Positions 1 through 55,719 of a DNA stretch of 55,719 nucleotides are shown here, in pieces (positions within the stretch are counted from its first letter, which is position 1; each line of letters starts with the position of its first letter). Where the stretch lies: positions 1-55,719 of IMG/VR virus record IMGVR_UViG_3300033141_003115; one strand, written 5' to 3'. The position numbers were made by a program, and so were the translations under genes. Below the pieces are notes generated by a model. It ran no database searches and was not told the origin of the DNA. It worked only from the letters and a program-made list of their open reading frames with translations. The stretch comes from a virus. Lineage: Duplodnaviria; Caudoviricetes.

Positions 1-1644
1 ATCGCTTTCAGGAACATAATATATCAATTTATTAACACATTGAGACTCAATAGTAAAGGACATACCTCGTATCCACTCATAAAGAATATCAGTTTCATCA
101 CTGAACATATTATTGAACCATGAAACTGCATGCTCTATTGCAGATGCATTTGTTGGGCGTATTAACGGCTCTGCTTTTAACTTAATGAATTGTACAATGT
201 AATCTTGCGTTACACTACCAAATTTTACTATTATTCTATTTTGAGCTGTTTCAGGCATTACAATAGATTCAGTAGAATATGTTAATTGAATTTCCTTATA
301 TGTATCAGCAGTAACATCTACATTCATAAATGTTGTTGGAGTACTAACAGTTAAAGTACAATCATGCGATCCTTTAATAAGAATATAATGATCCAAAGTA
401 GGTGTATAAGTTTCATATAATATATAAGCTCGATTCATTTTTGCTTTCTTATAAATACGCGCATTAACAATGTCTTGAGAAATAGACGTATCTACAATGA
501 TTGCTGTATCTGTAACATCTGTTATCGTACGCTTATAATAATTCGTTCCATCTGTGATTATGATTGAATCTCCAATATCATAAAATACTGTATATGGTAC
601 AGATATGGTAGAATTTCCTGCACTTATATCTGCAATAGTATACTGAGTATATACGTCAAATGAAACATCATCAACAGGTATATCCACAGATGTATGAACT
701 CGTAAATAAGTTGTCCATAAATATGTTTGAACTGTATACATATCACCAACAGTAATACCTGGTGAATGTGTGCTACTAATCAGCCGTCTATAATCAACAT
801 TTCTAAGAATATATTCAGGATGTAAACTATAAACATGATGTATCTCTGAGCGAGTAAATACATTAACAAAGTTGAACTTATAACCAAATCCTAAAGTCAA
901 TAATGTGCTTCCTAAACTTGAATAATCAAAAATTGATTTGTTCAAAGTCCCAAATTGACTTTGAACAATATAACCAATATATTGTGTTGTATGAAATTGC
1001 GATAATGATGGTCGTGCACTGACCACATTACTACCAAATTGACTATCTGTAATGTACTCTGTTGAAAGGTTGTTGCTTATATAATTCTGCTTGAAAGAAT
1101 GCGTTATATAACTATCTGATGCATTAACTGCTCTTATGTGCTTATTAAGAACTTCTGTCCATATGCTATAATCTTTTGGTATTCCTCCACTAACATTCAA
1201 TCCTATAAAATCTGATACAGGTACACCTAAAATAAGACTTTGAATTACTGGTTTATACCATACTTTATGTATTATATGCACTGTATCAATCTGAGGTTGT
1301 CTTTTATTACCTACATAGTTTACATTACTATGTATAATACTATAATAAGATGCATCTGCAGATAATGAAACCGATTGTAATTTTGGAGATGGTACAGTAA
1401 AATCAGGTAAAGCAGTATCAAAAGATACTGTAAATGATTGTAATATTGGACTTTGTACTGCAGGCTGTTCTTCTAAGGTTGCTTGAAATGATAATGTAAA
1501 AGTTTGCAATATCGGACTTTGCATCTCAGGTAATTGACTCTCTAAAGTCGGTTGAAATGACATTGTAAACGACTTTAATTTAACAGAAACAGGAACTTTG
1601 TTGTTATTTACCTGTGCTCCGTAATAATAAACAACCTCAGCCAT
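1..1644 (-). CDS. Putative virion/tail-associated protein, truncated at the window edge (not in the ORF track)
   Basis: ATG at 1644 follows SD GGGGG. I translated the frame by hand (MAEVVYYYGAQ...YYVPESD) and it is open to position 1. It is S/T/I/Y-rich, has N-terminal SPxLQ repeats and lies at the distal end of the tail module. Confidence 0.8.
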   Translation of the reverse strand, partial: MAEVVYYYGAQVNNNKVPVSVKLKSFTMSFQPTLESQLPEMQSPILQTFTLSFQATLEEQPAVQSPILQSFTVSFDTALPDFTVPSPKLQSVSLSADASYYSIIHSNVNYVGNKRQPQIDTVHIIHKVWYKPVIQSLILGVPVSDFIGLNVSGGIPKDYSIWTEVLNKHIRAVNASDSYITHSFKQNYISNNLSTEYITDSQFGSNVVSARPSLSQFHTTQYIGYIVQSQFGTLNKSIFDYSSLGSTLLTLGFGYKFNFVNVFTRSEIHHVYSLHPEYILRNVDYRRLISSTHSPGITVGDMYTVQTYLWTTYLRVHTSVDIPVDDVSFDVYTQYTIADISAGNSTISVPYTVFYDIGDSIIITDGTNYYKRTITDVTDTAIIVDTSISQDIVNARIYKKAKMNRAYILYETYTPTLDHYILIKGSHDCTLTVSTPTTFMNVDVTADTYKEIQLTYSTESIVMPETAQNRIIVKFGSVTQDYIVQFIKLKAEPLIRPTNASAIEHAVSWFNNMFSDETDILYEWIRGMSFTIESQCVNKLIYYVPESD

Positions 1645-1656
1645 GAAAACCCCCTA

Positions 1657-3408
1657 CTAATCAGCTAACAAAGAAATTCGAAATTGAGCATATCTGTATG
1701 GAGGTAATTGTTCATTGGATTCAATTTTTTGCCATTCAGATGCAGTATCCCAGGTTGCTTCGGGGTCCCAGTAAGCATGCTCAACCCCATCTGAGTCGGT
1801 AATAGTTCCTGTTGCCGTTCCAGCTGGGGGATAAATAGAATAACGCCATTCAATTTCTTTTGGATCAATATTATCTGTATCTATACGTCCGTAAGTTTCG
1901 TCTGCTACCCAAGATATACTAAAATCAGGAGGCTGCATCCCTAAATCTATAATAGGTGAAAGCCAGTATCCAGCAGTGCCTGTAGTGAAATTACGCGGTA
2001 TATCATAGAAGCGCACTATTTTATCCGCTTTTTCAGCAGTATCATCCCCTGTTACTAAATTCATTATTTCTGGAATAAATCCTATTCCCATAATTCGATA
2101 TACTTTAACTCCATTATTTAGATATAATTTGAAATATTCACAACTAGTAGTCGAACAAGCATACGCGTCCCACTTATGCCCCGAATCATATTCAGATATA
2201 CCCGTTAATCCTTTTATATATCCATATACAGGTTGTATATACTGATCTTTTTCTACCCAAGAAGTAAATGAGCTTATAAATCGTTGTTCTAATAATGGTG
2301 CAAAAAGTTTTTTTGCTTCAAGTGTACCCCCAATAACCACTGGGGCTTTAACATATAAACCATAATACTCGTTTGATGTATTAGAATCCATATGAAAGTA
2401 AGATAATAGGTCCGTTATTTTATAATCACCAGTACAATCATAAGCTATATGACCTAACTGTATAAATGTACTTGATGTTGTCCATCCTGTAGTATCTAAT
2501 ATCTCTAAATCCGTAACCCATATTGGAAAAAAAGCCCTGCCATTATAATCTGCTTCATGATAATATTCTAAATAGCCAAATGCAGATGACCGAGGATTAT
2601 CTTCATAATTATAAAAACGAACATACTCCCCTTCTATACATAATTGTGGTGCACTATCAACTCCAGTCAAATAGGTATCAGTTGCTATTATATTACTAGT
2701 AGTCACAGTTATCGTATCAGGATCAAGCCCCGTAATATATCCTGGAATTTGAGGGTGTATAATTACAAAAGGTGGATATGATAAATCTTGTGCATATGAA
2801 CTGGGAGCATTAGTCATAATATATATTTTTATTGTAGAATTGTTAGGAAACAAAATAGGAACATCATCAATTGTTTTTAACTGAATAACATAAGCTGTAT
2901 ATTTTTTTGGATAATCAAAGGCTATACGCCAAAACTTCAAGATATTACCATATTGATCCGTAAAATATATATGTCGTCCAACAATACCATCTTGGTTAAC
3001 AGGTATTAATTTATATGACCCTTCTGGTACAGATGCGTAAAAATCATAATTTGTTCCATCAACAGAATATTGTATGTCATAACCATCAATACGAGGGGGG
3101 GCCACTACATATAATACATCAGCTACTTCATCTAAAATATAAGTGCTCTTAGCTGTACCATCCGCCAAAACTATAGTTATATAATCTCTATCAAATTGCA
3201 AAACTGATAAAGGCGTAAACTCCCACTTCAAAGCATCAAAATCTGGCCCTATAAATTCAATAAAGAAGGGCTTTCCACTCAAATCTTGACCTGTATTATT
3301 AGTTATCTCAATATATTTCAAAGTAATATATCCATTAACATCTTCTTCGGTATTAACAAATTTTCCTAACTGCCAGCTTCCGTTGGTAGGAAAAGATATT
3401 GATATCAT
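1657..3408 (-). CDS. Tail-tip/receptor-binding-type protein with a DUF2341-like segment
   Basis: 583 aa, SD GGAGGG. The segments IEITNNTGQDL and YFTDQYGNILKFW...PNNSTIKIYI resemble DUF2341. The C-terminal GYWLSPIIDLG...ISW...RYAQFRISL motif is typical of phage tail beta-sandwich domains. Confidence 0.55.
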   Translation of the reverse strand: MISISFPTNGSWQLGKFVNTEEDVNGYITLKYIEITNNTGQDLSGKPFFIEFIGPDFDALKWEFTPLSVLQFDRDYITIVLADGTAKSTYILDEVADVLYVVAPPRIDGYDIQYSVDGTNYDFYASVPEGSYKLIPVNQDGIVGRHIYFTDQYGNILKFWRIAFDYPKKYTAYVIQLKTIDDVPILFPNNSTIKIYIMTNAPSSYAQDLSYPPFVIIHPQIPGYITGLDPDTITVTTSNIIATDTYLTGVDSAPQLCIEGEYVRFYNYEDNPRSSAFGYLEYYHEADYNGRAFFPIWVTDLEILDTTGWTTSSTFIQLGHIAYDCTGDYKITDLLSYFHMDSNTSNEYYGLYVKAPVVIGGTLEAKKLFAPLLEQRFISSFTSWVEKDQYIQPVYGYIKGLTGISEYDSGHKWDAYACSTTSCEYFKLYLNNGVKVYRIMGIGFIPEIMNLVTGDDTAEKADKIVRFYDIPRNFTTGTAGYWLSPIIDLGMQPPDFSISWVADETYGRIDTDNIDPKEIEWRYSIYPPAGTATGTITDSDGVEHAYWDPEATWDTASEWQKIESNEQLPPYRYAQFRISLLAD

Positions 3409-3429
3409 TTACATCCCTCCAAAACCGAA

Positions 3430-3458
3430 GAGGTTGAGGGATTTAACCCCTCAACCTC
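3430..3458 (-). terminator. Stem-loop, probable weak intrinsic terminator
   Basis: 11-bp inverted repeat GAGGTTGAGGG/CCCTCAACCTC overlaps the stop codon of the 318-aa gene and is followed on the minus strand by TTCGGTTTT. Confidence 0.6.
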
Positions 3459-4413
3459 AAGGCGTAGTGGCTTTCTCTATAGCTTTCGTAACTACAGCCA
3501 AGTCACGATAATTCTGCACAGGAGTGTTTTGAGGAACAACCGCTTTTACATAGAAAGATGTCATATTACCATCTGACAAATTACCCAGATCAATATAAGA
3601 AACTGCAAGGATTGAAGCTCCATCCGCAGGAGCAGATGAAAATACTATATCATCACCAGATACTGTATAATCTGTGCCACTTGTCTGAAGTGTTCCATCA
3701 ACATATACAGCGAACAAAGCTGTACCAGAAAATGCTGTCAATGTAAATGTTGTGGTTGTACCATCCCCTGTAAACGCCTCTGCTACAGTTTGATACGCCG
3801 ATCCATCCGTAGATAGAGAATGCCATGTAAGATCAGCACCGTCTCCAAAGAAATAATCATACATAGCTACTTGAATGGAATCATAATTATAACCAGATGC
3901 TTCAACCCAAATCTGTTGTGTACGTGTACGATCATTTACATCTACAGAATTGGATAAGAATGTATAACTTTCAAAGATTCGTTCTCCTGCACTAAATGCT
4001 ACCCACTTCTCGCCAGATGGAGGAGCACTGGATAAGGTTACCGTAGAACCATCACAAGTCCATCCTGCAGTAGCTACTATCTTTGCCCCATTCGCAGGAG
4101 CAGATACAAATACTATATCATTACCTGATACAGAATAATCCGTACCCTCGCCTGTCTGAAGTGTTCCATCAACATAAACTGCTGTAAGTTCAGCTATATT
4201 AAAATCAGTAACAGTAAATGTTGTAGTTGTACCGTCTCCTGTCCATGCTTGACTTTTCTTTTGTCCATATGGATATGTAGCACTATAACGCCTTAACTCC
4301 TCAGGAAACTCAGTAACATTAAATGTTGTTGCTGCACCATCACCATCTAAAGAGCCTAATTCAATGCGCAAGGGACGGGTTTTTCCAGAATCTGCATAAA
4401 GATTCAAAGCCAT
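3457..4413 (-). CDS. Virion structural protein with repeated GDGTTTTF...SAPA beta-modules
   Basis: 318 aa, SD GGAGGTG. Contains two near-identical ~62-aa modules (TGDGTTTTFT...VYVDGTLQT.GTDY.VSG.DIVF.SAPA). Confidence 0.7.
   Translation of the reverse strand: MALNLYADSGKTRPLRIELGSLDGDGAATTFNVTEFPEELRRYSATYPYGQKKSQAWTGDGTTTTFTVTDFNIAELTAVYVDGTLQTGEGTDYSVSGNDIVFVSAPANGAKIVATAGWTCDGSTVTLSSAPPSGEKWVAFSAGERIFESYTFLSNSVDVNDRTRTQQIWVEASGYNYDSIQVAMYDYFFGDGADLTWHSLSTDGSAYQTVAEAFTGDGTTTTFTLTAFSGTALFAVYVDGTLQTSGTDYTVSGDDIVFSSAPADGASILAVSYIDLGNLSDGNMTSFYVKAVVPQNTPVQNYRDLAVVTKAIEKATTP
3600..4254 (-). repeat. Intragenic duplication (~3600-3783 and ~4066-4254)
   Basis: Shared DNA blocks such as gtctgaagtgttccatcaacata and cgcaggagcagat occur in both copies. 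Confidence 0.85.
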
Positions 4414-4438
4414 TTAATTCACCTCCATAATAAACTCA

Positions 4439-4618
4439 TTAATCTTCATCTGAATCAGATGATTTCTCTAAAGAACTGATTTTATCCTTTAATTGTTGCC
4501 TTTCTGCCATCATCTCATTTAATACTCCTACAACATCTTGAAGAAATCCTCGCAATAAGTACGAAATACCTTCTTCCAAGCCCACCAATGCCTTATTCAA
4601 ACGACGCTCAAAATCCAT
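4439..4618 (-). CDS. Small coiled-coil protein, 59 aa (not in the ORF track)
   Basis: SD GGGGGTG, ATG at 4618, MDFERRLNKALVGLEEG...SSDSDED, TAA at 4439-4441. It fills the gap between two tail genes. Confidence 0.75.
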   Translation of the reverse strand: MDFERRLNKALVGLEEGISYLLRGFLQDVVGVLNEMMAERQQLKDKISSLEKSSDSDED

Positions 4619-4677
4619 CTTATCACCCCCTTGTAACTACTGGTTATCTTCTTTTTGATACGTCTGTCAAATGTCTA

Positions 4678-7600
4678 TTAAAACGCAGATACAGTTTCAC
4701 CTGTTACCTTTCTCCATGTGCCATATGCATCCTTATAGTATAAATAAGATTTGTATACAAACATAGTGCCCTCAGGATATCCTAATATAGGATTACTTAA
4801 AAGTACACTAATAGGTGCTCTCTTAAACTCAAAAATACCGTTATAATCTTCTACAACATCAAATTCTAACGATGCGCTGGCTTCCATTGCATCATGATAA
4901 ATTTCCCAAACATCTGCTATATGTAAACCTGATACTACAAATCTTCGTTCTCCTCTCAGAGGACCCCCAGTACTTCTTTCTTGATGAATATGCAAAGTCC
5001 AACTTGTACGTGAAATATGATCATCATCAAAAGACCGAGAAACATCCCCTACAATATAACCGCCTTCTTGTAAATTGCTTTTAAGACTCTGGTCACTATA
5101 AAAAGGTATCTGTTCTGTTATCACTCTATTTTCTAAAGCCCAATATACATGTCTTATAACAGCATTATCGTTATACAACGTATCATAACGCCAATGAGCT
5201 AAAGATGCTGTTTCTGAACTTAAATTCATACTATCAGGATCTTCGTGTTTATAAATTATACCATGACATTTACAAATACCCCCACTTGAGGATGATTGAA
5301 AATAATGCATAAAATCACTTAATTCTATTACAGAATCATCAAAACGAATTACATTACTATCAACACCTACAACCAAATTCCCAAACACATGAAGATTCAC
5401 CCCATCCCAACTAAGATAACTATTTTCACCATCACCAATAACCACAGAACCTTCCTTGAATTGAAAATCATTAGCATATATAGTACCATTTATGGCATCT
5501 AATGTTATACCCCCTGCTGATATTGTATTATCACTTATTAACCATCCACCTATTGTTCCACTTTTTGCTGTAATATTACCTGATACTTCTAAATTTGTAC
5601 CATCGAACTGTAAATATTGCGTACCTGTACCTACTCTAAACTTGCCTTGAGATACATTATCATCCCATACAAAATAGTTAGATGCATCAATATATAAACC
5701 GTGCTGTCCTGACGCTACATTATACCCAAACTTAACAGTGCGAGATGCTCCTTCAACAGTGATTTGTTTTGTATCAGCGTCTAAAGTCATCGCTCCACTT
5801 ACTAATTTTCCATCAGAAATATCCCAATCACCTATATAACCTGTATCAGCCTCTATATGACCTCGTACCCAAACATCTCTAAATTCAGCAGTACCGTCTT
5901 CAGCTAAACGCCAGCCATGCGTACCATACATGTAATCAGCAGATTCTATATAACCCACTGAACTTATAATTATACCCGTACCATCTGGATTCACTTTTTG
6001 TATTGCCGTGTCTGTAATATCCCAGCCACCTAATTCAGCAACTGTTGCTTCTATTTCTGCATCTATTGTTAAATTTCCTTCTGTATCCCAGGAAATTTTT
6101 CCTTGAGCTAAAAACCCCGAACCATCTGAATTAATCTGAACAGTAGGTGTGCCTGTACTTATGTCATAAAACTCAACATCTTGATGTGTGTATTTTACAA
6201 ATAAATCTCCTGACGCACCATCTTTGATAAATAATCCAAGATCAGCACCTTCAGTTCCAATACGAAGAATCTCCTGTCCTGATCCATTTTTCAATATAAT
6301 ATCTGCATCATTTTGTACAATCCAATCACCACTAATCTGTTGAATAACTTCTTCATCTGGGGGAGCTTCTATGTATAAAGCATTTGGAGCTCCTACCCAA
6401 ATACCAAATTCTGATGCATCATGTCCTCCAACACCACCTAAATATCCCACAGCAAGTTTTATTGTACCAGCACTTTGAATTTCTAACCTATTATCCACAG
6501 ACTTTAAAAACAATCCATTATTTGGTGATTTAAGTTCAGAAGACGTTATCGTCCAACCAGCAATAGAACCTCCATCTGCAGTTATATTACCCTTCACAGT
6601 AACATCTGAACCATCAAATAAAATGTAATTTGATGTCGATCCAGCTCGAAACATACCCGTGCTTGATGTCTTTGCATAATAGAAATAATTATGTTCATCA
6701 ATTTTCAAGCCTGCAGCATCTGATACTACGTCTTGCCCCAATAAAACCTGCCCATTATTAATTTTAATTTGCTTATTAGCCGCATCTAACACAATATCAG
6801 TACCACTACGTAACGATGTAGAAGTAATTTCCCATCCACCAACAGTACCTGTGGTTGCATCTACTTCCCCTCGAACTTTAATATCATTAAACTCAGCAGT
6901 ACCATCACCCGCAATCTTCCAGCCAGATGTATCTTGCTCATAATCTGCACTTCGAATTTCCCCTACAGAATCAATTATTATATTACCACTACTAAGCTGA
7001 GATAAACTTATATCCCAGCCGCCTATTTGACCACTGCTCGCTTCTATATGTCCTCGTGCCACAATATCATTAAATTCAGCAGAACCATCACCTGCAATCT
7101 TCCATCCCTGTACACTTTCAAGATAATCAAGAGTTTTAATCTCACCTAAAGCACTTAATTCAATATTTCCTGAATATAAACGCAATGGCTCAATAACCCA
7201 ACCAGCAATTAACGCACCATCAGCACGATACGAACTCAAAACATCTCCATCTGCATTGTAAAAATACAATCCTCCACCTACAAGCTGTGCTAATAACTTA
7301 GGTTCAGGCGTGTCTGTAGTAATAGTCTTATCCCATATACCATATATTTCTAATCCTGTAGATGTGAGTCTTACACTTCCATCACTGTTAGTAACAGTAA
7401 GCCCATCATCCAGTGTGAGCTCTCCTGTTATCGTACCTGCATCAACGCTATTAATAGGTAACCATTCAGGATATTGCCTCAAAGCAAGCATGCTCCAAGC
7501 ACCAAATCCACGTAAAACCTGTAATGACGAGCTTTCTTTATCTAACCCAAACATATATCCTTCTGGATTGGGAGGTACATATATGTATGCTAATATTATA

Positions 7601-7926
7601 CCTTTAATATTATTAGCATTTTCTATTGGAATAAGAGATACCGTATCTTTACCTATGAGAACAAATTCTTGCTTTATGTCCATCTTATCTATGTATACTG
7701 CACTATTAACCCATTCTATACCACCAAATCTACCCGCCTGTACTGATACAGTATACGCTGTCTCAGTTTCCTCTATCGTGATCTCTGGTAATTGAGCATC
7801 AGTCGTCATAATTGTAGTACTTCCTATGGGAGTTGCTGCAACATTTATAAGTATGTTCTCAAATCGTTGTCGCAAAACTTCATTTTGAATCAATTGTCGA
7901 AATAAATTTACTAAGCGTTCAGACAC
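4678..7926 (-). CDS. Tail fibre/central spike-like protein with GxIGGWxI repeats
   Basis: 1082 aa, Gly/Ser/Ile/Asp-rich. Repeated GWKIAGDGxAEF and GxIGGWxI motifs resemble siphophage tail-tip beta-helical regions. Confidence 0.7.
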   Translation of the reverse strand: MSERLVNLFRQLIQNEVLRQRFENILINVAATPIGSTTIMTTDAQLPEITIEETETAYTVSVQAGRFGGIEWVNSAVYIDKMDIKQEFVLIGKDTVSLIPIENANNIKGIILAYIYVPPNPEGYMFGLDKESSSLQVLRGFGAWSMLALRQYPEWLPINSVDAGTITGELTLDDGLTVTNSDGSVRLTSTGLEIYGIWDKTITTDTPEPKLLAQLVGGGLYFYNADGDVLSSYRADGALIAGWVIEPLRLYSGNIELSALGEIKTLDYLESVQGWKIAGDGSAEFNDIVARGHIEASSGQIGGWDISLSQLSSGNIIIDSVGEIRSADYEQDTSGWKIAGDGTAEFNDIKVRGEVDATTGTVGGWEITSTSLRSGTDIVLDAANKQIKINNGQVLLGQDVVSDAAGLKIDEHNYFYYAKTSSTGMFRAGSTSNYILFDGSDVTVKGNITADGGSIAGWTITSSELKSPNNGLFLKSVDNRLEIQSAGTIKLAVGYLGGVGGHDASEFGIWVGAPNALYIEAPPDEEVIQQISGDWIVQNDADIILKNGSGQEILRIGTEGADLGLFIKDGASGDLFVKYTHQDVEFYDISTGTPTVQINSDGSGFLAQGKISWDTEGNLTIDAEIEATVAELGGWDITDTAIQKVNPDGTGIIISSVGYIESADYMYGTHGWRLAEDGTAEFRDVWVRGHIEADTGYIGDWDISDGKLVSGAMTLDADTKQITVEGASRTVKFGYNVASGQHGLYIDASNYFVWDDNVSQGKFRVGTGTQYLQFDGTNLEVSGNITAKSGTIGGWLISDNTISAGGITLDAINGTIYANDFQFKEGSVVIGDGENSYLSWDGVNLHVFGNLVVGVDSNVIRFDDSVIELSDFMHYFQSSSSGGICKCHGIIYKHEDPDSMNLSSETASLAHWRYDTLYNDNAVIRHVYWALENRVITEQIPFYSDQSLKSNLQEGGYIVGDVSRSFDDDHISRTSWTLHIHQERSTGGPLRGERRFVVSGLHIADVWEIYHDAMEASASLEFDVVEDYNGIFEFKRAPISVLLSNPILGYPEGTMFVYKSYLYYKDAYGTWRKVTGETVSAF

Positions 7927-7937
7927 GCTTTATCACC

Positions 7938-10900
7938 TCAGTTAAAATTAAATCCTGTAACACCCGCAACATGTTCTCTACTATCAGAAATAATTGCATC
8001 TTTAACCCAAAAATATGTTGGATACGTATTCGTATCTTCTGAAGGTTCAGAACCGTGCGTTACTGCTGATCGTTGCATTAAACAATAACCATTGTCAAGA
8101 TAAAAATGTGCGTCATAATATTGAAATGGAGAAGCTACAAAAGTTAATGTAAAAACATTGGGTTCTGTACTGCTTAATTCAGCAAAGCTATTATAATCCA
8201 AATCTTCCAATGTTACCTCAATACTTTTATAATCTTGTGTTGGACTTAAATCCAACCGTACAAGTTCTAATCTATTGTATTTCCAGTTTAGAGCTCTATA
8301 TGTCCACCATAAAGAACCTTCATACTTATACTTGAGTACTAACATAGACAATCTGTAAGGTATATCAGTTATATACTTTAATTTATAATCAAATACATTC
8401 CTACCCAAAGTTTCACTATCTATTACCTTCCATTGATCCATATCAATAATACAGTTATCTTTTATATAATTATAAACATAGCTTCCTTCAGCAGTTAAAG
8501 TACTGTGTGAAGAATCACTTAAAATCTGAAATCTATTATCATTTCCAAAAAACGATACATTTTCAAATACACTTAGCTTAAACTGATCCCCATCCCAATA
8601 CAGAGTTAAACCTTTTGAAGGTGGAGGTACATCTATAAGAATATAATCACCAATAGGAACCCAACGATATTGTTTTATATTTGAATCCCAAGCCTGGATA
8701 AAGGCTACTAATAAAAACTTCCGAGAAATCAATAAAGCATCATTACCACTCTTCTCACACAATAAATTAAATGCAACTGTTTGCTGATCATTAAAAACTC
8801 CTTGACATGAGAACCAAGTGTTAGCTTTGAACGATACAGGAGATTCTACATCCAAATTCACTCCAGCCCATTCTGAAAATGGTAATTCTGTCAAATTTAC
8901 AGGTGCTTTATCAAGATTCTTCTTCCAGAAATCTAATTTGAATACAACTTCTTGTAACAATGCATATCGATACGAATCATTGGGCAATGAACGCATATCA
9001 TATATTAACTGTCCATCACTGATCTCAAAGTTCAATAAAGGTATAGCTACAAAAGCTAAAATAGGTCTTTTCAATCTATCAGAAATACTTGAATAAGTTA
9101 AAGCATAATTTAATGATATAGTATAATTGAAAACACCTTCAGAATATAAAGTGTTTTTTGACACCTGTAAATATTTTATCGGTGTATGAGTTCCTGTCCC
9201 ATCTGCACTACATAATGCAGAAAATTCGCTTTCTATATCTGCTGCATTACTAAATCCTGTCCATGTATCCTCATCAGGATCATAAAGATCATCAACATCT
9301 TTCTCTATGACTTTATACCCTGGTGTATCTATCTGTTGAAATCCTTTTGTTGCTATAGGAAACCAAGTAATATTTCCATCATAACCATATACAGTTAGTG
9401 TATAAGTTTTTGACTGTCTCCATGCCACTCTGACTTTACGCCCTACTGGCACTCTAACAATGTTTGTTGTCAATAATGATTTTATATCAGTTGAAAGTAA
9501 TGGAGAATTCCAAGTAAACGTAAACTTACTTAAATCATCTATCTGAATTTCTCGTCCACCAAACAACTCTTCTAATGGAATATATACCTTTTTCACGATG
9601 TTAATTAACGATAAACGCGAAGTACCTTTTCCTAACCAGTCTATATTCTTGGATACACTATCAACTTCTAATAATGGAGTAGAACCAGTTCCCATAGTTA
9701 TATTATCATCGGATAATTTTACATTTAATCTATTATACGGATTTAATCTAAAAGCATATAATGTATCAATATTAAGACTACCTACATTAAAAGCATATTG
9801 ATTCAATATATTAGAGGCAACAGCTTCAGCTTGCGAATCAGATAATATAAGTGGATGCTGAAATACCATGTGCCTGCGCCCGAAATGTCTTATAGATGTA
9901 TTATTTTGAACATATGCTGAATACATCTTACCTGCACCATATTCTTGACCTAATACAGTCACTGCATTTCGTAAATTAGCATCATTATAATTATATCCAA
10001 AAGATGACATTAAAGATTCAGATAATGTTCCTTCATGTACAATATTATTAGAATCAAAGAATACCTGCAAAATGCCTGTAGCTGGATCAATTCGCCAATT
10101 AACTCCTAAAGTCTGCATTAAATTTTCAAGCATATTCGAAATGGTATCATATGGATTTGTCTTAAAATAATATCCATCAGATAAAGTTTCATCTGGATTA
10201 GGATATTCAGGTGAATAAGGTAAACGCAAGGAATTCAATTCACCATATAATCGTAATACAACTGCTTCATAACTATCCCAATATACCTTATATTCAACAT
10301 ATCCTGTCTTGTTTATAACACTTACAGATTCCCAATCTGGGGGTAACATTCCCGCATAATGCATCAATGCTAAAAGTAAATTTGGTAATGTCCAACCATC
10401 CCATACAGAGGGATATACCCCATTAGATTGTAACAGACTTAACAGTTCTGCATCTTTTCCTGTTTTGAATAACTTTTCGTACATTGTCTGTTCAGGATAA
10501 GATATATTCATATTTGTCTGAAATAAATATGATGTATCAACAAAATTCAAATCCATATATTTCTCAGTAGTAGTTCTGGTAACTGTAGAATCTGTTAAAT
10601 ACATGAAGTAAGTCTCTTTATCTGATAACGAATTTATTGTCTGTCGTATAGATGCTTCAGATGCAGACCAATCAACAGCATTTCGTGGAACTATATCTAA
10701 ACGATATAAATATGATCCCTTGAACAAAGACGGCGTAATGAAATATTTGTCCCCATCCACAAATGTTTGTGGTCTTAATACCTGTAACTCTTGTGTGGCA
10801 TGTGTTCCAGTACCATATTTTGATGCATTACTCTCATATGGCATACGAAGCATAATCGATGTTGCTGCATCTCTGCTGGCTGTTATAGATACTTCCACAA

Positions 10901-11090
10901 TATTATTATAAAAAGCCGTAACAGAATCAAATTGCACTAAACGTAATGCATTCTTTATAGTTGTCGATTCCACACTCGGCATAGCAAAAGGAGATGGCAT
11001 AGTCCAAATTCGACCATCATCAGTCATAAATGTATATGCTCGTAAAACTGCTCTGTACTTTCGTGATTGAAAGATATCAGTTATGTACAT
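7938..11090 (-). CDS. Baseplate hub / tail-tip (Tal-like) protein
   Basis: Directly follows the tape measure gene. The motif NAVTVLG...NNTSIRHFGRR...QAEAVASNIL resembles hub proteins. Start moved to ATG 11090 (SD GGGAGGT). Confidence 0.6.
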   Translation of the reverse strand: MYITDIFQSRKYRAVLRAYTFMTDDGRIWTMPSPFAMPSVESTTIKNALRLVQFDSVTAFYNNIVEVSITASRDAATSIMLRMPYESNASKYGTGTHATQELQVLRPQTFVDGDKYFITPSLFKGSYLYRLDIVPRNAVDWSASEASIRQTINSLSDKETYFMYLTDSTVTRTTTEKYMDLNFVDTSYLFQTNMNISYPEQTMYEKLFKTGKDAELLSLLQSNGVYPSVWDGWTLPNLLLALMHYAGMLPPDWESVSVINKTGYVEYKVYWDSYEAVVLRLYGELNSLRLPYSPEYPNPDETLSDGYYFKTNPYDTISNMLENLMQTLGVNWRIDPATGILQVFFDSNNIVHEGTLSESLMSSFGYNYNDANLRNAVTVLGQEYGAGKMYSAYVQNNTSIRHFGRRHMVFQHPLILSDSQAEAVASNILNQYAFNVGSLNIDTLYAFRLNPYNRLNVKLSDDNITMGTGSTPLLEVDSVSKNIDWLGKGTSRLSLINIVKKVYIPLEELFGGREIQIDDLSKFTFTWNSPLLSTDIKSLLTTNIVRVPVGRKVRVAWRQSKTYTLTVYGYDGNITWFPIATKGFQQIDTPGYKVIEKDVDDLYDPDEDTWTGFSNAADIESEFSALCSADGTGTHTPIKYLQVSKNTLYSEGVFNYTISLNYALTYSSISDRLKRPILAFVAIPLLNFEISDGQLIYDMRSLPNDSYRYALLQEVVFKLDFWKKNLDKAPVNLTELPFSEWAGVNLDVESPVSFKANTWFSCQGVFNDQQTVAFNLLCEKSGNDALLISRKFLLVAFIQAWDSNIKQYRWVPIGDYILIDVPPPSKGLTLYWDGDQFKLSVFENVSFFGNDNRFQILSDSSHSTLTAEGSYVYNYIKDNCIIDMDQWKVIDSETLGRNVFDYKLKYITDIPYRLSMLVLKYKYEGSLWWTYRALNWKYNRLELVRLDLSPTQDYKSIEVTLEDLDYNSFAELSSTEPNVFTLTFVASPFQYYDAHFYLDNGYCLMQRSAVTHGSEPSEDTNTYPTYFWVKDAIISDSREHVAGVTGFNFN

Positions 11091-11107
11091 ATTTACCTCC
11101 CACACGA

Positions 11108-14100
11108 TCAATACACTCGTCTTACAGAATTCTCAACAGCTCTGGCAATTTTATCAATATCAGAATCTGGAATTCCTCCTTGCCCGTTCACATTTACTGT
11201 AACAGTTACTGACGCTGGAACTCCTGCTGGAGCTATAGCGGGCGTCATAGCTGATGCTGGCACAAAAGCGTATCCAAATTCACTTGGAGCATTGTATAAT
11301 GTAGCACGCATACGGGATAAGATATCTGTTAATGCTTCTAATGCTACTGTATTTCGTTCTAATGCACTTAAGTGATTCTGTATTGCTTCTGTTTCTTGCT
11401 CCTGTGATTGATTAAATAGATTAAATATCTGCATTAATCCACCAATGAATAATAATCCGACTCCAACCCAGCCTAAGCTACCTGCCACTGTTCCTATTAA
11501 AGTTTGTGAAGCTAAAGCAGTTTGTGCAGCAGCTTGAAGTTCCATCATCCGTGTTGCTGTATTGGAAATAATGTTAATTGCTTGTACGATTTTACTGGTA
11601 GCATCTTGCATGGACGGGAACGTATTACCTAATGTAGTAAGAAAGTCAGTAAGAGAATCAAGAAATCCAGTAAAAGCATTTCTAATAGCTTGTTGTTGTT
11701 CTTGTAACTCACGTTCGGCTTCATTTATCTGTTCTTTATTCCGTTGATATGCGTCTATAATAAATTGAGCAAACTCTTGATGCTCCATTAAATAACTTAT
11801 TATAGCTTGCTTATTTCCTTGTTCAAGTAATGTTCTTAAAGTAGCCCATTCAGTATCAAATCGGCTTCTCAGCTCATTCTGAAGTGCAGCTTGATCTGCA
11901 CCATATGTCTCAAGCCATGTTACTAAATCAATACCATATTCCTGAGACAAGCGAGCCAATTCTTGCTTGAATTTAGTAGTATCTTTACTATAACGTTCAC
12001 GTAAATCCTGTACTCTATCCATAATCTCAATAGCTAAAACCTCTATTGCAGTGTTTGCATATTCGCCAATTATATCTGATAATTTAGCTTCATCTGTTTC
12101 TGCAAATATCTGCTCTAATTCCTGTTTCATATCCTGAACATCAAATGCAACTGTACGTAATCTCGATATAAATCTATCAAAATCTAAATCTTTCAACATT
12201 TCTGCAATATCTTGACTGGCTTCAGCTAAGTCTCCAAAAATCGCTTGTAATAATTTCAAAAGAGGAATTACCCACGAACCCATTTCAGTTAATTGTGCTT
12301 CTGTAATCTCTCCTTCTCTGCTGAGAATTTCTAATAATTCTTCTACATGAGCACGTATTACTGCTACAAATTCTGCTTTAGATAGTTCTTTTATCTTCTT
12401 TGTTTGTGGGTCTAAAATTTCTACACCATATTTCTCGCTCAATGATTGTAATGCATCTATCCATTCCTGTGTACCTTCACCATATTTTTTCTGAATGTCT
12501 ATTATATCTCTGGATAACTGCACATACATAACATCTATTGCATCAGAAAGTGATTCCATAATGTAATCTATCTTAGAAGTTCGATCAGTCTGAAAATCAC
12601 GTAACCATTGCACAAAATCCATGTTAATTTGTCCAACTGTATTCTCAAGTGTACCAAATAATGTTTCTGGATCAAAAATTCCTCGGAAATTAATCCCTTC
12701 AATAGCATCTTGTGTTTCTGATACCCAATCCTTGATCTTTGTTCCATATACATCAAACAATACTAACAAGAACTTCTTCTGTTCGTCTGTAAGTTGACTT
12801 ACATCTCCAGTTTCTAATGCTTTTCTAATAGCTTCAAAATTATTCTGTATCCAAGTCTCTAATTCAGTGTACACATATCCACGTAATGTAGTAACAAAAG
12901 TTCCTAAGGAAATTACATCAAATTGACCTTCTGCAATAAACCTATCAATATATTTCTTAATCTGATTTAATGTATCCGTTGATAGAATACCACTGAAAGC
13001 AGTTCTCCATGCCTCCCAAACGTTGGTTAAAGTCTCACGTACATCTCCTTCTGTTAACTTACCTCTTACCTGCGCTAAACTAAGTAACTTATCTAAATCA
13101 GATGTATATTGATCTACTAATTGACTGACAACATCACTGGATGCACTTTGTACTACATCACTTAATTTAGTTATTATCAATGGAAGCTCACTTCGAGGAA
13201 TCTGAGATAATTGCTCTTGTACCAAATCGTCTATATCCATTTCATCCCGTACATCAGCAAACGCTCTTCGTAAATCATCTAAGAAATTATTCAATGTAGT
13301 ATATAACCCAGTCTTCAAAGCATTCTTCAGGTTTATGTATGCTTCTTCAAAACGTTCAATACGAAGAACATCTCGTAAACGTGTACCATACTCTATCAGG
13401 AATGCTTTTGTTTCCTGACTGAGATCATCTATACTCTTAATCTCTCCTTTTGCAAGTGCAAGTAGTTCAGTATAAACTTTATCTAATGTTTTTACTTCAA
13501 TGTCAAGAGCTTTATATTGTACTTGTGCCTGCTCTATCTCAGCTTTAATACGTTCACGATCAGAATCAGAAGCACTGGTTAATGCATTTTGTAAATCTTC
13601 TATATGCTGCGCTAAAGCATTCATTTCCTTTAATGTAGTAGTATAAGAAAGATTTATAGCATAAAGCAAGGATTCTATACGCTTCTGCGCTAAAGCAATT
13701 GCTTTTTGCCCCGACTCAGTAACAAGTCTCTCACTGAGAGTTGCTGTGGTTTCCTTAGTTATCGCCGTCTCAACAGTTTCAGTTATTTGATCCATTAAAT
13801 TCATATATCCTTGAGAAACACCAGATTTGAACCCGTTAATTAAATTAGTAATATCATTACCAAATTTTTCTATGATAAAGTCATATCCTTTCTGTAATGC
13901 TGTACGTAATAAATCTAAAGCATTACTTATAGCATTACTAATCTTCTCATAATTTTCTCTGATTTGTGTATAATCAACACTTCGAATTTCATCGGCTGTA
14001 TCCTCACTTTCACTTCGTACAAACTGTAAAAACTCCTCTATCATAGCAGCATACTCTTGAGCAACTGCAAGCTGATCTTCCTTTATAGCTTCTTCCATCT

Positions 14101-17100
14101 TGTCGAACCAATGTTGTAAAATCTTACCATAATCAGCTCGACGTTTCGATTCTGGGGGCAATAATCGTTCATATTCTTCTCTATAACGCTGAAGTTTGAC
14201 CTTTAATACGTCTAACGTATCTATACCAAAAGCCTCAGCTAAAGCACGTTTGCCTTCATCTGAAATACTTTTAGCAAGAGCTTCTAAATCTGCTTGAACC
14301 TGTTCTTTTGCTTGTTTCTTAATTATATTCTTCAACATTTCCTTTGCCTTGGGATCAACTTCAGCTAATTTCTGCAATTTAGCTACATCTAAATCTTTAT
14401 AAGAGGCTATCTCACCCCAAACAGCTTCCCATTCTTCTGGAGTGAATAGATTTCTAACTTCTTCTATAACTTTATCTGTAATATTCAATGGGATATTAAA
14501 TATTTCTTCAATGTTAAGTTTAATAGATTCTAAGTCTTGTAATTTCTGATCAACAGAATTTTGTAATTGCTTCTGCTTGTTCAACACATCATTCCAATTA
14601 TTTTTAGCTTCCCGTGCTCGTGGTAAAACATTATTAGATAAATGATCGCTAAACTCTTTTAGCTGGAACAATCGTTCTCTCGTGGAAACAATACTTTCTA
14701 ATCGAATATACTCATCTTGCAAAGCCTCAAGCTCTTGCTCAAAACTCTTCTTATCCTGCTCAGACATATCAGATAACATATCTCGAATTTCATTAAGCTG
14801 GCTATTAATATCTCTTTTAACAGAATCTATTTCTGTCGGAAGTTCTAATCCGTGCTCAGCATATACTTCTTGTAACGATTTCAAGAATTCTCTTCGCCAT
14901 ATCGGTTCTAAGAGCTCTTCCATTTCTTGTGCTACTGAAGCATCTTCTTGAGCTAATACTTTGGCTGTTTCTACAATATCTGTAACTACTATCTCATGCT
15001 TCTCAGCTAATTTGCGTATCCATTCTTTGAAATCTTCTCCATAAGTGTCTATTAAAGTTACTATATCCTGTGTAGTAAAACTTATCTGATCAAAACCTTG
15101 AGATAAATAATCTACCTCTATCTGTAATTGATTCCGTGTTTGTTCTAAACGATTTCTTATATCATTTAAGAGATCATTTTCCACATTATATATTATATCC
15201 AATATAGATGTAATTTTTATCAAAGATAATGCTGCGGCTGCAAAATTACCTCCTACTTTATTTGCTTCCGCCTCAATATCATCTAAACTTCTAAGTATCG
15301 CCATGGATAATACTTTGTTTTTCTCCATCAACGCTTCTGCACGTCGTCGTGCATCCTCAAGCTCTTTATCAAATTCTTCTCTGGACATGCCAGCAATTAA
15401 TTCAGCAAGAATATCTGTTCCACTTTCATGTAATACTTTAATAACATCACCTAATAAACGATTTATCGTAGGTTTTAATATATTACCTAATATAAAATCT
15501 ATAATATCTTGATTACCTTCTTGTACCTGTCTTCTAAGAGCACCTAATAACGTTTCATCAGGTTTGGCATAACCCTGTGCTTGCAAAACCTTTAACAAAT
15601 CTTCTTGAGTAGTACCTAATTCTTCTACAAATTCTTCTAAATCAAAACCAGTTTCTAATATCTGTTCAACAAATATCTGTGCAAAGTTAATCTGCTCATT
15701 TAATACATTCTGTACTTGATCTTGCCATCTTTGCCATGTATCTCTATATGCAGATGTGGTTTCTTCTGCTGATACTTTCCCTGTTGATCTTTGTAATGCG
15801 AAAGTAAGTAATTGCAAGAAACCTATAAAACCTTTAATACTCTTATCTAATTCTTCTCCTTGTATCTCACCCGCTTGAATCATACGCTGTAATTCATCAT
15901 ACATGGCTTTAGCATCATTTACATATTTTATTACTACTTCATTTCCTTCATTGTACAAATCTTCAAATTGATTTATAAAATCATCCATAGCTTTCTTAAG
16001 TTCATCTTGTGGAGTTAATCCTGCTTCTAACGCTAAACTTTGTAAAATATCTTCCTGTCCAAAATACTTTCGAATAAGGCTACCTAATAGCTTCTTTGAA
16101 GCCTCTACTGCTTTAGATGAATAATATACTCTCACTAAATCTTTGACTATACTTAATCCTTCTTCATATCCCTGCTGTAATCCAAGTGCAAGAGCTTTTA
16201 TATTATCTTCTTGAATTCCTAATAATTCCTTTAGTTGTTTCAATACCTCAGCAGATAAATTCTGCATGGCAAACTCTGCTATTGCTTGCCATTCTGTCGC
16301 TTCCACCGAAGGAATTTCTTCTATCTCAACAGAAATTCCTAATAATTCTTTCAACACATCATTAACCATCTGATTTTCTTGTTCTTCAACAGTACTACGC
16401 ATATCTTCTATAGCAGATAAAACAGCTTTTTGACCATTAACAAATTTATCTAATAAATCTTTAACAGCCTCTGGAGCCTTTAAGGCTGTCATGTACAATA
16501 CTGCACGAACAGTCTCGGCTCCACCTACTCTTATATGCAACATGTTTTTCATAATTTTAATAAAATCATCACCATATTGAATAAACATATTATCTATGCT
16601 CTTAACTAAGTCACCAAACTCTTGCAACCGTTTTTTATCTGTTTCAGATAACGTTTTATATGCTAAGTCTAACATTTTACTGATCTTGCTTTGTACATCT
16701 CCCCAAGCACCTTCAGCAATTGCCTTTTGTACATCAGCAACAGCTTTTTCTAAATCACCCAAAAGCTTAGTAACTTCGCTGCGTTTATCTGGGTCTGCAA
16801 TATCTTCTATTTGTTCTCGTACAGAATTTATAAATTTAGTCATAGGCTCTATAACAGCTTTATTAAATACATCATCAAATAACATGCCTGTGCTTTCTCT
16901 AAATGATGTTCCAAAATTCTGTTGAGCAAAACTTACCAGTGAAGTAATAGCCCTCTTAGCTGCAACTTCACTGGGTTCATATTTATAAGTCCCTATTGTA
17001 ACTTCGCCTAATTCTCCTATACTAATATCAAATATATCTTGAATATTTAATAGAAATCCTTCAAATATAGAACGCCATAACCGTTCACCAAACGCTCTTT

Positions 17101-20100
17101 CAACAATATTAATAGTGCCCTCAATAATACGACGTTTAATTTCCTCAGCTGACAATTCTGCTTGCTGCTCTAAATCCGTATCAAGAGCTATGCCCATACT
17201 CTCAGCTAAGCTGCGTAAAAATAGGGATATATCACCCGCCAACCCAATTTGTATTTTCGTAATCTTTTCATTAAGCTCATTAAGATTTCGTTCTGCAGTT
17301 TCTAACGTAGAATTAATTTGTGGATCAATCTTTCTAATTTCTTTGTATTGATTCTCAAACTTATCTCTTAATTCTGCTATTCGAGCACGAATTTCACTTA
17401 TTTTTCCTAAAGCATCCTCTACTCTCATATTTCGCACAGAATCTACTAAACCTTCAACAGATTGTTCAATATCATTAACTAATTCTTGATCACTTACCAA
17501 TAATTGCTTTACATGCTCATTAGTAGAACGACTTAAAGTATCTATTTGATCAACAAGTGCATGAACCTCAGGAAAATATTGTGTAGTCAATATTTCGTTT
17601 ACTTCTTCTGCAGTATTATTAGCCATAACTACCGTGTCAGTAGATTGCGATGCTACGGCTTCTATATTACGAGCTGCTTCTGTCATAACAGCTTGGGTGT
17701 CTTTTATCTCATATCCTTGTTGTCTTAATTCCTCTACATAACTTTCCATTTTAACACTTAAAGGCTGCCAGTCAGCCCGTGCAGAAACCCTGGGAGCTTT
17801 TAACATACCCGCACGACGTAACCCCGCTGTCACCTCTTCGCGAGATAATCTAATAGCATTTATATCATCTATTACCTTAGTTTTTTCCTCTCTATATATA
17901 TCTATTAACTTTTGTGTTTCATCATGCTCTTCTTCTAAAACTTTATAAGCTACCAAAGTGGCTGCTTCAACCACACTAAGTTCTTTGCCCACTTTCGCAC
18001 GAATTTGCTCAATATTTGTTACTCTTTCCATAAAAGAATTATAAACTGCACCAAATGCTTCATCTAACTGCTCCTGTGTTTTATCTCCTAAAATTGATGC
18101 TAATTTTGTTATAGCATAAATAGCTCCAGCACCAAGTAATGCCCACGGAAAAGCTCTACCTATAACTGATACTAATATTGGAAATAACTGTGTTCCAACA
18201 CTTCGACTTATTAAAGCACCTATTTGTCGAATAAAAGTAGTAGCTGTAACAGCAAGAGCTAATTCTACAAATATCATAACAGTTCTATGTTTCTGCATCC
18301 ATTCTTGAAATTCTCCTGGAATAAGTCTAAGTATTATATCTGTAGCAAGAAAAGCTGCTGTCCCCGCTTTAATTCCAAACCCTATTTTCTGTAATAACTG
18401 CATCAATGCGGGACTTTGTCCAGCAGCACTTGCAGCACGAGTAATTGTACTTATTAATTGACCACCTAATAACAACTTAATAGCGCTGAATACAAATTTT
18501 AATTCAGCTATCAGTAATACAAAATCCCAACCACGTAAAATGCGTAGAACATTTTCAAGAGCCAGCTCTAACACAGTTAATATAAATTCAGAAACACCTG
18601 CTGCATTGAATTTATATTTGCCTTCAGGAGTCTTTATATATAAACCTAATATAACTCCAAATTCTAATAATAAATCTGGCAGGGTCATGCGTCCTTCAAC
18701 ACCAAAAATACCAGAAAACATTTCCATTATACTATCATAAACCATGACAAGCATTTTGCGTACAAAATCAGTTATAGTACCTTCAAAATCTTCTAAACCA
18801 AATAACGATATTACTGCATCCTTTATTACATTTGCAATTGCTCTTAAAATATTACCAAATTTTCGAGCAAGAATTGGAATTGTTATAGTATCTATACCCT
18901 GTATAAATCCCATCAAGTTATTATAAAAATCTAATATAGCATCACGTAAACGTTGTATAGAAGGTACTTGAGCAAACAAACCTAATATAGCGTTAGTTAT
19001 ATTCATAAATATTGTAGGTATTAATTCCAATTTCCCTTGTGTAAAAGCATCAACAAATTGCTGTATACCTATAGCAGCAATACGTACGGCTTCTCCAAGT
19101 AACGGAAACCGTTCACTAAATGCCTCAAAAAATTCAGTACCCTGCTGAGCTTGATAAATCAATACTGCAAATGCACTACTAAGGAGTCCAAACGGAGTAA
19201 GTAATCCTCGAACAACACCTGCAACTAAGGCCAATACTGCAAACGAACCATAAAACAGAGATGCAAACTTAGCAAAGTTAGATAATAAACTATCATATTT
19301 TTTAATAATCATACTACCTGCATTCAACAACGATATTCCTATTTCAGTAAAACTCTGTATAGCATCAGATGCCGCCTCTACAACAGAAATTTTAAATGCT
19401 TCCCAAGATGCTTTCAATCTTTCCATAGCAAAACTAACTGCTTTTATCTGTTTTTCATACGCACTCTCCATCGCTCCACCAACTTCTTGCTCATATTGCT
19501 GAGCTATTCGAGAGAATTCAGCAAAGTTATTAACCATAGCACGAAGTACACGAATCGCACGCATATCAAAACCTACTGCTGTAAGCATGCGCTCCTGTGC
19601 TTCTGTACTAAATCCAGCTAAACTATTAGTTAAATCTTGTATAACAGGAAGTAACCCACGAAATTCGCCACGAAGATCATACGCTCGTACACCTAACTCT
19701 TCTAATGCTCGAATTGTATCTGGATTAGCCAGTTCTTCATAAAGACGAGCCAAACCAAAAGCACCCATTTCAGGCGAAAGACCTACACGAGTCAAGAACG
19801 CTATAGAATAGTAAGTCTCTTTAAGCCGCTCCATCTGACCGCCTAAGGATGCAGCAGACTGATAAACACGACCCATAACCGATACTAACTCTTCATATCG
19901 AATAATACCTATCTTAACAGCTTCAAATTGAGCATCGAATATTTCAGTAAGATTTTTTGCACTCAATCCAAAAGCATACATAGCTTGAATTCCACCTTTT
20001 AATGCTATATCAACTGATGTGACACCAGCACGAGCAGCTTTCATGGACTGCTCTACAGTATAAAACATATCCGATACAGCAATACCTGCAGATAAAGCGT

Positions 20101-20866
20101 CGTAAAATGCTTTTGCTACATTAAGAGGAGTTTCACCAAATTTTACAGCTAACGATAATCCAGCTTGATTCATTATATCTACAATGTTAGTTAACTCATT
20201 GCCCATAACTGTAAGACGATAACTTGTTTCTTCCATTTCATCATTAATAAGAGACCATGCATTGTAAATTTCTCGATTATAATCCATAAAAGAATCTAAC
20301 AAAGGACCAAATACTTTTAACATAAGCCATATGTTCATAAATTGCATAAATAACTGATACTGAAACCACTCAAACGCTTTGAAAACTTTTTCTAATCCAC
20401 TGCGCAAAAAATCAAGCGCCTTTGTAACTAATGCAAAAGGCGCTTTTACCACAGTCCAAAGACCCTTAAATAATGTATTTATAGTGACCCTAATTCGACC
20501 AATAGTAACAATAATATCACTAAGAACAGATAGTAACCCCTTAAATCCACCAACTACTAAATCTATAGGATTGGCTAACTTAATTATTTCAATAGTTGCT
20601 ATTTTAACTAAATCCAAAAACGATCTTACAGAAAGACCTGCTCTACGCCATTGCTGTGTTGTCCCCTCTGTAGCTTTATTTAACCCTTGAATCGTAGTAG
20701 CAGCCTTTTCAATCGATTTATTAATCTCACCAAAAGCAGTATTAAATGTCTCAGTAATAGCTGCAGCAGCTTGCTGAGCTTCCCGAACTATATTAACAAA
20801 ATCCGATATTACTCGCTCATATTCGAGAACTATTTGAGCAGTTAGTTCATTCTGTTCCAATTTCAA
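11108..20866 (-). CDS. Tail tape measure protein (~3250 aa)
   Basis: Very long and helical, with a TP901-type core (AKAFYDALSAG, VKIGIIRYEEL, LEELGVRAYDLRGEFRGL) and hydrophobic TM-like segments. Lies downstream of the tail tube and chaperones. TTG start at 20866, or 20860 by SD spacing. Confidence 0.93.
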   Translation of the reverse strand: MKLEQNELTAQIVLEYERVISDFVNIVREAQQAAAAITETFNTAFGEINKSIEKAATTIQGLNKATEGTTQQWRRAGLSVRSFLDLVKIATIEIIKLANPIDLVVGGFKGLLSVLSDIIVTIGRIRVTINTLFKGLWTVVKAPFALVTKALDFLRSGLEKVFKAFEWFQYQLFMQFMNIWLMLKVFGPLLDSFMDYNREIYNAWSLINDEMEETSYRLTVMGNELTNIVDIMNQAGLSLAVKFGETPLNVAKAFYDALSAGIAVSDMFYTVEQSMKAARAGVTSVDIALKGGIQAMYAFGLSAKNLTEIFDAQFEAVKIGIIRYEELVSVMGRVYQSAASLGGQMERLKETYYSIAFLTRVGLSPEMGAFGLARLYEELANPDTIRALEELGVRAYDLRGEFRGLLPVIQDLTNSLAGFSTEAQERMLTAVGFDMRAIRVLRAMVNNFAEFSRIAQQYEQEVGGAMESAYEKQIKAVSFAMERLKASWEAFKISVVEAASDAIQSFTEIGISLLNAGSMIIKKYDSLLSNFAKFASLFYGSFAVLALVAGVVRGLLTPFGLLSSAFAVLIYQAQQGTEFFEAFSERFPLLGEAVRIAAIGIQQFVDAFTQGKLELIPTIFMNITNAILGLFAQVPSIQRLRDAILDFYNNLMGFIQGIDTITIPILARKFGNILRAIANVIKDAVISLFGLEDFEGTITDFVRKMLVMVYDSIMEMFSGIFGVEGRMTLPDLLLEFGVILGLYIKTPEGKYKFNAAGVSEFILTVLELALENVLRILRGWDFVLLIAELKFVFSAIKLLLGGQLISTITRAASAAGQSPALMQLLQKIGFGIKAGTAAFLATDIILRLIPGEFQEWMQKHRTVMIFVELALAVTATTFIRQIGALISRSVGTQLFPILVSVIGRAFPWALLGAGAIYAITKLASILGDKTQEQLDEAFGAVYNSFMERVTNIEQIRAKVGKELSVVEAATLVAYKVLEEEHDETQKLIDIYREEKTKVIDDINAIRLSREEVTAGLRRAGMLKAPRVSARADWQPLSVKMESYVEELRQQGYEIKDTQAVMTEAARNIEAVASQSTDTVVMANNTAEEVNEILTTQYFPEVHALVDQIDTLSRSTNEHVKQLLVSDQELVNDIEQSVEGLVDSVRNMRVEDALGKISEIRARIAELRDKFENQYKEIRKIDPQINSTLETAERNLNELNEKITKIQIGLAGDISLFLRSLAESMGIALDTDLEQQAELSAEEIKRRIIEGTINIVERAFGERLWRSIFEGFLLNIQDIFDISIGELGEVTIGTYKYEPSEVAAKRAITSLVSFAQQNFGTSFRESTGMLFDDVFNKAVIEPMTKFINSVREQIEDIADPDKRSEVTKLLGDLEKAVADVQKAIAEGAWGDVQSKISKMLDLAYKTLSETDKKRLQEFGDLVKSIDNMFIQYGDDFIKIMKNMLHIRVGGAETVRAVLYMTALKAPEAVKDLLDKFVNGQKAVLSAIEDMRSTVEEQENQMVNDVLKELLGISVEIEEIPSVEATEWQAIAEFAMQNLSAEVLKQLKELLGIQEDNIKALALGLQQGYEEGLSIVKDLVRVYYSSKAVEASKKLLGSLIRKYFGQEDILQSLALEAGLTPQDELKKAMDDFINQFEDLYNEGNEVVIKYVNDAKAMYDELQRMIQAGEIQGEELDKSIKGFIGFLQLLTFALQRSTGKVSAEETTSAYRDTWQRWQDQVQNVLNEQINFAQIFVEQILETGFDLEEFVEELGTTQEDLLKVLQAQGYAKPDETLLGALRRQVQEGNQDIIDFILGNILKPTINRLLGDVIKVLHESGTDILAELIAGMSREEFDKELEDARRRAEALMEKNKVLSMAILRSLDDIEAEANKVGGNFAAAALSLIKITSILDIIYNVENDLLNDIRNRLEQTRNQLQIEVDYLSQGFDQISFTTQDIVTLIDTYGEDFKEWIRKLAEKHEIVVTDIVETAKVLAQEDASVAQEMEELLEPIWRREFLKSLQEVYAEHGLELPTEIDSVKRDINSQLNEIRDMLSDMSEQDKKSFEQELEALQDEYIRLESIVSTRERLFQLKEFSDHLSNNVLPRAREAKNNWNDVLNKQKQLQNSVDQKLQDLESIKLNIEEIFNIPLNITDKVIEEVRNLFTPEEWEAVWGEIASYKDLDVAKLQKLAEVDPKAKEMLKNIIKKQAKEQVQADLEALAKSISDEGKRALAEAFGIDTLDVLKVKLQRYREEYERLLPPESKRRADYGKILQHWFDKMEEAIKEDQLAVAQEYAAMIEEFLQFVRSESEDTADEIRSVDYTQIRENYEKISNAISNALDLLRTALQKGYDFIIEKFGNDITNLINGFKSGVSQGYMNLMDQITETVETAITKETTATLSERLVTESGQKAIALAQKRIESLLYAINLSYTTTLKEMNALAQHIEDLQNALTSASDSDRERIKAEIEQAQVQYKALDIEVKTLDKVYTELLALAKGEIKSIDDLSQETKAFLIEYGTRLRDVLRIERFEEAYINLKNALKTGLYTTLNNFLDDLRRAFADVRDEMDIDDLVQEQLSQIPRSELPLIITKLSDVVQSASSDVVSQLVDQYTSDLDKLLSLAQVRGKLTEGDVRETLTNVWEAWRTAFSGILSTDTLNQIKKYIDRFIAEGQFDVISLGTFVTTLRGYVYTELETWIQNNFEAIRKALETGDVSQLTDEQKKFLLVLFDVYGTKIKDWVSETQDAIEGINFRGIFDPETLFGTLENTVGQINMDFVQWLRDFQTDRTSKIDYIMESLSDAIDVMYVQLSRDIIDIQKKYGEGTQEWIDALQSLSEKYGVEILDPQTKKIKELSKAEFVAVIRAHVEELLEILSREGEITEAQLTEMGSWVIPLLKLLQAIFGDLAEASQDIAEMLKDLDFDRFISRLRTVAFDVQDMKQELEQIFAETDEAKLSDIIGEYANTAIEVLAIEIMDRVQDLRERYSKDTTKFKQELARLSQEYGIDLVTWLETYGADQAALQNELRSRFDTEWATLRTLLEQGNKQAIISYLMEHQEFAQFIIDAYQRNKEQINEAERELQEQQQAIRNAFTGFLDSLTDFLTTLGNTFPSMQDATSKIVQAINIISNTATRMMELQAAAQTALASQTLIGTVAGSLGWVGVGLLFIGGLMQIFNLFNQSQEQETEAIQNHLSALERNTVALEALTDILSRMRATLYNAPSEFGYAFVPASAMTPAIAPAGVPASVTVTVNVNGQGGIPDSDIDKIARAVENSVRRVY

Positions 20867-20872
20867 GCCTCC

Positions 20873-21631
20873 TTAAAGGCTGGATTTATTTTTCTTACGC
20901 TGCTCGTTTTCTAAGTGTTCACCATAAGCCTTCTTTACAGTCATTATTGCTCTTATTAATTTATAAGGCTGCTTAGCAAGACCTCCTTCATAAGGAAGAA
21001 CAGAAAAATGACCACCATTAGGTGAAATACACATATTCATTAATGAAATAAAAGGTTCAAAAAAAGCAAGCTCACGAACTTTTTCTACTACAAAAGTTTT
21101 ATCTTCATCTGGTAAATTTTCAAATTCTGAACGTAATTTTATACTTCTCTGATAACTTTCATATCTACCTTCAAAGAAATCATACGCTACACGTTCTAAA
21201 GCATTCATAAAATCTGAATATATAGGATTATCCACTAACCAATAAAAGTACAATACAAATGAACTTAATATCTGACCAACATCAGTAGGTAAAAGATCAA
21301 CTGAAATATTAAGCAAAGTATTACTCAATAAATCATAACCAAAATCAAGGAATTGCGTTACTTTTTCTAATTCTGTCTCTATTTCATTAAAAAGTTCCAT
21401 CTCAGACGAATACCATTGATATTCTGAATAAGTAATATCTGAACGTAATAATACATACTCATCAGATTTAGGTTTAAATGATAATCGAATCTTCTTCTTT
21501 TTATCTAAATACAAATATACTGGAATGGGTTTATCCGATAAAATGGCTTTCCTCAGAATATTTTCCCACTCGGAAATCTGAGGAAAGCCTAACTTTTGCC
21601 AGGTTTTTATGTGCTCGTTAGAAAAAGACAT
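20873..21631 (-). CDS. Pre-tape-measure protein (gpT-like tail assembly chaperone position)
   Basis: Position immediately before the tape measure gene. The C-terminal LPYEGGLAKQP motif is common in such proteins. Start moved to ATG 21631 after a G-rich SD. Confidence 0.55.
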   Translation of the reverse strand: MSFSNEHIKTWQKLGFPQISEWENILRKAILSDKPIPVYLYLDKKKKIRLSFKPKSDEYVLLRSDITYSEYQWYSSEMELFNEIETELEKVTQFLDFGYDLLSNTLLNISVDLLPTDVGQILSSFVLYFYWLVDNPIYSDFMNALERVAYDFFEGRYESYQRSIKLRSEFENLPDEDKTFVVEKVRELAFFEPFISLMNMCISPNGGHFSVLPYEGGLAKQPYKLIRAIMTVKKAYGEHLENEQRKKNKSSL

Positions 21632-21648
21632 TTCCCCACCCCTCTCCC

Positions 21649-21703
21649 GCTGTGAGCATGTGCCCATCCGGGCACACCATCCACAATATAATTAACTCAC
21701 AGC
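21649..21703 (-). promoter_or_regulatory. Nested stem-loop in the leader of the pre-tape-measure gene
   Basis: Outer stem GCTGTGAG/CTCACAGC (21649-21656 with 21696-21703) and inner stem TGTGCCC/GGGCACA (21659-21676). No U-tract follows. Confidence 0.5.
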
Positions 21704-21735
21704 AGCCAGTTAAAGCATCTTTCACTTATACCGCT

Positions 21736-22119
21736 TTACTCCACTGGTTCTTCTTCCTCTTCTTTCGCAGCTGCAGCAAAACCGTACATCTTCTTGATCT
21801 TGGTCAACAATTGAGTAATAACTTTATTTGGCAACTTATCTATATTCTCAGCAGTAATATCAGCTTCATCGCTCCATGCAACAATAACTTTCAACAAAAG
21901 CTCTTTATCCAGATCAAAAACTTCATCTTTCAATTTTACATTACCTTTTGAATCATAAGATGTAAATCTGTTTACTTTCTTCATATAAATTCTGTACTCA
22001 TGATAGGGTAGATGCGCTTTTACTTCAATCCACTCAGTACCTAAGTCTGGGTCTTCAACAACCTCTAACTCTGAAGTGATGTAGAACCTCTTAGTTTCAT
22101 CAGTCAACAACAAACCCAT
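21736..22119 (-). CDS. Tail assembly chaperone (gpG-like)
   Basis: 127-aa acidic protein directly after the tail tube gene. Contains IVAWS...ITAENIDKLP, a motif typical of tail assembly chaperones. Confidence 0.7.
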   Translation of the reverse strand: MGLLLTDETKRFYITSELEVVEDPDLGTEWIEVKAHLPYHEYRIYMKKVNRFTSYDSKGNVKLKDEVFDLDKELLLKVIVAWSDEADITAENIDKLPNKVITQLLTKIKKMYGFAAAAKEEEEEPVE

Positions 22120-22152
22120 ACAAACACCCCCACTAAAGAGATTTATTAACTA

Positions 22153-23412
22153 TCACACAGACAACTCTGGATGATAAGCAATTGCCTTACTCACATCAGC
22201 ATCTGCAACTATGCCTTTTGTTTCATCTGCTGTACCACCAATGTGAAGCAGATAACCTGCATTGGACAGATCAACAACAATCGGTTGCTGATCAGTTCCA
22301 CTTCTGGATGGGTCAAGAGCTGCTTGGAAATCAAGTCTGTGTACAATATTACCTCTATCATTAACATCATGCGAAATTGCAGTGATGTACAAGTTCTGAA
22401 GTTTAATAGTAATAGACGCTTTTCCATATACAACTACATCTGTGCTTACTTCACTAATCACAAGCGTGTTCGTCTCATAATCAGTAGATGTAATAGTATA
22501 TTCGGTAGATTCATCAGAAGCATCAACAACTTTATATACAGTTTCTGCATCCAATGTAGATAGAGTTATATTTCCACTGGCGTCAGAGGTCAAGGCTTCA
22601 CTTCTATCAATATCGGAATATGTAATCCATATGTCAGGAATATTATCACCAATATCCTTACCTTGCAAAATACCTGTTACCACTGTGTCAGTCTCATCTG
22701 GTGTGATTATTTCCAATGTTCCAGTCAAACCAAATTCACCAGGAACCACAGCAAAACGTCCCGATGCATCGAGTTTATAGTTATCCGCAGCAACGTTGTT
22801 GTTTATAGTAAATTCAACAGTAGTTGCATAATTCAATAGATCAACATCAGACGCTGCTTTCCATATAAGCCCTGTCAACTTGCTTGGAAACAGAACCACG
22901 TTCTTATTAATTTCAGTAGATGTCGCTGGAGTAGAAGATAGCTCAGCCCAACTCATACCAACCCAGTCAACGGTGGCAGCCAAAGGCGCTCCACCATTAA
23001 CGGAGAACCTGAAACTATTAGCATAACTATTCTGGAATTTGTAAATATATTTTCCACCACCGCCAGCACCGTGTTGAACTACTATATCATATACAGGAAT
23101 TGTAGAATTGTTCGGCAAAATCAATCTAACATTTGGCGTATCCCCAGATGCAGCGGTAAAACTAATATCACCCAAAGCTGCATACAAAAACACTGGTAGA
23201 TTTTCAAACCTGAATTCCACATCCGTAGAACCATCTGCTGTCGGGTTTCCTTTATCACCTATACCACGAACCCTGTCACCAAGAATTGCATTAGACGAAA
23301 TAAATGTACCACCTGGATTAAAACTTTCGCTGATGAACGGAAACGTTATATAAGTATCACCACTTGCTTTAGAAATTAGTATCTTAGAAGCGCCACCACT
23401 CAGAAATCCCAT
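22153..23412 (-). CDS. Major tail tube protein
   Basis: 419 aa, beta-rich, strong SD AAGGAGGG. Motifs PFISESF, VEFTINNNV, LTGTLEI fit the phage tube family. Located between neck genes and chaperones. Confidence 0.8.
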   Translation of the reverse strand: MGFLSGGASKILISKASGDTYITFPFISESFNPGGTFISSNAILGDRVRGIGDKGNPTADGSTDVEFRFENLPVFLYAALGDISFTAASGDTPNVRLILPNNSTIPVYDIVVQHGAGGGGKYIYKFQNSYANSFRFSVNGGAPLAATVDWVGMSWAELSSTPATSTEINKNVVLFPSKLTGLIWKAASDVDLLNYATTVEFTINNNVAADNYKLDASGRFAVVPGEFGLTGTLEIITPDETDTVVTGILQGKDIGDNIPDIWITYSDIDRSEALTSDASGNITLSTLDAETVYKVVDASDESTEYTITSTDYETNTLVISEVSTDVVVYGKASITIKLQNLYITAISHDVNDRGNIVHRLDFQAALDPSRSGTDQQPIVVDLSNAGYLLHIGGTADETKGIVADADVSKAIAYHPELSV

Positions 23413-23435
23413 TATTATCCCTCCTTAACTAACAA

Positions 23436-23846
23436 TCAATGTTCGGCGAACTTAAATGCCACCAATACTGTTCCCCATCTTAATAAATTATTTGCCTGTG
23501 TAAAAGACCTGTAATCCCATGTAAGTGTAGATACTATTCCTTCTTCAGTTCCTACTCTTAATGTATACATTCTATCTGTAAACATAGACATAATATCATC
23601 CATTATGTTCCATACTAATATATCATCTTCTGGAACTGTAATAACACGTTCAACTGTAATATTAATACTGTACTCTTCTGAAAAATGAGATAAATGTATT
23701 ACTATGTTTTTATTTGCTGGATATACATAAATTGTAGGCTCCGTTGTACTTTTACCTAAAGGAACTCCTACACGAACATTAGTATATCCAGTAGTATTTT
23801 TAATATCCGTAGTTAAAGCCTGTAATAAATCCACTGTACGAATCAC
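23436..23846 (-). CDS. Tail completion/terminator-like protein
   Basis: Size and position, plus an alpha-beta pattern like tail terminators. Confidence 0.5.
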   Translation of the reverse strand: MIRTVDLLQALTTDIKNTTGYTNVRVGVPLGKSTTEPTIYVYPANKNIVIHLSHFSEEYSINITVERVITVPEDDILVWNIMDDIMSMFTDRMYTLRVGTEEGIVSTLTWDYRSFTQANNLLRWGTVLVAFKFAEH

Positions 23847-24238
23847 TCTATCACCCTTCCAGTGAATGTAATAACATACCTAATCTTTTTAACTCCAGCT
23901 ATTTCTTCTGTAAAATAAGCCGAAGATAATGCTTGTACATACAAATTTGTAGCCGTAGTTAATAATAAAGATTGCCTATGTAATACAGCATAAATTATGC
24001 TTTCTAAATCCATGGCTTCATTTAATGAATCAGATAAAATATTTATATCAAATAAAATATTTGTAGTATCTCCAAGCGCCTGTTCTTGAGCACTTATAAT
24101 TATAAACCAAATATATGTATCATGTACATCATCTATTTCAGGTACATGTGGAAAAATCTTTATAGAATCAGGTAATGCATCGCTTAAAGCTGTATAAACT
24201 GCACTTAGAAATTCTTTCTTTCGCTTCAAATCTCCCAA
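23843..24238 (-). CDS. Tail terminator (DUF3168/gp17-like)
   Basis: Pattern AVYTAL...IFPHVP...YI...FDINILS...EAMDL...I...LH and position after the gp10-like gene. Confidence 0.6.
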   Translation of the reverse strand: MGDLKRKKEFLSAVYTALSDALPDSIKIFPHVPEIDDVHDTYIWFIIISAQEQALGDTTNILFDINILSDSLNEAMDLESIIYAVLHRQSLLLTTATNLYVQALSSAYFTEEIAGVKKIRYVITFTGRVIE

Positions 24239-24738
24239 CCCTCCGCTGGGCCTCTAAATACAAATGTCGGTACTTCCATATGTAACCACTGACCTATGGT
24301 TTCCTTAAACGACTTTCGCATAAATGGTCGAGCATCCATCTTCGATGTACCAAATTCTAAAAATACTGCATACGGTCTGGGAGCTATCATCTTGCCTATA
24401 ATTCTATGTTCTAATGGACGAAATTCTATGGTATAATAAATAACATCCTTTAAGTGCGGCTCATGCTGTCGACTTGGCGGTCTATATTTCGATACAGGCG
24501 CAATTTCTTTGATCCTTTTATGCCACTTCTCCATTTCCTCTTGAAATCTTGAAGTGATTTGTGCAACCGTAGCCTCACCTAACATTTCTGCACAAGCAGC
24601 TACATGAGTAGCATCTAATTTAACAATAGAACCAACCTGTGTTAAGTCAAAAGGTTGTGCATTCAAAGAATCAAATTTAACATATCCAGTTCTTGGTGTT
24701 TTCATTATAAAATTTAATTTGTACTTGTACTTATGCAT
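24226..24738 (-). CDS. HK97 gp10-like neck protein
   Basis: Signature APV...HL...YAVFLEFGTSKMDARPFMR. Confidence 0.85.
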   Translation of the reverse strand: MHKYKYKLNFIMKTPRTGYVKFDSLNAQPFDLTQVGSIVKLDATHVAACAEMLGEATVAQITSRFQEEMEKWHKRIKEIAPVSKYRPPSRQHEPHLKDVIYYTIEFRPLEHRIIGKMIAPRPYAVFLEFGTSKMDARPFMRKSFKETIGQWLHMEVPTFVFRGPAEGWEI

Positions 24739-24744
24739 CTAACC

Positions 24745-25113
24745 TCACTCTTTGCCTAAAGTTAATCTCAACCAATTATAGCCTAAAGGTGTAACTGATA
24801 AAACCTTATATGCTTCTCCATTTATTTGAACTCTATAACCTGGCTCTATCGTAAATGGAGCACCTAAATTATCAGGCCCTATAACTGATGCTTCTAAAAA
24901 TTCTTCAACATAAGCACCTGCTGAACTTGATCGAGGAGATGTAATACGTCGAATTCTATATACAATAGGCACATCTTGATATAATAAATTATATGTAAAA
25001 GTAGATTCACCTAACTCATTCGTAACTTCAAGAGGTTGATAAACATCACAACGCCCACCATACTTTTTCATTACTCTGCGCATGGTTGCTGTGATTCGTT
25101 TTTGCATTACCAT
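24745..25113 (-). CDS. Head closure/stopper protein
   Basis: 122 aa, motifs NELGE and IEPGYRVQINGEAYKVLSV, located after the adaptor gene. Confidence 0.7.
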   Translation of the reverse strand: MVMQKRITATMRRVMKKYGGRCDVYQPLEVTNELGESTFTYNLLYQDVPIVYRIRRITSPRSSSAGAYVEEFLEASVIGPDNLGAPFTIEPGYRVQINGEAYKVLSVTPLGYNWLRLTLGKE

Positions 25114-25763
25114 TCACCTTCATTAATATCTAAAATATTTCTCGATGAAGTAAGTTTATAATCAGCTTTCATCAAATCAGAACTAACAGCTCCAGCATTA
25201 GACTGAACTAACCTCATATATTTCTGCAAATATGTAGATTTTCCTGACATGTTCACTCTTGTATCAAATTCAACACGGAAAATTCCATCAGAAATCATAG
25301 ATAAGAACTCGTTTCCATAAAGTTCCTTTTCACCTACAAAATGACATGCTAACCACAAAACCGCTAATTTATGCTTTTCTGGAATTGTTGTGCTTGTATC
25401 ATCTAATACGTGATTCGTATCATATTCAACATATACAGTATCATATTCCAAAGGCTTAAAAAATGATAATATGCCAATAACTGTATTGAATTCATAATCC
25501 CAGGGATTTAAGAATTTTTTGTATCCATCCTGCTCAGTATATACCTTAACATAAGATGAATATATAGGATTCGATAAAGTCAATACCGTCTGCCCCAATA
25601 CATTAGTAAACGTTTCTGTTACTCTATATGGTACATCAGACGAGTATACAGAAACAGCTAAATCTAATATATCATAAATATCCGTATCCATCCAATCATT
25701 TACATCAAGATCAAGTTCATCTCGAATTGCATTTATAAAATCTTGTCGAGTATTCAAATCCAT
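25107..25763 (-). CDS. Head-tail adaptor with an inserted beta-module
   Basis: Helical N-terminus (FINAIRDEL) and IPEKHKLAVLWLAC motif of gp6/gp15-like adaptors, with a beta-rich insert between them. Confidence 0.65.
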   Translation of the reverse strand: MDLNTRQDFINAIRDELDLDVNDWMDTDIYDILDLAVSVYSSDVPYRVTETFTNVLGQTVLTLSNPIYSSYVKVYTEQDGYKKFLNPWDYEFNTVIGILSFFKPLEYDTVYVEYDTNHVLDDTSTTIPEKHKLAVLWLACHFVGEKELYGNEFLSMISDGIFRVEFDTRVNMSGKSTYLQKYMRLVQSNAGAVSSDLMKADYKLTSSRNILDINEGEW

Positions 25764-25779
25764 TCAAAAACCCCCACAA

Positions 25780-26028
25780 TTAATCTAAAAATACCACCTG
25801 CTTAGGACCTAACCGTACAGGAGTACCATTTATAAACACAATAATAGGACGATCTAATGGATTCCTCAATGCTTTTACTTCTTTTACAGGTTCGTCCGAC
25901 TCTTTCTCAACTTGCGGGGCTTCAGATGTATCCAATACAGCCTCAGATTTCTCAACTTCAGTATCTTTAACCTCTGTTGTAGATACAACTCTCTTCTTCT
26001 TATTCTTACTTCCTTTAGGACGAGGCAT
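25780..26028 (-). CDS. Small protein with N-terminal AT-hook-like motif
   Basis: Start moved to ATG 26028 (SD AGGAGGG). Begins MPRPKGSKNKKKR, followed by an acidic linker. Confidence 0.7.
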   Translation of the reverse strand: MPRPKGSKNKKKRVVSTTEVKDTEVEKSEAVLDTSEAPQVEKESDEPVKEVKALRNPLDRPIIVFINGTPVRLGPKQVVFLD

Positions 26029-26078
26029 TATATCCCTCCTTAATGTTTCAATGGGGTCCATTATAATCAAAGAAGAAG

Positions 26079-26123
26079 GCTCGCACTGCTACCATATCAT
26101 TCGAACATCTTAGCAGTGCGAGC
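26079..26123 (-). terminator. Stem-loop after the major capsid gene (terminator or processing site)
   Basis: Perfect 13-bp stem GCTCGCACTGCTA/TAGCAGTGCGAGC with a 19-nt loop, followed by CTTCTTCTTT on the minus strand. Confidence 0.65.
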
Positions 26124-26134
26124 TATACTATATG

Positions 26135-27349
26135 TCAAGCACGAGAAACAGCTTTGTAAGTAACCTTCATAGGTCCGGTCAAACCCGAACCAATTTTAAC
26201 TGCACCAGTTTCAATATCTACTACCATCTCAGTAGTATCTGGTGAAGGTTCGTCATCAAATCTGGAATCCCAGGTCACAATAGTAGCTGTAACTGGTTCC
26301 GTTGCACTGTCTTCAGCAGAAATAGATGTAGGATCAACAGGATAATTTGAAAGCTGTCCAGCACTATCTGTAATAGCTACAGATTCATTAGTAAACTGTT
26401 TAACAAACAACACCCTTGCCAAGGCCTCTCCTTGAAGAACCTTCATGGCAACTCTTGTACGTACAACATACTGTTTCTTATCATATTGAGGATCATATAC
26501 AGGCCCAACATATTGCATAGGCACATAAACACCGTAAACACCAAAGATTCTCTTCTGACCAACATACATAACTCCTGGAGTCACATTCACAGAACTAAAC
26601 ACTGTCAGGTTTCCAAGTCTACCCAACTCGCCTTGCAGGGACGTGTCTGGAATAGTATTAAACTGAGGCAATCTGGTAACATAGAAAGCCTGATCTATAT
26701 GCATGAGTATAAAATCCGCTCGGAATTTATTCTTAGCTATATTAGCAACTGCACTGGATACAGCCTGCCATAATGTGTCATAATACTCCATAGACGGATG
26801 TGTCGTACTCCAATCAGCTGGAATATCAACTTCCCAATATACATCTCCAGCCGAAGCAGCAGCATTCATAAGTTCAATCAATTTCTTATCAATCTGATCT
26901 GCTATTTCTTTTGCATCATATTCAAACGCCATCTGAAGCACATCTGCATTTATAACATTCTTATCTTCCAAAACTTCAGCAGTAAGCACAGATCTGTAAG
27001 CAAATTTTGTAGCTATAATAGTATCCATGCTGAAGCTAACTTTAGTCGTAGAAATAGCTCCACCTTCACTAACTTCAGCAGTCGTGGATTCTTTAGTAAA
27101 CGCTGCACGGGGCACTTGTACGGTCGGAGTATCCATTGTAACAGGTTCAAACAAGTTCAGTGCAACTGTCTGTGCAAAAGCTACTGGTATAATCTTTTCA
27201 CTAACCGTGGTTTTCATTGCATCAGGAACATCGCTTGTTTGCTGAAGCAAATCCGCCTCCAACAAAACATCAGAAGTATTCTCCAACCCATGAAGTTTCT
27301 GAATGTTCTTCTCTATAAAATTAAGAACTTTCGGATCAACCTTAACCAT
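26135..27349 (-). CDS. Major capsid protein (HK97 fold) with C-terminal extension
   Basis: Motifs EVSEGGAI, KFAYRSVLTAEVLED, IADQIDK and GRLGNLTVFSS. Located after the protease gene. Confidence 0.9.
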   Translation of the reverse strand: MVKVDPKVLNFIEKNIQKLHGLENTSDVLLEADLLQQTSDVPDAMKTTVSEKIIPVAFAQTVALNLFEPVTMDTPTVQVPRAAFTKESTTAEVSEGGAISTTKVSFSMDTIIATKFAYRSVLTAEVLEDKNVINADVLQMAFEYDAKEIADQIDKKLIELMNAAASAGDVYWEVDIPADWSTTHPSMEYYDTLWQAVSSAVANIAKNKFRADFILMHIDQAFYVTRLPQFNTIPDTSLQGELGRLGNLTVFSSVNVTPGVMYVGQKRIFGVYGVYVPMQYVGPVYDPQYDKKQYVVRTRVAMKVLQGEALARVLFVKQFTNESVAITDSAGQLSNYPVDPTSISAEDSATEPVTATIVTWDSRFDDEPSPDTTEMVVDIETGAVKIGSGLTGPMKVTYKAVSRA

Positions 27350-28571
27350 TTGTATCGCCCTCCTTATCGACTACAAATTCATGTTTAGATAGTATGTCTC
27401 TAATTTGTGATCTAATATTACTTTCAGGGTCTGACACATTCTCTCCTACTTTAACAGACCCACCTTTCGGAAGTTTTTCAGATGTAACCTGTTTCTTAAG
27501 TTCCTCAATAATGATCTTAAAACTATCTACTATAGATTCAAGTTCAGATTTATATGCTTCTAATCTTTCCTCTAATGTACCCTCTTCAGGATAAGGAATC
27601 TTCTCAATATCTCTACTAATCTTATCAACAAACGTTTTAGAGGCTTTATACTCTCCAAGACTTTCAAGTATAGCTTTCTTAACATTATCAAAAACAACCT
27701 TTTCTGTAAGTTTGAGCTCTTCTTTCAAAGCCTCAAAAGATTCCTTCAACTTATTTAATTCATCTGTAAGAGCTTTATTTTCCTCTTCCAAATCAGATTT
27801 CTCTTTGCCTAAGAGCTCTAAAGCAGCTCGTAGCTCAGCAAGTTTTTCCTCATATTCCTTTTTTACACTATCTATGGAAACAACTTCCTCAGAGGCTTTC
27901 TCATCAACAGATTCAACAACTTCTTCTTTCTCAGGCATATCTCTCCCCTCCTTGTTAACGCCTTCAACTGCTTTAGTTATGACCTCTCGCACAAATTTAA
28001 CCCATTTTTCATCTGCATCTTCTTGTGACTTCTCTTCATACGAATATACACGTACACTTGCTCCTGGGACAGACGGATTACTCGCAAAATCTATACCTAA
28101 AAGCATACCATCTTTAATCTTCAACGCTTTCTGCTCTTCTGTATCCATCTCTTCATAATCTAAAGGAATGTATCTAATACTTACTCCCTTAACAAAACCT
28201 TCCTTTATAAGCATCTGCACGTCTTTTCCTATACTCGTATTCGCGATCTTTGCTTTGAACCATGCGAGTTGTGTTTCTTCATCATACCAGGCACTTTCAA
28301 GTTTACCTACTGTATATAATATTGAATCTGGTGCAAAATGTGATGTCCACATGGTAATAGGCATATTAGATGAATTTATCTGTTCTACAAATTTCTTTAC
28401 TACTTCCTCAGGATAATAATATCCATTTGCACTTACAATTCCACTTTTCAAAAATACACCAGTAACATACATCGTTTCTTCTGTCTTGTTATCTGCTTCT
28501 GTAATTAAAGATTTATCATTTGATACACTTTCAAAATAATCAACAAAAGTTTCCTTCAAACTGATCACCAC
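27342..28571 (-). CDS. Prohead protease fused to a coiled-coil scaffold
   Basis: SANGYYYP, His in WTSH, Ser in GVSIR and IDFASNPS resemble T4 gp21/HK97-type proteases. The C-terminus is an E/K-rich coiled coil. Confidence 0.85.
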   Translation of the reverse strand: MVISLKETFVDYFESVSNDKSLITEADNKTEETMYVTGVFLKSGIVSANGYYYPEEVVKKFVEQINSSNMPITMWTSHFAPDSILYTVGKLESAWYDEETQLAWFKAKIANTSIGKDVQMLIKEGFVKGVSIRYIPLDYEEMDTEEQKALKIKDGMLLGIDFASNPSVPGASVRVYSYEEKSQEDADEKWVKFVREVITKAVEGVNKEGRDMPEKEEVVESVDEKASEEVVSIDSVKKEYEEKLAELRAALELLGKEKSDLEEENKALTDELNKLKESFEALKEELKLTEKVVFDNVKKAILESLGEYKASKTFVDKISRDIEKIPYPEEGTLEERLEAYKSELESIVDSFKIIIEELKKQVTSEKLPKGGSVKVGENVSDPESNIRSQIRDILSKHEFVVDKEGDTNG

Positions 28572-28572
28572 C

Positions 28573-28839
28573 TTAATCTACTGTGGAATTATCGCCTCCT
28601 AAGCGTCCTGGCATCATGGCTTCGGCCATCGATCTAAATATCAATTCAAGTTTGGCATCTTCAAGTAAGTGCATTACATCACTTAACCTAACATCCTCTT
28701 TCTTACCTGGAACTATATTCATAACAAATGTATGATCTGGATTTCGAATCACATATACTCCAAAATCAAATTCCGCTTGATCTTTCCCCAAAGGCCCATT
28801 ATCTGTACGAACATCTTTCTTCTCATCCTTACTTGCCAT
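28573..28839 (-). CDS. Hypothetical protein
   Basis: SD AGGAGGG and ATG 28839; tightly packed in the head operon. Confidence 0.7.
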   Translation of the reverse strand: MASKDEKKDVRTDNGPLGKDQAEFDFGVYVIRNPDHTFVMNIVPGKKEDVRLSDVMHLLEDAKLELIFRSMAEAMMPGRLGGDNSTVD

Positions 28840-29098
28840 TATATCCCTCCTCTTGAACATCAAATTCTTCGTGTTGCAAAATTGTAGTTAAAATCATATC
28901 AAAAACCTCTGATGTATCTTTTACATAATCATAATAACTATCAATATCCTCGAAGGAGTAAGCATCTATAAGCTCTCCTTCTTTTAACAAATTCAATAAT
29001 TTTATATAATCTTGAAGTATTAATGCAACATTTTCCAAAGCCGACTTACCAACAAAAACCATGTACACATCATCTTTTTCATTATCAATCATTATCAA
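28829..29098 (-). CDS. Hypothetical acidic protein
   Basis: Overlaps both neighbours, consistent with translational coupling. Confidence 0.6.
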   Translation of the reverse strand: MIMIDNEKDDVYMVFVGKSALENVALILQDYIKLLNLLKEGELIDAYSFEDIDSYYDYVKDTSEVFDMILTTILQHEEFDVQEEGYNGK

Positions 29099-29693
29099 GA
29101 AAATCTCCCAAAACTCCTACCATATACTTCGTTAACTCTTCCCACTTTTGTACTGTATTTTTTTCTCGATCATTAAGCAACACATCTAAATCTACCACAG
29201 CTAATGTCTGCTCCACTATGAACTCAAGCAATTCTTCATCAATAGGAAAGCTATTATTAAGCTCCTTCACCAAAGATTTTATAAGAAATTCCAAGGCAAA
29301 TGTACTAAGAACATCCCACTGTTCTCTTTCGTCAGCAGAAAGTATCTCCTCGAACGGAGGAACTTTCATACCAAAATGTTTATAATGCCCAGCAAGATGC
29401 CTATGTACACGTTTCTTTACAGACAGAGGAATAAGAGTTCTTTTCAATCTCTGCATCGCTGCTCTGACTCCACCTTTAACAACAGTTAATTTTCCATTAA
29501 TCATTTTATGATGTGGCAAATGATAATCAGCTTTTCTTTCACTACCCTTTACATATGCTCCACAAGCCTTTCCAAGCAAAGACCATCCACCTTTGTTCAA
29601 AATCGCATTGCCATCTCTAGCCCAATCCCAATTCCATTCAGAATTATCAGAACTGGGAGTATTTACTACTGGGGGTACAACATAATCTGCCAT
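29085..29693 (-). CDS. Head-module protein with basic LPHH...HLxxHY domain
   Basis: SD GGGAGG and ATG 29693. The motif YHLPHH...GGVRAA...HLAGHYKHFG is one I recall from phage head-region proteins. Confidence 0.7.
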   Translation of the reverse strand: MADYVVPPVVNTPSSDNSEWNWDWARDGNAILNKGGWSLLGKACGAYVKGSERKADYHLPHHKMINGKLTVVKGGVRAAMQRLKRTLIPLSVKKRVHRHLAGHYKHFGMKVPPFEEILSADEREQWDVLSTFALEFLIKSLVKELNNSFPIDEELLEFIVEQTLAVVDLDVLLNDREKNTVQKWEELTKYMVGVLGDFLDND

Positions 29694-29714
29694 GCTACAC
29701 GCCTCCCTTAACAA

Positions 29715-31196
29715 TCAAGACATATCAATAGTTTCAGTATTATTATCTGCATCATCATCCGTAGCATCATCTGATCCATACATAGACATTTCCAATTCTC
29801 GTGCATGTACATAAGTATCCCAATCAATACCCATAATTTGAGCAAGTAACGGAGCTGGAAAGTCATTATATTTATTACTCAAGCGAGTTACTATCTTTGA
29901 AGCCTCTTCCAGATTCAACATGCCTGTATTTGGTAACACAATATCAATTTCAATATTATCAATATCCTTATCTTTTAAATATAATTCTGTATAAGCTACT
30001 TGTTTCATTAAAGATTTTACTTGATCCTGTAATAATACTATTAATCCATTTAGAAATTTCATTTGCAAATCTAAAGTAGCTCTATTCACAGATGCTCCAG
30101 AATCTATTACCCCCACAGGTAACCATAACGCAATAGCTAAAAGCTCAGCAAAATGTTTTATATCATTAGTAGAAGTAATTGGAGCATTATCTGATTCTAA
30201 CGTTGTAACTTTCCATACACCATCTGAATACAAATCAACGTTATATCCTCCACGATAACTTGCTTCAACTTTAGACTTATATTCATTAATAATAGCATCC
30301 GTAATCGGTTTTCGTGGCCCTGATGGATTCAAAACAGATAGATCAGGATAATGAAATCGTGTCTGTACAGATCGTGTCTCACGCGCTACCATGCTCAAAC
30401 GTTCCATCTTTCTGGCCGCTAAAAGAATGTCTTGTGACGAAATCAACAATCCCATTCCCACACCACTGGGTGATTCATCTATTTGATAATGAAGCACTTG
30501 ATAAGGATAAAATTCTGTTCCAATTTGAGAACTATAATTCTCTAAATAAACCCAACTACGAATTGTACCTTTGGAATCACAATTAGGAAGAATTCTGAGC
30601 AAATCTAAAGGTATTAATGCTAAAACCTCGTCTGGTTTATATACAATTTCATCAAAAGCATCGCCATACAATAAAGCATCTCGAAATCCTCTATACAATC
30701 TCTGCCAAATCTTTGTGCGATCAAAAACATCAACTACAAGATCAGCTATATCCTTCTCAGCAGATACTGTCTTCCGTATCTCAGTGAGAATTTTCTTGGC
30801 TTTAGTATCAATACCTTCAGATATGCTCTTTAATGTATATGGCGATAACGTTCCATGACTTAATAAATCTTCTACCTCTTCAGCAATACGAGGATACCTT
30901 AATCTAAGTATCGATAAAGCCTCTTCAACTGAAGGCTTATTCTCTATCTTAATCCGAAAAGAGTATTTACCACTCATTAAAGCAAATACAAGTAAATGAA
31001 CCGCTTTTTGAATACGAGGATCATATGCATATCGCTGTAATCGTCTGATAGTGTTTCTGCGACGTTGCCAAGCTGATACTATACTGTTATATAATAAATC
31101 ATCTGTCATAACCGCAGACGGGATGTTTGTGCTTTTTCTATACCGTGAAATCTCACCTTGACTTACAACTGTGGGAATTACTCGCTTTCGTGGCAT
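29715..31196 (-). CDS. Portal protein
   Basis: 493 aa between terminase and protease. Motifs ALLYGDAFDEIV, QVLHY and ALWLPVGVI. Confidence 0.85.
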   Translation of the reverse strand: MPRKRVIPTVVSQGEISRYRKSTNIPSAVMTDDLLYNSIVSAWQRRRNTIRRLQRYAYDPRIQKAVHLLVFALMSGKYSFRIKIENKPSVEEALSILRLRYPRIAEEVEDLLSHGTLSPYTLKSISEGIDTKAKKILTEIRKTVSAEKDIADLVVDVFDRTKIWQRLYRGFRDALLYGDAFDEIVYKPDEVLALIPLDLLRILPNCDSKGTIRSWVYLENYSSQIGTEFYPYQVLHYQIDESPSGVGMGLLISSQDILLAARKMERLSMVARETRSVQTRFHYPDLSVLNPSGPRKPITDAIINEYKSKVEASYRGGYNVDLYSDGVWKVTTLESDNAPITSTNDIKHFAELLAIALWLPVGVIDSGASVNRATLDLQMKFLNGLIVLLQDQVKSLMKQVAYTELYLKDKDIDNIEIDIVLPNTGMLNLEEASKIVTRLSNKYNDFPAPLLAQIMGIDWDTYVHARELEMSMYGSDDATDDDADNNTETIDMS

Positions 31197-31217
31197 GTGT
31201 GCACCTCCACTTAATTA

Positions 31218-32762
31218 TCACCAATCACTTGAATCCAATAAATCAACTCCAATTACACCTAAATCTTCGTCAATAATTACACTTCTTTGTCTTTGTGCTG
31301 AATTTAACGTGCTTGTCGCTACATTAGGTCCTTCATATGTAATTACTGGCGTTTGTGTTGTTAAATAATAAATCGCAAAAGCTAATGAAAAAACAGTATC
31401 ATCATGAGCTTCTACTGTTTTTATAAGATCACCCTTCTGAATAAATCCCCATAACTCCTTTAACAATACTTGTGTGTATTCATTTGTGAATTCATGTGTT
31501 ATATCCGCAGGAACTCTTATTTTCTTTTTCTCTAAAACATATCTTAGTTTACTCAACATTTCAATTCTTAAGTTTCGAGTAGTGTTAACTCTGAAAACAG
31601 GAAACCCTTCTGATTCCAATTCTCGCGCTATGCTAATCTGTGTTCCTGTGCTCTCCATTACAATCATAGACGGATTCCATTTTTTATACAATTCACGCAA
31701 AATCGATAACATATCTGTCATTTTAAGACCATGACCACGAAAAACATCAATAATCACATAAGCAGATTTTAATTGAGCAACCACAGTATAAACTGTATAA
31801 TCAGCATCTTTTCTATTACTAAATGCAAAGTCACACCCAATAACAATAGATTCTACTTCTGATATATCTACGGGCAATTCACCTAATCTCATAGTAGGAC
31901 GTAAACATTCTTGTACCGCCCAGAATGGAAAGAAGCTCATTTGTGTTGTTTTCGGTTTTAACAAAAATTCCTGCGCAAATGCCTCTTCATCGGCTCGACG
32001 CCTTTTTTCCAAATCCTCTTTTGTCCAAAATTCTGGCCATAATATATGACCATTTTCGTCAATAGCTGGGTACTCTTTTACAACATATTCGGGATTCTCT
32101 TTTAATTCAGCATATAAATCATCATAACTTATAGGAGTACCTACAATAAGCATTTTCGAACCACGAGGACCTAACATATACTGAATAACACGATAAAAAT
32201 AATACTTAACATATTCTAATGTATAAATCCCTTTATCTGAAAGGACATCATCCAAAATTATTAAGTCAGGGTGTCGCCCACGAGCTGAACTACCTATGCC
32301 TTTACCACTGGCCTCTATACCCTTATCATTCGAACGTCTTGGCCGAGTTACAAATCTGGATTTTCCCCACGAACCTGAAGATTTATTCTCTAAAAACTTT
32401 AACCAAGGATTATTTTCTATTTCATCTCGCCAGCGCGTAACTACTCGTTGTGCTTCATCTTCTCTATGTGTATAAAATAATATCTCTTTTACATCTCCTC
32501 GAAACATGCGCCATAACGGATAGGCAAAACTGAAAAACATAGATTTTCCAGAATATCTGTGAGCAAGGACTACAAGTCTGTCATGATTGTAAACTAAATC
32601 CGCCCACTCACGATAATGATCAGGAATGTATAAACCCAATATGTTCTTCGAAAAATATATGAGGTCTTTCGATGCCTTAGCTATAACTTTCGTACGTTTA
32701 ACTTTATCTATAGGCACCTGTATGGGGGGTTTGCGTTCTAAATGTTCTATACGTTCGCTCAT
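31218..32762 (-). CDS. terL: Terminase large subunit
   Basis: Walker A-like AHRYSGKS, RGRHPDLIILDD, IVGTP, AFAQEFLL, nuclease GCDFA and HDDTVFSLAFA. Confidence 0.95.
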   Translation of the reverse strand: MSERIEHLERKPPIQVPIDKVKRTKVIAKASKDLIYFSKNILGLYIPDHYREWADLVYNHDRLVVLAHRYSGKSMFFSFAYPLWRMFRGDVKEILFYTHREDEAQRVVTRWRDEIENNPWLKFLENKSSGSWGKSRFVTRPRRSNDKGIEASGKGIGSSARGRHPDLIILDDVLSDKGIYTLEYVKYYFYRVIQYMLGPRGSKMLIVGTPISYDDLYAELKENPEYVVKEYPAIDENGHILWPEFWTKEDLEKRRRADEEAFAQEFLLKPKTTQMSFFPFWAVQECLRPTMRLGELPVDISEVESIVIGCDFAFSNRKDADYTVYTVVAQLKSAYVIIDVFRGHGLKMTDMLSILRELYKKWNPSMIVMESTGTQISIARELESEGFPVFRVNTTRNLRIEMLSKLRYVLEKKKIRVPADITHEFTNEYTQVLLKELWGFIQKGDLIKTVEAHDDTVFSLAFAIYYLTTQTPVITYEGPNVATSTLNSAQRQRSVIIDEDLGVIGVDLLDSSDW

Positions 32763-33292
32763 TCAAGCTCCCCTTTAGATTCAGATAAAACTTGAGAAAC
32801 AACTTGAGATACCTCTTCTGGATCAACAACAATATCTCCTTGTTTGATCTTCTGAAGTTCATGCTTTTCTTTGCTAAGCTGAAGTTTAACATTATCTATA
32901 ATCATAAGATGTATATCATGAGCAACTTGACGATATACGTTCACTAAGTTAGAATATACACGAAGACCTTCTAAAACTAAACCAGGATTATCTGTATACT
33001 TGTTCAGTGTATCATTCAAGAAGGAAACTGCACCATCTATCGAATCCAGTAAATTCATTAAATGACTCCGTATCCATAAATCTAACATATCTGGATCATT
33101 ACGTAGATTATTTAAATCACTGTCCTTAAATTCCTGCTGATATATTTGAAGTAACTCTTGACCTTCCTCACTATTAAGAAAAGTGTTTATTTCCTTGGTC
33201 TGTATTCCTAACTGTTTACTTATCTGTGAGGCTGTATATCCTAAAACAGAAAGAAGCGCTATCTTATGTTCTTTAGCCAAAGTCATATCCAC
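32759..33292 (-). CDS. terS: Terminase small subunit (N-terminal HTH)
   Basis: GYTASQISKQLGI HTH followed by a helical body; overlaps the terL start. GTG 33292 chosen by SD GGAGG spacing. Confidence 0.7.
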   Translation of the reverse strand: MDMTLAKEHKIALLSVLGYTASQISKQLGIQTKEINTFLNSEEGQELLQIYQQEFKDSDLNNLRNDPDMLDLWIRSHLMNLLDSIDGAVSFLNDTLNKYTDNPGLVLEGLRVYSNLVNVYRQVAHDIHLMIIDNVKLQLSKEKHELQKIKQGDIVVDPEEVSQVVSQVLSESKGELE

Positions 33293-33402
33293 ATTTACGC
33301 CTCCCACTATAATACGCCAAAAAAAGTCTTGATTTGTTTTAACAACACTTTACAGTTTTGTACCAGTTTGGTTAATATTATATATTATTGCAACAGAAAA
33401 AG

Positions 33403-33693
33403 TGCAAAAATTTGCAGTATGAAAAGTTGATAAAAAATGTCGAGAAAAGCAATTATTTTCTTTCTATAACTATACTGTAGGGAAATTTCTTTTTATTTTA
33501 TGCCCCTCCAAAATTTATATATTATTTTATTATTTAGTACTAATATATTTATTATATAATAAATAATAAAAAATAAATTTTGGAGGGTCTTATTTACAGT
33601 GTAAAAATAAAATATATTCCGCTCGCCCAGCGCTTTTTCGTTATACATGACAAAAATTCTCCATAATTTTTGGTACTGCAAATTTTTGCAGTA
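33403..33693. repeat. Concentric inverted repeats in the AT-rich divergent intergenic region (origin or regulatory hub candidate)
   Basis: 17-bp IR 33403-33419/33674-33690, 15-bp IR 33504-33518/33573-33587, 12-bp IR 33525-33536/33560-33571, and a 20-bp palindrome at 33546-33565. Confidence 0.8.
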
Positions 33694-33837
33694 AAAAGGC
33701 CCCTATTTAATCTTTTTATATTTTATTATTCATATTTTTGATACAATATTGTATTATTTTCGTAAATAGAATTAGGGATTTATGTAGTATACTATATTTG
33801 GAAAGCAAGAGAAGTGTATATTAAATAGGAGGCGTAT

Positions 33838-34941
33838 ATGATGGACAAAAATCGTGGAGAATGGGATGCACATTTTAATGACTTTATGCCTACAGAAGAT
33901 TATCAGGAAGCTGTACGTTGGTTTCGGCGTAACAATATACCTAAATTCAGTAAAGATTGGCAATGCTCAGTTCGAACTGCTCTTTTTGATGTACCTGGTG
34001 GTGCAGAGGTGCGATCTCGATTATCCCGCAAAGAATTTCAAAAAGGCAGGCATAAAACTTTATCTATTCGAAAACAACTTGAAGAACTTGCCAACGAATG
34101 GAATACATCTTATGACATAATGGCAGCATATATTCATAACGTATTTTGGTTTCAAAAAGGTCGTTTTGCTCGTATCATATATCCAGACTTATTCAAGTTC
34201 TTTGAATTCAAAAAGCAAAAGACAGAGTATACATTTCAGACTTTTTTGTCCAATCCTGTAAATAGAATTTTGTTGGATAATTATGATATAAATTACTGCT
34301 TCAGAGATAATGTTATTTTGTTTAACTTAAATGATGTAAATGAGTATCTCAATATGAATATTAGAGTACCAATACATTCAATCACAGTAAGTTTTTCACC
34401 ACGATATAGTAAGTATTTATATAAGGATTTTGGTTCTCTTTCACAAATTAAAACTCATATTATAGAAAGTTCTGATGTGATTCGTTATTTGCTTAGAGTC
34501 AAAGCAACGAAATTAAGTTCTGCTACTGGCTATGTTGCTAAGCTATTAAAAACAAATATTTATGATAAAGCTCCAGAAGGAATATTTTTTAGACCTGTCA
34601 ATTTCAGACATAGAGGTTATTATAAAGTCTTTTATGAAAAGATTACTGATCCTCTTCGAAAAAGAAGCGTTACTATGTCTAAACATCAATTTTGGGTTTC
34701 ATTCAATGCACTTAGTTTTATAGTAAGACATAATATACAAAGGTTATCTGATTCTGGAGCTTTTTATGCTAAAGTTGCTTGGAGACGCTGGCATGATCTT
34801 GAACGGGCTATTCTAAGTCATCCTGAGTTAAAATGGTATATGCAGCGTGGTTATAATCGCCCCTTGAGAAAAGAAGAACAAGAGCTTGTTAACATGATTA
34901 ATGATGATAACGAAGAGTTACTACAAGCCTTTGGTAGCTAA
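33838..34941 (+). CDS. Basic putative DNA-binding protein, possible BRO-N-like segment
   Basis: 367 aa, K/R/aromatic-rich, SD AGGAGG. ILFNLNDVNEYLNM...IIESSDVIRYLLR loosely matches the BRO-N pattern. Confidence 0.45.
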   Translation: MMDKNRGEWDAHFNDFMPTEDYQEAVRWFRRNNIPKFSKDWQCSVRTALFDVPGGAEVRSRLSRKEFQKGRHKTLSIRKQLEELANEWNTSYDIMAAYIHNVFWFQKGRFARIIYPDLFKFFEFKKQKTEYTFQTFLSNPVNRILLDNYDINYCFRDNVILFNLNDVNEYLNMNIRVPIHSITVSFSPRYSKYLYKDFGSLSQIKTHIIESSDVIRYLLRVKATKLSSATGYVAKLLKTNIYDKAPEGIFFRPVNFRHRGYYKVFYEKITDPLRKRSVTMSKHQFWVSFNALSFIVRHNIQRLSDSGAFYAKVAWRRWHDLERAILSHPELKWYMQRGYNRPLRKEEQELVNMINDDNEELLQAFGS

Positions 34942-34969
34942 TTTTACTTATCATACAGGAGGTGTAAAG

Positions 34970-35461
34970 ATGAATTCTGAGGCTAAAATCGTGTTTGTAT
35001 CTGGACCAAAAAAGGATGTATTACCAGAAGAGATTCAATATTTTACGAAACAAACTAAACTTGGTCCAATATCAGTGCCATATGTGCCCCAGCACAAAGT
35101 CATAAGATATTTACGAGAAAACTTTGGAGCAGCGTGTTCTCTAACTACCACGCGCAGTGAGCTTATTAAAATAGGAGGTGATTATGCGTGGCTTAGAAGC
35201 ATAAGATTCACGTATTATGTACAGTTACCAAACGGAGAAATAAAAGAACAACATGTAGATGCAGAAGGAGTAGCTCTTATTGACATGTCTCGAAAACTCG
35301 ATCTTAATCGAGTAGTACATTCAGCACACACATTTGCATTAAAGGAATTATTCAAAGTGCTTGGTTTAGGTTTATCGATTTTCGAACAGCTTGATTCAGT
35401 ACCCAGTGATGATGTAGTGAACGACACTGAGGAAGATGTTCTTGTAGATTTTGGTTTTTAA
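34970..35461 (+). CDS. Rad52/Sak-like single-strand annealing protein
   Basis: PYVPQHKVIRYLRENFG...EGVA...SAHTFALKELFKVLGLGL matches the Rad52/22 family pattern. Start moved to ATG 34970. Confidence 0.7.
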   Translation: MNSEAKIVFVSGPKKDVLPEEIQYFTKQTKLGPISVPYVPQHKVIRYLRENFGAACSLTTTRSELIKIGGDYAWLRSIRFTYYVQLPNGEIKEQHVDAEGVALIDMSRKLDLNRVVHSAHTFALKELFKVLGLGLSIFEQLDSVPSDDVVNDTEEDVLVDFGF

Positions 35462-35490
35462 TTCAAAATTTCTTAAAGGGAGGAGTATGT

Positions 35491-35847
35491 ATGAATAAGG
35501 CTATTTTTAATATGGAAACTACTTGGGAGGATATTAAGGAATTTGTGGATATGAAATTACATAATCCTTTAACTATTAAAAATACTCTGGTATATAATTT
35601 CAATCCCAATAAGGTTGATATCAATAAACTTTATCGTTATGTAGAAACACATCCTGACGAAACATTACTTGTAATTCCTCATAGTATGAGTTCAGCTTGG
35701 GGAATCATGCTCCAGTTTATTCCTGATGATCTTCTTCAACGTGCTGTCTTCTTGAATTATCGTAAGAAACACTATGTTCCTATTTACAGTCCTCAACATT
35801 CTAATTATATCTTTAAGAAAGAAAAAGAAGAGGAGAATGTACAATGA
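35491..35847 (+). CDS. Hypothetical protein
   Basis: SD GGAGGAG; packed in the operon. Confidence 0.7.
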   Translation: MNKAIFNMETTWEDIKEFVDMKLHNPLTIKNTLVYNFNPNKVDINKLYRYVETHPDETLLVIPHSMSSAWGIMLQFIPDDLLQRAVFLNYRKKHYVPIYSPQHSNYIFKKEKEEENVQ

Positions 35848-36047
35848 TATTAACAGTAGTTGTATCCATTATAATTGTATTAGCTTTAGGTATATTCAAT
35901 CCATCGGCAACATTATGTTTTGTGCTATTATGGGCTCTGAGTGCTTTATTGGAATTTCCACAGCAATTTGTAGAAAAACTCTTTTTACTTTATTTTATAA
36001 TACTTGGACTTAGCTCACTTATTGCGCTCTGGAAGAGTAAAACATAA
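35844..36047 (+). CDS. Small membrane protein
   Basis: 67 aa, almost entirely hydrophobic (2-3 TM helices); ATGA overlap with the upstream gene. Confidence 0.65.
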   Translation: MILTVVVSIIIVLALGIFNPSATLCFVLLWALSALLEFPQQFVEKLFLLYFIILGLSSLIALWKSKT

Positions 36048-36064
36048 CAAAAGGAGGCGACAAA

Positions 36065-37018
36065 ATGACATATACTAACGAGATGGATAATATAATTAAA
36101 ACTCTTAAGCAACAGGGTTTAACCTATACAGAAATAGCTTCAGTTGTAAATAAACAGTTTGGAATGAGCAAATCTTCTGAAGCTATACGTAAGAGATATT
36201 ATAGAATTCGTTCACGTCCTGATCATGTATTTGTTGATGAAACACCAGAATATATAGCAGAAGATGTCATTTCAGTTGAAGATGATGTTTTCGTTTTAGG
36301 TGTTATATCTGATACTCATTTAGGCTCGAAATATCATGCTGAAGAAGAGCTGAAAGATTTTTATGAATTTATGCGAGATCATAAAGTTCAACATGTTCTT
36401 CATGCTGGTGATGTACTTGAAGGTGATGGTTGGTTATTTCGTGGTCAGCTTTACGATATATTGAGTATTGGTATTGATAATATTCTTGATTATGTAGTTG
36501 AAAATTATCCTACATATGAAGGCTTAGTACAGCATGTTATAAGTGGTCAGCATGATGAAATATTCACAAAACGTTATGGTTATAACATTTTGAATCAAGT
36601 ATCATTACGCCGCGATGATATTATTTATTATGGTTCATTTATGACATATTTAACATTACAACATAAGAATCAAGAAATACACATAGTTTTACAGCATGGA
36701 TCAAATAGTCTTACCACAGCTCATAGTTATCGATTACAGAAATATGTAGATGTTTCCAAATCTATGTTTGCTGATGGTTTCGATATGTTGATTCTTGGAC
36801 ATTATCATTCTATGGCGATATTACCAGAATACAAACGTGTTATCAGCATAATGCCTGGATGTTTTCAGCATCAGACAAAACTGTTCGCTGAGAAGGGTTT
36901 AGTTCCTGTTATAGGGGGTTTAATTTTGAAAATACATTTTACTGATAATGGGTGGCATGTCGAGTATATTACACGAACTTATCCTGTGAAAACAGTATAT
37001 ATGATAGAACGGGGATGA
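36065..37018 (+). CDS. Calcineurin-like metallophosphoesterase with N-terminal HTH
   Basis: Motifs SDTH, HAGDVLEG, GQHD, QHG and GHYH. N-terminal GLTYTEIA HTH. Confidence 0.85.
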   Translation: MTYTNEMDNIIKTLKQQGLTYTEIASVVNKQFGMSKSSEAIRKRYYRIRSRPDHVFVDETPEYIAEDVISVEDDVFVLGVISDTHLGSKYHAEEELKDFYEFMRDHKVQHVLHAGDVLEGDGWLFRGQLYDILSIGIDNILDYVVENYPTYEGLVQHVISGQHDEIFTKRYGYNILNQVSLRRDDIIYYGSFMTYLTLQHKNQEIHIVLQHGSNSLTTAHSYRLQKYVDVSKSMFADGFDMLILGHYHSMAILPEYKRVISIMPGCFQHQTKLFAEKGLVPVIGGLILKIHFTDNGWHVEYITRTYPVKTVYMIERG

Positions 37019-37022
37019 TATT

Positions 37023-37550
37023 ATGTCAAATAAGTATCAGCAACAACACGACGACTTAGACATGGAACTATATTACAGTTTTATTCCTTTTGTGGTAAAA
37101 TCGTGGTTTTCGAGACATAATTATTCAATAAATTTGAAAGATTATTTAGATGACATTGTCAGTGAGTTATATTTAATGTACAAAACAGAAGATATATTTG
37201 AGCGATTACAATTACGCTGGCCAGAGGATATTGGTATGTGGTATGTTATTTTCTTTTATAGAGTGCCTAAGGCAATAAAGAATGCTATACCCAATTTTGA
37301 GTTATTAGATGAATTGCCTTATAATCAAGGTCAAGATGATGAACATGAAGCATTATTATTCGAAGAAATCTTAAATGGAGATATATTTACATCAACAGAA
37401 GGAAACATTCTATCGGCAGCATATTTATATTATATCAAATCATACTCAAGAAAAGATATAGCAGAAAAGTTTGAAGTTTCTGTTTCTACTGTGGGAAGAT
37501 GGCTTGATCAAGCTAAACGGATTCTTAAAAAAATTTTCTGGGAGGAATGA
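37023..37550 (+). CDS. Sigma-70-like factor (region 4 HTH)
   Basis: C-terminal YSRKDIAEKFEVSVSTVGRWLDQAKRILKK and region-2-like LDDIVSELYL. Confidence 0.65.
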   Translation: MSNKYQQQHDDLDMELYYSFIPFVVKSWFSRHNYSINLKDYLDDIVSELYLMYKTEDIFERLQLRWPEDIGMWYVIFFYRVPKAIKNAIPNFELLDELPYNQGQDDEHEALLFEEILNGDIFTSTEGNILSAAYLYYIKSYSRKDIAEKFEVSVSTVGRWLDQAKRILKKIFWEE

Positions 37551-38962
37551 AAATGGTGAAGTTGTTTCGTTATCCAAATATTGTAGCTGTTAAGACAAAA
37601 AATCAAAGTGTGTATAAATTGTTGTATGAGAATTTAGCAGTAAGAAGTCCCAACTATTGGTTTTCAAAAGCATATAAAGAAGGTCGATGGGATGGATATT
37701 TTCGATTATTTAATCAACGACGTAAGATATTTCCATCAGGTTTGATTGATCAAGCTATTGATTTGATTGATCAAAATAAGATTTCTTATGAGCTTATAGA
37801 CAAAAGAACTAAACCTGAGCCCACATTAAATATCAATAGTAGTATTAAGTTGAGACCATACCAACAATATGCATTGGAACGGTTATTAAAAGATGAACAA
37901 GGTATTGTATGGTTACCTGTCAATGCTGGAAAAACTTACATAGCTTTACAACTCATAGCAAGGCGCCAGGTACCAACATTATGGGTAACACATCGGAAAG
38001 AATTAGCTATACAGACAGGAGAGTTAATAAAGAAATATTTGAACATTGAACCTGGGCTCATAGGCATGGGTCATAATATTATTCGACCAATTACTGTGGC
38101 GATGATACAGACATTATCTCAGCGTGTGAAAGAATCCACTAAATTTGCTCAAGAATTAAATGATAATTTTGATCAATTAATTGTAGATGAATGTCATCAT
38201 GTAGCTAAGAATATATATTATAATGCTATGATTAAATTGGAGATGTATTATCGTTATGGATTATCTGGGACACCTAAACATCGTAATGTTGTAGATGTAT
38301 TCTATACTAAAGCTGTATTTGGGCCTATTTTAGTACATATGCAGCAAAAGGAGCTTGTGAAATTAGGTGTTAGTGTTCAGCCCTGGGTGTATATGATACA
38401 ATTACCTGCAGATGTATCCACGACTATGGATTATGCAGACGTATATGACACAGTTGTGATTAATAATCCTACACGCACGGCTTATATAGCTAAAATAGCT
38501 TTGTCTTATGTACAAGAAGGTAAACAAGTATTAATTATGGTTGATCGTATTCAACATGGAGAGAATTTACTTAACGCTATTAAGGAACAATATTCTAATG
38601 TAGCTTTTATTAGTGGACAGGAAACCGCTGATGTACGACAAGATGCTATTAATCGATTCGAACAAAGTAAATTACAGATACTTATCGCTACCAATATTCT
38701 TAATGAAGGAGTTTCTCTTCACAGTATAGATGTCGTGATTGTAGCTGGAGCAGGAAAGAGTGCTGTGGCGACTATTCAGCGTGTAGGTCGAGCTTTGCGT
38801 ACTCGTATAGGCAAAGATCGTGCTATTATCATTGATTTCTGGGATATAGATAAGAAATATTTGAATTATCATGCGTCTAAACGTTATGCTGTATACAAGC
38901 GTGAATTTGAAAATGTAATAGTATTGGATCAAAATGGTAATCAAATTAATGTAGAATTGTAA
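37547..38962 (+). CDS. uvsW: SF2 helicase (UvsW-like)
   Basis: LRPYQ, LPVNAGKT, DECHH, GLSGTP, QRVGRALR and the N-terminal WDGY motif. Confidence 0.88.
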   Translation: MKMVKLFRYPNIVAVKTKNQSVYKLLYENLAVRSPNYWFSKAYKEGRWDGYFRLFNQRRKIFPSGLIDQAIDLIDQNKISYELIDKRTKPEPTLNINSSIKLRPYQQYALERLLKDEQGIVWLPVNAGKTYIALQLIARRQVPTLWVTHRKELAIQTGELIKKYLNIEPGLIGMGHNIIRPITVAMIQTLSQRVKESTKFAQELNDNFDQLIVDECHHVAKNIYYNAMIKLEMYYRYGLSGTPKHRNVVDVFYTKAVFGPILVHMQQKELVKLGVSVQPWVYMIQLPADVSTTMDYADVYDTVVINNPTRTAYIAKIALSYVQEGKQVLIMVDRIQHGENLLNAIKEQYSNVAFISGQETADVRQDAINRFEQSKLQILIATNILNEGVSLHSIDVVIVAGAGKSAVATIQRVGRALRTRIGKDRAIIIDFWDIDKKYLNYHASKRYAVYKREFENVIVLDQNGNQINVEL

Positions 38963-38981
38963 AGCAAACCTGTTATTTGTA

Positions 38982-38990
38982 TGTTATACT
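38982..38990 (+). promoter_or_regulatory. Extended -10 promoter candidate
   Basis: TGTTATACT in the short gap before the UvsY-like gene. Confidence 0.4.
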
Positions 38991-39008
38991 CTAACTGGAG
39001 GTGAAAAC

Positions 39009-39404
39009 ATGTGGGATTTCGTAAATTTGGATAATGTGGAGAAGTTAAAAGAGTTATTGGAAATTAGTACGGATTTTCACTCCATGGCCGAGCAGTTACC
39101 TACACAGCTCTTTTTGGTACATATGCAATATAGTCAAGCTCGAAAACAGTACATAGAAGCAGATTTAGCACTCAAGCATTATGAAGCTAATCGTTATCTT
39201 GAGCTGAGGCGTCGTGCTGCTGAAACAGGAGAAAAAGTTACAGAAAAGACTTTGGAAGCCAGTATTCGTAGTGATCCAAATTGGGTAAAATTGGTTCAAC
39301 AGCGTGCAGAAATTGAACGTAAAGTTAATACCTTGTCTGGATTAATAAATGCCCTGAACTCTAAAAGCCAGTTGGTCCAAGCATTAGTTAAAACTGGAAT
39401 GTAA
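39009..39404 (+). CDS. UvsY-like recombination mediator
   Basis: Helical 131 aa with KVTEKTLEASIRSDPNW; lies between helicase and SSB/recombinase. Confidence 0.6.
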   Translation: MWDFVNLDNVEKLKELLEISTDFHSMAEQLPTQLFLVHMQYSQARKQYIEADLALKHYEANRYLELRRRAAETGEKVTEKTLEASIRSDPNWVKLVQQRAEIERKVNTLSGLINALNSKSQLVQALVKTGM

Positions 39405-39429
39405 TTTATTATTAAAGGAGGCGTGAAAT

Positions 39430-40266
39430 ATGGCGTATGATTTGTCTTATTTAACAAATACCATGGAAAAGTTAGATGTTGGGGGTAACGGAGGTGTGCG
39501 ATACTTCAACATGAAAAACAGAAATCAAACAGTAATTAGATTAATACCTATAACACAAGAAAAACCTGTATGGCTTGTTGCTTATCATTATAATTTTGAT
39601 AATACAGTTACATCAAAGATACTTTGTCCAGCACGTACAGCCGTGTTGAATGATCAAATTGTACCTGAATGTCCTGTATGTAAGCATGCGCTTGAAGTTC
39701 CTTCCAATGAACGCAAACGCTGGATGCCTCGTGATCGAGTTATCTTTTATGTTATTGATGCAGCAGAAGTTCATGTAGGTGTTAAAGTCATGGATTTGTC
39801 TGTTTATGTAGCACGAGAGTTAGCTTCAATGGTAGCTGAGAATCCGGACAAATTTTTAGATTTGGCAAAGGGGCATCCTATAAAAATTAGTAAAGTTGTA
39901 AATGCAAACGGAAGTTATTATTATAACTATGTTCCTGTTGATGATAAAGTTGTTGATCTAACCAAGACAGTTCAAGTAAATGTAAATGGACAGGCTATGA
40001 CTGTTAATATTGCTGAGCTTATAGAATCTACTAAACCTGATCCTGAGATGTTATTTGCATTTCCAAGTGAAGCTGAATTAAAGGCATTTATTAATGATTC
40101 TTTTGAACCTGCACAACAGAATAAAGATGTAGTACCAACACTGATAACTCCTCAAGATTACAAAGCTGATACAGCTCAAGAATCTCAAAAGATTACACCC
40201 CCTACTGAAGATTTGAACAAGTTACAATCTTTGTTAAGTGATGTCACTGATTCCTTTGGAGGGTGA
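39430..40266 (+). CDS. gp32-like single-stranded DNA-binding protein
   Basis: VIRLIP, a His/Cys zinc set (YH...LCP...CPVC), GHPIKISK and an acidic low-complexity tail. Confidence 0.75.
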   Translation: MAYDLSYLTNTMEKLDVGGNGGVRYFNMKNRNQTVIRLIPITQEKPVWLVAYHYNFDNTVTSKILCPARTAVLNDQIVPECPVCKHALEVPSNERKRWMPRDRVIFYVIDAAEVHVGVKVMDLSVYVARELASMVAENPDKFLDLAKGHPIKISKVVNANGSYYYNYVPVDDKVVDLTKTVQVNVNGQAMTVNIAELIESTKPDPEMLFAFPSEAELKAFINDSFEPAQQNKDVVPTLITPQDYKADTAQESQKITPPTEDLNKLQSLLSDVTDSFGG

Positions 40267-40268
40267 TC

Positions 40269-41261
40269 ATGGATATATTGTCTTCTGGAGCAGTAGAAGA
40301 ATTTGTCAAACGTGAATCTACAGAGTATATAATTCCCACAGGTGTAGATATTATTGATCACTATCTATTATATAGAGGTGGATTTCCAACAGGCATTGTA
40401 GCTGAAATATCTGGCTGGGAAGGCTCAGGTAAAACTACTCTTGTAATGAACATAGCTAAGAACACACAAAAGATAGGTGGAGTAGTGCTTCTTGCAGATA
40501 TTGAGCCTTGGGATATTGATCGTATGAAACAAATAGGTATTGAAACGTCTCCAGATAAGCTCTTAGTTATTAAAGGTGAATTTATTGAAGAACGATTTGC
40601 AAACTTGATTAAAGCTATCTCCAATTTACAGCAAGCAAAAGATATTCCAGCGCCTATAACAATAATTTTTGATTCAATAGCATTAGGGATCACACGAAAA
40701 GAACTCAATGCTATTGTTAATGATAATGAAAATGCACCTATAGCAGCGAAAGCTCAAGTGTTAACTACACGGTTAGCCTTAGTTGAGAATCTTATCAGAA
40801 ACACCCCTATATTATTTATATTCGTAAACCAATTTCGTCAGAAATTAGAAATTCGTATGCCTTGGTTAGGGGGTGGGGGGATTTCAACACCTGGAGGACA
40901 TGCTCTACGTTATGCAGCCAGTGTACGCTTATATCTACAAGCTGGAAAAGCGTATGAAGAAGAACATCCTATTGGTTATATAGTTACTGTCTCTACGGAG
41001 AAGAATAAGATCGCTCCACCTTTAGCCAATGTAACGTATCTGCAATATTATAATGGTTCTTTTGGAAATTGGTGGAGTATAATAGAAGGAGGTGTTCAGT
41101 TAGGTATTATTGAGCAAAAACGAGGTTGGTATTCTTATAACAACAAATCTTTTCGTAAAAATTCAAAAATAGTACAAGAATCTTTCTATGAAGAATTACG
41201 TCAAGCCGTGATTGCTGGTTGGAAACAATATGTAGAACAAATTTATTCGCAGGAGGTATGA
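40269..41261 (+). CDS. recA: RecA/UvsX recombinase
   Basis: Walker A GWEGSGKT, IIFDSIA, FVNQFRQK, TPGGHALRYAASVRL and KNKIAPP. Confidence 0.93.
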   Translation: MDILSSGAVEEFVKRESTEYIIPTGVDIIDHYLLYRGGFPTGIVAEISGWEGSGKTTLVMNIAKNTQKIGGVVLLADIEPWDIDRMKQIGIETSPDKLLVIKGEFIEERFANLIKAISNLQQAKDIPAPITIIFDSIALGITRKELNAIVNDNENAPIAAKAQVLTTRLALVENLIRNTPILFIFVNQFRQKLEIRMPWLGGGGISTPGGHALRYAASVRLYLQAGKAYEEEHPIGYIVTVSTEKNKIAPPLANVTYLQYYNGSFGNWWSIIEGGVQLGIIEQKRGWYSYNNKSFRKNSKIVQESFYEELRQAVIAGWKQYVEQIYSQEV

Positions 41262-41268
41262 TATACAT

Positions 41269-42303
41269 ATGAATAAATTCGTTGTAATTGGTGATTTACA
41301 TTTGCGTACAGAGTTTTTAGATAAGTTTGAACCTTTCTTTAATATGCTTTCTACTTTTGATTGTCCCCTGATCTTTTTAGGGGACATCTTTCATTTCAGA
41401 GGAGCTTTTTCAGGTAAATTTTTAGTAGATGTTAAGAGCTTGTTTGATAAACTTAATAATCCTGTAACGATAATAGCTGGAAATCATGATAGGGTATATA
41501 ATGAGCGCACAATATTAGAATTATTTCAAGCACCAAATATGCGAGTTGTGAATCGGTTACTTATAGAGCCTCCTTATGCTTATGTAGCTTTTACTTCAGA
41601 TAATAGCATTCTGGAAGATTTATTCAAGCACAAAGACGTTAAGGTAATATTCAGTCATTTACCTATTGATGGGCATCCTTTAGCACGTAATGCGAAATTT
41701 GCTCCTGAACTGTTCAAAAATTTCGAATTGATATTCAATGGACACTGGCATTCTCCCAAATGTCTTAATAATATTGTGTTTACTGGATCGATTTATCATG
41801 TAACTAAAGCAGAAATAGGTAATCGTACTATGATTTACATAGTGGAAAACAACCAAGTAAAATCACAAGATGTATTGGTCTTGCATCGTGTTCGTGTAGA
41901 AGAATTCATGAAGGAATATAATACACCAGATTATATTATTTACACGCGTAGCGCAGATATAGCACAGCAATACACCAATGCATATAATGTTATAGTAGAA
42001 ACAAACACAACAACTTCAGATGCTGATGTAAAAAGCACATTACCTATGTTATCTTTCTGGGATGAGGTAGAAACACAGCTCATTGATTATTTAGCTGAAC
42101 GAGAGCTATCATCCAAAGAAATCGATACAGCATTAGCTTTATTACCAGATGATATATTAGCACATTGGAATAAGCATTCATTAGTTACTGCTATTATAAC
42201 TGAATATGAGAACAAGCTAAAAGAGTTACAAAATAATATTTCATCATACGATTCTGCAATACAAGCTATTATTAAGGAAGGTGAATCTCGTGATACGCTT
42301 TGA
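41269..42303 (+). CDS. Mre11/SbcD/gp47-like nuclease
   Basis: GDLH, LGDIFH, GNHD and GHWH motifs; directly upstream of the Rad50-like gene. Confidence 0.88.
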   Translation: MNKFVVIGDLHLRTEFLDKFEPFFNMLSTFDCPLIFLGDIFHFRGAFSGKFLVDVKSLFDKLNNPVTIIAGNHDRVYNERTILELFQAPNMRVVNRLLIEPPYAYVAFTSDNSILEDLFKHKDVKVIFSHLPIDGHPLARNAKFAPELFKNFELIFNGHWHSPKCLNNIVFTGSIYHVTKAEIGNRTMIYIVENNQVKSQDVLVLHRVRVEEFMKEYNTPDYIIYTRSADIAQQYTNAYNVIVETNTTTSDADVKSTLPMLSFWDEVETQLIDYLAERELSSKEIDTALALLPDDILAHWNKHSLVTAIITEYENKLKELQNNISSYDSAIQAIIKEGESRDTL

Positions 42304-44014
42304 ACATGTACAGTTAAAGAATTTTCTATGTTATACTAACGCAGAATTGGATTTAGCAAATCGGGGTATTGTTAGAGTAAATGGTAAAAATGGTGCTGGT
42401 AAAAGTGCTCTATTTGAAAGTATCTTGTGGGCGTTATTTGGTAGAACTCCTCGTGGATTAGATTCTAAAAACATAATAAAATATGGTACAGATAATGCTT
42501 CGGTAGAATTAAGTTTAACATATCAGAATCATAATTATGTTATTAAACGAGAAGTTACACCATCTAAGCACACACTGATCTATTACAAAGATGGAACAGA
42601 ACATACGTTTCCTTCCGTACGCGAGGCTCAAGATGCATTAAATCAAGAATTGGGTCAGATAAGTGAAAGTTTAATATTACAGACTTTTTATTTGAAGCAA
42701 TATGATCATGATACTTTTGTATACTTGACTGATTCTAAACAAAAAGATATCTTGGAAGACATTCTTGGCATGGCTATGTTTGATTATACATTCAAGCTTT
42801 TGAAAGATACACACGATCAGATGCAAAGTTTGATATTAAAACATGAGCAAGAATTATCTCGTATACACTCATTAATACAAAATGTTGAAAGTTATATCGC
42901 ATTATTAGACACACAGAAAAGCTCATTAAAACGATCTGCGCCTACAATGAAAGAAGCGGATGTTCGAGCTAAACTGGATTCTTTAAACACTAAGCTAACA
43001 GAATATCAGAATAAATTACAACAGATATTAGATCAAGAACGACAGTTAAATGGTATAATCAATAAATTAGTAGAAGAAGCTCAGAAAGTTAAATCAGTAG
43101 CATCTTCAGATACATTATACATATTAAAATTATATACTACTGCTATACAGACAAAACAGTGTCCTGTGTGTCAACAGCATATAACAGATGATATTGAGAA
43201 TCGCATGAAAGCATCTATTGATTATATAAGATCGCAGATATATTCACACAATGTAGATGAATTAAAGACTCAACTAAGAGATGTTCAATTAAAGCTATCA
43301 TCTTTACGTCAAGAAGAAGAAAAATTACGAAATCTTATTGGTATAACAGAACAGGAGATATTAAAATTAGAAGCAATTCGAAGGGAGGTGTCGTCTCATG
43401 TTTCAGAGCTGGAGCGATTGGTTCTTCGGATCGACAAGCAAAAAGAACAACTCAATACTCTTCGATCTCAATTGGTTCAGTTTAGAGAGCAAAGCAAAGC
43501 CTCGGATTTGGTTTCTCTGGTCGAAATGGTTAGGATTTTGATGGATGCATTTGGCTCACAAGGGATTAAGAATAACATTATTGATAAATATGTTGCAGTA
43601 TTGAACCAGCATTTGAATAATGTTTTACAGTATATTTTGCCTCATGTTACTGCACAGGTTAGCACATATAGATATACTAAGACAAATCAATTACGACGAA
43701 AATTAACATTTCAAGTATTTTATAATGATACTGAGACAACATTCAAAGCTTTGAGTGGTGGAGAGCGTAAACGATTAGAGATCGCTACAATCTTAGCATT
43801 ACAGAAAGTAGTAGAGATGTTAGGTCGATTTCAAAGTAATATAATCATATTTGATGAAATATTTGATCAATTAGATGCTTCGGGTATTGAAGCCATAGTA
43901 GAATATTTACGTACTTATAATGACAAAGAGAGCTTGTTCTTAATCTCGCATTCACCTTATATCTTTACTGTGGATGATATAATAGATATTGATGGGGGTG
44001 AAATTCATGAATAA
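42290..44014 (+). CDS. Rad50/SbcC/gp46-like ATPase
   Basis: GKNGAGKS, coiled coil with CPVC zinc hook, LSGGE, FDEIFDQLD and ISH. Start moved to GTG 42290. Confidence 0.92.
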   Translation: MIRFEHVQLKNFLCYTNAELDLANRGIVRVNGKNGAGKSALFESILWALFGRTPRGLDSKNIIKYGTDNASVELSLTYQNHNYVIKREVTPSKHTLIYYKDGTEHTFPSVREAQDALNQELGQISESLILQTFYLKQYDHDTFVYLTDSKQKDILEDILGMAMFDYTFKLLKDTHDQMQSLILKHEQELSRIHSLIQNVESYIALLDTQKSSLKRSAPTMKEADVRAKLDSLNTKLTEYQNKLQQILDQERQLNGIINKLVEEAQKVKSVASSDTLYILKLYTTAIQTKQCPVCQQHITDDIENRMKASIDYIRSQIYSHNVDELKTQLRDVQLKLSSLRQEEEKLRNLIGITEQEILKLEAIRREVSSHVSELERLVLRIDKQKEQLNTLRSQLVQFREQSKASDLVSLVEMVRILMDAFGSQGIKNNIIDKYVAVLNQHLNNVLQYILPHVTAQVSTYRYTKTNQLRRKLTFQVFYNDTETTFKALSGGERKRLEIATILALQKVVEMLGRFQSNIIIFDEIFDQLDASGIEAIVEYLRTYNDKESLFLISHSPYIFTVDDIIDIDGGEIHE

Positions 44015-44483
44015 AAACAAAGGTAAAGCGTCCAGAAAAGGGAAATACTTCGAAAGGCTTGTAGCAAAAGAATTAGCCAAGCAATTAGATAAGCCCTATA
44101 AATCGGTGGTTGTTCGAACTCCGAACAGTGGAGGCTTACAATGGAAAGGGGATATACAATTCTTAGATGGATTTCCATTATATGTTGAATGTAAGTTCGG
44201 ATATAACTTAAATTTGGATTCAATAATGAAAGGAGATCAAAAGATAAGATATTGGTGGGCTAAAGCAAAGAAAGAAGCTAAGACAGAAAACAAGACGCCA
44301 GTACTTATTTTCAGTCAACCTCGATTTGAACGCTATGTCTTAATTGATTATTCTATGATTAAGGGTGATTTATCTGCTATACCACATATGCTTACTAAGG
44401 ATGGATTAGTAATTTTTCCTTTGGACTATTTTCGTGAGGCATTGATTAAATGGAATTTTCTTAAAGGAGGAACGATAAAATGA
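44007..44483 (+). CDS. Holliday junction resolvase (Hjc-like PD-(D/E)XK)
   Basis: KGKYFER...RTPNSGG...GDI...VECK pattern. Confidence 0.8.
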   Translation: MNKNKGKASRKGKYFERLVAKELAKQLDKPYKSVVVRTPNSGGLQWKGDIQFLDGFPLYVECKFGYNLNLDSIMKGDQKIRYWWAKAKKEAKTENKTPVLIFSQPRFERYVLIDYSMIKGDLSAIPHMLTKDGLVIFPLDYFREALIKWNFLKGGTIK

Positions 44484-45229
44484 CAGGTTATGATGCATAT
44501 AAACGTATATGTCATGTTATTCCTCTTTATAGTTATATGTGTCAAGACACTCGAAGAACAACATCTTTACCACGTTATGTTGGAAAAGAAAACAAATGGG
44601 ATGATCTTGCTCAGAAATTAGAATATCACAGTGCTTTACCTGAAGAATATGCAGAATTTATATGCAAATATATAAAAAGACCTTATACATCTGTGATTCT
44701 TTCATCAAGAGTATTTAATTCATTTATTCAGTTTAGACATACAGATAATTATACTACACACTTTCTAAGCAAAGCAGTACAAATAGAATTACTTCAGTTA
44801 GTACGAGATAGGTATATTTCTGTCACATTGCCCTTATCAGTTATGCGCGGGATATATTTGGGGGCTAAGTTTTCCTACTCAAATAATGTTTATAATTGGG
44901 AGAAATTACTTGAGAATTACAGTCTCGTATATCTTAGTTATAGATATCATCAAGGAACACTTGAGTTACCTGATGAACAGGGACGTATATACAATGAAGT
45001 CATTTCAACTCGATATATGATATACTTTTCTGTTATAGAAGATTTAGAGAAAATGACTCACGAATCATTAGAAGCAAAATATTGTGAAGCGTATGATTTA
45101 TTACGTCGTGTTGAATTCTTAACTTTTGATCCTCAATTAGAAAGAGCATATGTTTTGGACTTGATACGCAAAACTTGGATACCAGGCTTGCATCCTGAGC
45201 AGTATGAAGCACCTTTCGGGAGGCCTTAA
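44480..45229 (+). CDS. Hypothetical protein (helicase-loader position)
   Basis: SD AGGAGG; immediately precedes the DnaB-like gene. No motif recognised. Confidence 0.6.
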   Translation: MTGYDAYKRICHVIPLYSYMCQDTRRTTSLPRYVGKENKWDDLAQKLEYHSALPEEYAEFICKYIKRPYTSVILSSRVFNSFIQFRHTDNYTTHFLSKAVQIELLQLVRDRYISVTLPLSVMRGIYLGAKFSYSNNVYNWEKLLENYSLVYLSYRYHQGTLELPDEQGRIYNEVISTRYMIYFSVIEDLEKMTHESLEAKYCEAYDLLRRVEFLTFDPQLERAYVLDLIRKTWIPGLHPEQYEAPFGRP

Positions 45230-45230
45230 T

Positions 45231-46505
45231 ATGCAGGCAACTTTGATATTATCAGCGTTCATGCAATATCCACATTATTTGCGATTGTTAGATTCGATGC
45301 TCTTAAAAGGAACATCCAAAGAGAGTGCAGAATTAAGTTTTTTCTTAAGTGTTTTATATAATAAGTATAATCAAGCTAAGAAGGCTTATTATACGATAGA
45401 TAATTTAATTATTGAATTAGAACAAATTGATTTAGGTTTAACTTCAGAACAACGTGATTTGTTTCGTAAGTTCTTGATGAATGTTCCAGATGAATCAATG
45501 TCTGAAGATCAAGCAGATGAAATTATTAAAGAATTTCTATTCTATACAGCAACGAAGCATGTATTACCTACAATGTCCAAAGATAAAGGTGTATCTTATC
45601 TGAACAAATTATATACAGCACTAACATATGCACCTAAGCAAAGTATTTTACTCAGCCTGAAAGAGGATATTAATCAGATACAGGAAATTTACTCAACATT
45701 AGAAGCTATGAGAGAATTTCCAACAGGATTACCCCAGATTGATGCTGCACTACAAGGAGGCCTTGGTCGCGGAGAATTAGGTGTATTACAAGCCAGCACA
45801 AATGTCGGAAAAAGCTGGTATCTATTGAATGTAGCGCATATTAATGCCCGTAAGGGACATAATGTAATTTTTGTCTCTCTGGAAATGAGTGAGCGAGAAA
45901 TATTAAAACGTTTGGCTACATTAGTTCTGCATGTATCTTCAGTATATATAGAAACATATGGAACTAAGATTGCTGAACTTATGGCTGATTATGTTCAGAA
46001 TGAATTAAAAGGTAATTTGTATATTCTTCGTAGTGCTCCTTTTGAAATGAGTATATATGATTTTGAAAAGAAGTTAGAGCAATTAGAATTGGTAAATGCT
46101 TTTCCTGATTTAATAGTATTGGATTATGCTGATCTATTTCGTATGGGTAATGGCATGCTTTGGGACGAATTGGGGAAATTGTACGCTCATTTACAGCGTT
46201 TAGCTTTACATTATAATGTAGGAATTTGGACTGCATCACAATTAAATAAAGAAGCCATGAAACATTCAGATCGTACAGGATTGCAGTATACATCTGGATC
46301 AATTGAAAAAGTTAATCGTGCTGATATAGTTATACATATTGAAGTTCTACCTGATGGCTCACGTCGAGCTCGTATAGTTAAGTCGCGTCGTAGTCGAAAA
46401 GCTATTGAACAGATACTTATTCCTGATTTTGAAAGTGGAGATTTAGTAGGATCATCAGATCAAACCAAATTAGTTGATACGTTTGATTTGGATAAATTTG
46501 TTTAG
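45231..46505 (+). CDS. dnaB: Replicative helicase (DnaB/gp41-like)
   Basis: ASTNVGKS, FVSLEMSE, IVLDYADL and WTASQLN. Start moved to ATG 45231. Confidence 0.92.
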   Translation: MQATLILSAFMQYPHYLRLLDSMLLKGTSKESAELSFFLSVLYNKYNQAKKAYYTIDNLIIELEQIDLGLTSEQRDLFRKFLMNVPDESMSEDQADEIIKEFLFYTATKHVLPTMSKDKGVSYLNKLYTALTYAPKQSILLSLKEDINQIQEIYSTLEAMREFPTGLPQIDAALQGGLGRGELGVLQASTNVGKSWYLLNVAHINARKGHNVIFVSLEMSEREILKRLATLVLHVSSVYIETYGTKIAELMADYVQNELKGNLYILRSAPFEMSIYDFEKKLEQLELVNAFPDLIVLDYADLFRMGNGMLWDELGKLYAHLQRLALHYNVGIWTASQLNKEAMKHSDRTGLQYTSGSIEKVNRADIVIHIEVLPDGSRRARIVKSRRSRKAIEQILIPDFESGDLVGSSDQTKLVDTFDLDKFV

Positions 46506-46516
46506 GAGGTGTAAAA

Positions 46517-48874
46517 ATGCAATGTAAAGATTGTGAAATTTTGAAAACATTGAGTAATATACCTGAGAGTATAAAAATTATTCCTGCTGATATTGTGATA
46601 GTTGTACCTACATCTGAAAACTTAAAACATGTCGTTGCGCAAGCATTAGTACATCAATTGCGATTACATTATTCGGATAATGATAAGATACATTTAACGA
46701 GCTTATATAAATGTCCTGTTCAGCGTAAACTTACTAAAACACAGTTGCGAAAATGTCTGCCTATATTACGTAAAGAATTGGAGATATTGAAGCCTAAGTT
46801 CATACTTGTCTTTGGTGCAGATGCTGCGTCTGTGATTTTGCAAGATACAACAAAAGCTCGATTGTTTAATGTAGCTCATTATTCTTCTGAATTTGATGCA
46901 TATATTATACCTTTGTATACGTTAGATATGTATCAGGAAAATACAACTTTACGCGCAAACCTTCTGAAGAATATTATCCAAGTATTAAACTCTCCCACAG
47001 AAAAGCCTATGAATATTGAGTTGCTCATGGATGAGCAAGAAATCATAGATATGCTTACAGCATTAATTCATAGTACTGAAGATAAATTTGCATTTGATGT
47101 AGAAACTACTGATTTAGATATCTGGAAACCCGACGCTAAAATATTAACCTGTGCTATTGCATTTAATAATAAAGGGTATGCTTTCCCTATACAAGCCACT
47201 GTAAACGGAGCTTCTGTTATTGATAGTTCTAAAGTAATTTCAGTACTAAAACAACTTATGAGCACTAACAAGGTTAAGATTGGACATAATATAAAATTTG
47301 ATATGAACGCCTTAAAGCAGATTCTTGATATCGATGTAAGCATGCCCATTGCAGATACGATGATTATGCATTATACTATTAATGAAGAAACTCGAACACA
47401 CAGTCTTTCTGCATTGTTAGGACTTTTAGGTTTAGAAGATCATAAGCAATTTGATTTATCATTATTACAAAAAACATTACCTAACGCTTACTTATTGAAG
47501 CAGCTTTTGGAATATAATGCTAAAGATGCTTTAGCTACATTGTATTTACACGATTATTTATTGACAAAGATGGAGCCTCATAACAAATTAGTAACTAAGA
47601 TGCTTTATAATGTGACACATGTATTACATGACATAGAAGTACATGGATTTGCAGTAGATGTACAACGCTTACATAAAGTGAAAAATGAATTAGAACAAAC
47701 AATTTCAAATATTGAAGCTAAATTAAAATCTTATGATGTTATTGAAAAAGTTAAACAAGAACTTAATATTGATGATATAAATCTAAACTCTCCTCAACAA
47801 ATAGCTAAAATTTTTGAATTATTAAACCTACCTGTGATTCAAACGACTAAGACAGGGCAAATATCAACGGATAAGCAGACACTAACATATTTAGCTGAGA
47901 ATTATAATATAGAATTTGCGAAAGACTTACTGCAATATCGTGAATTAAATAAGATTATGCAGACATATGTTATTCCTTATTTGGAGAATGATATAGTAAA
48001 GAATGGACGTATCCATCCTACATATAATGTAACAGCTACAGTTACAGGAAGATTGAGTTGTTCTAATCCCAATCTTCAGCAGATTCCAAGAAATGCATTG
48101 ATAAAACAGATTTTTGTTCCAGATAATGATAATCATATACTTGTTAATATAGATTATAGTCAGGCTGAGCTCAGAGTTATGGCTATGTTATCTGGGGACG
48201 AAAAACTATCTAAAGCATATATTGAAGGTATTGATGTACACCGTCAAACTGCAGCTTTAGTATATAATAAACCTATTGATCAAGTTACAGATGAAGAACG
48301 TCAACTTGCGAAAATGGTTAATTTTGCTATAATCTATGGAAGTACACCTCAAGGATTAGCGAAACGGCTGAATCGGACTGAACAGGAGATGGTTCAATTT
48401 GTAAACACCTGGTTCAAAATCTATCCCGCGGTAAAAAGATTTGAGCATCAAGTTTTAATTACAGCACGCACACAGAAATATATTATGACTCCTTTTGGAC
48501 GAGTACGTCATCTTCCACAAATTGATTCGGATAATGCACAAATACGAGCACGTACTGAAAGGCAAGCAATTAATTACATCATTCAGAGTACAGCTGCTGA
48601 TTTTACGTTATTATCATTGATTCAGATACATAAATTATTAAAAGGAATGGATGCATATATTGTAAATACTGTACATGATTCTATAATGTTATCAATAAAT
48701 AGGAAGTTAGTATCAAATTTATTACCTCGTATTAAGTTGTTGATGGAGTCTTATGATTTTTCCTGGATGCGTGGAATTAGTCTAAAAGTAGATATATCAA
48801 TAGGTAAGAATTGGGGAGAATTAATAGAGTTAGACTCTTTAGATGATCTGGAAGGAGTGTTGAGTCAGCTATGA
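46517..48874 (+). CDS. polA: Family A DNA polymerase with 3'-5' exonuclease and N-terminal UDG-like domain
   Basis: Exonuclease motifs FDVET, GHNIKFD, YNAKD; polymerase motifs TGRLS, DYSQAELR, AKMVNFAIIYG, VHDS. Confidence 0.95.
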   Translation: MQCKDCEILKTLSNIPESIKIIPADIVIVVPTSENLKHVVAQALVHQLRLHYSDNDKIHLTSLYKCPVQRKLTKTQLRKCLPILRKELEILKPKFILVFGADAASVILQDTTKARLFNVAHYSSEFDAYIIPLYTLDMYQENTTLRANLLKNIIQVLNSPTEKPMNIELLMDEQEIIDMLTALIHSTEDKFAFDVETTDLDIWKPDAKILTCAIAFNNKGYAFPIQATVNGASVIDSSKVISVLKQLMSTNKVKIGHNIKFDMNALKQILDIDVSMPIADTMIMHYTINEETRTHSLSALLGLLGLEDHKQFDLSLLQKTLPNAYLLKQLLEYNAKDALATLYLHDYLLTKMEPHNKLVTKMLYNVTHVLHDIEVHGFAVDVQRLHKVKNELEQTISNIEAKLKSYDVIEKVKQELNIDDINLNSPQQIAKIFELLNLPVIQTTKTGQISTDKQTLTYLAENYNIEFAKDLLQYRELNKIMQTYVIPYLENDIVKNGRIHPTYNVTATVTGRLSCSNPNLQQIPRNALIKQIFVPDNDNHILVNIDYSQAELRVMAMLSGDEKLSKAYIEGIDVHRQTAALVYNKPIDQVTDEERQLAKMVNFAIIYGSTPQGLAKRLNRTEQEMVQFVNTWFKIYPAVKRFEHQVLITARTQKYIMTPFGRVRHLPQIDSDNAQIRARTERQAINYIIQSTAADFTLLSLIQIHKLLKGMDAYIVNTVHDSIMLSINRKLVSNLLPRIKLLMESYDFSWMRGISLKVDISIGKNWGELIELDSLDDLEGVLSQL

Positions 48875-49776
48875 TAGATGTAAAATTGTTGGAAACAAAG
48901 CTCAAAAAGCGGCGTGTAGCTAAAGGTGGAGAAGAAGTAGTCTTTATATGTCCTTTTTGTGAACGCAATGGTATGGGACCTGATCGACGAGGACATCTTT
49001 ATGTTAATAGTATCACAGGACAATTCATTTGTCATCGTTGTGGTGAACGAGGATCATACAAAACATTATTATGGTTATTACAACTACCGTATCAAAATAT
49101 AGCTATAACATCTGATATTGTGTTAGTACAAGAGCTTGATGATTTTTCACAGTTATATGTGAAAGAAGAATTGAATTCAGCATTTAAGTCATTTCGATAT
49201 TTAGATAAGAATCATGAAGCATATAAATACTTATTGAATCGAGGACTTACCTCAGATGATATCAAGCTATATCACTTTGGTATTTTTACTGATAAAGTTA
49301 AAGATTATGTTATTATTCCAATTATACATCAAGGACATTGGGTAACTTGGCAGGGAAGGGCTTATAAATCCACAGATAAGAAACGACGATATTATAATCC
49401 ACCCAATAGTCAGTTACATAATTATGTTTTCAATTATGATTTAGCCAGTATGTATAAGCATGTTATTATAACAGAAGGTATATTTGATGCAATATCTGCT
49501 GGGCATAATGGAATAGCTACATTCGGAAAGACATTAAGCAAGAAGCAGATATATCTTATAGTAAATACGTGGCCACAGGTGATTCTTGCTTATGACAGAG
49601 ATGCACAGAAGGAACAAGAACACATTGCTCGACAGTTATGTAACTACATTGATGTGTATATGTTTGATTGGAAAACAATTGATGATTCTATTAAGGATTT
49701 GAACGAATTACTTATACACAGTTCAAAAGATGATATACAAAAAATGCTTAAGCAAAATATTGTTAAATATTCTTAA
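48871..49776 (+). CDS. dnaG: DNA primase (zinc finger + TOPRIM)
   Basis: CPFC...CHRC, YLLNRG, ITEGIFDA and LAYDRD. Confidence 0.9.
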   Translation: MIDVKLLETKLKKRRVAKGGEEVVFICPFCERNGMGPDRRGHLYVNSITGQFICHRCGERGSYKTLLWLLQLPYQNIAITSDIVLVQELDDFSQLYVKEELNSAFKSFRYLDKNHEAYKYLLNRGLTSDDIKLYHFGIFTDKVKDYVIIPIIHQGHWVTWQGRAYKSTDKKRRYYNPPNSQLHNYVFNYDLASMYKHVIITEGIFDAISAGHNGIATFGKTLSKKQIYLIVNTWPQVILAYDRDAQKEQEHIARQLCNYIDVYMFDWKTIDDSIKDLNELLIHSSKDDIQKMLKQNIVKYS

Positions 49777-49817
49777 TTCAAATTGTAAAGTTATAGACAT
49801 AATAATCATATTTTTTG

Positions 49818-49826
49818 TGTTATAAT
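49818..49826 (+). promoter_or_regulatory. Extended -10 promoter candidate for the accessory cluster
   Basis: TGTTATAAT upstream of SD AAGGAGG and GTG 49850. Confidence 0.55.
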
Positions 49827-49849
49827 TAAAAAGGAAAGGAGGAAAAAGC

Positions 49850-50734
49850 GTGAAATTCATTTTAATAGGAGGTGTTTTGATAGTGAGTGTATTGACATCT
49901 GGAGCAGATACTTGTTATAGGAAAACATTACAGGATTACTTGGTAACGCATTTATATTTATCTGAAAAACGAGCTCAAGAACTTCTTGATGGTATATATG
50001 ATGGTATCGAAGATGCTAAGGAATTTAATTCTATTATTAAAGTACATCCCATAGAAATGATTGCTATTTTAGAAGCTGAAAGTTCTGGTAGAAACATTAT
50101 GGGAGATAAAGGCACAGCCGTAGGATATTTTCAACTTCATTGGGAAGCTATTTGGTTTGTTTGGAGTTATTTCCCACATTTGAAGCGGGAAGAGTTTAAG
50201 AAAAAACCTTTAAATGTATTCATAGATTTTCCATACACACAAGCTCGATTAGCTACATTGTATTTATACTTACTAAAGCTGCAATTTGGTGATGATGCAT
50301 ATAGTGCATATAATGGATGGAATGATGCATATGCAGAACAGATTAGAGAGAATATCAAACGTATCACAGATTATTGTACGGAAACTTTTGGGCCTGTTTT
50401 AGTGCTTACAGATACTTTACCTAAGGAAATATTTATGCCTGCTGAAGAACAAACAGTTTTTATAACTCCTGTTACAACGCAAGATGTTTTAGCTATGTTG
50501 CCTCAGTATAAAGTGTTTGGTGATTTTGCTTATGATGGAGTTAAAATTGCAATAGAGAGATTTTTGGATATTAAAATTGATCCTGTACCAGATGATTTGA
50601 AGATGGATGAAAATGTAACATTGGTTAAATGCAGTTATTCTATAATAGAGACATATGACTATGGAGATTATATAGATGGCTACCCAGCAATTGATGATGA
50701 AGAACCTAAATTTCATATATATGAGATTCTGTGA
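49850..50734 (+). CDS. SLT-type lytic transglycosylase with N-terminal hydrophobic signal and C-terminal DUF1874-like domain
   Basis: AILEAESSG (catalytic Glu), AVGYFQL and SAYNG. The C-terminal ~113 aa follow the DUF1874 pattern. Confidence 0.7.
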   Translation: MKFILIGGVLIVSVLTSGADTCYRKTLQDYLVTHLYLSEKRAQELLDGIYDGIEDAKEFNSIIKVHPIEMIAILEAESSGRNIMGDKGTAVGYFQLHWEAIWFVWSYFPHLKREEFKKKPLNVFIDFPYTQARLATLYLYLLKLQFGDDAYSAYNGWNDAYAEQIRENIKRITDYCTETFGPVLVLTDTLPKEIFMPAEEQTVFITPVTTQDVLAMLPQYKVFGDFAYDGVKIAIERFLDIKIDPVPDDLKMDENVTLVKCSYSIIETYDYGDYIDGYPAIDDEEPKFHIYEIL

Positions 50735-51123
50735 GGGATGATATGATGTTGCTAAAAATAGAAACATTTATTTTGATGTCTTGGTTTATAGCTTTTCTTT
50801 CGGCACGATTGACAGTATATTTCATGTTTAAATCTCTGGATGATTTAGCGTTTGATGATATAGATGCTTTACATAAGCATGATTTTTGGGGACGTTTTTT
50901 TGCTGCTGTTCTTATGATTTGTTCATTTGGATTATTCAAGTATCCTTTTCCAGAGTTTCTCAATGAAAATGGTACAACACATAAAGAAAACTTTGACACT
51001 GAAATAGATGAAATAGTAATTTCAATCTTATCGGATTTGTCTGATAAACAAATTGAGGATATAGTTACCATGGCTAAAATACGTAGAGAATGGAAACAAT
51101 TGAGAGATGATGATAGTGTGTAA
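50731..51123 (+). CDS. Membrane protein (2 TM helices)
   Basis: Two hydrophobic stretches and an acidic C-terminus; overlaps the SLT stop codon. Confidence 0.6.
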   Translation: MRDDMMLLKIETFILMSWFIAFLSARLTVYFMFKSLDDLAFDDIDALHKHDFWGRFFAAVLMICSFGLFKYPFPEFLNENGTTHKENFDTEIDEIVISILSDLSDKQIEDIVTMAKIRREWKQLRDDDSV

Positions 51124-51478
51124 AATTTTGAACACATTATGGCACATGATTCAAGACTTCTTTTATGTTCGGTTACGGATGGCATTTTTAACACGTCGTT
51201 ATTATCGTTGTGTTCAGATTCAGTTCATTCAGTGGTTCTTGCAGCAGCAAGCGAAGCACACAGATAATATAACTGAATTTGCTACGTATTTATATATGTC
51301 TGAAACAAAGGCTTATGATTTGATATCAAATACAACTTATTTATCTCTCAAGGATATGGTACGTATAGCTTTTCTATTAGGATATAAAATTGTATTACGC
51401 TTTGAACCTTTAAGTGAATGGGAAATGCAAGAAATTGAAGAGTTACGTGCCAAATTGGATGGAAAGTTTAATTCATAA
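51107..51478 (+). CDS. XRE-like HTH protein
   Basis: NITEFATYLYMSETKAYDLIS...LSLKDMVRIAFLLGYKIVLRFEP. Confidence 0.65.
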   Translation: MMIVCKILNTLWHMIQDFFYVRLRMAFLTRRYYRCVQIQFIQWFLQQQAKHTDNITEFATYLYMSETKAYDLISNTTYLSLKDMVRIAFLLGYKIVLRFEPLSEWEMQEIEELRAKLDGKFNS

Positions 51479-51491
51479 GGAGGCTGATATT

Positions 51492-52367
51492 ATGTTTGAG
51501 AAAGCAGGTATACGAAAATTTTATGATTTTTATAATCAGTGGAAAGATTTCGTGAATGGCGCACCTGTATTTGAAGTTCGATGGGATATGTTTCCAGAAA
51601 GCTCTAAACCCGAAACAATTATAATGCGTTGGCGTCCTGAAAATAACCCAGTACATTTTGATGATGGAGTACTTGTTCCTGATAAAAAAACAATAACCGT
51701 ATTAACCAATATTGAACTAATAATTAAAAGAAAATCTGATTTAGACAATATGGCAACTTATCTTGATACAAAACTTCAAGTCACTAATATTTGGATGACC
51801 TATAAGCTACAAGAAGACAAATTTATACCTACATTGATATCATGGGATTGGACACATTACTATCTCTTTGAATATTGTCTATCTAATGATCGAGATATTG
51901 AGGTGCCACCGTGGTTTTTTGATTTTCTTAAGCATGTTTTTCAGGTAAAAGTTTACCAGACTGGAACAAACATAGAACAATCTACATTTAATTTTGATCC
52001 AGATGAGTTAGTAGAAGCAGTTGTAGAATTCTACGAACAGAATAAAGATAAAACAATTATTTATGGTAATTATGATGATTTCAATGTATGGATGCTTTTG
52101 AATGATATCACATATTTGAATTTCCTTGAAGGTGTTGCACGTTTTAAAACTATTACAAAACTTTCAACAAATGCGGTTTCTTCTATACAAGCTGAAGCTA
52201 CATGGCACGAACAGATCACAGCGAATTTAATTGAGTCTGATAAGAAATTGGAGCCTGTAACATACACCTTCTTGAAAGATACATATTCTATTAAAAAGTG
52301 GCCAGCAACAATTATAGAAGGAGTTAATTTAGCCAGTATTTTACGTGAATTATACTTTGGACGGTGA
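51492..52367 (+). CDS. Hypothetical protein
   Basis: SD AAGGAGG and ATG 51492. Confidence 0.75.
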   Translation: MFEKAGIRKFYDFYNQWKDFVNGAPVFEVRWDMFPESSKPETIIMRWRPENNPVHFDDGVLVPDKKTITVLTNIELIIKRKSDLDNMATYLDTKLQVTNIWMTYKLQEDKFIPTLISWDWTHYYLFEYCLSNDRDIEVPPWFFDFLKHVFQVKVYQTGTNIEQSTFNFDPDELVEAVVEFYEQNKDKTIIYGNYDDFNVWMLLNDITYLNFLEGVARFKTITKLSTNAVSSIQAEATWHEQITANLIESDKKLEPVTYTFLKDTYSIKKWPATIIEGVNLASILRELYFGR

Positions 52368-52394
52368 GAAGATGATTAAAACCGAAGGAGTGAT

Positions 52395-52742
52395 ATGATA
52401 ATGCTATATATTACGGATCATATATGGTCTGTATTAAAAAAACGACGTTTATATGATGTATCTATTTTGTCTATTACTGAAGCAGAGGCCCGATGGATTG
52501 TTGATCAAGCCAAGAAAATACAGTGGATTATTTTTGATGACACATTGAATAATGTATTGACACATAAATTTGGCCGTAGTATCCGATCTGCAAAACAACA
52601 TATAGAATTAGGTAATGAAGACTGGGCTATAGTAATAGATTATACAGGATCGCCTTTGACAGCTACAATGACGGATATACCTGAAGATGGGTGTTTGAGG
52701 TATTGGTTAATAGTCGTAAAGGAATATAAGGAAAATGTATGA
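52395..52742 (+). CDS. DUF1874/AcrIII-1-like protein, apparently degenerate
   Basis: MLYIT...SITEAEAR...VLTHKFG...IELGNEDWAIVIDYTG...IPE...RYWLIVV matches family length and spacing, but the GH motif is absent. Confidence 0.6.
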   Translation: MIMLYITDHIWSVLKKRRLYDVSILSITEAEARWIVDQAKKIQWIIFDDTLNNVLTHKFGRSIRSAKQHIELGNEDWAIVIDYTGSPLTATMTDIPEDGCLRYWLIVVKEYKENV

Positions 52743-52779
52743 GTGTGATTCTAATGCCATAATGAAAGGAGGCTTAAAA

Positions 52780-53052
52780 ATGTTTAAATTAATTATTAAA
52801 ACGTGTTTAACACTATTAAAATTAATAGTACTGAGTATTTTAAAATTCATTAAATTCGTATGCAGGCGTTACCGTGTACCTCCTCACAGATTAGTAGATC
52901 ACGTATGGACTTCTTCACATACTGAAGCACAAATTGCAATGCAGAAATTTGCTCAAATCAAAGACCCTATAGTTGCAGAAAAGCGTAGTTACAGACATCT
53001 AATAAATCATTATAAATTATTTAAAGATGATACAGATTTGTTTGGTGATTAA
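52780..53052 (+). CDS. Small basic protein with amphipathic/hydrophobic N-terminus
   Basis: SD AGGAGG and ATG 52780. Confidence 0.65.
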   Translation: MFKLIIKTCLTLLKLIVLSILKFIKFVCRRYRVPPHRLVDHVWTSSHTEAQIAMQKFAQIKDPIVAEKRSYRHLINHYKLFKDDTDLFGD

Positions 53053-53144
53053 TGTATACATGTTTTTAGAAACTCATCTAAAGTTATAGATAATCATGAG
53101 GACCTTATTGAAACATTATCATATTTTGCAAGGAGGTGAATGAT

Positions 53145-53519
53145 ATGTCCAAAAGAAAACGTGTAAGAGTTCAATTAGATACAGAACCGTTAGAAAAACT
53201 TGTAAAGCTCACAGAAAAGTATAAGTACAAACGTTCAAACGGATGGAAATCTGTACCAGAAAGAGTAGCACGGAAGATTGTGCATGATTATTCTAACTAT
53301 TGGATCAATGTAATAGAGTCTGCAGGTCTTAAATTTGATTCTGAAAAGTATCTAATAAGAATGCCACAAATTAAGGTTTCGCCAGATATTGATAAGTTGG
53401 TATTTAAAATTCTACCACCACTATCATATTTAAGTTATAGTCCTGGAGTAGATGATACATTACCACCTAAAACATGTGAGTTTGATTCTGAGAAAGTTTT
53501 TGTAAAAAAGGAAGAATAA
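53145..53519 (+). CDS. Hypothetical basic protein
   Basis: SD AGGAGGTG and ATG 53145. Confidence 0.7.
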   Translation: MSKRKRVRVQLDTEPLEKLVKLTEKYKYKRSNGWKSVPERVARKIVHDYSNYWINVIESAGLKFDSEKYLIRMPQIKVSPDIDKLVFKILPPLSYLSYSPGVDDTLPPKTCEFDSEKVFVKKEE

Positions 53520-53531
53520 GGAGGGATTTAT

Positions 53532-53909
53532 ATGATTGCGCGTGTTTATGATGGACAAGGTTTTGTGAAAGGCACTTCTGGTACATGGGAATTCATATTA
53601 CGGAAAGAAGATTCAACGCATATACGAATTGATTGGTCATTAGATTGGATCGACGTTTATATTGAAAACAGCTTTATAGCTTCTATAACATCTCAAAGTG
53701 TATATGTTAAAGGGTCATATACATATTCAGAGGAATATAGTATTTCAGAAAAACAATATAAGTTGCGTATTGCAGACTTATTCGAAATATCGTATACCAG
53801 GGGCAAATATCCTACTAATGAACTTGATTGGATTTTGTACGTTTATAGTATAGATGGTGATTTATGGCTTGTTGTCAGCACAAAAGATAAGTCGAAAGAA
53901 GATGAATAA
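53532..53909 (+). CDS. Hypothetical beta-rich protein
   Basis: SD AGGAGGG. Confidence 0.7.
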   Translation: MIARVYDGQGFVKGTSGTWEFILRKEDSTHIRIDWSLDWIDVYIENSFIASITSQSVYVKGSYTYSEEYSISEKQYKLRIADLFEISYTRGKYPTNELDWILYVYSIDGDLWLVVSTKDKSKEDE

Positions 53910-53910
53910 G

Positions 53911-54390
53911 ATGGAGAATACATCAAAGTTAAGTATAGTACATGATTTACTTAAGATTGGAGCTTCTTTAGATGATTTAAATCCTGATCTTGTTCGGGAA
54001 GCTTTATATGAAGCCTGTGAGCAGACTATTAAGGAACAACCTAAGCAAAGAGAACTAATACGCAAATTGGCGAGCAATAAATTACTACAAAATATAGCTC
54101 GTTATTTTAATGGGGATGTTATTTTATGTGGATCAGCTTTAGCCTTGGATACACCGCGAGATATTGATCTAAGATTGGTATTATCTGAAAAAGATTTTAT
54201 TACATTTTTCGGAAGCGCAGACAAATGGACAGGACAAGGTCAAACAGGAGATTGGCAAACAGAACGCTGGATTTGGGCACGGATTTGTGCTTTATTAAGT
54301 TACTTGCTTTCCTCTGAATTAGACTTGAATATAGATTTTCAGATAATTCCGTATTCAGTGGTTGGTGTAAAAATTGATTTTGTTGATTAA
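53911..54390 (+). CDS. Minimal Pol-beta-type nucleotidyltransferase
   Basis: VILCGSA...RDIDLRLVL (GS + DxD) and a third Asp in NIDFQI. Start is uncertain (53902 or 53911). Confidence 0.7.
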   Translation: MENTSKLSIVHDLLKIGASLDDLNPDLVREALYEACEQTIKEQPKQRELIRKLASNKLLQNIARYFNGDVILCGSALALDTPRDIDLRLVLSEKDFITFFGSADKWTGQGQTGDWQTERWIWARICALLSYLLSSELDLNIDFQIIPYSVVGVKIDFVD

Positions 54391-54415
54391 TCTATAATTG
54401 CTTTTATAGTCTGTA

Positions 54416-54736
54416 ATGGGGGTGAGTGAAATGTTAAAATCACACTCGTATAATGTAACAGAATTCTTGAGTCAATATAATGTACCAGATGAGCTACTCG
54501 AATTTTTACGTTCTTATACCGAATTAGATGTAGATATTCAAATAAATCCTGAAGGTTATGAGCCTGGAGTTTATCTTTGGGTAGGAAATGAAGGTAAATC
54601 CATTGTACTGATTAAAGTCAATGATGATATTTTCTTCTCAGAGATAGGACAATGTTGGTATCGGAATAAACTACGAGATAAATCTCCTTCTATGATTCAA
54701 GATGGAGTTATTCAGTTTGCCACTAAATTGCAATGA
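54416..54736 (+). CDS. Hypothetical protein
   Basis: ORF packed in the operon; the true start may be the ATG at 54431 after GGGGGTG. Confidence 0.6.
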   Translation: MGVSEMLKSHSYNVTEFLSQYNVPDELLEFLRSYTELDVDIQINPEGYEPGVYLWVGNEGKSIVLIKVNDDIFFSEIGQCWYRNKLRDKSPSMIQDGVIQFATKLQ

Positions 54737-54765
54737 TTTGTGATGAGTTGAGGAGGTATACCAAA

Positions 54766-55131
54766 ATGGACTTGTCCAGTTCACAGAATTGTAAAGGTGT
54801 AGATTATATCATCTATGACTATGCTTATCAAGAATGGATTGCAGTAGTTACCTATGATGATAGAAGAACTGCATATCACATTGATTATGATGACGATAAT
54901 GATGTTCTATATGTATCCATAGGAAGAGCTTGTCCAGGTTATGGTGATGTGATTAATGATAACATAATAGTGCGTAGAAGTTTTAAGACTCAAAAGGTTG
55001 TAGGATATACATTTGTATGGTTCAAAAGTTTATTAGAAGATGATCAATTTTGGATTATTCTGAAATCTTTGCCACGAGGAGAAGAAATATATGAAGTTAT
55101 TAAAGCGTTTCTATCTGTGCATAAAGTGTAG
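54766..55131 (+). CDS. DUF2283-domain protein
   Basis: IDYDDDNDVLYVSIG...IIVRR...VVGYTF. Start moved to ATG 54766. Confidence 0.75.
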   Translation: MDLSSSQNCKGVDYIIYDYAYQEWIAVVTYDDRRTAYHIDYDDDNDVLYVSIGRACPGYGDVINDNIIVRRSFKTQKVVGYTFVWFKSLLEDDQFWIILKSLPRGEEIYEVIKAFLSVHKV

Positions 55132-55145
55132 AGGAGGTGAATATT

Positions 55146-55694
55146 ATGATAGAGAGTGTTTTGAAAGAGTTGGATATATTAGTTCCTACCTTAATTACAC
55201 GATTGGAAATATGGGAATCATTATTAACTTTCTTGAGTAAAAACGAAGAAACCAAGGCTTGCTATGAAGATTTATTGTATGTGTTTGACTGTTTAGCTTA
55301 CATATATGATGCAGCGACCTCGGCAACGGAGGATGAAGACTTAAAAGAAGATTTTGATGTGACAGCAGAACTGCTTTGGGATATGGTAGAGAAAGTTCGA
55401 GAACAGCAGAACAAATCAGAGGATAATTTGGATATAGATTATGATGCCGATGGTGATGTATTATACATATCTTTAGGAGAGTCTCGTAAAAGTTATGGTG
55501 AAACAGTCGGTGATTGTGTTGTAATTCGTCGAGATTCTGAAACTAAAGAAATAGTTGGATATACAATCGTAGGATTGCGTAAATGTATGGATTCTGGTAT
55601 CCTATGGAGAGAGTTAAAATTAGCACCAGAAGGTGATAAAATTAGGGATATTATTGAAAAATGGAATAAAGATCAAATTTATCGAGTTGAATAG
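55146..55694 (+). CDS. DUF2283-domain protein with helical N-terminal extension
   Basis: IDYDADGDVLYISLG...VVIRRD...IVGYTI. Start moved to ATG 55146. Confidence 0.75.
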   Translation: MIESVLKELDILVPTLITRLEIWESLLTFLSKNEETKACYEDLLYVFDCLAYIYDAATSATEDEDLKEDFDVTAELLWDMVEKVREQQNKSEDNLDIDYDADGDVLYISLGESRKSYGETVGDCVVIRRDSETKEIVGYTIVGLRKCMDSGILWRELKLAPEGDKIRDIIEKWNKDQIYRVE

Positions 55695-55719
55695 ATAAAA
55701 GCGCACGCATTTATCGAAT

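Follow-up and report, generated by a model that had tools for sequence, protein, structure and literature searches.

RESULTS

Gene content and layout of the locus

The window, by which we mean the whole stretch of DNA analyzed, is a 55.7-kb virus record with a G+C content of 34% and an estimated completeness of 38%. The record belongs to a phage that is present in marine metagenomes. Genes for terminase, tail-tube, and tail-tip proteins lie on the minus strand up to about 33.3 kb, and from 33.8 kb onward the plus strand carries genes for a UvsW-like helicase, RecA, Mre11/Rad50-like proteins, DnaB, a family A polymerase, and a DnaG-type primase. The family A polymerase shares at most about 30% identity with that of any deposited phage. 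The open reading frame (ORF) under study, here called the focal ORF, starts 73 nucleotides (nt) after the primase gene and is closely followed by a gene for a small membrane protein (Table 1).

Table 1. Positions of the genes, domains, and sequence elements discussed in the text
Feature	Positions	Strand	Remarks
Shine-Dalgarno (SD) sequence GGAGG	49838..49842	+	7 nt 5′ of the focal GTG; read from sequence
Focal ORF	49850..50734	+	294 codons plus TGA stop; GTG start
Predicted export signal, residues 1-20	49850..49909	+	K2, hydrophobic core, S17-G18-A19, then D20
Divergent SLT (family 1 lytic transglycosylase) catalytic core, residues 65-167	50042..50350	+	Pfam PF01464 alignment
Codon of E77, candidate catalytic Glu (E77-S78)	50078..50080	+	Invariant in 4/4 sequences of alignment A3
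Orphan acidic C-terminal domain, residues 179-294	50384..50731	+	Absent from P0002, P0003, and the L002 ORF
Internal SD-like AAGGAA (50423-50428), 6-nt spacer, and in-frame ATG of M196 (50435)	50423..50437	+	
Predicted antiparallel dimer-axis strand, residues 201-207	50450..50470	+	ESMFold2 contacts
Small membrane-protein gene	50743..51123	+	8 nt after the focal stop, behind GAGGGA
ORF 52395..52742	52395..52742		115 amino acids; 1.7 kb downstream of the focal ORF; weak DUF1874 signals

The N-terminal part combines a predicted export segment with a divergent SLT domain

An earlier sequence-only reading of the locus had described a signal-like N terminus. Consistent with that description, residues 1 to 22 of the focal protein form a hydrophobic segment (mean Kyte-Doolittle value, 1.93) that is predicted to direct export, and a hydrophobic stretch opens all four homologues in alignment A3. 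The −3/−1 rule places a candidate cleavage site, which we take to be S17-G18-A19 / D20, within the segment. By eye, no lipobox was found ahead of C22, and a lipoprotein was rejected. We predict that residues 1 to 22 act as a Sec signal, which may be cleaved, or as a signal-anchor.

The export segment is followed, at residues ~60 to 178, by a divergent part of the SLT type. Three motifs were found in the focal protein, E77-S78, G92-Y-F-Q95, and A153-Y-N-G156, and E77, G92-Y-F-Q95, and N155-G156 are invariant in four of four homologues (alignment A3). We take the set of E-S, G-x-x-Q, and A-Y-N-x-G motifs to be that of the SLT family, in which case E77 is presumably catalytic. When the Pfam SLT profile PF01464 was compared with the focal protein, profile positions 12 to 107 of 117 were aligned at 12.1 bits (E = 0.14), below the 21.3-bit cut-off. 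The ORF of viral contig L002, a homologue that matched the focal protein by tblastn at 3e-10, scored 27.2 bits (E = 3e-06), above the same cut-off. Protein clusters P0002 and P0003 gave E values of 0.082 and 0.022, and thus the profile matched four of four family members at E ≤ 10, the L002 ORF being the best. As the focal protein itself falls below the PF01464 cut-off, its membership in the SLT family rests on the motifs and on transitive homology through the L002 ORF.

AlphaFold2 modeled the N-terminal domain with a pLDDT of about 70 to 87, and 8 of the 10 best rows in a Foldseek search of the PDB with this domain were members of the lysozyme superfamily (Slt70, MltC, Slt, GH19 chitinase, and MltE). 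The rows for Slt70 (E = 0.33), MltC, Slt, and MltE spanned E values of 0.33 to 3, and no row reached E ≤ 0.001. Searches of PHROGs at E ≤ 10 returned no family for the focal protein or its C-terminal part, NCBIfam at E ≤ 1 returned no family for the focal protein, and PDB sequences searched by phmmer and with the A3 profile at E ≤ 10 included nothing related to it. A Pfam match to CoiA_C covered 22 residues with an E value of 0.04 to 0.09 and 13 to 14 bits against a 21-bit cut-off and was taken as noise. The SLT motifs and the glutamate encoded at 50078-50080 had been pointed out in the sequence-only reading, and both the invariance of E77 and the passage of the L002 homologue over the Pfam SLT cut-off bear it out. 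From motifs and homology, we accept a divergent SLT-type lytic transglycosylase as the likely identity of the N-terminal part.

The transglycosylase part is fused to a C-terminal domain that is specific to the focal lineage

The C-terminal stretch is in frame with the transglycosylase part in ORF 49850..50734, as had been read earlier, and the focal ORF is free of indels and stop codons in near-identical environmental variants. Metagenome contig L004, which is 99.1% identical at the DNA level over 1,938 bases, keeps the focal frame, and protein cluster P0001, with 93% protein identity to the focal product, is likewise 294 amino acids long. Contigs from four runs of four studies (X1, X2, X4, and X5) contained no indels within the focal ORF. 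The junction between the domains was bridged without indels by contigs of three of these runs (X2, X4, and X5), and the contigs of X1 end at 50391 and 50412. Sample labels describe X1 as a hydrothermal vent metagenome and X2 as a sediment metagenome. Upstream of the ORF, an extra G follows 49837 in contigs of three of the four runs.

Shorter relatives also exist. P0002 (177 amino acids), P0003 (178 amino acids), and the L002 ORF (173 amino acids, ending with its own stop codon) all end at query residue ~178, where the extra domain of the focal protein starts. A search for the same fusion elsewhere, which the sequence-only reading had proposed, finds it in L004 and P0001 and not in the three shorter relatives, and the claim of a separate, fused C-terminal domain is borne out. 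Because the SLT enzyme occurs alone in P0002, P0003, and the L002 ORF, residues 179 to 294 constitute an addition of the focal lineage. A tblastn search of 50,697 phage records with the focal protein gave no match, and a literature search found no paper in which DUF1874 and a transglycosylase occur together. An assembly artifact and a pair of separate genes are both ruled out by L004, P0001, and the junction-bridging contigs. We conclude that the fusion of the transglycosylase part and the C-terminal domain is real and conserved.

P0001 differs from the focal product at 5 of 116 residues in the C-terminal domain versus 12 of 158 in the N-terminal domain. Among the variable sites listed for the contigs of the four runs, 8 were synonymous and 2 nonsynonymous in the C-terminal domain, and 10 were synonymous and 5 nonsynonymous in the N-terminal domain. 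The synonymous excess among the listed sites indicates that the frame of the C-terminal domain is under purifying selection and, together with the differences in P0001, rules out an unselected read-through tail.

The C-terminal domain is an orphan that is predicted to dimerize

The C-terminal domain is strongly acidic, with 23 Asp and Glu residues versus 8 Lys and Arg residues, a pI of 4.05, and a net charge of −15.5. Relatives were sought in several ways. A word-index search at near lengths found none, and neither did scans of viral contigs and genome contigs. A full HMMER search of 1.84 billion representatives returned two matches, both to long tandem-repeat proteins aligned in 5 to 8 short stretches, which were dismissed as spurious. 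The record behind L002 also contained no match to the domain, a result that shows little, and comparison of ESM Atlas features gave a best score of 0.81 with 21 to 38 of 256 features shared, which is noise. We conclude that the C-terminal domain belongs to no known family and is a lineage-specific orphan.

Two predictors gave different results for the domain. AlphaFold2 gave it a pLDDT below 40 in the full-length model and 34.9 when it was modeled by itself, so that ESMFold2 is the only predictor to see a fold. When ESMFold2 was given two copies of the domain, it returned a symmetric homodimer with a pLDDT of 80. All three runs had an ipSAE of 0.56, and none of three controls exceeded 0.00. 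Of 30 proteins whose solved structures are pairs of one chain, 21 reach the mark used to call a dimer, and none of 23 proteins solved as single chains does. Contact agreement between runs was at least 81%, and the pLDDT of the partner was at least 79. All of these values express how confident the model is and do not measure pairing. The predicted interface comprises domain residues 12, 14, 17 to 29, 82, 84, 89, 109, 111, and 116; the lowest-error contacts pair domain residue 24 with 24 and 25 with 25, and, in full-length numbering, an arm at residues 195 to 200, just ahead of the axis strand, touches residues 260 to 262 and 287 to 289 of the other copy. As the domain has no sequence relative in the PDB, its passing the dimer mark is unlikely to reflect memory of a solved complex. 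The dimerization role that the sequence-only reading had assigned to the domain fits this prediction. We conclude from the model that residues 179 to 294 probably form a homodimer.

One other way to account for an added domain is as a module that binds the cell wall or envelope and targets the enzyme, with dimerization incidental or absent. Phage lysins are usually modular, with the targeting domain placed C-terminal to the catalytic one, and the focal layout fits this arrangement; absence of the domain from the shorter relatives is what would be expected of an accessory targeting module. Wall-binding domains are usually basic, however, and the charge and pI of this domain are the opposite. 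Moreover, no binding-domain family was matched in Pfam, PHROGs, or NCBIfam, and the homodimer prediction passes its controls. We regard a mainly targeting role as unlikely.

The C-terminal domain has no detectable kinship to AcrIII-1

The sequence-only reading had identified the C-terminal domain as AcrIII-1/DUF1874-like on the strength of a nearly gap-free alignment made by eye. A published study of AcrIII-1 presents it as a dimer, calls its catalytic His47 absolutely conserved, and names R66, R85, N8, S11, and T50 as residues whose side chains contact cA4 (10.1101/778746). For comparison with the family, a DUF1874 alignment (A2) comprised SIRV1 ORF114 and 18 relatives (19 sequences), all of which carry PF08960. 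By hmmscan at E ≤ 10, PF08960 matched neither the whole focal protein nor residues 182 to 294, and a six-frame search of the whole window at E ≤ 10 also gave 0 matches; in control genomes, this search does recover family members. The profile comparison of residues ~182 to 294 with DUF1874, which had been suggested as a check, went against the claim, as hhalign of A2 with the domain gave a probability of 0.12% and an E value of 0.48 over 21 columns.

The best Smith-Waterman score of the domain against the 19 members was 37, and shuffles scored 34.2 ± 4.2, with 59 of 200 reaching 37. A custom hidden Markov model (HMM) of the 19 members gave the domain 1.4 bits, exceeded by 9 of 500 shuffles, which is a faint excess at most, and the focal ORF taken as a whole frame ranked 12th of 105 window frames, at 0.2 bits. 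No DUF1874 was found among the ESM Atlas clusters nearest to the domain. A Foldseek search of the PDB with the AlphaFold2 model of the domain, the confidence of which (pLDDT, 34.9) is too low to be meaningful, gave nothing at E ≤ 0.001 and no DUF1874 among the best 50 rows.

The by-eye alignment itself survived in part. When the domain was added to the family alignment by MAFFT, few gaps were needed up to about residue 86, and the register was that of the sequence-only reading; as a measure of relatedness, however, the alignment was no better than chance. In that register, the catalytic G46-H47 falls on A-Y and the arginines are missing (R66 falls on P and R85 on T), just as had been read, and D, P, and V take the places of N8, S11, and T50. 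Of the 16 family columns that are invariant, the domain keeps just one (G89). The resemblances that are left are a size of ~115 amino acids, hydrophobic stretches in a loosely similar order that permit the near gap-free alignment, and a predicted homodimer, dimerization being not specific to this family. In contrast, 15 of 16 invariant residues, including H47, R66, and R85, are replaced, and AcrIII-1 is a cytoplasmic, nucleotide-binding protein, whereas the C-terminal domain is strongly acidic and predicted to be exported. As predicted export would take the domain out of the compartment of cyclic oligoadenylates (cOA), and as its negative charge is ill suited to an anionic ligand, sensing of cA4 or cA6 by this domain appears unlikely. 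We conclude that kinship to AcrIII-1 is undetectable at the level of sequence and that the proposal is unsupported.

Residues 179 to 294 could nonetheless have the DUF1874/AcrIII-1 fold, with the catalytic His and the cA4-contacting Arg residues lost and the remainder serving as a dimerization or ligand-sensing module. The few gaps in the MAFFT alignment, the fact that the sole hhalign stretch falls in the same register, the rank of the domain above all but nine of its own shuffles on the family HMM, and the dimeric state of AcrIII-1 reported in 10.1101/778746, matched by the predicted homodimer here, all lean toward this fold, as does a weakly DUF1874-like ORF in the same phage. Against it stand the silence of PF08960, the hhalign result, the frequency with which shuffles reach the best Smith-Waterman score, the rank of the whole frame, the replacement of all six named residues, and the few features shared with the nearest Atlas clusters, none of them DUF1874. 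Moreover, BLASTP of the focal domain against the downstream ORF found nothing at E ≤ 100, and predicted export and charge would be unsuited to cOA. Such a fold is, in our estimation, highly improbable.

The downstream ORF, ORF 52395..52742, gave weak signals of its own. Among the 105 window frames, it ranked first on the custom DUF1874 HMM, with 9.3 bits (E = 0.0058), a score that was equaled by 1 of 1,000 of its own shuffles. By hhalign, it aligned over 87 columns with an E value of 0.008 and a probability of 5%. In the second and third of the Atlas clusters nearest to it, 26% and 15% of members have PF08960, with scores of 0.83 and 0.81 and 194 and 183 of 256 features shared, respectively. 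Pfam was silent on the ORF at E ≤ 0.1, 2 of 16 invariant columns are kept, and F-D stands in place of the family G-H. The signals are weak but concordant, and if any protein here is a degenerate relative of AcrIII-1, ORF 52395..52742 would be a better candidate than the focal domain. A search of this phage for a catalytically dead relative of DUF1874 would thus do better to start from this ORF. A bolder reading would make the C-terminal domain an extremely diverged copy of a DUF1874 fold, perhaps from the same stock as ORF 52395..52742, that was moved outside the cell as a purely dimerizing scaffold on a wall-cutting enzyme. If true, no earlier ring-nuclease fold would be known to work outside the cytoplasm in a role unrelated to nucleotides, and we give this reading only the slimmest of chances.

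An internal start site could give rise to a second polypeptide

The sequence-only reading had stated that the gene contains no internal SD. That statement is contradicted by AAGGAA at 50423-50428, which is separated by 6 nt from the in-frame ATG at 50435. Across 47 window ORFs, which together contain 295 internal in-frame ATGs, an SD-like motif stands before only 6, and of these at least 2 are probably genuine gene starts. The motif reads AAGGAG in L004, X1, and X2 and AAGAAA in X4 and X5, where the change causes E193K; as X4 and X5 read AAGAAA, the internal SD is not conserved.

One way in which the site could matter is if the gene encodes a two-isoform lysin, in which initiation at M196 would produce a 99-residue C-terminal polypeptide that multimerizes with the full-length enzyme. 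One paper describes endolysins in which one gene yields two polypeptides (PMC9430671), and another provides a further precedent (PMC4777826). In such endolysins, LysP7951 and CTP1L among them, the catalytic domain comes first and a C-terminal domain follows, an order shared by the focal enzyme, in which the C-terminal domain is predicted to self-associate; an in-frame internal start is a further shared feature, the internal SD and ATG of the focal gene lying near the start of its C-terminal domain. The rarity of the motif and the position of the predicted dimer strand just after M196 would fit the same arrangement. The focal enzyme differs from the known cases in its predicted export signal and in the loss of the internal SD in two of four environmental variants. 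The start site lies 17 residues inside the C-terminal domain, rather than in a linker, and a short product lacking the export signal would presumably stay in the cytoplasm, apart from the exported enzyme. Moreover, the gene has five internal Met codons, so a single chance match would not be rare, and the phages from which such endolysins are known infect Gram-positive hosts. We consider a functional second isoform very unlikely.

The gene neighborhood suggests, with reservations, a role in lysis

The product of the downstream gene 50743..51123 has a hydrophobic segment at residues 5 to 32 (in a 130-amino-acid reading) and matched no family in Pfam, PHROGs, or NCBIfam. We infer that it is a candidate holin or other lysis partner. 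A muralytic enzyme with an export signal followed by a small membrane protein has the usual look of a lysis pair, and on that basis the focal enzyme may act in lysis. The setting argues against such a role in two respects, as the focal gene lies in the replication block, behind the genes for DnaB, PolA, and primase and away from the structural genes, and as no holin family was matched. As the record is an estimated 38% complete, another lysin may lie elsewhere, and the position of the gene together with the incompleteness of the record may leave room for a specialized, nonlytic role.

The focal protein could, for example, be a transglycosylase that is expressed together with the replication genes and remodels the wall locally, as in superinfection exclusion or in building an envelope-spanning structure, in the manner of VirB1. 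In VirB1, a signal precedes the SLT domain and the C-terminal part has a role of its own; the predicted layout of the focal protein is comparable. The gene follows DnaB, PolA, and primase on the same strand, and no terminator-like site was found between 48800 and 52800 (versus 1.3 ± 1.2 in shuffles); neither this count nor that of the 21 promoter-like sites in the interval (versus 24.7 ± 4.8 in shuffles) allows a conclusion. In addition, the gene of the L002 homologue adjoins a gene for a RecA-like ATPase. Gene position is weak evidence of timing, however, no secretion or conjugation genes were found among the 20 ORFs scanned, and the small membrane-protein gene comes directly after the focal gene, as in lysis cassettes. 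A specialized remodeling enzyme is an explanation to which we assign a low probability. Taking the locus as a whole, we favor, with some confidence but well short of certainty, an exported SLT transglycosylase that carries a dimerizing orphan domain and serves as a lysin.

DISCUSSION

Here we describe a phage gene in which an SLT-type lytic transglycosylase has been joined to an acidic domain that is found in the focal lineage and lacking in the nearest relatives. In the mechanism that we favor, the N-terminal signal or signal-anchor would carry the transglycosylase out of the cytoplasm, and E77 of the E-S motif would serve in acid/base catalysis to cut the glycan strand. The lineage appears to have gained a compact, strongly acidic domain of ~116 residues and of no known family, which would pair two enzyme molecules through the antiparallel strand at residues 201 to 207. 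The outcome would be a wall-cutting enzyme that is either bivalent or regulated by dimerization. Most likely, that enzyme would be a phage lysin, partnered by the membrane protein encoded directly downstream.

The focal protein has both familiar and unfamiliar features. Like SLT (PF01464) enzymes such as Escherichia coli Slt70 and MltE and the phage SLT lysins, it has the characteristic motif set, and like cellular SLT enzymes it has an export signal, here a predicted one. Unlike them, it is very divergent (12.1 bits to PF01464, with no sequence match in the PDB or PHROGs) and bears the orphan C-terminal domain. Signal-peptide and SAR endolysins, as well as VirB1-type transglycosylases, also place an N-terminal export signal before a muralytic domain. 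The likeness to those enzymes noted here is one of layout, and the focal C-terminal domain has no known counterpart.

The comparison with AcrIII-1 carries a more general lesson, namely that an alignment judged by eye to be almost free of gaps can turn out no different from one with shuffled sequence. As the link to AcrIII-1 is unsupported, the locus raises no new question about CRISPR signaling. The interest of the locus lies instead in the enzyme. If the prediction holds, a domain of a new family would make the focal protein a bivalent, exported phage transglycosylase. If true, it would be a small addition to what is known of the build and control of phage wall enzymes, and the C-terminal domain may represent a new self-associating module.

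Weak DUF1874-like signals in a 115-aa ORF

Weak signals for DUF1874 (PF08960), the AcrIII-1/STIV_B116-like ring nuclease family, were concordant for ORF 52395..52742. When 105 frames of the window were scored with a custom family HMM, this ORF ranked best (9.3 bits; E = 0.0058), and 1 of 1,000 shuffles of its sequence reached the same score. The hhalign alignment with the family covered 87 columns (E = 0.008), and PF08960 was present in 26% and 15% of the members of the neighboring ESM Atlas clusters. A Pfam search of the ORF gave no match at an E value of ≤0.1, and a scan of viral_contigs revealed no relatives. F-D stands in place of the catalytic G-H of DUF1874, and the R85 loop of AcrIII-1 is absent. 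Judged by its sequence, the ORF may encode a catalytically dead AcrIII-1 relative.

Features discussed in the text (the last two lie on L002, a viral contig with a distant relative of the transglycosylase)
Feature	Coordinates	Strand	Size	Description
DUF1874-like ORF	52395..52742	+	115 aa	Weak, concordant DUF1874/STIV_B116-like signals
Small protein gene	50743..51123	+		Start 8 nt 3′ of the transglycosylase gene stop
Giant ORF	11108..20866	-	3252 codons	Tail module; tail-tube genes on one side, tail-tip genes on the other
Tail-tip-proximal ORF	3457..4413	-	318 aa	Near tail-tip genes
Replication block	36065..44014	+		Two calcineurin-like phosphoesterases, RecA, UvsW-like helicase
L002 SLT gene	5623..6144			Stand-alone SLT gene
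L002 second ORF	6273..6527	+	84 aa	Follows the SLT gene

Surroundings of the transglycosylase gene

The small protein encoded after the transglycosylase gene has a hydrophobic segment at residues 5 to 32 and an acidic tail, and family searches (Pfam, PHROGs, and NCBIfam) matched none. We consider it a candidate holin or lysis partner. By eye, the second L002 product has a hydrophobic N terminus and a charged, helix-looking tail; it resembles a membrane-anchored lysis accessory. Upstream of the transglycosylase gene, contigs from three of four sequencing runs (X1, X4, and X5) carry an extra G at 49837/49838, within a purine-rich stretch immediately 5′ of the Shine-Dalgarno sequence; the fourth (X2) lacks coverage there.

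Tail and replication genes

The tail-tip-proximal ORF matched CBM_X2 (E = 2.8e-07) and DUF4183 (E = 4e-04), and its product is possibly a receptor-binding or carbohydrate-binding protein. Within the replication block, one of the phosphoesterases adjoins an SbcC/Rad50-like ATPase. The phage polymerase in the window is <31% identical to that of any deposited phage. The genes of the replication block constitute a fairly complete set for recombination-dependent replication.

Follow-up and report, generated by a model that had tools for sequence, protein, structure and literature searches.

The window analysed here, a 55.7-kb stretch of DNA, is a fragment of a novel siphovirus-like phage and is about 38% complete. 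Structural genes are on the minus strand, and replication genes, up to those for PolA and primase, are on the plus strand. Downstream of PolA and primase, positions 49850–55694 contain 12 small, tightly packed and co-directional plus-strand frames (Table 1); the contig ends 25 bp past the stop of the last one, and the end of the tail genes lies off the contig. We regard these genes as real because eight of the 12 have a 6-nt Shine-Dalgarno (SD) match, and because the first three genes differ by 11 substitutions from a near-identical metagenome contig (L005; 99.1%), nine of them synonymous. The frames listed in a preliminary description of this region are thus confirmed, all on one strand. Among the starts given there, 51492, 52780, 53145 and 53532 each lie 8–9 nt downstream of a 6-nt AAGGAG, but 54416 has no such match and 54431 is the likelier start. 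The GC content per gene is 0.29–0.35 in the block and 0.315–0.385 per 2 kb across the window; the composition of the block is that of the remaining phage, and there is no compositional island.

The block had been placed behind a single promoter candidate. In the 73-bp gap downstream of the primase gene there is indeed an extended -10-like TGnTATAAT, and a GGAGG ribosome-binding site comes after it, but no good -35 was found for it; moreover, a consensus scan of the region, which has no entry for this sequence, gives sigma-70-like sites at chance level (45 observed, 42.6 ± 6.6 expected).

Table 1. Features of the 49850–55694 block and its upstream gap. Genes are named in the text by their first coordinate.
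Feature	Coordinates	Strand	Basis or remark
Extended -10-like TGnTATAAT	49818..49826	+	Read directly
Three-part protein, 294 aa, lysozyme-like/lytic-transglycosylase fold	49850..50734	+	Hydrophobicity, AF2, fold searches
Membrane protein, ~126 aa	50743..51123	+	Kyte-Doolittle scan
Small ORF, start uncertain (51107, 51146 or 51179)	51146..51478	+	HTH ORF of the preliminary description
Protein with no assigned function, 291 aa	51492..52367	+	AAGGAG 9 nt upstream
Divergent DUF1874/STIV_B116-like (AcrIII-1) family protein, 113–115 aa	52395..52742	+	phmmer, hhalign
Protein with N-terminal hydrophobic segment and ~60-aa domain, 90 aa	52780..53052	+	SD match
Protein with basic N-terminus, no assigned function, 124 aa	53145..53519	+	SD match
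Protein with no assigned function, 125 aa	53532..53909	+	SD match
Protein with Pol-beta nucleotidyltransferase-type signature, 159 aa	53911..54390	+	Motif CGS-x9-DID at 54127
Acidic protein with no assigned function, ~101 aa	54431..54736	+	ORF
DUF2283-domain protein, paralogue A, 121 aa from SD-supported start	54766..55131	+	PF10049, phrog_36767 (ORF start 54733)
DUF2283-domain protein, paralogue B, 182 aa	55146..55694	+	PF10049, phrog_36767 (ORF start 55137)

Gene 49850 and its membrane-protein neighbour

The 49850 protein begins with a hydrophobic signal or anchor segment (residues 1–19), followed by a lysozyme-like/lytic-transglycosylase-fold domain (residues ~20–180) and a 114-residue C-terminal domain (residues 181–294) with no recognised fold and pLDDT below 40 in the AF2 model; block means in that model are 75–87 for residues 21–80 and 131–180, and 39–70 for residues 81–130. 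In a VIA-wide fold comparison the best 16 rows (Z 10.1–7.1) are all wall or chitin glycosidases, including lytic transglycosylases, GH19 chitinases/endolysins, glucosaminidases and muramidase effectors, with the caveat that helical models may attain Z of ~13 through chance arrangement. Residues ~20–180 share the fold of MltC (4c5f), Slt70 (1qsa), MltE (4hjy) and a phage endolysin (9ms7), with Z scores of 9.7–7.9, and the top Foldseek matches are Slt70 (first, E 0.33) and MltC. The hydrophobic N-terminus, E75, E77, S78 and a GYFQL stretch are conserved in all four homologues, and searches of the window turned up no further wall-hydrolase domain. By its predicted fold, 49850 is a signal-bearing lysozyme-like wall enzyme and not an antidote.

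The 50743 protein contains two hydrophobic segments, a strong one and a weaker second one that scores ~1.44 (derived by hand from the sequence, and under the 1.6 threshold), and an acidic C-terminal tail. Searches of Pfam and PHROG gave no family match, and all three substitutions relative to L005 are synonymous. Hydrophobicity and position suggest that it is holin-like, and because this small membrane protein gene adjoins the wall enzyme gene, the two may constitute a lysis-type or wall-remodelling pair. Like endolysins and lytic transglycosylases, 49850 starts with a hydrophobic segment of export type and has a gene for a small membrane protein next to it; unlike enzymes of the lysozyme-like superfamily, it has no Pfam SLT match at E≤10, carries the added C-terminal domain, and is sited after the primase gene. 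Siphovirus lysis genes usually lie downstream of tail genes, and the position of 49850 in the replication/early column could instead indicate an enzyme outside any lysis pair, either a transglycosylase associated with the virion or with entry or one that is secreted for a different purpose, with 50743 unrelated to it, for example as a superinfection-exclusion factor. Tail and baseplate proteins are among the fold matches (e.g. VIA ranks 29 and 37), and the C-terminal domain is missing from two 65%-identical relatives of 177–178 aa (P0003 and P0004), as this alternative might predict. We nonetheless consider it unlikely, as the cleavable-looking or anchor-type N-terminal segment kept in all four homologues suits export over packaging, and 50743 is directly next to 49850 with overlapping or adjacent frames.

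Gene 52395 and the AcrIII-1 family

The preliminary description proposed two DUF1874-like domains, and only one of these survives. The C-terminal part of 49850 is rejected, as the family profile gives 4.3%, but 52395 is retained through remote homology: a phmmer search among 1.84 billion sequences gives a full-length match (E 6.1e-4) to P0007, a bona fide PF08960 protein (E 9.5e-17), and hhalign against a profile of 120 DUF1874 family members gives 96.1% (E 2.9e-9). The DUF1874 profile gives at most 2.3% for 11 of the 12 ORFs in the block. The Atlas lead for 52395 is PF08960 at 0.83 and 0.81, and Pfam PF08960 itself gives no match at E≤10.

His47 is absolutely conserved in AcrIII-1/DUF1874 according to 10.1101/778746, from which the roles of the cA4-holding residues are also assigned. 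The His column contains 118 H and 2 Y among the 120 members and is F47 or D48 in 52395, which keeps 10 of 41 family-conserved columns and has 31 changed; the DUF1874 alignment (A2) consists of relatives of one single member with at least 44% identity to it, and therefore overstates family-wide conservation. The substitutions include R66 to K, Q81 to D, the lid arginine R86 to P, and E89 to A, and the N8 and S11 equivalents are D and W respectively. 52395 is therefore not a canonical ring nuclease. It is small, stand-alone and virus-encoded, like viral ring nucleases such as SIRV1 gp29, with full-length remote homology and a YTG...L...P core, but unlike AcrIII-1/PF08960 ring nucleases it falls under the Pfam threshold and has Phe or Asp in place of the catalytic histidine. 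Homologues with a mutated H47 were excluded from the tree in 10.1101/778746, so that such variants were seen there and not studied.

The His-less 52395 protein would no longer cut cA4, and any defence evasion would be through binding of a ligand or a host protein. A DUF1874 protein can act via binding of a host enzyme (10.1101/2023.01.10.523387), and a non-nucleotide role is thus conceivable for 52395. We think it improbable that 52395 still dampens cyclic-oligoadenylate signalling, whether as a non-cleaving sponge using the DUF1874 dimer pocket or by other catalytic chemistry. The full-length homology, the retention of T50, G85, L88, P96 and the YTG stretch, and maintenance of the gene with the same substitutions in one close relative (P0001; 90% identical and likewise His-less) are consistent with such activity, but the changes extend beyond His47 to the cA4-holding residues, and host-enzyme binding offers an alternative.

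Nucleotidyltransferase motif, DUF2283 pair and remaining ORFs

A G-S...D-x-D signature is the mark of the MNT/Pol-beta superfamily. In 53911, G-S, nine residues and D-I-D lie downstream of a hydrophobic strand, and this GS-x9-DID motif turns up a single time among 28001 six-frame ORF residues; of 20000 shuffles, 74 contain it. The signature resembles that of the MNT of HEPN-MNT modules (PF01909/Pol-beta superfamily), but 53911 has no HepT/HEPN partner and carries an N-terminal extension of ~65 aa, helical in a low-confidence model (AF2 pLDDT 45). No Pfam match at E≤10 and no phage match were found, and the best Atlas matches (0.94) are to unnamed viral clusters, with NTP_transf_2 only at 0.82–0.83. 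The MNT-like enzyme proposed here previously has the motif but no profile match, and we count it among the calls that do not stand.

The two terminal genes share a DUF2283 core, as the preliminary description stated. Paralogue B scores 23.0 bits against PF10049 by hmmscan, equal to the cut-off, and 26.1 bits in a six-frame search; paralogue A is below the cut-off of 23 (17.1 and 19.3 bits respectively), but is clearly related to B (38% identity over 77 aa, E 1e-19). Both match phrog_36767, a phage family of unknown function (E 6.5e-6 for A and 4.5e-9 for B). At 2–4 times the length of the 49-position domain, both carry long N-terminal extensions (~95 aa and acidic in B) and share an extra C-terminal stretch of ~40 aa. 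DUF2283 is a putative antitoxin domain, and DUF4258-DUF2283 two-gene modules in bacteria and archaea are predicted toxin-antitoxin pairs; to our knowledge the domain has no known biochemistry. The phage pair differs from these modules in being a tandem duplicate belonging to phrog_36767 and in having no DUF4258, which PMC11980606 lists among RelE/ParE-type families as uncharacterised. Neither DUF4258 nor HepT/HEPN was found in six frames of the window, and no toxin came up when the 12 ORFs were scanned with Pfam, which upholds the statement that there is no recognisable toxin.

An XRE/antitoxin-like HTH had been assigned to 51146, and is undetectable: the ORF has no Pfam HTH, the best match being the Tnp_P_element HTH at E 0.12, and the sole HTH_3 match in the window is at 37443, outside the region. 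None of its three possible starts has an SD match, and searches of PDB and phage sequences gave nothing. For 51492 the best matches are at chance level only (Consortin_N, E 0.026; PADLOC gop, E 0.02), with no phage tblastn match, and 53145 and 53532 have no family match in Pfam, PHROG or PADLOC. The ~60-aa domain of 52780 is paralogous to a head-module ORF on the minus strand at 29085–29714 (31% identity over 61 aa, E 1e-8). 54431 has no Pfam family match; a SUKH/SMI1 identity considered for this protein found no support on checking. In all, seven of the 12 genes carry no assignment, and five to six ORFans are left without an assignable role.

Nature of the block

The region had been described as a counter-defence island built from six antidote-type domains, of which three stand (two DUF2283 and one DUF1874) and three do not. 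The DUF2283 genes are a tandem duplicate, which leaves just two verified antidote-type families that are independent of each other, a number that is not above chance. No PADLOC or PHROG anti-defence family matches the ORFs above chance level, and phrog_36767 is the only PHROG match that exceeds it. We favour, with a probability of about 0.6, a heterogeneous 12-gene accessory block where the replication/early genes on the plus strand of a novel tailed phage come to an end, with no demonstrated single-purpose island. The block combines a wall enzyme, a distant AcrIII-1 relative that has lost its general-acid histidine and most cA4-contacting residues, and a terminal DUF2283 tandem without a partner toxin in the window.

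The clustering of antitoxin-type domains without toxins fits the island model and counts against a mixed block, as do the seven genes with no assignment.

A stronger form of that model, a coherent operon of orphan antidotes (AcrIII-1-type, MNT-type, DUF2283 mimics and an HTH antitoxin) each directed at one host defence, with the ORFans also anti-defence, seems to us a poor prospect. It accords with the presence of genuine, toxin-less DUF1874-family and DUF2283 genes, the rarity of the nucleotidyltransferase signature, and the close packing of the genes on one strand behind the extended -10-like site, but the calls of a further DUF1874 domain and of an HTH fail, the 52395 active site is lost, the first gene encodes a wall enzyme, and the antitoxin role of DUF2283 is putative, the literature found for the term not showing it. 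A coherent counter-defence island is thus a candidate only, and the stretch has the look of an ordinary accessory block of mixed content.

Phages are documented to use orphan antitoxin-type genes against host defences, and orphan antitoxin-like enzymes are proven in this role (PMC11257639). The DarG1-like NADAR enzyme AdfN described there embodies the same concept, a phage-borne antitoxin relative without a toxin, with activity shown against a named toxin, whereas any such role in the present block is putative. The DUF2283 pair and the nucleotidyltransferase-motif protein are plausible candidates for host-interaction or antitoxin-mimic genes.

Genomic setting of the right-end gene block

The virus record is linear and estimated to be about 38% complete, and PHROG matches indicate a siphovirus-like layout. 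The region under study, 49850–55694, spans from the primase gene to the right contig end and is filled by 12 co-directional frames, named here by their start coordinates. No tRNAs were found in the window. The tape-measure gene encodes 3,252 aa, implying a very long tail, and its PhageMin_Tail match is only N-terminal (residues 240–430). In PolA the PHROG DNA-polymerase match begins at residue 36, and the region N-terminal of the exonuclease/polymerase part looks uracil-DNA-glycosylase-like by eye.

Coordinates and attributes of features in the 49850–55694 block and elsewhere in the window
Feature	Coordinates	Strand	SD match	Description
Structural genes	~33.3 kb to left end	-		terminase, head protease, major head protein, tail completion, tape-measure, tail-tip/fibre (PHROG)
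Tape-measure gene	11108-20866	-
Head-module gene	29085-29714	-		unannotated, 209 aa; adjoins gene in portal position
Replication/recombination column	from 33.8 kb	+		helicase, UvsX-like recombinase, SbcCD, RusA, DnaB (PHROG)
Sigma-like gene	37023-37550	+		175 aa
HTH_3 match	37443-37502			weak
PolA	46517-48874	+		PHROG
Primase	48871-49776	+		PHROG
Extended -10-like site	49818-49826			TGnTATAAT
49850	49850-50734	+	6 nt	predicted wall-enzyme fold
50743	50743-51123	+	4 nt	small protein with hydrophobic segments
51146	long frame 51107-51478	+	none (51146/51179)
51492	from 51492	+	6 nt	291 aa
Cluster of changes in L005	51558-51572			near start of 51492
52395	52395-52742	+	6 nt	DUF1874 family
52780	52780-53052	+	6 nt	small membrane-anchored protein
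53145	from 53145	+	6 nt
53532	from 53532	+	6 nt
53911	53911-54390	+	none	NTase motif
Pol-beta signature	54127			within 53911
54431	from 54431	+	none
54766	long frame from 54733	+	6 nt	DUF2283 paralogue A
55146	long frame from 55137	+	6 nt	DUF2283 paralogue B

This phage has very few counterparts in public collections. Neither megablast of INPHARED with 46000–55719 nor tblastn with four block proteins gave a match among 50,697 phage records, and four IMG/VR queries returned nothing beyond a single 98% fragment that ends within the primase gene. The JGI metagenomes contain one 1,938-bp contig (L005), whose positions 1–1938 correspond to window positions 49777–51714 at 99.1% identity, and a search of GTDB genomes with the DUF2283 pair gave no match. 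Relatives of the block beyond near-identical fragments were thus not found in the phage, IMG/VR, JGI and GTDB searches.

Six-nucleotide Shine–Dalgarno (SD) matches (AAGGAG or AGGAGG, 4–10 nt before the start) precede 8 of the 12 genes, and the starts proposed in the preliminary description for 51492, 52780, 53145 and 53532 coincide with SD-supported starts. Comparison of L005 with the window gives 11 substitutions in the first three genes, nine of them synonymous. Changes in L005 are clustered near the start of 51492; the first 74 codons of this gene have three amino-acid changes, and nearly all changes in the genes beside it are synonymous. The small protein encoded by 52780 has a domain of ~60 aa in common with the unannotated head-module gene (31% identity, E 1e-8), and neither has a Pfam match.

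The 73-bp gap 3' of the primase gene contains an extended -10-like site and a GGAGG site. A scan of the region for sigma-70-like sites found 45, about what chance predicts (42.6 ± 6.6). The phage encodes a sigma-like protein of its own (Sigma70_r4_2, 27.6 bits, above the cut-off), and sigma-70 consensus scans may therefore miss its promoters. GC content per gene is 0.29–0.35, the same as in the remaining phage, so composition carries no mark of foreign origin.

Library searches assign little of the block. Pfam at E≤0.1 identifies DUF2283 in the last two genes only, together with three chance-level matches, and extending the search to E≤10 for eight ORFs added nothing relevant. PHROGs likewise assigns these two genes alone, to phrog_36767, a family of unknown function; PADLOC gives one chance-level match (gop, E 0.02, 13.2 bits), and NCBIfam weak noise only. 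PDB sequence searches with six proteins left five without a match at E<0.01, and the sixth, 54431, gave a chance-looking RNA polymerase match (E 0.0044). SUKH/SMI1, an idea for 54431, was set aside as there was no PF09346 match.

A DUF1874-family gene with an altered active site

The 52395 protein gives no match to PF08960 (cut-off 26 bits) at E≤10, either by hmmscan or in a six-frame search of the window, and a word-indexed protein search returned one relative, P0001, with 90% identity. A phmmer search of 1.84 billion representatives gave four matches, two of which are artefacts due to proteins with MBG or G5 repeats; a protein of 108 aa, P0007, is matched full-length (E 6.1e-4) and is itself a clear PF08960 member (E 9.5e-17). 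We compared the ORFs by hhalign with a family profile built from an alignment of 120 listed among 321 P0007 relatives at E≤0.001. The 52395 protein scored 96.1% probability (E 2.9e-9, 110 columns) and the other 11 ORFs 0.1–2.3%. An Atlas feature search pointed to the same family (PF08960 clusters, 0.83 and 0.81), a result that we treat as no more than a lead. The phmmer chain through P0007 and the hhalign result, with all other ORFs at or below 2.3%, establish at the level of sequence comparison that one DUF1874-family gene is real.

Two such domains had been proposed; the one in 52395 is upheld, and the second, taken as the C-terminal 115 residues of 49850, was rejected. The latter scores 4.3% by hhalign against the family profile, BLASTP gives no match between the 49850 and 52395 proteins, and the AF2 pLDDT is below 40 in the C-terminal part.

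The AcrIII-1 paper (10.1101/778746) describes His47 of SIRV1 gp29 as an absolutely conserved general acid, with H47A reducing activity more than 2,500-fold, and R85 as the lid lock; it lists cA4 contacts by R66, N8, Q81, S11, T50, S49 and N13, and reports that H47-mutated homologues were taken out of the authors' AcrIII-1 tree. Among the 120 listed family members, the corresponding column is H in 118 and Y in 2; at this position the 52395 protein has F47 when aligned by hhalign and D48 when aligned by MAFFT. It keeps 3 of 8 invariant family columns (G85, L88 and P96) and, of the 41 columns with at least 80% conservation, 10. Changes include R66 to K, Q81 to D, R86 (P0007 numbering) to P, G90 to T, G46 to I or F, N6 to D and S9 to W; T50 is kept in the hhalign register only. 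The cA4-contacting side chains R66, Q81, lid R85, N8, S11 and T50 do not occur as a set in the 52395 protein, and all of its active-site states are present in P0001.

Judged by these residues, the active site is gone and 52395 probably encodes a catalytically dead AcrIII-1-fold protein, for which a ring-nuclease annotation is not justified. According to a later preprint (10.1101/2023.01.10.523387), the close homologue SIRV2 gp37 has a second activity, binding a host lysine methyltransferase and inhibiting it, so that the DUF1874 fold can work without nucleotide cutting. Which DUF1874 residues are family-wide might be refined with the extended-data alignments of the AcrIII-1 paper.

A wall-enzyme fold, a DUF2283 pair and an NTase motif

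A word-indexed protein search with the 49850 protein found three relatives. Residues 1 to ~178 constitute a stand-alone unit in two of these (P0003 and P0004, of 177–178 aa), indicating that the C-terminal domain is an addition. All four substitutions relative to L005 in this C-terminal part are synonymous, and residues 181–294 are therefore under purifying selection. These 114 residues are fused in this phage and in a 93% relative, and are missing from the 65% relatives.

A hydrophobic signal-like segment opens all four sequences of 49850 and its homologues. An AF2 model from the four-row alignment is confident at residues 21–80 and 131–180 (10-residue block means of pLDDT 75–87), with block means of 39–70 in the middle (81–130). 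Foldseek places Slt70 and MltC at the top, weakly (E 0.33–0.78). In a VIA-wide search, which does not depend on Foldseek, the best 16 matches have Z scores of 10.1–7.1 (3w6b 10.1, MltC 9.7, then 9.1 and 8.8) and are by title lytic transglycosylases, GH19 chitinases/endolysins, glucosaminidases and muramidase effectors, with phage endolysins lower in the same list. Because the model is helical, and Z up to ~13 is possible by common arrangement alone according to the tool's caveat, the wall-enzyme call is made at the level of fold.

The hallmark of SLT domains is a catalytic Glu followed by Ser, plus a GLMQ-like motif. E75, E77, S78 and G92-Y-F-Q-L96 are invariant in 4/4 homologues of 49850, and we tentatively liken E-x-E-S and GYFQL to these motifs. 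A six-frame search of the window with Pfam SLT (PF01464) gave no match at E≤10, nor did the window yield a further domain of the wall-hydrolase type. The modelled fold, strengthened by the two invariant stretches, suggests that 49850 encodes a lysozyme-like/lytic-transglycosylase wall enzyme rather than the antidote it had been counted as. The product of the adjacent gene 50743 is small and has an acidic tail and two hydrophobic segments, of which one is strong and the other weaker. From the fold, the export signal and the position of the two genes next to each other we infer that they form a lysis-type pair.

The proposal of two DUF2283 genes at the end of the block is borne out. A six-frame search of the window with PF10049 (Pfam cut-off 23 bits) gives two matches: 55146 reaches the cut-off (23.0 bits, and 26.1 bits in the six-frame search) and 54766 lies below it (17.1 and 19.3 bits). 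The two proteins are paralogous (38% identity over 77 residues, E 1e-19), with homology reaching ~40 residues past the Pfam core and an N-terminal extension separate in each; the pair therefore counts as a single acquisition that was then duplicated in tandem. We take DUF2283 to be an antitoxin-type domain; such a role is not established in the literature found for DUF2283, and no paper was found under COG5428. Neither DUF4258 (PF14076) nor HepT (PF01934) matches in six frames of the window at E≤10, in agreement with the earlier observation that no toxin is recognisable, and since the contig stops 25 bp after the last gene a downstream toxin partner is possible. The FseA/QseM family presumably carries another DUF number. 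PMC4755241 applies the name DUF2283 to FseA/QseM regulators of integrative elements, and PMC11980606 lists DUF4258 as an undescribed RelE/ParE-type family.

The MNT-like assignment of 53911 is sustained at the level of motif and not of profile, as PF01909 (NTP_transf_2) has no match in this gene or in six frames of the window at E≤10. The Pol-beta signature is hG[GS]-x(7-13)-Dh[DE]h, and CGSALALDTPRDIDL in 53911 fits it (hGS-x9-DhDh). The six-frame ORFs of the window, 28,001 residues in all, contain this signature a single time, and 74 of 20,000 shuffles of the 53911 protein produce it. The Atlas entry of this protein starts at residue 20 of the long frame. Viral clusters without names are closest to it there (0.94), and NTP_transf_2 clusters come up only at 0.82–0.83, sharing few features with it (89–93). 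A single-sequence AF2 model has a mean pLDDT of 45, too low to use.

The XRE-type HTH proposed for the 51146 long frame finds no support in sequence searches. HTH_3 (PF01381) has no match there, its single match in the window being weak and outside the region, and hmmscan at E≤10 returns only a Tnp_P_element HTH (E 0.12, 13.2 bits). A PDB search gave nothing relevant, and tblastn against phage records gave no match.

Interpretation of the block

We consider it most likely that 49850–55694 is an ordinary heterogeneous accessory block ending the early/replication column. Its members would be the putative lysis-type pair, the AcrIII-1-fold protein that has lost catalysis, the orphan DUF2283 protein in two copies, the protein with the NTase motif, and some six ORFans.

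An alternative explanation is a multi-target counter-defence operon, in which a non-catalytic DUF1874 sponge or protein inhibitor would act together with duplicated, extended DUF2283 proteins as antitoxin mimics directed against DUF4258-type toxins of the host, and with the NTase-motif protein as an MNT-like neutraliser. We regard this as improbable, at odds of roughly one in eight; if it were true, the interspersed ORFans would be a source of new anti-defence families. The broader model of the preliminary description, a counter-defence island of orphan antidotes, is a less likely alternative that corresponds to a known strategy (PMC11257639) but rests on little, as the verified domain calls amount to two independent families.

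At present the analysis serves above all as a correction: of six domain calls made here on phage ORFans from sequence patterns, three were right, a fourth stands as a motif, and two fail. The accessory genes are true ORFans, resolvable by bench screens only. Proof that host systems are disarmed by the His-less DUF1874 protein and by the DUF2283 pair would carry the orphan-antitoxin strategy to families without known biochemistry and, in the case of the DUF1874 protein, would mean that the AcrIII-1 fold is reusable without catalysis.
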